Positions 1 to 64,000 of a stretch of 64,000 nt of DNA are shown here, piece by piece. The DNA lies in assembly GCA_046563655.1 (NCBI GenBank), contig CM102285.1:6634001-6698000 (forward strand), read 5' to 3'. The translations under genes were made by a program, and so were the position numbers. The stretch is from Yuukianura sp. NJ FZ-2021 (lineage: Eukaryota). Position 1 is the first letter of the stretch. Each line of letters begins with the position of its first letter. The notes beneath the pieces are model-generated. The model searched no databases, had not been told where the DNA came from, and saw only the letters and a program-made list of their open reading frames with translations.

Positions 1-3000
1 TCTGCAAATTCACAAAATGGCTGTATCTCGAGAAATATGGATTGCCGGTGAAATCTAATTGCAAATTCGGATTCACCGACTTGAAATTGATGTGAGTACA
101 CTTTCAAAGGTGGGTATTTAGAAAGGCAGTTTTTCTAGAATTTTGAAGGGGGTTAAATTGCTCTGCAAATTCACAAAATGGCTGTATCTCGAGAAATATG
201 GATTGCCGGTGAAATCTAATTGCAAATTCGGATTCACCGACTTGAAATTGATGTGAGTACACTTTCAAAGGTGGGTATTTAGAAAGGCAGTTTTTCTAGA
301 ATTTTGAAGGGGGTTAAATTGCTCTGCAAATTCACAAAATGGCTGTATCTCGAGAAATATGGATTGCCGGTGAAATCTAATTGCAAATTCGGATTCACCG
401 ACTTGAAATTGATGTGAGTACACTTTCAAAGGTGGGTATTTAGAAAGGCAGTTTTTCTAGAATTTTGAAGGGGGTTAAATTGCTCTGCAAATTCACAAAA
501 TGGCTGTATCTCGAGAAATATGGATTGCCGGTGAAATCTAATTGCAAATTCGGATTCACCGACTTGAAATTGATGTGAGTACACTTTCAAAGGTGGGTAT
601 TTAGAAAGGCAGTTTTTCTAGAATTTTGAAGGGGGTTAAATTGCTCTGCAAATTCACAAAATGGCTGTATCTCGAGAAATATGGATTGCCGGTGAAATCT
701 AATTGCAAATTCGGATTCACCGACTTGAAATTGATGTGAGTACACTTTCAAAGGTGGGTATTTAGAAAGGCAGTTTTTCTAGAATTTTGAAGGGGTTAAA
801 TTGCTCTGCAAATTCACAAAATGGCTGTATCTCGAGAAATATGGATTGCCGGTGAAATCTAATTGCAAATTCGGATTCACCGACTTGAAATTGATGTGAG
901 TACACTTTCAAAGGTGGGTATTTAGAAAGGCAGTTTTTCTAGAATTTTTAAGGCGTTAAATTGCTCTGCAAATTCACAAAATGGCTGTATCTCGAGAAAT
1001 ATGGATTGCCGGTGAAATCTAATTGCAAATTCGGATTCACCGACTTGAAATTGATGTGAGTACACTTTCAAAGGTGGGTATTTAGAAAGGCAGTTTTTCT
1101 AGAATTTTGAAGGGGTTAAATTGCTCTGCAAATTCACAAAATGGCTGTATCTCGAGAAATATGGATTGCCGGTGAAATCTAATTGCAAATTCGGATTCAC
1201 CGACTTGAAATTGATGTGAGTACACTTTCAAAGGTGGGTATTTAGAAAGGCAGTTTTTCTAGAATTTTGAAGGGGTTAAATTGCTCTGCAAATTCACAAA
1301 ATGGCTGTATCTCGAGAAATATGGATTGCCGGTGAAATCTAATTGCAAATTCGGATTCACCGACTTGAAATTGATGTGAGTACACTTTCAAAGGTGGGTA
1401 TTTAGAAAGGCAGTTTTTCTAGAATTTTGTAAGCGGATAAATTGCTCTGCAAATTCACAAAATGGCTGTATCTCGAGAAATATGGATTGCCGGTGAAATC
1501 TAATTGCAAATTCGGATTCACCGACTTGAAATTGATGTGAGTACACTTTCAAAGGTGGGTATTTAGAAAGGCAGTTTTTCTAGAATTTTGAAGGGGTTAA
1601 ATTGCTCTGCAAATTCACAAAATGGCTGTATCTCGAGAAATATGGATTGCCGGTGAAATCTAATTGCAAATTCGGATTCACCGACTTGAAATTGATGTGA
1701 GTACACTTTCAAAGGTGGGTATTTAGAAAGGCAGTTTTTCTAGAATTTTGAAGGGGTTAAATTGCTCTGCAAATTCACAAAATGGCTGTATCTCGAGAAA
1801 TATGGATTGCCGGTGAAATCTAATTGCAAATTCGGATTCACCGACTTGAAATTGATGTGAGTACACTTTCAAAGGTGGGTATTTAGAAAGGCAGTTTTTC
1901 TAGAATTTTGAAGGGGTTAAATTGCTCTGCAAATTCACAAAATGGCTGTATCTCGAGAAATATGGATTGCCGGTGAAATCTAATTGCAAATTCGGATTCA
2001 CCGACTTGAAATTGATGTGAGTACACTTTCAAAGGTGGGTATTTAGAAAGGCAGTTTTTCTAGAATTTTGAAGGGGGTTAAATTGCTCTGCAAATTCACA
2101 AAATGGCTGTATCTCGAGAAATATGGATTGCCGGTGAAATCTAATTGCAAATTCGGATTCACCGACTTGAAATTGATGTGAGTACACTTTCAAAGGTGGG
2201 TATTTAGAAAGGCAGTTTTTCTAGAATTTTGAAGGGGTTAAATTGCTCTGCAAATTCACAAAATGGCTGTATCTCGAGAAATATGGATTGCCGGTGAAAT
2301 CTAATTGCAAATTCGGATTCACCGACTTGAAATTGATGTGAGTACACTTTCAAAGGTGGGTATTTAGAAAGGCAGTTTTTCTAGAATTTTGAAAGGGGTT
2401 AAGTTGCTCTGCAAATTCACAAAATGGCTGTATCTCGAGAAATATGGATTGCCGGTGAAATCTAATTGCAAATTCGGATTCACCGACTTGAAATTGATGT
2501 GAGTACACTTTCAAAGGTGGGTATTTAGAAAGGCAGTTTTTCTAGAATTTTGAAGGGGGTTAAATTGCTCTGCAAATTCACAAAATGGCTGTATCTCGAG
2601 AAATATGGATTGCCGGTGAAATCTAATTGCAAATTCGGATTCACCGACTTGAAATTGATGTGAGTACACTTTCAAAGGTGGGTATTTAGAAAGGCAGTTT
2701 TTCTAGAATTTTGAAGGGGTTAAATTGCTCTGCAAATTCACAAAATGGCTGTATCTCGAGAAATATGGATTGCCGGTGAAATCTAATTGCAAATTCGGAT
2801 TCACCGACTTGAAATTGATGTGAGTACACTTTCAAAGGTGGGTATTTAGAAAGGCAGTTTTTCTAGAATTTTGAGGGGGTTAAATTGCTCTGCAAATTCA
2901 CAAAATGGCTGTATCTCGAGAAATATGGATTGCCGGTGAAATCTAATTGCAAATTCGGATTCACCGACTTGAAATTGATGTGAGTACACTTTCAAAGGTG

Positions 3001-6000
3001 GGTATTTAGAAAGGCAGTTTTTCTAGAATTTTGTATGGGGTTAAATTGCTCTGCAAATTCACAAAATGGCTGTATCTCGAGAAATATGGATTGCCGGTGA
3101 AATCTAATTGCAAATTCGGATTCACCGACTTGAAATTGATGTGAGTACACTTTCAAAGGTGGGTATTTAGAAAGGCAGTTTTTCTAGAATTTTGAAGGGG
3201 TTAAATTGCTCTGCAAATTCACAAAATGGCTGTATCTCGAGAAATATGGATTGCCGGTGAAATCTAATTGCAAATTCGGATTCACCGACTTGAAATTGAT
3301 GTGAGTACACTTTCAAAGGTGGGTATTTAGAAAGGCAGTTTTTCTAGAATTTTGAAGGGGTTAAATTGCTCTGCAAATTCACAAAATGGCTGTATCTCGA
3401 GAAATATGGATTGCCGGTGAAATCTAATTGCAAATTCGGATTCACCGACTTGAAATTGATGTGAGTACACTTTCAAAGGTGGGTATTTAGAAAGGCAGTT
3501 TTTCTAGAATTTTGAAGGGGTTAAATTGCTCTGCAAATTCACAAAATGGCTGTATCTCGAGAAATATGGATTGCCGGTGAAATCTAATTGCAAATTCGGA
3601 TTCACCGACTTGAAATTGATGTGAGTACACTTTCAAAGGTGGGTATTTAGAAAGGCAGTTTTTCTAGAATTTTGAAGGGGGTTAAATTGCTCTGCAAATT
3701 CACAAAATGGCTGTATCTCGAGAAATATGGATTGCCGGTGAAATCTAATTGCAAATTCGGATTCACCGACTTGAAATTGATGTGAGTACACTTTCAAAGG
3801 TGGGTATTTAGAAAGGCAGTTTTTCTAGAATTTTGAAGGGGGTTAAATTGCTCTGCAAATTCACAAAATGGCTGTATCTCGAGAAATATGGATTGCCGGT
3901 GAAATCTAATTGCAAATTCGGATTCACCGACTTGAAATTGATGTGAGTACACTTTCAAAGGTGGGTATTTAGAAAGGCAGTTTTTCTAGAATTTTGAAGG
4001 GGTTAAATTGCTCTGCAAATTCACAAAATGGCTGTATCTCGAGAAATATGGATTGCCGGTGAAATCTAATTGCAAATTCGGATTCACCGACTTGAAATTG
4101 ATGTGAGTACACTTTCAAAGGTGGGTATTTAGAAAGGCAGTTTTTCTAGAATTTTGAAGGGGTTAAATTGCTCTGCAAATTCACAAAATGGCTGTATCTC
4201 GAGAAATATGGATTGCCGGTGAAATCTAATTGCAAATTCGGATTCACCGACTTGAAATTGATGTGAGTACACTTTCAAAGGTGGGTATTTAGAAAGGCAG
4301 TTTTTCTAGAATTTTGAAGGGGTTAAATTGCTCTGCAAATTCACAAAATGGCTGTATCTCGAGAAATATGGATTGCCGGTGAAATCTAATTGCAAATTCG
4401 GATTCACCGACTTGAAATTGATGTGAGTACACTTTCAAAGGTGGGTATTTAGAAAGGCAGTTTTTCTAGAATTTTGAAGGGGGTTAAATTGCTCTGCAAA
4501 TTCACAAAATGGCTGTATCTCGAGAAATATGGATTGCCGGTGAAATCTAATTGCAAATTCGGATTCACCGACTTGAAATTGATGTGAGTACACTTTCAAA
4601 GGTGGGTATTTAGAAAGGCAGTTTTTCTAGAATTTTGAAGGGGGTTAAATTGCTCTGCAAATTCACAAAATGGCTGTATCTCGAGAAATATGGATTGCCG
4701 GTGAAATCTAATTGCAAATTCGGATTCACCGACTTGAAATTGATGTGAGTACACTTTCAAAGGTGGGTATTTAGAAAGGCAGTTTTTCTAGAATTTTGAA
4801 GGGGGTTAAATTGCTCTGCAAATTCACAAAATGGCTGTATCTCGAGAAATATGGATTGCCGGTGAAATCTAATTGCAAATTCGGATTCACCGACTTGAAA
4901 TTGATGTGAGTACACTTTCAAAGGTGGGTATTTAGAAAGGCAGTTTTTCTAGAATTTTGAAGGGGTTAAATTGCTCTGCAAATTCACAAAATGGCTGTAT
5001 CTCGAGAAATATGGATTGCCGGTGAAATCTAATTGCAAATTCGGATTCACCGACTTGAAATTGATGTGAGTACACTTTCAAAGGTGGGTATTTAGAAAGG
5101 CAGTTTTTCTAGAATTTTGAAGGGGTTAAATTGCTCTGCAAATTCACAAAATGGCTGTATCTCGAGAAATATGGATTGCCGGTGAAATCTAATTGCAAAT
5201 TCGGATTCACCGACTTGAAATTGATGTGAGTACACTTTCAAAGGTGGGTATTTAGAAAGGCAGTTTTTCTAGAATTTTGAAGGGTTTTAAATTGCTCTGC
5301 AAATTCACAAAATGGCTGTATCTCGAGAAATATGGATTTCCGGTGAAATCTAATTGCAAATTCGGATTCACCGACTTGAAATTGATGTGAGTACACTTTC
5401 AAAGGTGGGTATTTAGAAAGGCAGTTTTTCTAGAATTTTGAAGGGGGTTAAATTGCTCTGCAAATTCACAAAATGGCTGTATCTCGAGAAATATGGATTG
5501 CCGGTGAAATCTAATTGCAAATTCGGATTCACCGACTTGAAATTGATGTGAGTACACTTTCAAAGGTGGGTATTTAGAAAGGCAGTTTTTCTAGAATTTT
5601 GAAGGGGGTTAAATTGCTCTGCAAATTCACAAAATGGCTGTATCTCGAGAAATATGGATTGCCGGTGAAATCTAATTGCAAATTCGGATTCACCGACTTG
5701 AAATTGATGTGAGTACACTTTCAAAGGTGGGTATTTAGAAAGGCAGTTTTTCTAGAATTTTGAAGGGGTTAAATTGCTCTGCAAATTCACAAAATGGCTG
5801 TATCTCGAGAAATATGGATTGCCGGTGAAATCTAATTGCAAATTCGGATTCACCGACTTGAAATTGATGTGAGTACACTTTCAAAGGTGGGTATTTAGAA
5901 AGGCAGTTTTTCTAGAATTTTGACAGGGGTTAAATTGCTCTGCAAATTCACAAAATGGCTGTATCTCGAGAAATATGGATTGCCGGTGAAATCTAATTGC

Positions 6001-6982
6001 AAATTCGGATTCACCGACTTGAAATTGATGTGAGTACACTTTCAAAGGTGGGTATTTAGAAAGGCAGTTTTTCTAGAATTTTGAAGGGGTTAAATTGCTC
6101 TGCAAATTCACAAAATGGCTGTATCTCGAGAAATATGGATTTCCGGTGAAATCTAATTGCAAATTCGGATTCACCGACTTGAAATTGATGTGAGTACACT
6201 TTCAAAGGTGGACATTTAGAAAGGCAGTTTTTCTAGAATTTTGTAAGGGGAAAATTGCTCTGCAAATTCACAAAATGGCTGTATCTCGAGAAATATGGAT
6301 TTCCGGTGAAATCTAATTGCAAATTCGGATTCACCGACTTGAAATTGATGTGAGTACACTTTCAAAGGTGGGTATTTAGAAAGGCAGTTTTTCTAGAATT
6401 TTGAAGGGGTTAAATTGCTCTGCAAATTCACAAAATGGCTGTATCTCGAGAAATATGGATTGCCGGTGAAATCTAATTGCAAATTCGGATTCACCGACTT
6501 GAAATTGATGTGAGTACACTTTCAAAGGTGGGTATTTAGAAAGGCAGTTTTTCTAGAATTTTGAAGGGGGTTAAATTGCTCTGCAAATTCACAAAATGGC
6601 TGTATCTCGAGAAATATGGATTGCCGGTGAAATCTAATTGCAAATTCGGATTCACCGACTTGAAATTGATGTGAGTACACTTTCAAAGGTGGGTATTTAG
6701 AAAGGCAGTTTTTCTAGAATTTTGAAGGGGGTTAAATTGCTCTGCAAATTCACAAAATGGCTGTATCTCGAGAAATATGGATTGCCGGTGAAATCTAATT
6801 GCAAATTCGGATTCACCGACTTGAAATTGATGTGAGTACACTTTCAAAGGTGGGTATTTAGAAAGGCAGTTTTTCTAGAATTTTGAAGGGGGTTAAATTG
6901 CTCTGCAAATTCACAAAATGGCTGTATCTCGAGAAATATGGATTTCCGGTGAAATCTAATTGCAAATTCGGATTCACCGACT
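1..6982. repeat. Satellite A: highly homogeneous 160/161-bp tandem repeat, about 43.5 copies, truncated by the window start and by the gap
   Basis: The monomer TCTGCAAATTCACAAAATGGCTGTATCTCGAGAAATATGGATTGCCGGTGAAATCTAATTGCAAATTCGGATTCACCGACTTGAAATTGATGTGAGTACACTTTCAAAGGTGGGTATTTAGAAAGGCAGTTTTTCTAGAATTTTGAAGGGG(G)TTAAATTGC restarts at 1, 162, 323, 484 and so on. The period is mostly 161 or 160 depending on G5 versus G4. Each unit has one XhoI site (CTCGAG) and one XbaI site (TCTAGA). Confidence 0.99.
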
Positions 6983-7082
6983 NNNNNNNNNNNNNNNNNN
7001 NNNNNNNNNNNNNNNNNNNNNNNNNNNNNNNNNNNNNNNNNNNNNNNNNNNNNNNNNNNNNNNNNNNNNNNNNNNNNNNNNN
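6983..7082. other. Assembly/scaffolding gap (exactly 100 N)
   Basis: Run of 100 N. This round number is the usual placeholder for a gap of unknown size. Confidence 0.99.
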
Positions 7083-10000
7083 GGAGTTTTTAATGAAAAA
7101 AAATGATTTTTTGGTGAAAAATTGAGCTTGGAACACTTCAGATGGGCTTTCACAAGCATAATTTCGGTTTGCAATTTTGACATCTCAGATAGCCCAGAAT
7201 GACTTTTTGGGGAGTTTTTAATGAAAAAAAATGATTTTTTGGGGAAAAATTGAGCTTGGAACAATTCAGATGGGCTTTCACAAGCATAATTTCGGTTTGC
7301 AATTTTGACATCTCCGATAGCCCAGAATGACTTTTTTGGAGTTTTTAAAGAAAAAAAAATGATTTTTTGGTGAAAAATTGAGCTTTGAACAATTCAGATG
7401 GGCTTTCACAAGCATAATTTCGGTTTGCAATTTTGACATCTGAGATAGCCCAGAATGACTTTTTGGGGAGTTTTTAATGAAAAAAAATGATTTTTTGGTG
7501 AAAAATTGAGCTTGGAACACTTCAGATGGGCTTTCACAAGCATAATTTCGGTTTGCAATTTTGACATCTCAGATAGCCCAGAATGACTTTTTGGGGAGTT
7601 TTTAATGAAAAAAAAATGATTTTTTGGTGAAAAATTGAGCTTGGAACACTTCAGATGGGCTTTTACAAGCATAATTTTGGTTTGCAATTTTGACATCTCA
7701 GATAGCCCAGAATGACTTTTTGGGGGGTTTTTAATGAAAAAAAAATGATTTTTTGGTGAAAAATTGAGCTTGGAACAATTCAGATGGGCTTTCACAAGCA
7801 TAATTTCGGTTTGCAATTTTGACATCTCAGATAGCCCAGAATGACTTTTTGGGGAGTTTTTAATGAAAAATAAATGATTTTTTGGTGATAAAATTGAGCT
7901 TTGAACACTTCAGATGGGCTTTCACAAGCATAATTTCGGTTTGTAATTTTGACATATCAGATAGCCCAGAATGACTTTTTTGGGAGTTTTTAAAGAAAAA
8001 AAAATGATTTTTTGGTGAAAAATTGAGCTTGGAACACTTCAGATGGGCTTTCACAAGCATAATTTCGGTTTGCAATTTTGACATCTCAGATAGCCCAGAA
8101 TGACTTTTTGGGGAGTTTTTAATGAAAAAAAATGATTTTTTGGTGAAAAATTGAGCTTGGAACACTTCAGATGGGCTTTCACAAGCATAATTTCGGTTTG
8201 CAATTTTGACATCTCAGATAGCCCAGAATGACTTTTTGGGGAGTTTTTAATGAAAAAAAATGATTTTTTGGTGAAAAATTGAGCTTTGGAACACTTCAGA
8301 TGGGCTTTCACAAGCATAATTTCGGTTTGCAATTTTGACATCTGAGATAGCCCAGAATGACTTTTTGGGGAGTTTTTAATGAAAAAAAAATGATTTTTTG
8401 GTGAAAAATTGAGCTTGGAACACTTCAGATGGGCTTTCACAAGCATAATTTCGGTTTGCAATTTTGACATATCAGATAGCCCATAATGACTTTTTTAGGA
8501 GTTTTTAATGAAAAAAAAATGATTTTTTGGTGAAAAATTGAGCTTTGAACACTTCAGATGGGCTTTCACAAGCATAATTTCGGTTTGATATTTGGCATAT
8601 CAGATAGCCCATAATGACTTTTTTAGGAGTTTTTAATGAAAAAAAAATGATTTTTTGTTGAAAAATTGAGTTTGGTACACTTCAGATGGGCGTTCAGAAG
8701 CATAATATCGGATTGCAATTTTGACTTCTCATATTGCCCAGAATGACTTTTTGGGGAGTTTTTAATGAAAAAAATGATTTTTTGGTGAAAAATTGAGCTT
8801 GGAACAATTCAGATGGGCTTTCACAAGCATAATTTCGGTTTGCAATTTTGACTTCACACATTGCCCAGAATGACTTTTTGGGGAGTTTTTAATGAAAAAA
8901 TGGATTTTTTGGGGAAAAATTGAGCTTGGAACACTTCAGATGGGCTTTCACAAGCATAATTTCGGTTTGCAATTTTGACATCTCAGATAGCCCAGAATGA
9001 CTTTTTGGGGAGTTTTTAATGAAAAAAAAATGATTTTTTGGTGAAAAATTGAGCTTGGAACACTTCAGATGGGCTTTCACAAGCATAATTTCGGTTTGCA
9101 ATTTTGACATCTCAGATAGCCCAGAATGACTTTTTGGGAGTTTTTAATGAAAAAAAAATGATTTTTTGGTGAAAAATTGATTGGAACGCTTCAGATGGGC
9201 TTTAACAAGCATAATATCGGATTGCAATTTTGACTTCACACATTGCCCAGAATGACTTTTTGGGGAGTTTTTAATGAAAAAATGGATTTTTTTGAGAAAA
9301 ATTGAGTTTGGTACACTTCAGATGGGCTTTCACAAGCATAATTTCGGTTTGCAATTTTGACATCTCCGATAGCCCAGAATGACTTTTTTGGAGTTTTTAA
9401 AGAAAAAAAAAATGATTTTTTGGTGAAAAATTGAGCTTTGAACACTTCAGATGGGCTTTCGCAAGCATAATTTCGGTTTGCAATTTTGACATCTCAGATA
9501 GCCCAGAATGACTTTTTTGGAGTTTTTAAAGAAAAAAAATGATTTTTTGGTGAAAAATTGAGTTTGGTACACTTCAGATGGGCTTTCAGAGGCATAATAT
9601 GGGTTTGCAATTTTGCCCTCACACATCGCCCAGAATGACTTTTTGGGGTGTTTTTAATGGAAAGAATGCATTTTTTTTTAGAAAAATTGAGCTTGGTACA
9701 CTTCAGATGGGCTTTTACAAGCATAATTTCGGTTTGCAATTTTGACATCTCAGATAGCCCAGAATGACTTTTTGGGGAGTTTTTAATGAAAAAAAATGAT
9801 TTTTTGGTGAAAAATTGAGCTTGGAACAATTCAGATGGGCTTTCACAAGCATAATTTCGGTTTGCAATTTTGACATCTCAGATAGCCCAGAATGACTTTT
9901 TGGGGAGTTTTTAATGAAAAAAAATGATTTTTTGGTGAAAAATTGAGCTTTGGAACACTTCAGATGGGCTTTCACAAGCATAATCTCGGTTTGCAATTTT

Positions 10001-13000
10001 GACATCTCCGATAGCCCAGAATGACTTTTTTGGAGTTTTTAATGAAAAAAAAATGATTTTTTGGTGAAAAATTGAGCTTTGGAACACTTCAGATGGGCTT
10101 TCACAAGCATAATTTCGGTTTGCAATTTTGACATCTCAGATAGCAAAGATTGACTTTTTGGGGAGTTTTTAATGAAAAAAAATGATTTTTTGGTGAAAAA
10201 TTGAGCTTGGAACAATTCAGATGGGCTTTCACAAGCATAATTTCGGTTTGCAATTTTGACATCTCAGATAGCCCAGAATGACTTTTTGGGGAGTTTTTAA
10301 TGAAAAAAAAATGATTTTTTGGTGATAAAATTGAGCTTTGAACACTTCAGATGGGCTTTCGCAAGCATAATTTCGGTTTGCAATTTTGACATCTCCGATA
10401 GCCCAGAATGACTTTTTTGGAGTTTTTAATGAAAAAAAATGATTTTTTGGTGAAAAATTGAGCTTGGAACACTTCAGATGGGCTTTCACAAGCATAATTT
10501 CGGTTTGCAATTTTGACATCTCCGATAGCCCAGAATGACTTTTTTGGAGTTTTTAAAGAAAAAAAATGATTTTTTGGTGAAAATTGAGCTTGGAACAATT
10601 CAGATGGGCTTTCACAAACATAATTTCGGTTTGCAATTTTGACATCTCAGATAGCCCAGATTGACTTTTTTGGGGAGTTTTTAATGAAAAAAAAATGATT
10701 TTTTGGTGAAAAATTGAGCTTGGAACAATTCAGATGGGCTTTCACAAGCATAATTTCGGTTTGCAATTTTGACATCTCAGATAGCCCAGAATGACTTTTT
10801 GGGGAGTTTTTAATGAAAAAAAAATGATTTTTTGGTGAAAAATTGAGCTTGGAACAATTCAGATGGGCTTTCACAAGCATAATTTCGGTTTGCAATTTTG
10901 ACATCTCAGATAGCCCAGAATGACTTTTTGGGGAGTTTTTAATGAAAAAAAATGATTTTTTGGTGAAAAATTGAGCTTTGAACACTTCAGATGGGCTTTC
11001 GCAAGCATAATTTCGGTTTGCAATTTTGACATCTCCGATAGCCCAGAATGACTTTTTTGGAGTTTTTAAAGAAAAAAAAAATGATTTTTTGGTGAAAAAT
11101 TGAGCTTTGAACACTTCAGATGGGCTTTCGCAAGCATAATTTCGGTTTGCAATTTTGACATCTGAGATAGCCCAGAATGACTTTTTGGGGAGTTTTTAAT
11201 GAAAAAAAATGATTTTTTGGTGAAAATTGAGCTTGGAACACTTCAGATGGGCTTTCACAAGCATAATTTCGGTTTGCAATTTTGACATCTCAGATAGCCC
11301 AGAATGACTTTTTGGGGAGTTTTTAATGAAAAAAATGATTTTTTGGGGAAAAATTGAGCTTGGAACAATTCAGATGGGCTTTCACAAGCATAATTTCGGT
11401 TTGCAATTTTGACATCTCAGATAGCCCAGAATGACTTTTTGGGGAGTTTTTAATGAAAAAAAATGATTTTTTGGTGAAAATTGAGCTTGGAACAATTCAG
11501 ATGGGCTTTCACAAGCATAATTTCGGTTTGCAATTTTGACATCTCAGATAGCCCAGAATGACTTTTGGGGAGTTTTTAATGAAAAAAAAATGATTTTTTG
11601 GTGAAAAATTGAGCTTGGAACAATTCAGATGGGCTTTCACAAGCATAATTTCGGTTTGCAATTTTGACATCTCAGATAGCCCAGAATGACTTTTTGGGGA
11701 GTTTTTATTGAAAAAAAATGATTTTTTGGTGATAAAATTGAGCTTTGAACACTTCAGATGGGCTTTCGCAAGCATAATTTCGGTTTGCAATTTTGACATC
11801 TCCGATAGCCCAGAATGACTTTTTTGGAGTTTTTAAAGAAAAAAAATGATTTTTTGGTGAAAAATTGAGCTTTGAACACTTCAGATGGGCTTTCGCAAGC
11901 ATAATTTCGGTTTGCAATTTTGACATCTGAGATAGCCCAGAATGACTTTTTGGGGAGTTTTTAATAAAAAAAAATGATTTTTTTATGAAAAATTGAGCTT
12001 GGAACACTTCAGATGGGCTTTCACAAACATAATTTCGGTTTGCAATTTTGACATCTCAGATAGCCCAGATTGACTTTTTGGGGAGTTTTTAATGAAAAAA
12101 AAATGATTTTTTGGGGAAAAATTGAGCTTGGAACAATTCAGATGGGCTTTCACAAGCATAATTTCGGTTTGCAATTTTGACATCTCAGATAGCCCAGAAT
12201 GACTTTTTGGGGAGTTTTTAATGAAAAAAAATGATTTTTTGGTGAAAAATTGAGCTTGGAACACTTCAGATGGGCTTTCACAAGCATAATCTCGGTTTGC
12301 AATTTTGACATCTCCGATAGCCCAGAATGACTTTTTGGAGTTTTTAAATGAAAAAAAAATGATTTTTTGGTGAAAAATTGAGCTTTGAACACTTCAGATG
12401 GGCTTTCACAAGCATAATTTCGGTTTGCAATTTTGACATATCAGATAGCCCAGAATGACTTTTTGAGGAGTTTTTAATGAAAAAAAAATGATTTTTTGGT
12501 GAAAAATTGAGCTTGGAACACTTCAGATGGGCTTTCACAAGCATAATTTCGGTTTGATATTTGGCATATCAGATAGCCCATAATGACTTTTTGAGGAGTT
12601 TTTAATGAAAAAAAATGATTTTTTGGTGAAAAATTGAGCTTTGAACACTTCAGATGGGCTTTCACAAGCATAATTTCGGTTTGATATTTGGCATATCAGA
12701 TAGCCCATAATGACTTTTTTAGGAGTTTTTAATGAAAAAAAAATGATTTTTTTGTGAAAAATTGAGCTTTGAACACTTCAGATGGGCTTTCGCAAGCATA
12801 ATTTCGGTTTGCGATTTTGACTCCTCGGATAGCCCAGAATGACTTTTTGGGAGTTTTTAATGAAAAAAAATGATTTTTTGGTGAAAAATTGAGCTTGGAA
12901 CACTTCAGATGGGCTTTCACAAGCATAATTTCGGTTTGCAATTTTGACATCTCAGATAGCCCAGAATGACTTTTTGGGGAGTTTTTAATGAAAAAAAAAT

Positions 13001-16000
13001 GATTTTTTGGTGAAAAATTGAGCTTGGAACACTTCAGATGGGCTTTCACAAGCATAATTTCGGTTTGCAATTTTGACATCTCAGATAGCCCAGAATGACT
13101 TTTTGGGGAGTTTTTAATGAAAAAAAATGATTTTTTGGTGAAAAATTGAGCTTGGAACACTTCAGATGGGCTTTCACAAGCATAATTTCGGTTTGCAATT
13201 TTGACATCTCAGATAGCCCAGAATGACTTTTTGGGGAGTTTTTAATGAAAAAAAATGATTTTTTGGTGAAAAATTGAGCTTGGAACACTTCAGATGGGCT
13301 TTCACAAGCATAATTTCGGTTTGCAATTTTGACATCTCAGATAGCCCAGAATGACTTTTTGGGAGTTTTTAATGAAAAAAAAATGATTTTTTGGTGAAAA
13401 ATTGATCTTGGAACGCTTCAGATGGGCTTTAACAAGCATAATTTCGGTTTGCAATTTTGACATCTCAGATAGCCCAGAATGACTTTTTGGGGAGTTTTTA
13501 ATGAAAAAAAATGATTTTTTGGTGAAAAATTGAGCTTGGAACACTTCAGATGGGCTTTCACAAGCATAATTTCGGTTTGCAATTTTGACATCTCAGATAG
13601 CCCAGAATGACTTTTTGGGAGTTTTTAATGAAAAAAAAATGATTTTTTGGTGAAAAATTGATCTTGGAACGCTTCAGATGGGCTTTAACAAGCATAATTT
13701 CGGTTTGCAATTTTGACATCTCAGATAGCCCAGAATGACTTTTTGGGGAGTTTTTAATGAAAAAAAATGATTTTTTGGTGAAAAATTGAGCTTGGAACAA
13801 TTCAGATGGGCTTTCACAAGCATAATTTCGGTTTGCAATTTTGACATCTCAGATAGCCCAGAATGACTTTTTGGGGAGTTTTTAATGAAAAAAAATGATT
13901 TTTTGGTGAAAAATTGAGCTTGGAACACTTCAGATGGGCTTTCACAAGCATAATTTCGGTTTGCAATTTTGACATCTCAGATAGCCCAGAATGACTTTTT
14001 TGTGAGTTTTAAATGAAAAAAAATGATTTTTTGGTGAAAAATTGAGCTTGGAACACTTCAGATGGGCTTTCACAAGCATAATTTCGGTTTGCAATTTTGA
14101 CATCTCAGATAGCCCAGAATGACTTTTTGGGAGTTTTTAATGAAAAAAAATGATTTTTTGGTGAAAAATTGAGCTTGGAACACTTCAGATGGGCTTTCAC
14201 AAGCATAATTTCGGTTTGCAATTTTGACATCTCAGATAGCCCAGAATGACTTTTTGGGAGTTTTTAATGAAAAAAAATGATTTTTTGGTGAAAAATTGAG
14301 CTTGGAACACTTCAGATGGGCTTTCACAAGCATAATTTCGGTTTGCAATTTTGACATCTCAGATAGCCCAGAATGACTTTTTGGGAGTTTTTAATGAAAA
14401 AAAATGATTTTTTGGTGAAAAATTGAGCTTGGAACACTTCAGATGGGCTTTTACAAGCATAATTTCGGTTTGCAATTTTGACATCTCAGATAGCCCAGAA
14501 TGACTTTTTGGGGAGTTTTTAATGAAAAAAAATGATTTTTTGGTGAAAAATTGAGCTTGGAACACTTCAGATGGGCTTTCACAAGCATAATTTCGGTTTG
14601 CAATTTTGACATCTCAGATAGCCCAGAATGACTTTTTGGGAGTTTTTAATGAAAAAAATGATTTTTTGGTGAAAAATTGAGCTTGGAACACTTCAGATGG
14701 GCTTTCACAAGCATAATTTCGGTTTGCAATTTTGACATCTCCGATAGCCCAGAATGACTTTTTTGGAGTTTTTAATGAAAAAAATGATTTTTTGGTGAAA
14801 AATTGAGCTTGGAACACTTCAGATGGGCTTTCACAAGCATAATATCGGATTGCAATTTTGACTCTTCAGATAGCCCAGAATGACTTTTTGGGGAGTTTTT
14901 AATGAAAAAATGGATTTTTTTGAGAAAAATTGAGTTTGGTACACTTCAGATGGGCTTTCTGAAGCAAAATATGGGTTTGCAATTTTGACTTCTCATATTG
15001 CCCAGAATGACTTTTTGGAGTTTTTAAAGGAAAAAAAATGATTTTTTGGTGAAAAATTGAGCTTGGAACACTTCAGATGGGCTTTCACAAGCATAATTTC
15101 GGTTTGCAATTTTGACATCTCAGATAGCCCAGAATGACTTTTTGGGGAGTTTTTAATGAAAAAAAATGATTTTTTGGTGAAAAATTGAGCTTGGAACACT
15201 TCAGATGGGCTTTCACAAGCATAATTTCGGTTTGCAATTTTGACATCTCAGATAGCCCAGAATGACTTTTTGGGAGTTTTTAATGAAAAAATGATTTTTT
15301 TTGAGAAAAATTGAGCTTGGAACAATTCAGATGGGCTTTCACAAGCATAATTTCGGTTTGCAATTTTGACATCTCAGATAGCCCAGAATGACTTTTTGGG
15401 AGTTTTTAAAGAAATAAAATGATTTTTTGGTGAAAAATTGAGCTTGGAACAATTGAGATGGGCTTTCACAAGCATAATTTCGGTTTGCAATTTTGACATC
15501 TCAGATAGCCCAGAATGACTTTTTGGGGAGTTTTTAATGAAAAAAAAAATGATTTTTTGGTGATAAAATTGAGCTTTGAACACTTCAGATGGGCTTTCAC
15601 AAGCATAATTTCGGTTTGCAATTTTGACATCTCAGATAGCCCAGAATGACTTTTTGGGGAGTTTTTAATGAAAAAAAATGATTTTTTGGTGAAAAATTGA
15701 GCTTGGAACACTTCAGATGGGCTTTCACAAGCATAATTTCGGTTTGCAATTTTGACATCTCAGATAGCCCAGAATGACTTTTTGGGGAGTTTTTAATGAA
15801 AAAAAAATGATTTTTTGGTGAAAAATTGAGCTTGGAACACTTCAGATGGGCTTTCACAAGCATAATTTCGGTTTGCAATTTTGACATCTGAGATAGCCCA
15901 GAATGACTTTTTGGAGAGTTTTTAATGAAAAAAAAAATGATTTTTTGGTGAAAAATTGAGCTTGGAACACTTCAGATGGGCTTTCACAAGCATAATTTCG

Positions 16001-19000
16001 GTTTGCAATTTTGACATCTCAGATAGCCCAGAATGACTTTTTGGGAGTTTTTAATGAAAAAAAAATGATTTTTTGGTGAAAAATTGAGCTTGGAACACTT
16101 CAGATGGGCTTTCGCAAGCATAATTTCGGTTTGCAATTTTGACATCTCAGATAGCCCAGAATGACTTTTTGGGGAGTTTTTAATGAAAAAAAATGATTTT
16201 TTGGTGAAAAATTGAGCTTGGAACAATTCAGATGGGCTTTCACAAGCATAATTTCGGTTTGCAATTTTGACATCTCAGATAGCCCAGAATGACTTTTTGG
16301 GGAGTTTTTAATGAAAAAAAAATGATTTTTTGGTGAAAAATTGAGCTTGGAACACTTCAGATGGGCTTTCACAAGCATAATTTCGGTTTGCAATTTTGAC
16401 ATCTCAGATAGCCCAGAATGACTTTTTGGGGAGTTTTTAATGAAAAAAAATGATTTTTTGGTGAAAAATTGAGCTTGGAACACTTCAGATGGGCTTTCAC
16501 AAGCATAATTTCGGTTTGCAATTTTGACATCTCAGATAGCCCAGAATGACTTTTTGGGGAGTTTTTAATGAAAAAAAATGATTTTTTGGTGAAAAATTGA
16601 GCTTGGAACACTTCAGATGGGCTTTCACAAGCATAATTTCGGTTTGCAATTTTGACATCTCAGATAGCCCAGAATGACTTTTTGGGAGTTTTTAATGAAA
16701 AAAAATGATTTTTTGGTGAAAAATTGAGCTTTGAACACTTCAGATGGGCTTTCACAAGCATAATTTCGGTTTGCAATTTTGACATCTCAGATAGCCCAGA
16801 ATGACTTTTTGGGAGTTTTTAATGAAAAAAAAATGATTTTTTGGTGAAAAATTGATCTTGGAACGCTTCAGATGGGCTTTAACAAGCATAATTTCGGTTT
16901 GCAATTTTGACATCTGAGATAGCCCAGAATGACTTTTTGGGGAGTTTTTAATGAAAAAAAATGATTTTTTGGTGAAAAATTGAGCTTGGAACACTTCAGA
17001 TGGGCTTTCACAAGCATAATTTCGGTTTGCAATTTTGACTTCACACATTGCCCAGAATGACTTTTTGGGGAGTTTTTAATGAAAAAAATGATTTTTTGGT
17101 GAAAAATTGAGCTTGGAACACTTCAGATGGGCTTTCACAAGCATAATTTCGGTTTGCAATTTTGACATCTCAGATAGCCCAGAATGACTTTTTGGGAGTT
17201 TTTAATGAAAAAAAAATGATTTTTTGGTGAAAAATTGAGCTTGGAACACTTCAGATGGGCTTTCACAAGCATAATTTCGGTTTGCAATTTTGACATCTCA
17301 GATAGCCCAGAATGACTTTTGGAGAGTTTTTAATGAAAAAAAAAATGATTTTTTGGTGAAAAATTGAGCTTGGAACACTTCAGATGGGCTTTCACAAGCA
17401 TAATTTCGGTTTGCAATTTTGACATCTCAGATAGCCCAGAATGACTTTTTGGGAGTTTTTAATGAAAAAAAATGATTTTTTGGTGAAAAATTGAGCTTGG
17501 AACACTTCAGATGGGCTTTCACAAGCATAATTTCGGTTTGCAATTTTGACATCTCAGATAGCCCAGAATGACTTTTTGGGGAGTTTTTAATGAAAAAAAA
17601 TGATTTTTTGGTGAAAAATTGAGCTTGGAACACTTCAGATGGGCTTTCACAAGCATAATTTCGGTTTGCAATTTTGACATCTGAGATAGCCCAGAATGAC
17701 TTTTTGGGGAGTTTTTAATGAAAAAAAAATGATTTTTTGGTGAAAAATTGAGCTTGGAACACTTCAGATGGGCTTTCACAAGCATAATTTCGGTTTGCAA
17801 TTTTGACATCTCAGATAGCCCAGAATGACTTTTTGGGGAGTTTTTAATGAAAAAAAAATGATTTTTTGGGGAAAAATTGAGCTTGGAACAATTCAGATGG
17901 GCTTTCACAAGCATAATTTCGGTTTGCAATTTTGACATCTCCGATAGCCCAGAATGACTTTTTTGGAGTTTTTAAAGAAAAAAAAAATGATTTTTTGGTG
18001 AAAAATTGAGCTTTGAACACTTCAGATGGGCTTTCACAAGCATAATTTCGGTTTGCAATTTTGACATCTGAGATAGCCCAGAATGACTTTTTTGGAGTTT
18101 TTAACAGAAAAAAATGATTTTTTGGTGAAAAATTGAGCTTGGAACACTTCAGATGGGCTTTCACAAGCATAATTTCGGTTTGCAATTTTGACATCTCAGA
18201 TAGCCCAGAATGACTTTTTGGGGAGTTTTTAATGAAAAAAATGATTTTTTGGTGAAAAATTGAGCTTGGAACACTTCAGATGGGCTTTCGCAAGCATAAT
18301 TTCGGTTTGCAATTCGACATCTCAGATACCCTAGAATGACTTTTTGAGGAGTTTTTAATGAAAAAAATGATTTTTTGGTGAAAAATTGAGCTTGGAACAC
18401 TTCAGATGGGCTTTCACAAGCATAATTTCGGTTTGCAATTTTGACATCTCAGATAGCCCAGAATGACTTTTTGGGAGTTTTTAATGTAAAAAAAATGATT
18501 TTTTGGTGAAAAATTGAGCTTGGAACACTTCAGATGGGCTTTCACAAGCATAATTTCGGTTTGCAATTTTGACATCTCAGATAGCCCAGAATGACTTTTT
18601 GGGGAGTTTTTAATGAAAAAAAAATGATTTTTTGGTGAAAAATTGAGCTTGGAACACTTCAGATGGGCTTTCACAAGCATAATTTCGGTTTGCAATTTTG
18701 ACATCTCAGATAGCCCAGAATGACTTTTTGGGGAGTTTTTAATGAAAAAAAAATGATTTTTTGGTGAAAAATTGAGCTTGGAACACTTCAGATGGGCTTT
18801 CACAAGCATAATTTCGGTTTGCAATTTTGACATCTCAGATAGCCCAGAATGACTTTTTTGGAGTTTTTAAAGAAAAAAAAAATGATTTTTTGGTGAAAAA
18901 TTGAGCTTTGAACACTTCAGATGGGCTTTCGCAAGCATAATTTCGGTTTGCAATTTTGACATCTGAGATAGCCCAGAATGACTTTTTGGGGAGTTTTTAA

Positions 19001-22000
19001 TGAAAAAAAAAATGATTTTTTGGTGAAAAATTGAGCTTGGAACACTTCAGATGGGCTTTCACAAGCATAATTTCGGTTTGCAATTTTGACATCTCCGATA
19101 GCCCAGAATGACTTTTTGAAGAGTTTTTAATGAAAAAAAAAATGATTTTTTGGTGAAAAATTGAGCTTGGAACACTTCAGATGGGCTTTCACAAGCATAA
19201 TTTCGGTTTGCAATTTTGACATCTCAGATAGCCCAGAATGACTTTTTGGGGAGTTTTTAATGAAAAAAAATGATTTTTTGGTGAAAATTGAGCTTGGAAC
19301 ACTTCAGATGGGCTTTCACAAGCATAATTTCGGTTTGCAATTTTGACATCTCAGATAGCCCAGAATGACTTTTTGGGGAGTTTTTAATGAAAAAAAAATG
19401 ATTTTTTGGTGAAAAATTGAGCTTGGAACACTTCAGATGGGCTTTCACAAGCATAATTTCGGTTTGATATTTGGCATATCAGATAGCCCATAATGACTTT
19501 TTGAGGAGTTTTTAATGAAAAAAAATGATTTTTTGGTGAAAAATTGAGCTTTGAACACTTCAGATGGGCTTTCACAAGCATAATTTCGGTTTGCAATTTT
19601 GACATCTGAGATAGCCCAGAATGACTTTTTGGGGAGTTTTTAATGAAAAAAAATGATTTTTTGGTGAAAATTGAGCTTGGAACAATTCAGATGGGCTTTC
19701 ACAAACATAATTTCGGTTTGCAATTTTGACATCTCAGATAGCCCAGATTGACTTTTTGGGGAGTTTTTAATGAAAAAAAAATGATTTTTTGGGGAAAAAT
19801 TGAGCTTGGAACAGTTCAGATGGGCTTTCACAAGCATAATTTCGGTTTGCAATTTTGACATCTCAGATAGCCCAGAATGACTTTTTGGGGAGTTTTTAAT
19901 GAAAAAATGGATTTTTTTAAGAAAAATTGAGCTTGGAACACTTCAGATGGGCTTTCTGAAGCATAATTTCGGTTTGCAATTTTGACATCTCAGATAGCCC
20001 AGAATGACTTTTGGGGAGTTTTTAAAAAAAAAATGATTTTTTGGTGAAAAATTGAGCTTGGAACACTTCAGATGGGCTTTCACAAGCATAATTTCGGTTT
20101 GCAATTTTGACATGTCAGATAGCCCAGAATGACTTTTTGTGGAGTTTTTAATGAAAAAAAATGATTTTTTGACAAAAATTGAGCTTGGAACACTTCAGAT
20201 GGGCTTTCACAAGCATAATTTCGGTTTGCAATTTTGACATCTCAGATAGCCCAGAATGACTTTTTGGGGAGTTTTTAATGAAAACAAAATGATTTTTTGG
20301 TGAAAAATTGAGCTTGGAACACTTCAGATGGGCCTTCACAAGCATAATTTCGGTTACAATTTTGACTCCTCAGATAGCCCAGAATGACTTTTTGAAGAGT
20401 ATTTAATGAAAAAAAAATGATTTTTTGGTGAAAAATTGAGCTTTGAACACTTCAGATGGGCTTTCACAAGCATAATTTCGGTTTGCAATTTTGACATCTC
20501 AGATAGCCCAGAATGACTTTTTGGGGAGTTTTTAATGAAAAAAAATGATTTTTTGGTGAAAAATTGAGCTTGGAACACTTCAGATGGGCTTTTACAAGCA
20601 TAATATCGGTTTGCAATTTTGACTCTTCAGATAGCCCAGAATGACTTTTTGGGGAGTTTTTAATGAAAAAATGGATTTTTTTGAGAAAAATTGAGTTTGG
20701 TACACTTCAGATGGGCTTTCTGAAGCAAAATATGGGTTTGCAATTTTGACTTCACACATTGCCCAGAATGAGTTTTTGTGGAGTTTTTAAAGAAATAAAA
20801 TGATTTTTTGGTGAAAAATTGAGCTTTGAACACTTCAGATGGGCTTTCACAAGCATAATTTCGGTTTGCAATTTTGACATCTCAGATAGCCCAGAATGAC
20901 TTTTTGAGGAGTTTTTAATGAAAAAAAAATGATTTTTTGGTGAAAAATTGAGCTTAAAACACTTCAGATGGGCTTTCACAAGCATAATTTCGGTTTGCAA
21001 TTTTGACATATCAGATAGCCCAGAATGACTTTTTGAGGAGTTTTTAATGAAAAAAAATGATTTTTTGGTGAAAAATTGATCTTGGAACACTACAGATGGG
21101 CTTTCACAAGCATAATTTCGGTTTGCAATTTTGACATCTCAGATAGCCCAGAATGACTTTTTGGGGAGTTTTTAATGAAAAAAAATGATTTTTTGGTGAA
21201 AAATTGAGCTTGGAACACTTCAGATGGGCTTTCACAAGCATAATTTCGGTTTGCAATTTTGACATCTCAGATAGCCCAGAATGACTTTTGGAGAGTTTTT
21301 AATGAAAAAAAATGATTTTTTGGTGAAAAATTGATCTTTGGAACACTTCAGATGGGCTTTCACAAGCATAATTTCGGTTTGCAATTTTGACATCTCAGAT
21401 AGCCCAGAATGACTTTTGGGGAGTTTTTAATGAAAAAAATGATTTTTTGGTGAAAAATTGAGCTTGGAACACTTCAGATGGGCTTTCACAAGCATAATTT
21501 CGGTTTGCAATTTTGACATCTCAGATAGCCCAGAATGACTTTTTGGGAGTTTTTAATGAAAAATGATTTTTTGGTAAAAAATTGAGCTTGGAACACTTCA
21601 GATGGGCTTTCACAAGCATAATTTCGGTTTGCAATTTTGACATCTCAGATAGCCCAGAATGACTTTTTGGGAGTTTTTAATGAAAAAAAATGATTTTTTG
21701 GTGAAAAATTGAGCTTTGGAACACTTCAGATGGGCTTTCACAAGCATAATTTCGGTTTGCAATTTTGACATCTCAGATAGCCCAGAATGACTTTTTGGGG
21801 AGTTTTTAATGAAAAAAAATGATTTTTTGGTGAAAAATTGAGCTTGGAACACTTCAGATGGGCTTTCACAAGCATAATTTCGGTTTGCAATTTTGACATG
21901 TCAGATAGCCCAGAATGACTTTTTGAGGAGTTTTTAATGAAAAAAATGATTTTTTGGTGAAAAATTGAGCTTGGAACACTTCAGATGGGCTTTCACAAGC

Positions 22001-25000
22001 ATAATTTCGGTTTGCAATTTTGACATCTCAGATAGCCCAGAATGACTTTTTGGGGAGTTTTTAATGAAAAAAAATGATTTTTTGGTGATAAAATTGAGCT
22101 TTGAACACTTCAGATGGGCTTTCACAAGCATAATTTCGGTTTGCAATTTTGACATCTCAGATAGCCCAGAATGACTTTTTGGGAGTTTTTAATGAAAAAA
22201 AAATGATTTTTTTGGTGAAAAATTGAGCTTGGAACACTTCAGATGGGCTTTCACAAGCATAATTTCGGTTTGCAATTTTGACTCCTGAGATAGCCCAGAA
22301 TGACTTTTTGGTGAGTTTTTAATGAAAAAATGGATTTTTTGGTGAAAAATTGAGCTTGGAACACTTCAGATGGGCTTTCACAAACATAATTTCGGTTTGC
22401 AATTTTGACATCTCAGATAGCCCAGAATGACTTTTTGGGGAGTTTTTAATGAAAAAAAATGATTTTTTGGTGAAAAATTGAGCTTAAAACACTTCAGATG
22501 GGCTTTCACAAGCATAATTTCGGTTTGCAATTTTGACATATCAGATAGCCCAGAATGACTTTTTGAGGAGTTTTTAATGAAAAAAAAATGATTTTTTGGT
22601 GAAAAATTGAGCTTTGAACACTTCAGATGGGCTTTCACAAGCATAATTTCGGTTTGCAATTTTGACATCTGAGATAGCCCAGAATGACTTTTTGGGGAGT
22701 TTTTAATGAAAAAATGGATTTTTTTGAGAAAAATTGAGCTTGGAACACTTCAGATGGGCTTTCACAAGCATAATTTCGGTTTGCAATTTTGACATCTCAG
22801 ATAGCCCAGAATGACTTTTTGGGGAGTTTTTAATGAAAAAAAATGATTTTTTGGTGAAAAATTGAGCTTGGAACACTTCAGATGGGCTTTCACAAGCATA
22901 ATTTCGGTTTGCAATTTTGACATCTCAGATAGCCCAGAATGACTTTTTGGGGAGTTTTTAATGAAAAAAAAATGATTTTTTGGTGAAAAATTGAGCTTGG
23001 AACACTTCAGATGGGCTTTCACAAGCATAATTTCGGTTTGCAATTTTGACATCTCCGATAGCCCAGAATGACTTTTTGGAGTTTTTAAAGAAAAAAAAAT
23101 GATTTTTTGGTGAAAAATTGAGCTTTGAACACTTCAGATGGGCTTTCACAAGCATAATTTCGGTTTGCAATTTTGACATCTCAGATAGCCCAGAATGACT
23201 TTTTGGGGAGTTTTTAATGAAAAAATGGATTTTTTTGAGAAAAATTGAGTTTGGTACACTTCAGATGGGCTTTCACAAGCATAATTTCGGTTTGCAATTT
23301 TGACATCTCAGATAGCCCAGAATGACTTTTTGGGGAGTTTTTAATGAAAAAAAATGATTTTTTGGTGAAAAATTGAGCTTGGAACACTTCAGATGGGCTT
23401 TCACAAGCATAATTTCGGTTTGCAATTTTGACATCTCAGATAGCCCAGAATGACTTTTTGGGGAGTTTTTAATGAAAAAAAATGATTTTTTGGTGATAAA
23501 ATTGAGCTTGGAACACTTCAGATGGGCTTTCGCAAGCATAATTTCGGTTTGCAATTTTGACATCTCAGATAGCCCAGAATGACTTTTTTGGGAGTTTTTA
23601 TAGAAAAAAAATGATTTTTTGGTGAAAAATTGAGCTTTGAACACTTCAGATGGGCTTTCACAAGCATAATTTCGGTTTGCAATTTTGACATCTGAGATAG
23701 CCCAGAATGACTTTTTGGGGAGTTTTTAATGAAAAAAAATGATTTTTTGGTGAAAAATTGAGCTTGGAACACTTCAGATGGGCTTTCACAAGCATAATTT
23801 CGGTTTGCAATTTTGACATCTCAGATAGCCCAGAATGACTTTTGGGGAGTTTTTAATGAAAAAAATGATTTTTTGGTGAAAAATTGAGCTTTGAACACTT
23901 CAGATGGGCTTTCACAAGCATAATTTCGGTTTGCAATTTTGACATCTCAGATAGCCCAGAATGACTTTTTGGGAGTTTTTAATGAAAAAAAATGATTTTT
24001 TGGTGAAAAATTGAGCTTGGAACACTTCAGATGGGCTTTCGCAAGCATAATTTCGGTTTGATATTTGGCATATCAGATAGCCCAGAATGACTTTTTGAGG
24101 AGTTTTTAATGAAAAAAAATGATTTTTTGGTGAAAAATTGAGCTTGGAACACTTCAGATGGGCTTTCACAAGCATAATTTCGGTTTGCAATTTTGACATC
24201 TCAGATAGCCCAGAATGACTTTTTGGGAGTTTTTAATGAAAAAAAATGATTTTTTGGTGAAAAATTGAGCTTGGAACACTTCAGATGGGCTTTCACAAGC
24301 ATAATTTCGGTTTGCAATTTTGACATCTCAGATAGCCCAGAATGACTTTTTGGGGAGTTTTTAATGAAAAAAAAATGATTTTTTGGTGATAAAATTGAGC
24401 TTTGAACACTTCAGATGGGCTTTCACAAGCATAATTTCGGTTTGCAATTTTGACATCTCAGATAGCCCAGAATGACTTTTTGGGAGTTTTTAATGAAAAA
24501 AAAAATGATTTTTTGGTGAAAAATTGAGCTTGGAACACTTCAGATGGGCTTTCACAAGCATAATTTCGGTTTGCAATTTTGACATCTGAGATAGCCCAGA
24601 ATGACTTTTTGGGGAGTTTTTAATGAAAAAAAATGATTTTTTGGTGAAAAATTGAGCTTGGAACAATTCAGATGGGCTTTCACAAACATAATTTCGGTTT
24701 GCAATTTTGACATCTCAGATAGCCCAGAATGACTTTTTGGGAGTTTTTAATGAAAAAAAAATGATTTTTTGGTGAAAAATTGAGCTTGGAACACTTCAGA
24801 TGGGCTTTCACAAGCATAATTTCGGTTTGCAATTTTGACATCTCAGATAGCCCAGAATGACTTTTTGGGAGTTTTTAATGAAAAAAATGATTTTTTGGAG
24901 AAAAATTGAGCTTGGAACACTTCAGATGGGCTTTCACAAGCATAATTTCGGTTTGATATTTGGCATATCAGATAGCCCATAATGACTTTTTGAGGAGTTT

Positions 25001-28000
25001 TTAATGAAAAAAAATGATTTTTTGGTGAAAAATTGAGCTTGGAACACTTCAGATGGGCTTTCACAAGCATAATTTCGGTTTGCAATTTTGACATCTCAGA
25101 TAGCCCAGAATGACTTTTTGGGGAGTTTTTAATGAAAAAAAAATGATTTTTTGGTGAAAAATTGAGCTTGGAACACTTCAGATGGGCTTTCACAAGCATA
25201 ATTTCGGTTTGCAATTTTGACATCTCAGATAGCCCAGAATGACTTTTTGAGGAGTTTTTAATGAAAAAAAATGATTTTTTGGTGATAAAATTGAGCTTGG
25301 AACACTTCAGATGGGCTTTCTGAAGCAAAATATGGGTTTGCAATTTTGACTTCACACATTGCCCAGAATGACTTTTTGTGGAGTTTTTAATGAAGAAAAT
25401 GGATTTTTTTTTAGAAAACTTGAGCTTTGTACACTTCAGATGGGCGTTCAGAAGCATAATATCGGATTGCAATTTTGACTTCACACATTGCCCAGAATGA
25501 CTTTTTGGGGAGTTTTTAATGAAAAAATGATTTTTTTTGAGAAAAATTGAGTTTGGTACACTTCAGATGGGCTTTCTGAAGCAAAATATGGGTTTGCAAT
25601 TTTGACTTCACACATTGCCCAGAATGACTTTTTGGGGAGTTTTTAATGAAAAAATGGATTTTTTTGAGAAAAATTGAGTTTGGTACACTTCAGATGGGCT
25701 TTCTGAAGCAAAATATGGGTTTGCAATTTTGACATCTCCGATAGCCCAGAATGACTTTTTTAGGAGTTTTTAATGAAAAAAAATGATTTTTTGGTGAAAA
25801 ATTGAGCTTGGAACACTTCAGATGGGCTTTCACAAGCATAATTTCGGTTTGCAATTTTGAATTATCAGATAGCCCAGAATGACTTTTTGTGGAGTTTTTA
25901 ATGAAAAAAATGATTTTTTGGTGAAAATTGAGCTTGGAACAATTCAGATGGGCTTTCACAAACATAATTTCGGTTTGCAATTTTGACATCTCAGATAGCC
26001 CAGATTGACTTTTTGGGGAGTTTTTAATGAAAAAAAAATGATTTTTTGGGGAAAAATTGAGCTTGGAACACTTCAGATGGGCTTTCACAAGCATAATTTC
26101 GGTTTGCAATTTTGACATCTGAGATAGCCCAGAATGACTTTTTGGGGAGTTTTTAATGAAAAAAAAATGATTTTTTGGTGATAAAATTGAGCTTTGAACA
26201 CTTCAGATGGGCTTTCACAAGCATAATTTCGGTTTGCAATTTTGACATCTCAGATAGCCCAGAATGACTTTTTTGGAGTTTTTAAAGAAAAAAAAAATGA
26301 TTTTTTGGTAAAAAATTGAGCTTGGAACACTTCAGATGGGCTTTCACAAGCATAATTTCGGTTTGCAATTTTGACATCTCAGATAGCCCAGAATGACTTT
26401 TGGGGAGTTTTTAATGAAAAAAATGATTTTTTGGTGAAAAATTGAGCTTGGAACACTTCAGATGGGCTTTCACAAGCATTCTTTCGGTTTGCAATTTTGC
26501 CATCTCAGATAGCCCAGAATGACTTTTGGAGAGTTTTTAATGAAAAAAAATGATTTTTTGGTGAAAAATTGAGCTTGGAACACTACAGATGGGCTTTCAC
26601 AAGCATAATTTCGGTTTGCAATTTTGACATCTCAGATAGCCCAGAATGACTTTTTGGGAGTTTTTAATGAAAAAAATGATTTTTTGGTGAAAATTGAGCT
26701 TGGAACAATTCAGATGGGCTTTCACAAGCATAATTTCGGTTTGCAATTTTGACATCTCAGATAGCCCAGAATGACTTTTTGGGGAGTTTTTAATGAAAAA
26801 AAATGATTTTTTGGTGAAAAATTGAGCTTGGAACACTTCAGATGGGCTTTCACAAGCATAATTTCGGTTTGCAATTTTGACATCTCAGATAGCCCAGAAT
26901 GACTTTTTGGGGAGTTTTTAATGAAAAAAAATGATTTTTTGGTGAAAAATTGAGCTAGGAACACTTCAGATGGGCTTTCACAAGCATAATTTCGGTTTGC
27001 AATTTTGACATCTGAGATAGCCCAGAATGACTTTTTGGGGAGTTTTTAATGAAAAAAAATGATTTTTTGGTGAAAAATTGAGCTTGGAACACTTCAGATG
27101 GGCTTTCACAAGCATATTTTCGGTTTGCAATTTTGACTCCTCGGATATCCCAGAATGACTTTTTGGGGAGTTTTTAATGAAAAAAATGATTTTTTGGTGA
27201 AAAATTGAGCTTGGAACACTTCAGATGGGCTTTCACAAGCATAATTTCGGTTTGCAATTTTGACATCTGAGATAGCCCAGAATGACTTTTTGGGGAGTTT
27301 TTAATGAAAAAATGGATTTTTTTGAGAAAAATTGAGCTTGGAACACTTCAGATGGGCTTTCACAAGCATAATTTCGGTTTGCAATTTTGACATCTCAGAT
27401 AGCCCAGAATGACTTTTTGGGGAGTTTTTAATGAAAAAAAAATGATTTTTTGGTGATAAAATTGAGCTTTGGAACACTTCAGATGGGCTTTCACAAGCAT
27501 AATTTCGGTTTGCAATTTTGACATCTCCGATAGCCCAGAATGACTTTTTGGGAGTTTTTAATGAAAAAAAATGATTTTTTGGTGAAAAATTGAGTTTGGT
27601 ACACTTCAGATGGGCTTTCTGAAGCATAATATCGGATTGCAATTTTGACTTCACACATTGCCCAGAATGACTTTTTGTGGAGTTTTTAATGAAGAAAATG
27701 GATTTTTTTTTAGAAAACTTGAGCTTTGTACACTTCAGATGGGCTTTCAGAAGCATAATATCGGATTGCAATTTTGACTCTTCAGATAGCCCAGAATGAC
27801 TTTTTGGGGAGTTTTTAATGAAAAAAAAATGATTTTTTGGTGAAAAATTGAGCTTGGAACACTTCAGATGGGCTTTCACAAGCATAATTTCGGTTTGATA
27901 TTTGGCATATCAGATAGCCCATAATGACTTTTTGAGGAGTTTTTAATGAAAAAAAATGATTTTTTGGTGAAAAATTGAGCTTTGAACACTTCAGATGGGC

Positions 28001-31000
28001 TTTCACAAGCATAATTTCGGTTTGCAATTTTGGCATATCAGATAGCCCAGAATGACTTTTTGAGTTTTTAATGAAAAAAATGATTTTTTGGTGAAAAATT
28101 GAGCTTTGAACACTTCAGATGGGCTTTCACAAGCATAATTTCGGTTTGATATTTGGCATATCAGATAGCCCAGAATGACTTTTTGAGGAGTTTTTAATGA
28201 AAAAAAATGATTTTTTGGTGAAAATTGAGCTTGGAACACTTCAGATGGGCTTTCACAAGCATAATTTCGGTTTGCAATTTTGACATCTCAGATAGCCCAG
28301 AATGACTTTTTGGGGAGTTTTTAATGAAAAAAAAATGATTTTTTGGTGAAAAATTGAGCTTGGAACACTTCAGATGGGCTTTCACAAGCATAATTTCGGT
28401 TTGCAATTTTGACATCTGAGATAGCCCAGAATGACTTTTTGGGGAGTTTTTAATGAAAAAAATGATTTTTTGGTGAAAATTGAGCTTGGAACACTTCAGA
28501 TGGGCGTTCAGAAGCATAATATCGGATTGCAATTTTGACTTCACACATTGCCCAGAATGACTTTTTGGGGAGTTTTTAATGAAAAAATGGATTTTTTTGA
28601 GAAAAATTGAGTTTGGTACACTTCAGATGGGCTTTCTGAAGCAAAATATGGGTTTGCAATTTTGACATCTCAGATAGCCCAGAATGACTTTTTGTGGAGT
28701 TTTTAATGAAAAAAAATGATTTTTTGGTGAAAAATTGAGCTAGGAACACTTCAGATGGGCTTTCACAAGCATAATTTCGGTTTGCAATTTTGACTCCTCG
28801 GATAGCCCAGAATGACTTTTTGGGGAGTTTTTAATGAAAAAAAATGATTTTTTGGTGAAAAATTGAGCTTTGAACACTTCAGATGGGCTTTCGCAAGCAT
28901 AATTTCGGTTTGCAATTTTGACATCTGAGATAGCCCAGAATGACATTTTGGGGAGTTTTTAATGAAAAAAATGATTTTTTGGTGAAAAATTGAGCTTGGA
29001 ACACTTCAGATGGGCTTTCACAAGCATAATCTCGGTTTGCAATTTTGACATCTGAGATAGCCCAGAATGACATTTTGAGGAGTATTTAATGAAGAAAATG
29101 ATTTTTTGGTGAAAAATTGAGCTTGGAACAATTCAGATGGGCTTTCACAAGCATAATTTCGGTTTGCAATTTTGACATCTCAGATAGCCCAGAATGACTT
29201 TTTGGGGAGTTTTAAATGAAAAAAAAATGATTTTTTGGTGAAAAATTGAGCTTGGAACACTTCAGATGGGCTTTCACAAGCATAATTTCGGTTTGCAATT
29301 TTGACTCCTCGGATATCCCAGAATGACTTTTTGGGGAGTTTTTAATGAAAAAAAATGATTTTTTGGTGAAAAATTGAGCTTGGAACACTTCAGATGGGCT
29401 TTCACAAGCATAATTTCGGTTTGCAATTTTGACATCTCAGATAGCCCAGAATGACTTTTTGGGGAGTTTTTAATGAAAAAAAAATGATTTTTTGGTGAAA
29501 AATTGAGCTTGGAACACTTCAGATGGCCTTTCACAAGCATAATTTCGGTTTGCAATTTTGACATCTCAGATAGCCCAGAATGACTTTTTGGGAGTTTTTA
29601 ATGAAAAAAAAAATGATTTTTTGTTGAAAAATTGAGCTTGGAACACTTCAGATGGGCTTTCACAAGCATAATTTCGGTTTGCAATTTTGACATCTCAGAT
29701 AGCCCAGAATGACTTTTTGGGGAGTTTTTAATGAAAAAAAATGATTTTTTGGTGAAAAATTGATCTTGGAACACTTCAGATGGGCTTTAACACGCATATT
29801 TTCGGTTTGCATTTTTGACTCCTCGGATATCCCAGAATGACTTTTTGGGGAGTTTTTAATGAAAAAAGAAATGACTTTTTGGTAAAAAATTGAGCTTGGA
29901 ACACTTCAGATGGGTTTTCACAAGCATAATTTCGGTTTGCAATTTTGACATCTCAGATAGCCCAGAATGACTTTTGGGGAGTTTTTAATGAAAAAAAATG
30001 ATTTTTTGGTGAAAATTGAGCTTGGAACACTTCAGATGGGCTTTCACAAGCATAATTTCGGTTTGCAATTTTGACATCTCAGATAGCCCAGAATGACTTT
30101 TTGGGGAGTTTTTAATGAAAAAAAAATGATTTTTTGGTGAAAAATTGAGCTTGGAACACTTCAGATGGGCTTTCACAAGCATAATTTCGGTTTGCAATTT
30201 TGACATCTCAGATAGCCCAGAATGACTTTTTGGGGAGTTTTTAAAGAAAAAAAAAATGATTTTTTGGTGAAAAATTGAGCTTGGAACACTTCAGATGGGC
30301 GTTCAGAAGCATAATATCGGATTGCAATTTTGACTTCACACATTGCCCAGAATGACTTTTTGGGGAGTTTTTAATGAAAAAATGGATTTTTTTGAGAAAA
30401 ATTGAGTTTGGTACACTTCAGATGGGCGTTCAGAAGCATAATATCGGATTGCAATTTTGACTTCACACATTGCCCAGAATGACTTTTTGGGGAGTTTTTA
30501 ATGAAAAAATGGATTTTTTTGAGAAAAATTGAGTTTGGTACACTTCAGATGGGCTTTCACAAGCATAATTTCGGTTTGCAATTTTGACATCTGAGATAGC
30601 CCAGAATGACTTTTTGGGGAGTTTTTAATGAAAAAAAAATGATTTTTTGGTGAAAAATTGAGCTTGGAACACTTCAGATGGGCTTTCACAAGCATAATTT
30701 CGGTTTGCAATTTTGACATCTGAGATAGCCCAGAATGACTTTTTGGGGAGTTTTTAATGAAAAAAAAATGATTTTTTGGTGAAAAATTGAGCTTGGAACA
30801 CTTCAGATGGGCTTTCACAAGCATAATTTCGGTTTGCAATTTTGACTCCTCGGATATCCCAGAATGACTTTTGGGGAGTTTTTAATGAAAAAAAAATGAT
30901 TTTTTGGTGAAAAATTGAGCTTGGAACACTTCAGATGGGCTTTCACAATCATAATTTCGGTTTGCAATTTTGACTCCTCGGATATCCCAGAATGACTTTT

Positions 31001-33791
31001 TGGGGAGTTTTTAATGAAAAAAAATGATTTTTTGGTGAAAAATTGAGCTTTGAACACTTCAGATGGGCTTTCACAAGCATAATTTCGGTTTGCGATTTTG
31101 ACTCCTCGGATAGCCCAGAATGACTTTTTTAGGAGTTTTTAATGAAAAAAAAAATGATTTTTTGGTAAAAAATTGAGCTTTGAACACTTCAGATGGGCTT
31201 TCACAAGCATAATTTCGGTTTGCAATTTTGACATCTGAGATAGCCCAGAATGACTTTTTGTGGAGTTTTTAATGAAAAAAAAATGATTTTTTGGTGAAAA
31301 ATTGAGCTTGGAACACTTCAGATGGGCGTTCAGAAGCATAATATCGGATTGCAATTTTGACTTCACACATTGCCCAGAATGACTTTTTGGGGAGTTTTTA
31401 ATGAAAAAACGAATTTTTTTGAGAAAAATTGAGTTTGGTACACTTCAGATGGGCTTTCTGAAGCATAATATCGGTTTGCAATTTTGACATCTCAGATAGC
31501 CCAGAATGACTTTTTGGGGAGTTTTTAATGAAAAAAAATGATTTTTTGGTGAAAAATTGAGCTTGGAACAATTCAGATGGGCTTTCACAAGCATAATTTC
31601 GGTTTGCAATTTTGACACCTCAGATAGCCCAGAATGACTTTTTGGGGAGTTTTTAATGAAAAAAAATGATTTTTTGGTGAAAAATTGAGCTTGGAACACT
31701 TCAGATGGGCTTTCACAAGCATAATTTCGGTTTGCAATTTTGACATCTCAGATAGCCCAGAATGACTTTTTGGGGAGTTTTTAATGAAAAAAAAATTATT
31801 TTTTGGTGAAAATTGATCGTGGAACACTTCAGATGCGCTTTTACAACCATAATTTCGGTTTGCAATTTTGACATCTCAGATAGCCCAGAATGACTTTTTG
31901 TGGAGTTTTTAATGAAAAAAAAATGATTTTTTGGTGAAAAATTGAGCTTGGAACACTTCAGATGGGCTTTCACAAGCATAATTTCGGTTTGCAATTTTGA
32001 CACCTCAGATAGCCCAGAATGACTTTTTGGGGAGTTATTAATGAAAAAAAAATGATTTTTTGGTGAAAAATTGAGCTTGGAACAATTCAGATGGGCTTTC
32101 ACAAGCATAATTTCGGTTTGCAATTTTGACATCTCAGATAGCCCAGAATGACTTTTTGGGGAGTTTTTAATGAAAAAAAAATGATTTTTTGGGGAAAAAT
32201 TGAGCTTGGAACAATTCAGATGGGCTTTCACAAGCATAATTTCGGTTTGCAATTTTGACATCTCAGATAGCCCAGAATGACTTTTTGTGGAGTTTTTAAT
32301 GAAAAAAAAATGATTTTTTGGTGAAAAATTGAGCTAGGAACACTTCAGATGGGCTTTCACAAGCATAATTTCGGTTTGCAATTTTGACTCCTCGGATATC
32401 CCAGAATGACTTTTTGAGGAGTTTTTAATGAAAAAAGAAATGATTTTTTGGTGAAAAATTGAGCTTGGAACACTTCAGATGGGCTTTCACAAGCATAATT
32501 TCGGTTTGCAATTTTGACATCTCCGATAGCCCAGAATGACTTTTTTGGAGTTTTTAATGAAAAAAAAAATGATTTTTTGGTGAAAAATTGAGCTTGGAAC
32601 ACTTCAGATGGGCTTTCACAAGCATAATTTCGGTTTGCAATTTTGACATCTGAGATAGCCCAGAATGACTTTTTGGGGAGTTTTTAATGAAAAAAAAAAT
32701 GATTTTTTGGTGATAAAATTGAGCTTTGAACACTTCAGATGGGCTTTCGCAAGCATAATTTCGGTTTGCAATTTTGACATCTGAGATAGCCCAGAATGAC
32801 TTTTTGGGGAGTTTTTAATGAAAAAAAAAATGATTTTTTGGTGATAAAATTGAGCTTTGAACACTTCAGATGGGCTTTCGCAAGCATAATTTCGGTTTGC
32901 AATTTTGACATCTCCGATAGCCCAGAATGACTTTTTTGGAGTTTTTAAAGAAAAAAAAAATGATTTTTTGGTGAAAAATTGAGCTTGGAACACTTCAGAT
33001 GGGCTTTCACAAGCATAATTTCTGTTTGCAATTTTGACATCTGAGATAGCCCAGAATGACTTTTTGGGGAGTTTTTAATGAAAAAAAATGATTTTTTGGT
33101 GAAAATTGAGCTTGGAACAATTCAGATGGGCTTTCACAAACATAATTTCGGTTTGCAATTTTGACATCTCAGATAGCCCAGATTGACTTTTTGGGGAGTT
33201 TTTAATGAAAAAAAAATGATTTTTTGGGGAAAAATTGAGCTTGGAACAATTCAGATGGGCTTTCACAAGCATAATTTCGGTTTGCAATTTTGACATCTCA
33301 GATAGCCCAGAATGACTTTTTGGGGAGTTTTTAATGAAAAAAAAATGATTTTTTGGTGAAAAATTGAGCTTGGAACACTTCAGATGGGCTTTCACAAGCA
33401 TAATTTCGGTTTGCAATTTTGACTCCTCGGATATCCCAGAATGACTTTTTGAGGAGTTTTTAATGAAAAAAGAAATGATTTTTTGGTGAAAAATTGAGCT
33501 TGGAACACTTCAGATGGGCTTTCACAAGCATAATTTCGGTTTGCAATTTTGACATCTCAGATAGCCCAGAATGACTTTTGGGGAGTTTTTAATGAAAAAA
33601 AATGATTTTTTGGTGAAAAATTGAGCTTGGAACACTTCAGATGGGCTTTCACAAGCATAATTTCGGTTTGCAATTTTGACATCTCAGATAGCCCAGAATG
33701 ACTTTTTGGGGAGTTTTTAATGAAAAAAAAATGATTTTTTGGTGAAAAATTGAGCTTGGAACACTTCAGATGGGCTTTCACAAGCATAATT
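7083..33791 (-). repeat. Satellite B (~128-bp monomer), left arm, roughly 208 copies; strand label is arbitrary and opposite to the right arm
   Basis: Tandem unit GGAGTTTTTAATGAAAAAAAATGATTTTTTGGTGAAAAATTGAGCTTGGAACACTTCAGATGGGCTTTCACAAGCATAATTTCGGTTTGCAATTTTGACATCTCAGATAGCCCAGAATGACTTTTTGG. The period is about 126-130 bp because of homopolymer length variation. Copy number is estimated as length/128. Confidence 0.99.
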
Positions 33792-33810
33792 CAAAATCAT
33801 AATTATGCTT
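33782..33810. other. Inversion (fold-back) junction of satellite B with a 9-bp spacer
   Basis: ...CACAAGCATAATT ends at 33791, followed by CAAAATCAT (33792-33800), followed by AATTATGCTTGTG... starting at 33801. Both arms break at the same monomer position and are reverse complements of each other. Confidence 0.97.
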
Positions 33811-36800
33811 GTGAAAGCCCATCTGAAGTGTTCCAAGCTCAATTTTTCACCAAAAAATCATTTTTTTTCATTAAAAACTCCCCAAAAAGTCATTCTGGGC
33901 TATCTGAGATGTCAAAATTGCAAACCGAAATTATGCTTGTGAAAGCCCATCTGAAGTGTTCCAAGCTCAATTTTTCACCAAAAAATCATTTCTTTTTTCA
34001 TTAAAAACTCCTCAAAAAGTCATTCTGGGATATCCGAGGAGTCAAAATTGCAAACCGAAATTATGCTTGTGAAAGCCCATCTGAAGTGTTCCAAGCTCAA
34101 TTTTTCACCAAAAAATCATTTTTTTTCATTAAAAACTCCCAAAAAGTCATTCTGGGCTATCTGAGATGTCAAAATTGCAAACCGAAATTATGCTTGTGAA
34201 AGCCCATCTGAATTGTTCCAAGCTCAATTTTCACCAAAAAATCATTTTTTTTCATTAAAAACTCCCCAAAAAGTCATTCTGGGCTATCTCAGATGTCAAA
34301 ATTGCAAACCGAAATTATGCTTGTGAAAGCCCATCTGAAGTGTTCCAGGCTCAATTTTTCACCAAAAAATCATTTTTTTTCATTAAAAACTCCCCAACAA
34401 GTCATTCTGGGCTATCTCAGATGTCAAAATTGCAAACCGAAATTATGCTTGTGAAAGCCCATCTGAAGTGTTCCTAGCTCAATTTTTCACAAAAAAATCA
34501 TTTTTTTTTCATTAAAAACTCCCCAAAAAGTAATTCTGGGCTATCTCAGATGTCAAAATTGCAAACCGAAATTATGCTTGTGAAAGCCCATCTGAAGTGT
34601 TCCAGGCTCAATTTTTCACCAAAAAATCATTTTTTTTCATTAAAAACTCCCCAAAAAGTCATTCTGGGATATCCGAGGAGTCAAAATTGCAAACCGAAAT
34701 TATGCTTGTGAAAGCCCATCTGAAGTGTTCCTAGCTCAATTTTTCACCAAAAAATCATTTTTTTTTTCATTAAAAACTCCCCAAAAAGTAATTCTGGGCT
34801 ATCTCAGATGTCAAAATTGCAAACCGAAATTATGCTTGTGAAAGCCCATCTGAATTGTTCCAAGCTCAATTTTTCACCAAAAAATCATTTTGTTTCATTA
34901 AAAACTCCTCAAAAAGTCATTTTTTTTTCATTAAAAACTCCTAAAAAAGTCATTCTGGGCTATCCGAGGAGTCAAAATCGCAAACCGAAATTATGCTTGC
35001 GAAAGCCCATCTGAAGTGTTCCAAGCTCAATTTTATCACCAAAAAATCATTTTTTTCAATAAAAACTCCCCAAAAAGTCATTCTGGGCAATCTGAGATGT
35101 CAAAATTGCAAACCGAAATTATGCTTGTGAAAGCCCATCTGAATTGTTCCAAGCTCAATTTTCACCAAAAAATCATTTTTTTTTCATTAAAAACTCCCAA
35201 AAAGTCATTCTGGGCTATCTCAGATGTCAAAATTGCAAACCGAAATTATGCTTGTGAAAGCCCATCTGAAGTGTTCCAAGCTCAATTTATCACCAAAAAA
35301 TCATTTTTTTTCTTTAAAAACTCCCCAAAAAAAATCATTCTGGGCTATCTGAGATGTCAAAATTGCAAACCGAAATTATGCTTGTGAAAGCCCATCTGAA
35401 TTGTTCCAAGCTCAATTTTCACCAAAAAATCATTTTTTTCATTAAAAACTCCCAAAAAGTCATTCTGGGCTATCTCAGATGTCAAAATTGCAAACCGAAA
35501 TTATGCTTGCGAAAGCCCATCTGAAGTGTTCAAAGCTCAATTTTATCACCAAAAAATCATTTTTTTTCATTAAAAACTCCCCAAAAAGTCATTCTGGGCT
35601 ATCTCAGATGTCAAAATTGCAAACCGAAATTATGCTTGTGAAAGCCCATCTGAAGTGTTCCAAGCTCAATTTTTCACCAAAAAATCATTTTTTTTTCATT
35701 AAAAACTCCCCAAAAAGTCATTCTGGGCTATCTCAGATGTCAAAATTGCAAACAGAAATTATGCTTGTGAAAGCCCATCTGAAGTGTTCCAAGCTCAATT
35801 TTTCACCAAAAAATCATTTTTTTTTTCTTTAAAAACTCCAAAAAAGTCATTCTGGGCTATCGGAGATGTCAAAATTGCAAACCGAAATTATGCTTGCGAA
35901 AGCCCATCTGAAGTGTTCAAAGCTCAATTTTATCACCAAAAAATCATTTTTTTTTCATTAAAAACTCCAAAAAAGTCATTCTGGGCTATCGGAGATGTCA
36001 AAATTGCAAACCGAAATTATGCTTGTGAAAGCCCATCTGAAGTGTTCCAAGCTCAATTTTTCACCAAAAAATCATTTCTTTTTTCATTAAAAACTCCTCA
36101 AAAAGTCATTCTGGGCTATCGGAGATGTCAAAATTGCAAACCGAAATTATGGTTGTAAAAGCGCATCTGAAGTGTTCCACGATCAATTTTCACCAAAAAA
36201 TAATTTTTTTTTCATTAAAAACTCCTCAAAAAGTCATTCTGGGATATCCGAGGAGTCAAAATTGCAAACCGAAATTATGCTTGTGAAAGCCCATCTGAAG
36301 TGTTCCTAGCTCAATTTTTCACCAAAAAATCATTTTTTTTCATTAAAAACTCCCCAAAAAGTCATTCTGGGCTATCTGAGATGTCAAAATTGCAAACCGA
36401 AATTATGCTTGTGAAAGCCCATCTGAATTGTTCCAAGCTCAATTTTTCCCCAAAAAATCATTTTTTTTTCATTAAAAACTCCCCAAAAAGTCATTCTGGG
36501 CTATCTGAGATGTCAAAATTGCAAACCGAAATTATGCTTGTGAAAGCCCATCTGAAGTGTTCCAAGATCAATTTTCACCAGAAAAATCATTTTTTTCATT
36601 AAAAACTCCCCAAAAAGTCATTCTGGGCTATCTCAGATGTCAAAATTGCAAACCGAAATTATGCTTGTGAAAGCCCATCTGAAGTGTTCAAAGCTCAATT
36701 TTATCAGCAAAAAATCATTTTTTTCATTAAAAACTCCCCAAAAAGTCATTCTGGGATATCTCAGATGTCAAAATTGCAAACCGAAATTATGCTTGTTAAA

Positions 36801-39800
36801 GCCCATCTGAAGTGTTCCAAGCTCAATTATTCACCAAAAAATCATTTTTTTCTTTAAAAACTCCAAAAAGTCATTATGGGCTATCTGATATGCCAAATAT
36901 TGCAAACCGAAATTATGCTTGTGAAAGCCCATCTGAAGTGTTCAAAGCTCAATTTTCACCAAAAAATAATTTTTTTTTCATTAAAAACTCCTCAAAAAGT
37001 CATTCTGGGATATCCGAGGAGTCAAAATTGCAAACCGAAATTATGCTTGTGAAAGCCCATCTGAAGTGTTCAAAGCTCAATTTTTCACCAAAAAATCATT
37101 TTTTTTCATTAAAAACTCCTCAAAAAGTCATTTTGGGCTATCTGAGGAGTCAAAATTGCAAACCGAAATTATGCTTGTGAAAGCCCATCTGAAGTGTTCC
37201 AAGCTCAATTTTTCCCCAAAAAATAATTTTCTTTCCATTAAAAACTCCCCAAAAAGTCATTCTGGGCTATCTGAGATGTCAAAATTGCAAACCGAAATTA
37301 TGCTTGTGAAAGCCCATCTGAATTGTTCCAAGCTCAATTTTTCACCAAAAAATCATTTTTTTTCAATAAAAACTCCCCAAAAAGTCATTCTGGGCTATCT
37401 GAGATGTCAAAATTGCAAACCGAAATTATGCTTGTGAAAACCCATCTGAAGTGTTCCAAGCTCAATTTTTTACCAAAAAGTCATTTCTTTTTTCATTAAA
37501 AACTCCCCAAAAAGTCATTCTGGGCTATCTGAGATGTCAAAATTGCAAACCGAAATTATGCTTGTTAAAGCCCATCTGAAGCGTTCCAAGATCAATTTTT
37601 CACCAAAAAATCCATTTTTTCATTAAAAACTCCCCAAAAAGTCATTCTGGGCAATGTGTGAAGTCAAAATTGCAAACCGAAATTATGCTTGTGAAAGCCC
37701 ATCTGAAGTGTTCCAAGCTCAATTTTTCACCAAAAAATCATTTTTTTTCATTAAAAACTCCCCAAAAAGTCATTCTGGGCTATCTGAGATGTCAAAATTG
37801 CAAACCGAAATTATGCTTGTGAAAGCCCATCTGAAGTGTTCCAAGCTCAATTTTTCACAAAAAAATCAATTTTTTTTTCATTAAAAACTCCCAAAAAGTC
37901 ATTCTGGGCTATCTCAGATGTCAAAATTGCAAACCGAAATTATGCTTGTGAAAGCCCATCTGAAGTGTTCAAAGCTCAATTTTTCACAAAAAAATCATTT
38001 TTTTTTCATTAAAAACTCCTAAAAAAGTCATTATGGGCTATCTGATATGCCAAATATCAAACCGAAATTATGCTTGTGAAAGCCCATCTGAAGTGTTCCA
38101 AGCTCAATTTTTCACCAAAAAATCATTTTTTTTCATTAAAAACTCCTCAAAAAGTCATTCTGGGCTATCCGAGGAGTCAAAATTGCAAACCCATGTTTTG
38201 CTTCAGAAAGCAAATCTGAAGTGTACTAAACTCAATTTTTCTAAAAAAAATCCATTTTTTTCATTAAAAACTCCCAAAAAGTCATTCTGGGCTATCTCAG
38301 ATGTCAAAATTGCAAACCGAAATTATGCTTGTGAAAGCCCATCTGAATTGTTCCAAGCTCAATTTTTCACCAAAAAATCATTTTTTTTCATTAAAAACTC
38401 CCTAAAAAAGTCATTCTGGGCTATCTGAGAGTCAAAATTGCAAACCGACATTATGCTTGTGAAAGCCCATATGAAGTGTTCCAAGCTCAATTTTTCACCA
38501 AAAAATCATTTTTTTTCATTAAAAACTCCCCAAAAAGTCATTCTGGGCTATCTGAGATGTCAAAATTGCAAACCGAAATTATGCTTGTGAAAGCCCATCT
38601 GAATTGTTCCAAGCTCAATTTTTCACCAAAAAATCATTTTTTTCATTAAAAACTCCCCAAAAAAGTCATTCTGGGCTATCTCAGATGTCAAAATTGCAAA
38701 CCGAAATTATGCTTGTGAAAGCCCATCTGAAGTGTTCCAAGCTCAATTTTTCACCAAAAAATCATTTTTTTTTCTTTAAAAACTCCCCAAAAAGTCATTC
38801 TGGGCTATCTGAGATGTCAAAATTGCAAACCGAAATTATGCTTGTGAAAGCCCATCTGAATTGTTCCAAGCTCAATTTTCACCAAAAAATCATTTTTTTC
38901 ATTAAAAACTCCCCAAAAAGTCATTCTGGGCTATCTCAGATGTCAAAATTGCAAACCGAAATTATGCTTGCGAAAGCCCATCTGAAGTGTTCAAAGCTCA
39001 ATTTTATCACCAAAAAATCATTTTTTTTCATTAAAAACTCCCCAAAAAGTCATTCTGGGCTATCTGAGATGTCAAAATTGCAAACCGAAATTATGCTTGT
39101 GAAAGCCCATCTGAATTGTTCCAAGCTCAATTTTTCACCAAAAAATCATTTTTTTTCATTAAAAACTCCCCAAAAAGTCATTCTGGGCTATCTCAGATGT
39201 CAAAATTGCAAACCGAAATTATGCTTGTGAAAGCCCATCTGAAGTGTTCCAAGCTCAATTTTTCACCAAAAAATCATTTTTTTTTCATTAAAAACTCTCC
39301 AAAAGTCATTCTGGGCTATCTGAGATGTCAAAATTGCAAACCGAAATTATGCTTGTGAAAGCCCATCTGAAGTGTTCAAAGCTCAATTTTTCACCAAAAA
39401 ATCATTTTTTTTTATTAAAAACTCCTCAAAAAGTCATTATGGGCTATCTGATATGCCAAATATCAAACCGAAATTATGCTTGTGAAAGCCCATCTGAAGT
39501 GTTCCAAGCTCAATTTTTCTCCGAAAAATCCATTTCTTTTTCATTAAAAACTCCTCAAAAAGTCATTCTGGGCTATCTGAGATGTCAAAATTGCAAACCG
39601 AAATTATGGTTGTAAAAGCGCATCTGAAGTGTTCCACGATCAATTTTCACCAAAAAATAATTTTTTTTTCATTAAAAACTCCTCAAAAAGTCATTCTGGG
39701 ATATCCGAGGAGTCAAAATTGCAAACCGAAATTATGCTTGTGAAAGCCCATCTGAAGTGTTCAAAGCTCAATTTTTCACCAAAAAATCATTTTTTTTCAT

Positions 39801-42800
39801 TAAAAACTCCTCAAAAAGTCATTATGGGCTATCTGATATGCCAAATATCAAACCGAAATTATGCTTGTGAAAGCCCATCTGAAGTGTTCCAAGCTCAATT
39901 TTTCACCAAAAAATCATTTTTTTTTCATTAAAAACTCCCCAAAAAGTCATTCTGGGCTATCTGAGATGTCAAAATTGCAAACCGAAATTATGCTTGTGAA
40001 AGCCCATCTGAAGTGTTCCAAGCTCAATTTTCACCAAAAAATCATTTTTTTTCATTAAAAACTCCCCAAAAAGTCATTCTGGGCTATCTCAGATGTCAAA
40101 ATTGCAAACCGAAATTATGCTTCTGAAAGCCCATCTGAAGTGTACAAAGCTCAAGTTTTCTAAAAAAAAATCCATTTTTTCATTAAAAACTCCCCAAAAA
40201 GTCATTCTGGGCTATCTGAAGAGTCAAAATTGCAAACCCATATTTTGCTTCAGAAAGCCCATCTGAAGTGTACCAAACTCAATTTTTCTCAAAAAAATCC
40301 ATTTTTTCATTAAAAACTCCCCAAAAAGTCATTCTGGGCTATCTGAAGAGTCAAAATTGCAAACCGATATTATGCTTGTGAAAGCCCATCTGAAGTGTTC
40401 CAAGCTCAATTTTTCACCAAAAAATAATTTTTTTTCATTAAAAACTCCCCAAAAAGTCATTCTGGGCTATCTGAGATGTCAAAATTGCAATCCGATATTT
40501 TGCCTCGGAAAGCCCATCTGAAGTGTAGCAAACTCAATTTTTCTCAAAAAAATCCATTTTTTCATTAAAAACTCCCCAAAAAGTCATTCTGGGCAATCTG
40601 AGATGTCAAAATTGCAAACCGAAATTATGCTTGCGAAAGCCCATCTGAAGTGTTCAAAGCTCAATTTTGTCACCAAAAAATCATTTTTTTTCATTAAAAA
40701 CTCCCAAAAAGTCATTCTGGGCTATCTGAGATGTCAAAATTGCAAACCGAAATTATGCTTGTGAAAGCCCATCTGAAGTGTTCCAAGCTCAATTTTTCAC
40801 CAAAAAATCATTTTTTTCATTAAAAACTCCCCAAAAGTCATTCTGGGCTATCTCAGATGTCAAAATTGCAAACAGAAATTATGCTTGTGAAAGCCCATCT
40901 GAAGTGTTCCAAGCTCAATTTTCACCAAAAAATCATTTTTTTTCATTAAAAACTCCCCAAAAAGTCATTCTGGGCTATCTCAGATGTCAAAATTGCAAAC
41001 CGAAATTATGCTTGTGAAAGCCCATCTGAAGTGTTCCTAGCTCAATTTTTCACAAAAAAATCATTTTTTTTCATTAAAAACTCCTCAAAAAGTCATTCTG
41101 GGCTATCTCAGATGTCAAAATTGCAAACCGAAATTATGCTTGTGAAAGCCCATCTGAAGTGTTCCAAGCTCAATTATTCACCAAAAAATCATTTTTTTCA
41201 TTAAAAGCTCCCAAAAAGTCATTCTGGGATATCCGAGGAGTCAAAATTGCAAACAGAAAATATGCTTGTGAAAGCCCATCTGAAGTGTTCCAAGCTCAAT
41301 TTTTCACCAAAAAAATCATTTTTTTTTCATTAAAAACTCCCAAAAAGTAATTCTGGGCTATCTCAGATGTCAAAATTGCAAACCGAAATTATGCTTGTGA
41401 AAGCCCATCTGAATTGTTCCAAGCTCAATTTTTCACCAAAAAATCATTTTTTTTCATTAAAAACTCCTAAAAAAGTCATTCTGGGCTATCCGAGGAGTCA
41501 AAATCGCAAACCGAAATTATGCTTGTGAAAGCCCATCTGAAGTGTTCAAAGCTCAATTTTTCACCAAAAAATCATTTTTTTTTCATTAAAAACTCCCCAA
41601 AAAGTCATTCTGGGCTATCTGAGATGTCAAAATTGCAAACCGAAATTATGCTTGTGAAAGCCCATCTGAATTGTTCCAAGCTCAATTTTCACCAAAAAAT
41701 CATTTTGTTTCATTAAAAACTCCTCAAAAAGTCATTCTGGGCTATCTGATATGTCAAAATTGCAAACCGAAATTATGCTTGTGAAAGCCCATCTGAAGTG
41801 TTCCAAGCTCAATTTTTCACCAAAAAATCATTTTTTTTTCATTAAAAACTCCCCAAAAAGTCATTCTGGGCTATCTGAGATGTCAAAATTGCAAACCGAA
41901 ATTATGCTTGTGAAAGCCCATCTGAAGTGTTCCAAGCTCAATTTTTCACCAAAAAATCATTTTTTTTCATTAAAAACTCCCCAAAAAGTCATTCTGGGCT
42001 ATCTGAGATGTCAAAATTGCAAACCGAAATTATGCTTGTGAAAGCCCATCTGAAGTGTTCCAAGCTCAATTTTACACAAAAAATCATTTTTTTTCATTAA
42101 AAACTCCCCAAAAAAGTCATTCTGGGCTATCTGAGATGTCAAAATTGCAAACCGAAATTATGCTTGTGAAAGCCCATCTGAATTGTTCCAAAGCTCAATT
42201 TTTCACCAAAAAATCATTTTTTTTTCATTAAAAACTCCCCAAAAAGTCATTCTGGGCTATCTCAGATGTCAAAATTGCAAACCGAAATTATGCTTGTGAA
42301 AGCCCATCTGAAGTGTTCCAAGCTCAATTTTTCACCAAAAAATCATTTTTTTTTCATTAAAAACTCCCAAAAAGTCATTCTGGGCTATCGGAGATGTCAA
42401 AATTGCAAACCGAAATTATGCTTGTGAAAGCCCATCTGAAGTGTTCAAAGCTCAATTTTTCACCAAAAAATCATTTTTTTTTATTAAAAACTCCTCAAAA
42501 AGTCAGGGCTATCTGAGATGCCAAAGTTGCAAACCGAAATTATGCTTGTGAAAGCCCATCTGAAGTGTTCCAAGCTCAATTTTTCACCAAAAAGTCATTT
42601 CTTCTTTCATTAAAAACTCCTCAAAAAGTCATTCTGGGCTATCTGAGATGTCAAAATTGCAAACCGAAATTATGGTTGTAAAAGCGCATCTGAAGTGTTC
42701 CACGATCAATTTTCACCAAAAAATAATTTTTTTTTCATTAAAAACTCCTCAAAAAGTCATTCTGGGATATCCGAGGAGTCAAAATTGCAAACCGAAATTA

Positions 42801-45800
42801 TGCTTGTGAAAGCCCATCTGAAGTGTTCCAAGATCAATTTTTCACCAAAAAATCATTTTTTTCATTAAAAACTCCCCAAAAAGTCATTCTGGGCTATCTG
42901 AGATGTCAAAATTGCAAACCGAAATTATGCTTGTGAAAGCCCATCTGAAGTGTTCCAAGCTCAATTTTTCACCAAAAAATCATTTTTTTTTCATTAAAAA
43001 CTCCCCAAAAAGTCATTCTGGGCTATCTGAGATGTCAAAATTGCAAACCGAAATTATGCTTGTGAAAGCCCATCTGAAGTGTTCCAAGCTCAATTTTTCA
43101 CCAAAAAATCATTTTTTTTCATTAAAAACTCCCCAAAAAGTCATTCTGGGCTATCTCAGATGTCAAAATTGCAAACCGAAATTATGCTTGTGAAAGCCCA
43201 TCTGAAGTGTTCCAAGCTCAATTTTTCACCAAAAAATCATTTTTTTTTCATTAAAAACTCCCCAAAAAGTCATTCTGGGCTATCTGAGATGTCAAAATTG
43301 CAAACCGAAATTATGCTTGTGAAAGCCCATCTGAAGTGTTCCAAGCTCAATTTTTCACCAAAAAATCATTTTTTTCATTAAAAACTCCCCCAAAAAGTCA
43401 TTCTGGGCTATCTGAGATGTCAAAATTGCAAACCGAAATTATGCTTGTGAAAGCCCATCTGAAGTGTTCCAAGCTCAATTTTTCACCAAAAAATCATTTT
43501 TTTTCATTAAAAACTCCCCAAAAAGTCATTCTGGGCTATCTGAGATGTCAAAATTGCAAACCGAAATTATGCTTGTGAAAGCCCATCTGAAGTGTTCAAA
43601 GCTCAATTTTATCAGCAAAAAATCATTTTTTTTCATTAAAAACTCCCAAAAAGTCATTCTGGGCTATCTCAGATGTCAAAATTGCAAACCGAAATTATGC
43701 TTGTGAAAGCCCATCTGAAGTGTTCCAAGCTCAATTTTTCACCAAAAAATCATTTCTTTCATTAAAAACTCCTCAAAAAGTCATTCTAGGGTATCGGAGA
43801 TGTCGAATTGCAAACCGAAATTATGCTTGCGAAAGCCCATCTGAAGTGTTCCAAGCTCAATTTTTCACCAAAAAATCATTTTTTTTTCATTAAAAACTCC
43901 TAAAAAAGTCATTCTGGGCTATCCGAGGAGTCAAAATCGCAAACCGAAATTATGCTTGTGAAAGCCCATCTGAAGTGTTCAAAGCTCAATTTTTCACCAA
44001 AAAAAATATTTTGTTCATTAAAAACTAAAAAAGTCTTTCTGGGCTATCCGAGGAGTCAAAATTGCAAACCGAAATTATGCTTGTGAAAGCCCATCTGAAG
44101 TGTTCAAAGCTCAATTTTTCACCAAAAAATCATTTTTTTTCATTAAAAACTCCTCAAAAAGTCATTCTGGGCTATCTCAGATGTCAAAATTGCAAACCGA
44201 AATTATGCTTGTGAAAGCCCATCTGAAGTGTTCCAAGCTCAATTTTTCACCAAAAAATCATTTTTTTTCATTAAAAACTCCCCAAAAAGTCATTCTGGGC
44301 TATCTGAGATGTCAAAATTGCAAACCGAAATTATGCTTGTGAAAGCCCATCTGAAGTGTTCCAAGCTCAATTTTTCACCAAAAAATCATTTTTTTTCATT
44401 AAAAACTCCCCAAAAAGTCATTCTGGGCTATCTCAGATGTCAAAATTGCAAACCGAAATTATGCTTGTGAAAGCCCATCTGAAGTGTTCCAGGCTCAATT
44501 TTTCACCAAAAAATCATTTTTTTTCATTAAAAACTCCCCAAAAAGTCATTCTGGGCTATCTCAGATGTCAAAATTGCAAACCGAAATTATGCTTGGAAAA
44601 GCCCATCTGAAGTGTTCCAAGCTCAATTTTTCACCAAAAAAATCATTTTTTTTTCATTAAAAACTCCCCAAAAGTCATTCTGGGCTATCTGAGATGTCAA
44701 AATTGCAAACCGAAATTATGCTTGTGAAAACCCATCTGAAGTGTTCCAAGCTCAATTTTTTACCAAAAAGTCATTTCTTTTTTCATTAAAAACTCCCCAA
44801 AAAGTCATTCTGGGATATCCGAGGAGTCAAAAATGCAAACCGAAAATATGCGTGTTAAAGCCCATCTGAAGTGTTCCAAGATCAATTTTTCTCAAAAAAA
44901 TCCATTTTTTCATTAAAAACTCCTCAAAAAGTCATTCTGGGCTATCTGATATGCCAAATATCAAACCGAAATTATGCTCGTGAAAGCCCATCTGAAGTGT
45001 TCCAAGCTCAATTTTTCACCAAAAAATCATTTTTTTTTCATTAAAAACTCCTAAAAAAGTCATTCTGGGCTATCCGAGGAGTCAAAATCGCAAACCGAAA
45101 TTATGCTTGTGAAAGCCCATCTGAAGTGTTCAAAGCTCAATTTTTCACCAAAAAATCATTTTTTTTTCATTAAAAACTCCTCAAAAAGTCATTCTGGGCT
45201 ATCTGAGATGTCAAAATTGCAAACCGAAATTATGCTTGTGAAAGCCCATCTGAAGTGTTCCAAGCTCAATTTTTCACCAAAAAATCATTTTTTTTCATTA
45301 AAAACTCCCCAAAAAGTCATTCTGGGCTATCTGAGATGTCAAAATTGCAAACCGAAATTATGCTTGTGAAAGCCCATCTGAAGTGTTCCAAGCTCAATTT
45401 TTCACCAAAAAATCATTTTTTTTTTCATTAAAAACTCTCCAAAAGTCATTCTGGGCTATCTGAGATGTCAAAATTGCAAACCGAAATTATGCTTGTGAAA
45501 GCCCATCTGAAGTGTTCCAAGCTCAATTTTTCACCAAAAAATCATTTTTTTTCATTAAAAACTCCTCAAAAAGTCATTCTGGGCTATCTGATATGTCAAA
45601 ATTGCAAACCGAAATTATGCTTGTGAAAGCCCATCTGAAGTGTTTTAAGCTCAATTTTTCACCAAAAAATCATTTTTTTTCATTAAAAACTCCCCAAAAA
45701 GTCATTCTGGGCTATCTGAGATGTCAAAATTGCAAACCGAAATTATGCTTGTGAAAGCCCATCTGAAGTGTTCCAAGCTCAATTTTTCACCAAAAAATCA

Positions 45801-48800
45801 TTTTTTTTCATTAAAAACTCCCCAAAAAGTCATTCTGGGCTATCTGAGATGTCAAAATTGCAAACCAAAATTATGCTTGTGAAAGCCCATCTGAAGTGTT
45901 CCAAGCTCAATTTTTCACCAAAAAATCATTTTTTTCATTAAAAACTCCCAAAAAGTCATTCTGGGCTATCTCAGATGTCAAAATTGCAAACCGAAATTAT
46001 GCTTGTGAAAGCCCATCTGAAGTGTTCCAAGCTCAATTTTTCACCAAAAAATCATTTTTTTTTCATTTAAAACTCACCAAAAAGTCATTCTGGGCTATCT
46101 GAGGAGTCAAAATTGCAAACCGAAATTATGCTTGTGAAAGCCCATCTGAAGTGTTCCAAGCTCAATTTTTCACCAAAAAATCATTTTTTTTCATTAAAAA
46201 CTCCCCAAAAAGTCATTCTGGGCTATCTGAGATGTCAAAATTGCAAACCGAAATTATGCTTGTGAAAGCCCATCTGAAGTGTTCCAAGCTCAATTTTTCA
46301 CCAAAAAATCATTTTTTTTTTCATTAAAAACTCCTCAAAAAGTCATTTTGGGCTATCTGAGGAGTCAAAATTGCAAACCGAAATTATGCTTGTGAAAGCC
46401 CATCTGAAGTGTTCAAAGCTCAATTTTTCACCAAAAAATCATTTTTTTTTCATTAAAAACTCCTCAAAAAGTCATTATGGGCTATCTGAGGAGTCAAAAT
46501 AGCAAACCGAAATTATGCTTGTGAAAGCCCATCTGAAGTGTTATAAGCTCAATTTTTCTCAAAAAAATCCATTTTTTCATTAAAAACTCCCCAAAAAGTC
46601 ATTCTGGGCTATCTGAGATGTCAAAATTGCAAACCGAAATTATGCTTGTGAAAGCCCATCTGAAGTGTTCCAAGATCAATTTTTCACCAAAAAATCATTT
46701 TTTTTCATTAAAAACTCCCCAAAAAGTCATTCTGGGCTATCTGAGATGTCAAAATTGCAAACCGATATTATGCTTGTGAAAGCCCATCTGAAGTGTACCA
46801 AACTCAATTTTTCTCAAAAAAAATCATTTTTTTCATTAAAAACTCCCCAAAAAGTCATTCTGGGCAATGTGAGATGTCAAAATTGCAAACCGATATTATG
46901 CTTGTGAAAGCCCATCTGAAGTGTTCCAAACTCAATTTTTCTCCAAAAAATCATTTTTTTCATTAAAAACTCCCCAAAAAGTCATTCTGGGCTATCTGAG
47001 ATGTCAAAATTGCAAACCGAAATTATGCTTGTGAAAGCCCATCTGAAGTGTTCCAAGCTCAATTTTTCACCAAAAAATCATTTTTTTCATTAAAAACTCC
47101 CCAAAAGTCATTCTGGGCTATCTGAGATGTCAAAATTGCAAACCGATATTATGCTTGTGAAAGCCCATCTGAAGTGTACCAAACTCAATTTTTCTCAAAA
47201 AAATCCATTTTTTCATTAAAAACTCCCCAAAAAGTCATTCTGGGCAATGTGTGAAGTCAAAATTGCAAACCGAAATTATGCTTGTGAAAGCCCATCTGAA
47301 GTGTTCCAAGCTCAATTTTTCTCCGAAAAATCCATTTCTTTCATTTATAACTCACCAAAAAGTCATTTTTTTTTTCATTAAAAACTCCTAAAAAAGTCAT
47401 TCTGGGCTATCCGAGGAGTCAAAATCGCAAACCGAAATTATGCTTGTGAAAGCCCATCTGAAGTGTACCAAACTCAATTTTTCTCAAAAAAATCCATTTT
47501 TTCATTAAAAACTCCCCAAAAAGTCATTCTGGGCAATGTGTGAAGTCAAAATTGCAAAAACGAAATTATGCTTGTGAAAGCCCATCTGAAGTGTTCCAAG
47601 CTCAATTTTTCACCAAAAAATCATTTTTTTTCATTAAAAACTCCTCAAAAAGTCATTCTGGGCTATCCGAGGAGTCAAAATTGCAAACCGAAATTATGCT
47701 TGTGAAAGCCCATCTGAAGTGTTCCAAAGCTCAATTTTCACCAAAAAATCATTTTTTTTCATTAAAAACTCCTCAAAAAGTCATTTTGGGCTATCTGAGG
47801 AGTCAAAATTGCAAACCGAAATTATGCTTGTGAAAGCCCATCTGAAGTGTTCCAACCTCAATTTTTCACCAAAAAATCATTGTTTTTTTCATTAAAAACT
47901 CCTAAAAAAGTCATTCTGGGCTATCCGAGGAGTCAAAATCGCAAACCGAAATTATGCTTGTGAAAGCCCATCTGAAGTGTTCAAAGCTCAATTTTTCACC
48001 AAAAAAAATATTTTGTTCATTAAAAACTAAAAAAGTCCATTCTGGGCTATCTCAGAAGTGAAAATTTCAAAACGATACTATGCTTCTGAAAGCCCATCTG
48101 AAGTGTTCCAAGCTCAATTTTTCACCAAAAAATCATTTTTTTTCATTAAAAACTCCCAAAAAGTCATTCTGGGCTATCTCAGATGTCAAAATTGCAAACC
48201 GAAATTATGCTTGTGAAAGCCCATCTGAAGTGTACCAAGCTCAATTTTTCTAAAAAAAAATGCATTCTTTCCATTAAAAACTCCCCAAAAAGTCATTCTG
48301 GGCGATGTGTGAGGGCAAAATTGCAAACCCATATTTTTCCTCTGAAAGCCCATCTGAAGTGTACCAAACTCAATTTTTCTAAAAAAAAATCCATTTTTTC
48401 ATTAAATACTCCTCAAAAAGTCATTCTGGGCTATCTCAGATGTCAAAATTGCAAACCGAGATTATGCTTGTGAAAGCCCATCTGAAGTGTACCAAACTCA
48501 ATTTTTCTCAAAAAAATCCATTTTTTCATTAAAAACTCCCCAAAAAGTCATTCTGGGCTATCTGAGATGTCAAAATTGCAAACCGAAATTATGCTTGTGA
48601 AAGCCCATCTGAAGTGTTCCAAGCTCAATTTTTCACCAAAAAATCATTTTTTTTCATTAAAAACTCCTCAAAAAGTCATTATGGGCTATCTGATATGCCA
48701 AAATTGCAAACCGAAATTATGCTTGTGAAAGCCCATCTGAAGTGTTCCAAGCTCAATTTTTCACCAAAAAATCATTTTTTTTTCATTAAAAACTCCCAAA

Positions 48801-51800
48801 AAGTCATTCTGGGCTATCTGAGATGTCAAAATTGCAAACCGATATTATGCTTGTGAAAGCCCATCTGAAGTGAACCAAGCTCAATTTTTCACCAAAAAAT
48901 CATTTTGTTTTCATTTAAAACTCCCCAAAAAGTCATTCTGGGCTATCTGAGGAGTCGAAATTGCAAACCGAAATTATGCTTGTGAAAGCCCATCTGAAGT
49001 GTTCCAAGCTCAATTTTTCACCAAAAAATCATTTTTTTTTCATTTAAAACTCCCCAAAAAGTCATTCTGGGCTATCTGAGGAGTCAAAATTGCAAACCGA
49101 AATTATGCTTGTGAAAGCCCATCTGATGTGTTATAAGCTCAATTTTTCACCAAAAAATCATTTTTTTTTATTAAAAACTCCTAAAAAAGTCATTCTGGGC
49201 TATCCGAGGAGTCAAAATCGCAAACCGAAATTATGCTTGTGAAAGCCCATCTGAAGTGTTCAAAGCTCAATTTTTCACCAAAAAATCATTTTTTTTCATT
49301 AAAAACTCCTCAAAAAGTCATTATGGGCTATCTGATATGCCAAATATCAAACCGAAATTATGCTTGTGAAAGCCCATCTGAAGTGTTCCAAGCTCAATTT
49401 TTCACCAAAAAATCATTTTTTTTCATTAAAAACTCCCCAAAAAGTCATTCTGGGCTATCTCAGATGTCAAAATTGCAAACCGAAATTATGCTTGTGAAAG
49501 CCCATCTGAAGTGTTCCAAGCTCAATTTTTCACCAAAAAATCATTTTTTTTCATTAAAAACTCCCCAAAAAGTCATTCTGGGCTATCTCAGATGTCAAAA
49601 TTGCAAACCGAAATTATGCTTGTGAAAGCCCATCTGAAGTGTTCCAAGCTCAATTTTTCACCAAAAAATCATTTTTTTTCATTAAAAACTCCCCAAAAAG
49701 TCATTCTGGGCTATCTGAGATGTCAAAATTGCAAACCGAAATTATGCTTGTGAAAGCCCATCTGAAGTGTTCCAAACTCAATTTTTCACCAAAAAATTTT
49801 TTTTTTTTCATTAAAAACTCCCAAAAAGTCATTCTGGGCTATCTGAGATGTCAAAATTGCAAACCGAAATTATGCTTGTGAAAGGCCATCTGAAGTGTTC
49901 CAAGCTCAATTTTTCACCAAAAAATCATTTTTTTTTCATTAAAAACTCCCCAAAAGTCATTCTGGGTTATCTGAGGAGTCAAAATTGCAAACCGAAATTA
50001 TGCTTGTGAAAGCCCATCTGAGGTGTTTTAAGCTCAATTTTTCACCAAAAAATCATTTTTTTTTCATTAAAAACTCCTCAAAAAGTCATTCTGGGCTATC
50101 TGACATGCCAAATTGCAAACCGAAATTATGCTTGTGAAAGCCCATCTGAAGTGTTCCAAGCTCAATTTTTCACCAAAAAATCATTTTTTTTTTCATTAAA
50201 AACTCCTAAAAAAGTCATTCTGGGCTATCCGAGGAGTCAAAATTGCAAACCGAAATTATGCTTGTGAAAGCCCATCTGAAGTGTTCCAAGCTCAATTTTT
50301 CACCAAAAAATCATTTTTTTTCATTAAAAACTCCTCAAAAAGTCATTCTGGGCTATCTGAGATGTCAAAATTGCAAACCGAAATTATGCTTGTGAAAGCC
50401 CATCTGAAGTGTTCCAAGCTCAATTTTTCACCAAAAAATCATTTTTTTTCATTAAAAACTCCCCAAAAAGTCATTCTGGGCTATCTGAGATGTCAAAATT
50501 GCAAACCGAAATTATGCTTGTGAAAGCCCATCTGAAGTGTTCCAAGCTCAATTTTTCACCAAAAAATCATTTTTTTTTCATTAAAAACTCCCCAAAAAGT
50601 CATTCTGGGCTATCTGAGATGTCAAAATTGCAAACCGAAATTATGCTTGTGAAAGCCCATCTGAAGTGTTCAAAGCTCAATTTTTCACCAAAAAATCATT
50701 TTTTTTTCATTAAAAACTCCTCAAAAAGTCATTATGGGCTATCTGATATGCCAAATATCAAACCGAAATTATGCTTGTGAAAGCCCATCTGAAGTGTTCC
50801 AAGCTCAATTTTTCACCAAAAAATCATTTTTTTTTTCATTAAAAACTCCTAAAAAAGTCATTCTGGGCTATCTGAGGAGTCAAAATTGCAAACCGAAATT
50901 ATGCTTGTGAAAGCCCATCTGAAGTGTTCCAAGCTCAATTTTTCACCAAAAAATCATTTTTTTTTCATTTAAAACTCACCAAAAAGTCATTCTGGGCTAT
51001 CTGAGGAGTCAAAATTGCAAACCGAAATTATGCTTGTGAAAGCCCATCTGAAGTGTTCCAAGCTCAATTTTTCACCAAAAAATCATTTTTTTTCATTAAA
51101 AACTCCTCAAAAAGTCATTCTGGGCTATCCGAGGAGTCAAAATTGCAAACCGAAATTATGCTTGTGAAAGCCCATCTGAAGTGTTCCAAACTCAATTTTT
51201 CTCAAAAAAATCCATTTTTTCATTAAAAACTCCCCAAAAAGTCATTCTGGGCAATGTGTGAAGTCAAAATTGCAAACCGATATTATGCTTGTGAAAGCCC
51301 ATCTGAAGTGTTCCAAGCTCAATTTTTCACCAAAAAATCATTTTTTTTCATTAAAAACTCCCCAAAAAGTCATTCTGGGCTATCTGAGATGTCAAAATTG
51401 CAAACCGAAATTATGCTTGTGAAAGCCCATCTGAAGTGTTCCAAGCTCAATTTTTCACCAAAAAATCATTTTTTTTTCATTAAAAACTCCTCAAAAAGTC
51501 ATTCTGGGCTATCTGAGATGTCAAAATAGCAAACCGAAATTATGCTTGTGAAAGCCCATCTGAAGCGTTCCAAGATCAATTTTTCACCAAAAAATCATTT
51601 TTTTTTCATTAAAAACTCCCAAAAAGTCATTCTGGGCTATCCGAGGAGTCAAAATTGCAAACCGAAATTATGCTTGTGAAAGCCCATCTGAAGTGTTCCA
51701 AGCTCAATTTTTCATAAAAAAATCATTTTTTTTTATTAAAAACTCCTAAAAAAGTCATTCTGGGCTATCTCAGATGTCAAAATTGCAAACCGAAATTATG

Positions 51801-54800
51801 CTTGTGAAAGCCCATCTGAAGTGTTCCAAGCTCAATTTTTCACCAAAAAATCATTTTTTTTCATTAAAAACTCCTCAAAAAGTCATTCTGGGCTATCCGA
51901 GGAGTCAAAATTGCAAACCGAAATTATGCTTGTGAAAGCCCATCTGAAGTGTTCCAAAGCTCAATTTTTCACCAAAAAATCATTTTTTTTCATTAAAAAC
52001 TCCCCAAAAAGTCATTCTGGGCTATCTGAGATGTCAAAATTGCAAACCGAAATTATGCTTGTGAAAGCCCATCTGAAGTGTTCCAAGCTCAATTTTTCAC
52101 CAAAAAATCATTTTTTTTCATTAAAAACTCCCCAAAAAGTCATTCTGGGCTATCTGAGATGTCAAAATTGCAAACCGAAATTATGCTTGTGAAAGCCCAT
52201 CTGAAGTGTTCCAAGCTCAATTTTTCACCAAAAAATCATTTTTTTTTCATTAAAAACTCCTCAAAAAGTCATTCTGGGCTATCTGATATGTCAAAATTGC
52301 AAACCGAAATTATGCTTGTGAAAGCCCATCTGAAGTGTTCCAAGCTCAATTTTTCACCAAAAAATCATTTTTTTTCATTAAAAACTCCCCAAAAAGTCAT
52401 TCTGGGCTATCTCAGATGTCAAAATTGCAAACCGAAATTATGCTTGTGAAAGCCCATCTGAAGTGTTCCAAGCTCAATTTTTCACCAAAAAATTATTTTT
52501 TTCATTAAATACTCCTCAAAAAGTCATTCTGGGCTATCTCAGATGTCAAAATTGCAAACCGAGATTATGCTTGTGAAAGCCCATCTGAAGTGTTCCAAGC
52601 TCAATTTTTCACCAAAAAATCATTTTTTTCATTAAAAACTCCCCAAAAAGTCATTCTGGGCTATCTCAGATGTCAAAATTGCAAACCGAAATTATGCTTG
52701 TGAAAGCCCATCTGAAGTGTTCCTAGCTCAATTTTTCACAAAAAAATCATTTTTTTTTCATTAAAAACTCCCCAAAAAGTCATTCTGGGCTATCGGAGAT
52801 GTCAAAATTGCAAACCGAAATTATGCTTGTGAAAGCCCATCTGAAGTGTTCCAGGCTCAATTTTTCACCAAAAAATCATTTTTTTTCATTAAAAACTCCC
52901 CAAAAAGTCATTCTGGGATATCCGAGGAGTCAAAAATGCAAACCGAAAATATGCGTGTTAAAGCCCATCTGAAGTGTTCCAAGATCAATTTTTCACCAAA
53001 AAATCATTTTTTTCATTAAAAACTCCCCAAAAGTCATTCTGGGCTATCTCAGATGTCAAAATTGCAAACCGAAATTATGCTTGTGAAAGCCCATCTGAAG
53101 TGTTCCAAGCTCAATTTTTCATAAAAAAATCATTTTTTTTTATTAAAAACTCCTAAAAAAGTCATTCTGGGCTATCCGAGGAGTCAAAATCGCAAACCGA
53201 AATTATGCTTGCGAAAGCCCATCTGAAGTGTTCAAAGCTCAATTTTTCACCAAAAAATCATTTTTTTTCATTAAAAACTCCTCAAAAAGTCATTCTGGGC
53301 TATCTCAGATGTCAAAATTGCAAACCGAGATTATGCTTGTGAAAGCCCATCTGAAGTGTTCCAAACTCAATTTTTCACCAAAAAATCATTTTTTTCATTA
53401 AAAACTCCCCAAAAAGTCATTCTGGGCTATCTGAGATGTCAAAATTGCAAACCGAAATTATGCTTGTGAAAGCCCATCTGAAGTGTTCCAAGCTCAATTT
53501 TTCACCAAAAAATCATTTTTTTTCATTAAAAACTCCTCAAAAAGTCATTCTGGGCTATCTGATATGTCAAAATTGCAAACCGAAATTATGCTTGTGAAAG
53601 CCCATCTGAAGTGTACCAAACTCAATTTTTCTCAAAAAAATCCATTTTTTCATTAAAAACTCCCCAAAAAGTCATTCTGGGCAATGTGTGAAGTCAAAAT
53701 TGCAAACCGAAATTATGCTTGTGAAAGCCCATCTGAAGTGTTCCAAGCTCAATTTTTCACCAAAAAGTCATTTTTTTTTTCATTAAAAACTCCTAAAAAG
53801 TCATTCTGGGCTATGTGAGGAGTCAAAATTGCAAACCCATATTTTGCTTCAGAAAGTCCATCTGAAGTGTACCAAACTCAATTTTTCTCAAAAAAATCCA
53901 TTTTTTCATTAAAAACTCCCCAAAAAGTCATTCTGGGCTATCTGAGTAGTCAAAATTGCAAACCGAGATTATGCTTGTGAAAGCCCATCTGAAGTGTTCC
54001 AAGCTCAATTTTTCACCAAAAAATTATTTTTTTCATTAAAAACTCCTAAAAAAGTCATTCTGGGCTATCTGAGGAGTCAAAATTGCAAACCGAAATTATG
54101 CTTGTGAAAGCCCATCTGAAGTGTTCAAAGCTCAATTTTATCACCAAAAAATCATTTTTTTTCATTAAAAACTCCCCAAAAAGTCATTCTGGGCTATCTG
54201 AGATGTCAAAATTGCAAACCGAAATTATGCTTGTGAAAGCCCATCTGAAGTGTACCAAACTCAATTTTTCTCAAAAAAAAATCATTTTTTCATTAAAAAC
54301 TCCCCAAAAAGTCATTCTGGGCAATGTGTGAAGTCAAAATTGCAATCCGATATTATGCTTCTGAACGCCCATCTGAAGTGTACAAAGCTCAATTTTTCAC
54401 CAAAAAATCATTTTTTTTCATTAAAAACTCCTCAAAAAGTCATTCTGGGCTATCTGATATGTCAAAATTGCAAACCGAAATTATGCTTGTGAAAGCCCAT
54501 CTGAAGTGTTCAAAGCTCAATTTTTCACCAAAAAATCATTTTTTTTCATTAAAAACTCCCCAAAAAGTCATTCTGGGCTATCTCAGATGTCAAAATTGCA
54601 AACCGAAATTATGCTTGTGAAAGCCCATCTGAAGTGTTCCAAGCTCAATTTTTCACCAAAAAATCATTTTTTTTCATTAAAAACTCCCCAAAAAGTCATT
54701 CTGGGCTATCTCAGATGTCAAAATTGCAAACCGAAATTATGCTTGTGAAAGCCCATCTGAAGTGTTCCAAGCTCAATTTTTCACCAAAAAATCATTTTTT

Positions 54801-57800
54801 TTCATTAAAAACTCCCCAAAAAGTCATTCTGGGCTATCTGAGATGTCAAAATTGCAAACCGAAATTATGCTTGTGAAAGCCCATCTGAAGTGTTCCAAGC
54901 TCAATTTTTCACCAAAAAATCATTTTTTTTCATTAAAAACTCCCCAAAAAGTCATTCTGGGCTATCTGAGATGTCAAAATTGCAAACCGAAATTATGCTT
55001 GGAAAAGCCCATCTGAAGTGTTCCAAGCTCAATTTTTCACCAAAAAAATCATTTTTTTTTCATTAAAAACTCCCAAAAAGTCATTCTGGGCTATCTGAGA
55101 TGTCAAAATTGCAAACCGAAATTATGCTTGTGAAAGCCCATCTGTAGTGTTCCAAGCTCAATTTTTCACCAAAAAATCATTTTTTTTCATTAAAAACTCC
55201 CCAAAAAGTCATTCTGGGATATCCGAGGAGTCAAAATTGCAAACCGAAATTATGCTTGTGAAAGCCCATCTGAAGTGTTCCTAGCTCAATTTTTCACAAA
55301 AAAATCATTTTTTTTTCATTAAAAACTCCCCAAAAAGTAATTCTGGGCTATCTCAGATGTCAAAATTGCAAACCGAAATTATGCTTGTGAAAGCCCATCT
55401 GAAGTGTTCCAAGCTCAATTTTTCACCAAAAAATCATTTTGTTTCATTAAAAACTAAAAAAGTCTTTCTGGGCTATCCGAGGAGTCAAAATTGCAAACCG
55501 AAATTATGCTTGTGAAAGCCCATCTGAAGTGTTCAAAGCTCAATTTTTCACCAAAAAATCATTTTTTTTCAATAAAAACTCCCCAAAAAGTCATTCTGGG
55601 CAATCTGAGATGTCAAAATTGCAAACCGAAATTATGCTTGTGAAAGCCCATCTGAAGTGTTCCAAGCTTAATTTTTCACCAAAAAATCATTTTTTTTCAA
55701 TAAAAACTCCCCAAAAAGTCATTCTGGGCAATCTGAGATGTCAAAATTGCAAACCGAAATTATGCTTGTGAAAGCCCATCTGAAGTGTTCCAAGCTCAAT
55801 TTTTCACCAAAAAATCATTTTGTTTCATTAAAAACTCCTCAAAAAGTCATTCTGGGCTATCTGATATGTCAAAATTGCAAACCGAAATTATGCTTGTGAA
55901 AGCCCATCTGAAGTGTTCCAAGCTCAATTTTTCACCAAAAAATCATTTTTTTTCATTAAAAACTCCCCAAAAAGTCATTCTGGGCTATCTCAGATGTCAA
56001 AATTGCAAACCGAAATTATGCTTGCGAAAGCCCATCTGAAGTGTTCAAAGCTCAATTTTTCACCAAAAAATCATTTTATTTTCATTAAAAACTCCCAAAA
56101 AGTCATTCTGGGCTATCTGAGGTGTCAAAATTGCAAACCGAAATTATGCTTGTGAAAGCCCATCTGAATTGTTCCAAGCTCAATTTTTCACCAAAAAATC
56201 ATTTTTTTTTCATTAAAAACTCCCCAAAAAGTCATTCTGGGCTATCTCAGATGTCAAAATTGCAAACCGAAATTATGCTTGTGAAAGCCCATCTGAAGTG
56301 TTCCAAGCTCAATTTTTCACCAAAAAATCATTTTTTTTTTCATTAAAAACTCCAAAAAAGTCATTCTGGGCTATCGGAGATGTCAAAATTGCAAACCGAA
56401 ATTATGCTTGTGAAAGCCCATCTGAAGTGTTCAAAGCTCAATTTTATCACCAAAAAATCATTTTTTTTTCATTAAAAACTCCCAAAAAGTCATTCTGGGC
56501 TATCTGAGATGTCAAAATTGCAAACCGAAATTATGCTTGTGAAAGCCCATCTGAAGTGTTCCAAGCTCAATTTTTCACCAAAAAATCATTTTTTTCATTA
56601 AAAACTCCCAAAAAGTCATTCTGGGCTATCTGAGATGTCAAAATTGCAAACCGAAATTATGCTTGTGAAAGCCCATCTGTAGTGTTCCAAGCTCAATTTT
56701 TCACCAAAAAATCATTTTTTTTTCATTAAAAACTCCTCAAAAAGTCATTCTGGGATATCCGAGGAGTCAAAATTGCAAACCGAAAATATGCTTGTTAAAG
56801 CCCATCTGAAGCGTTCCAAGATCAATTTTTCACCAAAAAGTCATTTCTTTTTTCATTAAAAACTCCCAAAAAGTCATTCTGGGCTATCTGAGATGTCAAA
56901 ATTGCAAACCGAAATTATGCTTGTGAAAGCCCATCTGAAGTGTTCCAAGCTCAATTTTTCACCAAAAAATCATTTTTTTTCATTAAAAACTCCCCCAAAA
57001 AGTCATTCTGGGATATCTGAGGAGTCAAAATTGCAAACCGAAATTATGCTTGTGAAAGCCCATCTGAAGTGTTCCAAGCTCAATTTTTCACAAAAAAATC
57101 ATTTTTTTCATTAAAAACTCCTCAAAAAGTCATTCTGGGCTATCTGATATGTCAAAATTGCAAACCGAAATTATGCTTGTGAAAGCCCATCTGAAGTGTT
57201 CCAAGCTCAATTTTTCACCAAAAAATCATTGTTTTTTTCATTAAAAACTCCTAAAAAAGTCATTCTGGGCTATCCGAGGAGTCAAAATCGCAAACCGAAA
57301 TTATGCTTGTGAAAGCCCATCTGAAGTGTTCAAAGCTCAATTTTTCACCAAAAAATCATTTTTTTTCATTAAAAACTCCCCAAAAAGTCATTCTGGGCTA
57401 TCTGAGATGTCAAAATTGCAAACCGAAATTATGCTTGTAAAAGCCCATCTGAAGTGTTCCAAACTCAATTTTCACCAAAAAAATCATTTTTTTTCATTAA
57501 AAACTCCCCAAAAAGTCATTCTGGGCTATCTCAGATGTCAAAATTGCAAACCGAAATTATGCTTGTGAAAGCCCATCTGAAGTGTTCCAAGCTCAATTTT
57601 TCACCAAAAAATCATTTTTTTTTCAATAAAAACTCCCCAAAAAGTCATTCTGGGCAATCTGAGATGTCAAAATTGCAAACCGAAATTATGCTTGTGAAAG
57701 CCCATCTGAAGTGTTCAAAGCTCAATTTTGTCACCAAAAAATCATTTTTTTTCATTAAAAACTCCCCAAAAAGTCATTCTGGGCTATCTCAGATGTCAAA

Positions 57801-60800
57801 ATTGCAAACCGAAATTATGCTTGTGAAAGCCCATCTGAAGTGTTCAAAGCTCAATTTTTCACCAAAAAAAATATTTTGTTCATTAAAAACTAAAAAAAGT
57901 CTTTCTGGGCTATCTGAGGAGTCAAAATTGCAAACCGAAATTATGCTTGTGAAAGCCCATCTGAAGTGTTCTAAGCTCAATTATTCACCAAAAAATCATT
58001 TTTTTCATTAAAAACTCCCAAAAAGTCATTCTGGGATATCCGAGGAGTCAAAATTGCAAACCGAAATTATGCTTGTGAAAGCCCATCTGAAGTGTTCCTA
58101 GCTCAATTTTTCACAAAAAAATCATTTTTTTTTCATTAAAAACTCCCCAAAAAGTAATTCTGGGCTATCTCAGATGTCAAAATTGCAAACCGAAATTATG
58201 CTTGTGAAAGCCCATCTGAAGTGTTCCAAGCTCAATTTTTCACCAAAAAATCATTTTTTTTTTCATTAAAAACTCCTAAAAAAGTCATTCTGGGCTATCC
58301 GAGGAGTCAAAATCGCAAACCGAAATTATGCTTGCGAAAGCCCATCTGAAGTGTTCAAAGCTCAATTTTTCACCAAAAAATCATTTTTTTTTTCATTAAA
58401 AACTCCCCAAAAAGTCATTCTGGGCTATCTGAGATGTCAAAATTGCAAACCGAAATTATGCTTGTGAAAGCCCATCTGAATTGTTCCAAGCTCAATTTTT
58501 CACCAAAAAAATCATTTTTTTTCATTAAAAACTCCCCAAAAAGTCATTCTGGGCTATCTCAGATGTCAAAATTGCAAACCGAAATTATGCTTGTGAAAGC
58601 CCATCTGAAGTGTTCCAAGCTCAATTTTTCACCAAAAAATCATTTTTTTTCAATAAAAACTCCCCAAAAAGTCATTCTGGGCAATCTGAGATGTCAAAAT
58701 TGCAAACCGAAATTATGCTTGCGAAAGCCCATCTGAAGTGTTCAAAGCTCAATTTTGTCACCAAAAAATCATTTTTTTTTCATTAAAAACTCCCCAAAAA
58801 GTCATTCTGGGCTATCTCAGATGTCAAAATTGCAAACCGAAATTATGCTTGTGAAAGCCCATCTGAAGTGTTCCAAGCTCAATTTTTCACCAAAAAATCA
58901 TTTTTTTTCATTAAAAACTCCTAAAAAAGTCATTCTGGGCTATCCGAGGAGTCAAAATCGCAAACCGAAATTATGCTTGTGAAAGCCCATCTGAAGTGTT
59001 CAAAGCTCAATTTTTCACCAAAAAATCATTTTTTTTCATTAAAAACTCCCCAAAAAGTCATTCTGGGCTATCCGAGGAGTCAAAATTGCAAACCGAAATT
59101 ATGCTTGTGAAAGCCCATCTGAATTGTTCCAAGCTCAATTTTTCACCAAAAAATCATTTTTTTTCATTAAAAACTCCTAAAAAAGTCATTCTGGGCTATC
59201 CGAGGAGTCAAAATCGCAAACCGAAATTATGCTTGTGAAAGCCCATCTGAAGTGTTCCAAGCTCAATTTTATCACCAAAAAATCATTTTTTTTCAATAAA
59301 AACTCCCCAAAAAGTCATTCTGGGCAATCTGAGATGTCAAAATTGCAAACCGAAATTATGCTTGTGAAAGCCCATCTGAATTGTTCCAAGCTCAATTTTC
59401 ACCAAAAAAATCATTTTTTTTCATTAAAAACTCCCCAAAAAGTCATTCTGGGCTATCTCAGATGTCAAAATTGCAAACCGAAATTATGCTTGTGAAAGCC
59501 CATCTGAAGTGTTCCAAGCTCAATTTTTCACCAAAAAATTATTTTTTTCATTAAATACTCCTCAAAAAGTCATTCTGGGCTATCTGATATGTCAAAATTG
59601 CAAACCGAAATTATGCTTGTGAAAGCCCATCTGAAGTGTTCAAAGCTCAATTTTTCACCAAAAAATCATTTTTTTTCATTAAAAACTCCTCAAAAAGTCA
59701 TTATGGGCTATCTGATATGCCAAATATCAAACCGAAATTATGCTTGTGAAAGCCCATCTGAAGTGTTCCAAGCTCAATTTTTCACCAAAAAATCATTTTT
59801 TTTCATTAAAAACTCCCCAAAAAGTCATTCTGGGCTATCTCAGATGTCAAAATTGCAAACCGAAATTATGCTTGTGAAAGCCCATCTGAAGTGTTCCAAG
59901 CTCAATTTTTCACCAAAAAATCATTTTTTTTCATTAAAAACTCCCCAAAAAGTCATTCTGGGCTATCTCAGATGTCAAAATTGCAAACCGAAATTATGCT
60001 TGTGAAAGCCCATCTGAAGTGTTCCAAGCTCAATTTTTCACCAAAAAATCATTTTTTTTCATTAAAAACTCCCCAAAAAGTCATTCTGGGCTATCTCAGA
60101 TGTCAAAATTGCAAACCGAAATTATGCTTGTGAAAGCCCATCTGAAGTGTTCCTAGCTCAATTTTTCACAAAAAAATCATTTTTTTTTCATTAAAAACTC
60201 CCCAAAAAGTAATTCTGGGCTATCTCAGATGTCAAAATTGCAAACCGAAATTATGCTTGTGAAAGCCCATCTGAAGTGTTCCAAGCTCAATTATTCACCA
60301 AAAAATCATTTTTTTCATTAAAAGCTCCCCAAAAAGTCATTCTGGGATATCCGAGGAGTCAAAATTGCAAACCGAAATTATGCTTGTGAAAGCCCATCTG
60401 AAGTGTTCCTAGCTCAATTTTTCACAAAAAAATCATTTTTTTTTCATTAAAAACTCCCCAAAAAGTCATTCTGGGCTATCTCAGATGTCAAAATTGCAAA
60501 CCAAAATTATGCTTGTGAAAGCCCATCTGAATTGTTCCAAGCTCAATTTTTCACCAAAAAATCATTTTTTTTTTCATTAAAAACTCCTCAAAAAGTCATT
60601 CTGGGATATCCGAGGAGTCAAAATTGCAAACCGAAATTATGCTTGCGAAAGCCCATCTGAAGTGTTCAAAGCTCAATTTTTCTCAAAAAAATCCATTTTT
60701 TCATTAAAAACTCCCCAAAAAGTCATTCTGGGCAATGTGTGAAGTCAAAATTGCAATCCGATATTATGCTTCTGAACGCCCATCTGAAGTGTACCAAGCT

Positions 60801-62789
60801 CAATTTTTCTCAAAAAAATCCATTTATTTCATTAAAAACTCCCCAAAAAGTCATTCTGGGCTATCTCAGATGTCAAAATTGCAAACCGAAATTATGCTTG
60901 TGAAAGCCCATCTGAAGTGTTCCAAGCTCAATTTTTCACCAAAAAATCATTTTTTTTTCTTTAAAAACTCCCCAAAAAGTCATTCTGGGCTATCTGAGAT
61001 GTCAAAATTGCAAACCGAAATTATGCTTGTGAAAGCCCATCTGAATTGTTCCAAGCTCAATTTTTCACCAAAAAATCATTTTTTTTTTCTTTAAAAACTC
61101 CCCAAAAAGTCATTCTGGGCTATCTGAGATGTCAAAATTGCAAACCGAAATTATGCTTGCGAAAGCCCATCTGAAGTGTTCAAAGCTCAATTTTATCACC
61201 AAAAAATCATTTTTTTTCATTAAAAACTCCCAAAAAGTCATTCTGGGCTATCTGAGATGTCAAAATTGCAAACCGAAATTATGCTTGTGAAAGCCCATCT
61301 GAAGTGTTCCAAGCTCAATTTTTCACCAAAAAATCATTTTTTTTCATTAAAAACTCCCCAAAAAGTCATTCTGGGCTATCTCAGATGTCAAAATTGCAAA
61401 CCGAAATTATGCTTGTGAAAGCCCATCTGAAGTGTTCCAAGCTCAATTTTTCACCAAAAAATCATTTTTTTTTTCTTTAAAAACTCCAAAAAAGTCATTC
61501 TGGGCTATCGGAGATGTCAAAATTGCAAACCGAAATTATGCTTGCGAAAGCCCATCTGAAGTGTTCAAAGCTCAATTTTTCACCAAAAAATCATTTTTTT
61601 TCATTAAAAACTCCTCAAAAAGTCATTATGGGCTATCTGATATGCCAAATATCAAACCGAAATTATGCTTGTGAAAGCCCATCTGAAGTGTTCCAAGCTC
61701 AATTTTTCACCAAAAAATCATTTTTTTTTCATTAAAAACTCCAAAAAAGTCATTCTGGGCTATCGGAGATGTCAAAATTGCAAACCGAAAATATGCTTGT
61801 TAAAGCCCATCTGAAGTGTTCCAAGATCAATTTTTCACCAAAAATTCATTTCTTTTTTCATTAAAAACTCCTCAAAAAGTCATTCTGGGATATCCGAGGA
61901 GTCAAAATTGCAAACCGAAATTATGCTTGTGAAAGCCCATCTGAAGTGTTCCTAGCTCAATTTTATCACCAAAAAATCATTTTTTTTCATTAAAAACTCC
62001 CCAAAAAGTCATTCTGGGCTATCGGAGATGTCAAAATTGCAAACCGAAATTATGCTTGTGAAAGCCCATCTGAATTGTTCCAAGCTCAATTTTTCCCCAA
62101 AAAATCATTTTTTTTTCATTAAAAACTCCCCAAAAAGTCATTCTGGGCTATCTGAGATGTCAAAATTGCAAACCGAAATTATGCTTGTGAAAGCCCATCT
62201 GAATTGTTCCAAGCTCAATTTTCACCAGAAAATCATTTTTTTTCATTAAAAACTCCCCAAAAAGTCATTCTGGGCTATCTCAGATGTCAAAATTGCAAAC
62301 CGAAATTATGCTTGCGAAAGCCCATCTGAAGTGTTCAAAGCTCAATTTTATCACCAAAAAATCATTTTTTTTTCATTAAAAACTCCCCAAAAAGTCATTC
62401 TGGGCTATCTCAGATGTCAAAATTGCAAACAGAAATTATGCTTGTGAAAGCCCATCTGAAGTGTTCCAAGCTCAATTTTTCACCAAAAAATCATTTTTTT
62501 TTCTTTAAAAACTCCAAAAAAGTCATTCTGGGCTATCGGAGATGTCAAAATTGCAAACCGAAATTATGCTTGCGAAAGCCCATCTGAAGTGTTCAAAGCT
62601 CAATTTTATCACCAAAAAATCATTTCTTTTTTCATTAAAAACTCCTCAAAAAGTCATTCTGGGATATCCGAGGAGTCAAAATTGCAAACCGAAATTATGC
62701 TTGCGAAAGCCCATCTGAAGTGTTCAAAGCTCAATTTTTCACCAAAAAATCATTTTTTTTCATTAAAAACTCCCCAAAAAGTCATTCTG
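33801..62789 (+). repeat. Satellite B (~128-bp monomer), right arm, inverted relative to the left arm, roughly 226 copies
   Basis: Unit AATTATGCTTGTGAAAGCCCATCTGAAGTGTTCCAAGCTCAATTTTTCACCAAAAAATCATTTTTTTTCATTAAAAACTCCCCAAAAAGTCATTCTGGGCTATCTGAGATGTCAAAATTGCAAACCGA starts at 33801 and again at 33929, giving a period of 128. It is the reverse complement of the left-arm unit. Confidence 0.99.
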
Positions 62790-62803
62790 GAGCCGAGAGC
62801 TGT
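62790..62803 (+). repeat. Left terminal inverted repeat
   Basis: GAGCCGAGAGCTGT, the exact reverse complement of 63770-63783. Confidence 0.95.
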
Positions 62804-63107
62804 CCTTCATGATTAGATTAGGCAATAGCTTAATCTACTCCTAAGCAAAAGAAAAACCGGGTTTTATTTGGAGATCATACTCCAAAAAGAGTTTAGATTA
62901 AGCTAATTTTTGGCTTAGCTTTAATCCAACTTTCCGTTCCCCCACGTAGCGCGCCGGACAGTGTTCCCAGTGGAAACTTTCTCTTAAGGGAGACGACTGT
63001 GAGTTCAAAACCTGCAGCAGATGTAATTTTTTTTATTTTGTCCGAACATGCCCACTCATATAATATTGCCTTTCAGGGATGGCAGGTGACCCCAACATGT
63101 CCAAGAA

Positions 63108-63482
63108 AGGTCAAAGGTCAAGCCAAATTCGGTTGACCCCACGTGACCTCAAATATTAACTGCACAAAAGGGTTTCCTTAAGAAAACACTCATCCTACGC
63201 ATAACACAAGAACATGCGTGACTCAGCTGAGGTCCACAGGTAATTCTTAACTTGAAGTGACCTGACCTTTGACCTTGAAGGAGTGTAACTAGCTCGTGCA
63301 TAGCATTGAACAACAAATTGAGACAGACCAGCATTAAAGCACTCATTTTAGATGCCAAGTTGGGTCATTCGCTGTTGACCTCACGTTTGACCTCAACAAG
63401 GGGTGGCGGGAATATGTATCGTACACAAAAAAGATTATCTAGTTAATGGAAACAAGTTTTGGGTAGGTCATTTCATAGGTCA
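63108..63482. promoter_or_regulatory. Cluster of RGGTCA/TGACCY half-sites, including two perfect DR1 elements in inverted orientation (function unknown)
   Basis: AGGTCAAAGGTCA (63108-63120), TGACCCcacgTGACCT (63134-63149), TGACCT (63258), TGACCTtTGACCT (63263-63275), GGGTCA (63362), TGACCT (63376 and 63388), AGGTCA (63465 and 63477). The motifs are seen directly; a regulatory role is inferred. Confidence 0.4.
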
Positions 63483-63769
63483 AAGGCGTCAAATTCGCCA
63501 ATAAACGAAAGTTTTTGCCTTAACCCAAAAGATAAAGCTGGTCCGGAGTGGTTTTTGTTTTAGCATCAAAATCTGATTAGATTTGTGAGGTGTGATCTCT
63601 GAAAATCTTAAACCGTATTAACTTTCCGGGTGATCACACCCTAATCACTTTTTTTTGTGTTAACACAAGATTATCTCGAGTTTAGCGAAAATCAGAAAAA
63701 AAGAGATTAGCGGTTTTGGTGTGCTCGTCGTTTCTTCTTAATCCGGAAATAAATTTCGCTAATACAGGC

Positions 63770-63783
63770 ACAGCTCTCGGCTC
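63770..63783 (-). repeat. Right terminal inverted repeat
   Basis: ACAGCTCTCGGCTC, the exact reverse complement of 62790-62803. Confidence 0.95.
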
Positions 63784-64000
63784 CTGGGCTATCCGAGGAG
63801 TCAAAATTGCAAACCGAAATTATGCTTGCGAAAGCCCATCTGAAGTGTTCCAAGCTCAATTTTTCCCAATAAAATAATTTTCTTTCCATTAAAAACTCCC
63901 CAAAAAGTCATTCTGGGATATCCGAGGAGTCAAAATTGCAAACCGAAATTATGCTTGTGAAAGCCCATCTGAAGTGTTCCTAGCTCAATTTTTCACAAAA
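63784..64000 (+). repeat. Satellite B resumes in the same orientation and phase after the transposon
   Basis: CTGGGCTATCCGAGGAGTCAAAATTGCAAACCGAAATTATGC... continues the monomer interrupted at 62789. Confidence 0.98.

What the first reader, a model, noticed from the sequence alone, without database searches (positions are those of the whole stretch)
33782..33810. Satellite array flips orientation at a near-perfect hairpin centre, forming a >55-kb macro-palindrome
Seen: both arms end at the identical monomer position and are separated by only 9 bp (AAGCATAATT-caaaatcat-AATTATGCTT). The first monomers on each side are reverse complements apart from an A9 versus T8 run. An ordinary two-break inversion would not be expected to cut at the same phase on both sides. 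Inference: fold-back or sister-chromatid end fusion, or a replication template switch. The centre could extrude a cruciform, a structure proposed to matter for centromere identity and for fragility.
Basis: partly seen in the sequence, partly recalled or inferred. Interest (0 to 1): 0.8.

Follow-up and report, generated by a model that had tools for sequence, protein, structure and literature searches.

The report
Old fold-back scar in satellite array
A 128-base repeated DNA array in a small arthropod genome turns around once, at a near-perfect hairpin point, most likely the scar of an old fold-back repair whose two arms have since been reshuffled, a known kind of rearrangement and not a true giant palindrome.

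Summary
The junction is as described: a 128-bp satellite switches strand at 33792-33800, both arms starting at the same monomer base. The '>55-kb macro-palindrome' is overstated: arms are opposite-strand arrays, not mirror copies. Identity in mirror register is 93.4% against 93.5% for random pairs, and the perfect stem is 68 bp. A local mirror trace survives: 3 rare exact monomers are shared by the innermost 30 monomers of each arm (null mean 0.36), and one occurs only 3 times in the genome, all within 1.4 kb of the junction. That favours an old fold-back or template switch at the self-complementary AATT, with a templated 9-nt filler and later turnover (about 0.6). The junction is single-copy and the only direct switch in 424 kb of this satellite examined. 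It could not be confirmed in reads, so a chimera or mis-join stays open (about 0.2). Closest known: Tribolium satellite macro-dyad symmetries and mouse and human strand switches. The scan noted a strand switch before in another genome (e1-643297). Nothing here tests cruciform or centromere function.

The parts
7083..33791 (-). Left arm: about 209 monomers of the 128-bp satellite, 26.7 kb, ending at a scaffold gap
33792..33800 (.). 9-nt filler CAAAATCAT; 8 of 9 bases match the monomer itself; with its flanks it makes a 7-bp direct repeat CATAATT (33785-33791 and 33798-33804) and a 10-bp palindrome at 33798-33807
   Evidence: 8-nt match in 1.3-1.5% of 20000 random or shuffled 9-mers
33663..33928 (.). 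Innermost monomer pair: 68-bp perfect stem, one-base bulge, 128 bp paired in all; 9-nt loop
   Evidence: single-strand fold -154.8 kcal/mol, z -36; expected for any inverted monomer pair
33801..62789 (+). Right arm within the window: about 226 monomers; continues past two insertions to G000:C3:6732509, then non-satellite DNA
33406..33535 (-). Rare 130-bp monomer, copy in left arm (monomer 2); further copies at 32371-32500 (-) and 33929-34058 (+), none elsewhere in the assembly
33929..34058 (+). Same rare 130-bp monomer in right arm (monomer 1)
32892..33020 (-). Rare monomer (left monomer 6) identical to right monomer 15 (35757-35885) and 215
32113..32241 (-). Rare monomer (left monomer 12, also 124) identical to right monomer 20 (36401-36529) and 220
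6983..7082 (.). 100-N scaffold gap between a 160-bp satellite and the left arm; a second, opposite junction could be hidden here

Best explanation
A real, single, not recent inverted duplication inside a chromosome-specific 128-bp satellite array. Shown: same-phase strand switch at a self-complementary AATT, 9-nt filler, local sharing of rare monomers across the junction, no long-range mirror. Inferred steps: (1) a broken or stalled end in the array gained a few templated bases from the monomer; (2) its 3' AATT paired with the AATT 9 nt behind it, or with the identical end of the sister, and primed synthesis back along the array, giving two arms identical at birth; a perfect palindrome whose centre was later cut and repaired with 13 extra bases would leave the same letters; (3) a second event, probably in the unassembled gap, restored a linear chromosome; (4) unequal exchange, local duplication and deletion then reshuffled monomer order in each arm, leaving only a mirror trace in the inner 2-4 kb. 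The site is most likely a neutral scar; it could form a hairpin on single-stranded DNA at replication, but no function is shown.
For: Innermost 30x30 monomers share 3 of 19 rare exact monomer types, in mirror order (left 2/10 with right 1, left 6 with right 15, left 12 with right 20); null mean 0.36, and 0.13% of 3960 window pairs reach 3; at 20x20, 2 against 0.16 (0.8%); with long homopolymers capped, 3 against 0.18 (0.07%). One 130-bp monomer occurs 3 times in the assembly, all within 1.4 kb of the junction and on both sides. The best match of left monomers 0-15 among 159 windows of the C3 array lies just across the junction. No step in variant frequencies at the junction (0.032; range 0.021-0.056), so two distant parts were not joined. 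Recurrent arm-private variants: 13 of 81 against about 5.5 under block shuffles, p 0.002-0.007, which implies time since the event. No reciprocal junction at this phase in the assembly. No rise of singleton 31-mers at the junction (0.06). Yeast fold-backs can use 4-bp stems and loops under 15 nt (PMC7467729, passages); 5-9-bp inverted repeats with 3-12-bp spacers drive palindromic duplications (PMC7999016, passage).
Against: The junction could not be confirmed in reads. The local trace rests on three monomer types, and at 12x12 it is not significant (1 against 0.06, 6%). Similar blocks exist elsewhere: left monomers 0-15 score 0.51 against left 168 versus 0.55 across the junction, and right monomers 0-21 match right 214-226 better (0.57) than the left arm (0.42). 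Whole-arm mirror tests are null. The excess of arm-private variants could partly be ordinary positional clustering, since other split points give as many private variants in 100-monomer windows. The second junction was not found. The filler model is fitted after the fact.
Confidence: 0.6

Rival explanations
1. Library or assembly artefact: a chimeric long read (amplification template switch or ligation) joins two true parts, or two haplotypes, of the array, and the assembler extended it by 26.7 kb to a contig end.
For: The junction is single-copy, the only direct switch in 424 kb of this satellite, and 26.7 kb from a contig end. Small animals are often sequenced from amplified DNA (general knowledge); inverted chimeras are the commonest MDA artefact and cause misassembly (10.64898/2026.06.11.730069, passages). 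Such switches would also favour a self-complementary word (inference). The library type of this assembly is unknown.
Against: A fold-back read or a local amplification switch copies the same molecule, so one arm should run into an exact mirror of the other; the longest exact match between the 26.7-kb left arm and the whole right arm is 378 bp. A random ligation explains neither the same phase, nor the filler, nor the shared rare monomers at the junction. No local rise in singleton k-mers (low power).
Confidence: 0.2
2. Ordinary two-break inversion of part of the array, joined through AATT microhomology with a small insertion; the same phase follows from the palindromic word.
For: The monomer has few self-complementary words and the junction lies on one. 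Arms are not mirror copies. Inversions in satellite arrays are common (10.1101/2021.07.12.452052, passages). The reciprocal junction could lie in the gap.
Against: It should bring a distant part of the array next to the right arm, yet the two inner ends share rare monomers and variant frequencies run on without a step. No reciprocal junction at this phase in the assembly (assembly incomplete).
Confidence: 0.13
3. A maintained functional dyad: the hairpin or cruciform at the junction helps organise or specify centromeric chromatin, as proposed for Tribolium.
For: 68-bp perfect stem, AT-rich 9-nt loop; the array lies among satellites, gaps and mobile elements in mid-chromosome; on C4 two arrays of the family also point away from each other, across two gaps.
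Against: One copy in the assembly, against thousands of conserved inversion sites on several chromosomes in Tribolium. The C7 array has no switch along 107 kb. No CENP-A data. The Tribolium papers call the function untested.
Confidence: 0.05
4. Recent fold-back giving a true 55-kb palindrome with mirror-identical arms.
For: Same phase; first monomers 99.2% identical; left monomers 1-3 match right 0-2 over 254 compressed bases.
Against: Mirror-register identity equals random; no collinear chain; longest exact match 378 bp, off diagonal.
Confidence: 0.01

Closest known systems
Satellite macro-dyad symmetries of Tribolium freemani and T. madens (PMC12581902, passages; PMC13081366, abstract, passages, first half of Discussion)
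   Same: A satellite array changes monomer direction without a gap; multi-kb inverted subarrays of unequal length (up to 75 kb in T. madens); stems reach almost to the tip with 9-27-bp loops in T. freemani.
   Different: There the inversion sites are multi-copy (thousands), 95-99.9% conserved and on several chromosomes; in T. freemani the two monomers are cut at different positions and have no extraneous bases between. Here there is one copy, the same phase on both sides and a 9-nt filler. The host is another arthropod (98.7-Mb assembly; T. madens about 300 Mb).
Direction changes in mouse minor and major satellite; strand switches in human alpha, HSat3 and beta satellite (10.1101/2023.07.18.549612 and 10.1101/2021.07.12.452052, passages)
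   Same: Rare in-array strand switches: 1.92% of mouse minor and 0.85% of major satellite continuous arrays on reads; over 200 breakpoints in some human arrays; a polymorphic 1.7-Mb inversion in an active array.
   Different: The passages seen do not describe phase or filler at the breakpoints; these are mostly read as two-break inversions.
Foldback inversions / inverted duplications and ODIRA (PMC7467729, PMC10766186, PMC7999016, passages; PMC11724301 and 10.1101/2025.01.14.632981, abstracts)
   Same: Short stem (4 bp upward) and short loop at the centre, templated bases at breaks, need for a second rearrangement, enrichment in AT-rich centromeric DNA in Aspergillus.
   Different: Those are fresh events with identical arms in unique DNA; here the arms are satellite and have lost their mirror order. 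ODIRA spacers are 40-80 nt; this one is 9 nt.

Membership tests
Tribolium-type macro-dyad symmetry | Uninterrupted array with multi-kb subarrays in opposite orientation | tested here: met
   26.7-kb and over 29-kb arms, 9 bp apart
Tribolium-type macro-dyad symmetry | Stem reaches almost to the tip, loop 9-27 bp | tested here: met
   9-nt loop, 68-bp perfect stem
Tribolium-type macro-dyad symmetry | Inversion site conserved and repeated on several chromosomes | tested here: not met
   1 copy in the assembly; 1 direct switch in 424 kb on four sequences; unassembled satellite not seen
Tribolium-type macro-dyad symmetry | No extraneous bases; monomers cut at different positions (T. freemani types) | tested here: not met
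   Same phase and a 9-nt filler, though the filler may derive from the monomer
Tribolium-type macro-dyad symmetry | Confirmed on raw long reads | not testable with these tools
   Only graph contigs of runs were on offer
Foldback inversion (inverted duplication) | Short inverted repeat with short loop at the centre of symmetry | tested here: met
   AATT, 9 nt, AATT
Foldback inversion (inverted duplication) | Arms are copies of one another | tested here: inconclusive
   Not met over the whole arms; significant local trace in the inner 20-30 monomers
Foldback inversion (inverted duplication) | Second junction that restores a linear chromosome | tested here: inconclusive
   Not found at this phase; left arm ends at a gap
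True long palindrome (mirror-identical arms) | Base-for-base mirror identity above the background of the repeat | tested here: not met
   93.4% in register against 93.5% random
Functional centromere satellite | CENP-A/CenH3 binding | not testable with these tools
   No chromatin data
Functional centromere satellite | One major array on every chromosome | tested here: inconclusive
   Arrays seen on C3, C4, C7 and C17 (one search scored 36 of 548 candidates); 255 forward hits of the probe remain unplaced

The most novel reading that the evidence does not exclude
The junction is a real, single-copy founding stage of a Tribolium-like macro-dyad in an unrelated arthropod, and a built-in clock: two arms born identical now share only a few rare monomers in the inner 2-4 kb while point divergence stays low, so monomer order in this array is scrambled far faster than bases mutate. 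Together with the outward-pointing pair on C4, it may also hint at an inverted layout of this satellite around centromeres.
Probability: 0.3. Interest if true: 0.5.

Novelty: new member of a known kind. Interest (0 to 1): 0.3.

Why it matters
If real, it gives a base-resolved record of how a satellite array reverses direction, and a marker for measuring array turnover, because the arms started as copies. The authors of PMC13081366 state that array-level macro-dyads were documented only in Tribolium, so a non-Tribolium arthropod case is of some use, though mouse and human strand switches are in print. As one unvalidated junction with no functional data, it does not bear on centromere identity.

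Tried and rejected
Read support: graph contigs of 4 runs of one sample (4 of 11 listed) were laid on 33730-33862. None covers 33795-33799 and none spans the junction. This is not counted against the junction: such contigs drop rare variants, the best run holds only 71% of sampled words of 31800-35800, and 16% of that stretch's distinct 31-mers are single-copy and 33% have at most 5 copies in the fetched DNA. Joints with a GATC-type insert in run X2 look like proximity-ligation joints (label recalled) and were ignored. Junction 29-mer in JGI metagenomes: 0 hits, with no control for the monomer, so uninformative. Whole-arm mirror tests: null. The positive rank correlation of rare shared variants (0.32 over 91 pairs) was set aside because the pairs are not independent. 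The junction as a barrier to homogenisation: no peak in the split scan. Reciprocal junction at the same phase: 0 hits. C4 as a second switch: rejected as evidence, since its two arrays are 195 kb apart with a gap on each side. Kinship of the 128-bp and 160-bp satellites: local scores 32 and 46 against a shuffle maximum of 57, none shown. Filler as the tail of a retroelement: in-array LINE-like inserts end in short A-rich microsatellites, but 9 nt cannot test this. Paper searches gave no listing that describes a same-phase single junction; the library lacks most subscription papers, and I did not read the supplements of the Tribolium papers, whose junction alignments may hold a same-phase type.

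Full report
Setting. The window is G000:C3:6634001-6698000 of a 98.7-Mb assembly in 22 sequences. Sequence ends carry TTAGG-type repeats, and a flanking PPR protein has arthropod clusters as its three best feature hits (its recognition score was below the tool's threshold, so a lead only). The host is therefore probably an arthropod. The window holds a 160-bp satellite (1-6982), a 100-N gap, a 128-bp satellite on the minus strand (7083-33791) and the same satellite on the plus strand (33801-62790).

Observation. The junction is exactly as reported. Both arms start at the same monomer base, the filler is 9 nt, and the first monomers differ only in a T-run of 9 against 8, so the perfect stem is 68 bp. 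The inner monomer pair folds as one hairpin, as any inverted pair would. The junction occurs once in the assembly, as an exact 25-mer and as a pattern allowing any spacer up to 30 nt.

The arms are not mirror copies. Monomer i of the left arm is no closer to monomer i of the right arm than to a random one: substitution distance 6.15 against 6.03, identity 93.4% over 208 pairs against 93.5% over 2000 random pairs. The longest exact match between the left arm and the whole right arm is 378 bp, far off the diagonal. A monomer-level local alignment found no chain better than shuffled order, and a block test gave p=0.43. '55-kb macro-palindrome' is right only in the loose sense of two opposite-strand arrays.

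A local mirror trace does survive. Of 19 rare exact monomer types shared between the arms, 3 have copies in the innermost 30 monomers of both, in mirror order; the mean over 3960 other window pairs is 0.36 and 0.13% reach 3. At 20 monomers it is 2 against 0.16, and at 12 monomers 1 against 0.06, not significant. One of these monomers occurs only 3 times in the assembly, at 32371, 33406 and 33929. Left monomers 0-15 match best just across the junction among 159 windows, though a block at left monomer 168 is close behind, and right monomers 0-21 match a block in their own arm better than the left arm. Variant frequencies show no step at the junction. Both arms carry a variant found only on C3 (7 forward, 12 reverse), and each arm has recurrent private variants, 13 of 81 against about 5.5 in shuffles, although other split points also show private variants.

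The filler. Eight of its nine bases match the monomer, which 1.3-1.5% of random or shuffled 9-mers do. With its flanks it forms a 7-bp direct repeat and a 10-bp palindrome. This looks like templated synthesis at a break, or like repair at the centre of a perfect palindrome. Both are inferences: synthesis-dependent end joining is recalled, and the centre-break mechanism was seen only as a reference title.

Census. I fetched the arrays found on C3, C4, C7 and C17, 424 kb of satellite in all. They hold 999 of 1254 forward and 604 of 606 reverse genome-wide hits of a 28-mer probe, so the unplaced remainder is almost all on one strand. The window's junction is the only direct switch. On C4 a minus array and a plus array point away from each other, but 195 kb apart with a gap on each side. 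No reciprocal junction exists at this phase in the assembly.

Mechanism. The most likely history (0.6) is a fold-back or template switch at the self-complementary AATT, giving arms identical at birth, then a second event in the unassembled part, then turnover. Yeast fold-backs use stems from 4 bp and loops under 15 nt and need a second rearrangement (PMC7467729, passages); short templated inverted insertions arise at breaks (PMC11724301, abstract); such events cluster in AT-rich centromeric DNA of Aspergillus (10.1101/2025.01.14.632981, abstract). Same phase alone does not exclude a two-break inversion, since microhomology in a one-way array exists only at palindromic words (one search lists them), but that model does not predict shared rare monomers at the two inner ends (0.13). 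An artefact (0.2) stays open because no raw reads could be examined and amplified libraries are rich in inverted chimeras (10.64898/2026.06.11.730069, passages). Against it, a chimera of one molecule should give exact mirror sequence, which is absent, and singleton k-mers are not raised at the junction.

Comparison. Tribolium satellites form macro-dyads up to 75 kb with conserved inversion sites and 9-27-bp loops (PMC13081366; PMC12581902). This junction has the same layout but fails two of their features: it is single-copy, and it has the same phase with a filler. Strand switches are also reported for mouse and human satellites. Short spacers and long, similar arms raise palindrome fragility (PMC7999016, passages), so a replication hairpin here is plausible, but nothing tested shows extrusion or a centromere role. 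I did not read the supplements of these papers.

Verdict. The junction is present in the assembly and probably biological. It is a new member of a known kind, with the palindrome claim overstated and function unshown. Interest 0.3.

Noticed in passing
window 62790-63783: 994-bp non-coding element with 14-bp terminal inverted repeats and a 3-bp target duplication (CTG here, CGG at the C6 copy), inserted in the satellite; two other copies are 99% identical and several 74-84%. Looks like a young PIF/Harbinger-type MITE (family assignment recalled, not tested).
   Followed up: partly
G000:C3:6699077-6702570 (L003): 3.5-kb insert in the right arm with a 943-residue open frame and a short microsatellite tail, probably a LINE; about 23 bp of monomer are missing at the site and no target duplication is evident. 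Similar tailed inserts sit in the C4 and C7 arrays.
   Followed up: partly
G000:C3:6702570-6732509: Beyond that insert the right arm changes to a second variant domain with no consensus-type monomers and longer internal matches.
   Followed up: no
G000:C4:8443720-8539106 and 8734431-8827890: Two arrays of the 128-bp family point away from each other, the same polarity as at the window's junction, around a 195-kb contig with a 373-bp tandem repeat, each bounded by a gap; unplaced C17 carries the same subfamily. Real inverted layout or a scaffolding effect.
   Followed up: partly
window 1-6982 and upstream to about G000:C3:6575000: Very homogeneous 160-bp satellite (99% matches), also on C9, C10, C13 and C16; as good a centromere candidate as the 128-bp repeat.
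   Followed up: no
L013:885-2249 (+) and 2303-3334 (-): Two open frames with the same start sequence face each other about 50 bp apart, suggesting another inverted duplication, in a Polinton-like neighbourhood some 100 kb beyond the window.
   Followed up: no
L060 start (C4) and L063 end (C7): Telomeric TTAGG repeats are mixed with variant units containing AAG runs.
   Followed up: no
window 34828-34988 and 47274-47435: Monomers of 161-162 bp with an internal 33-bp duplication, in the right arm only.
   Followed up: no
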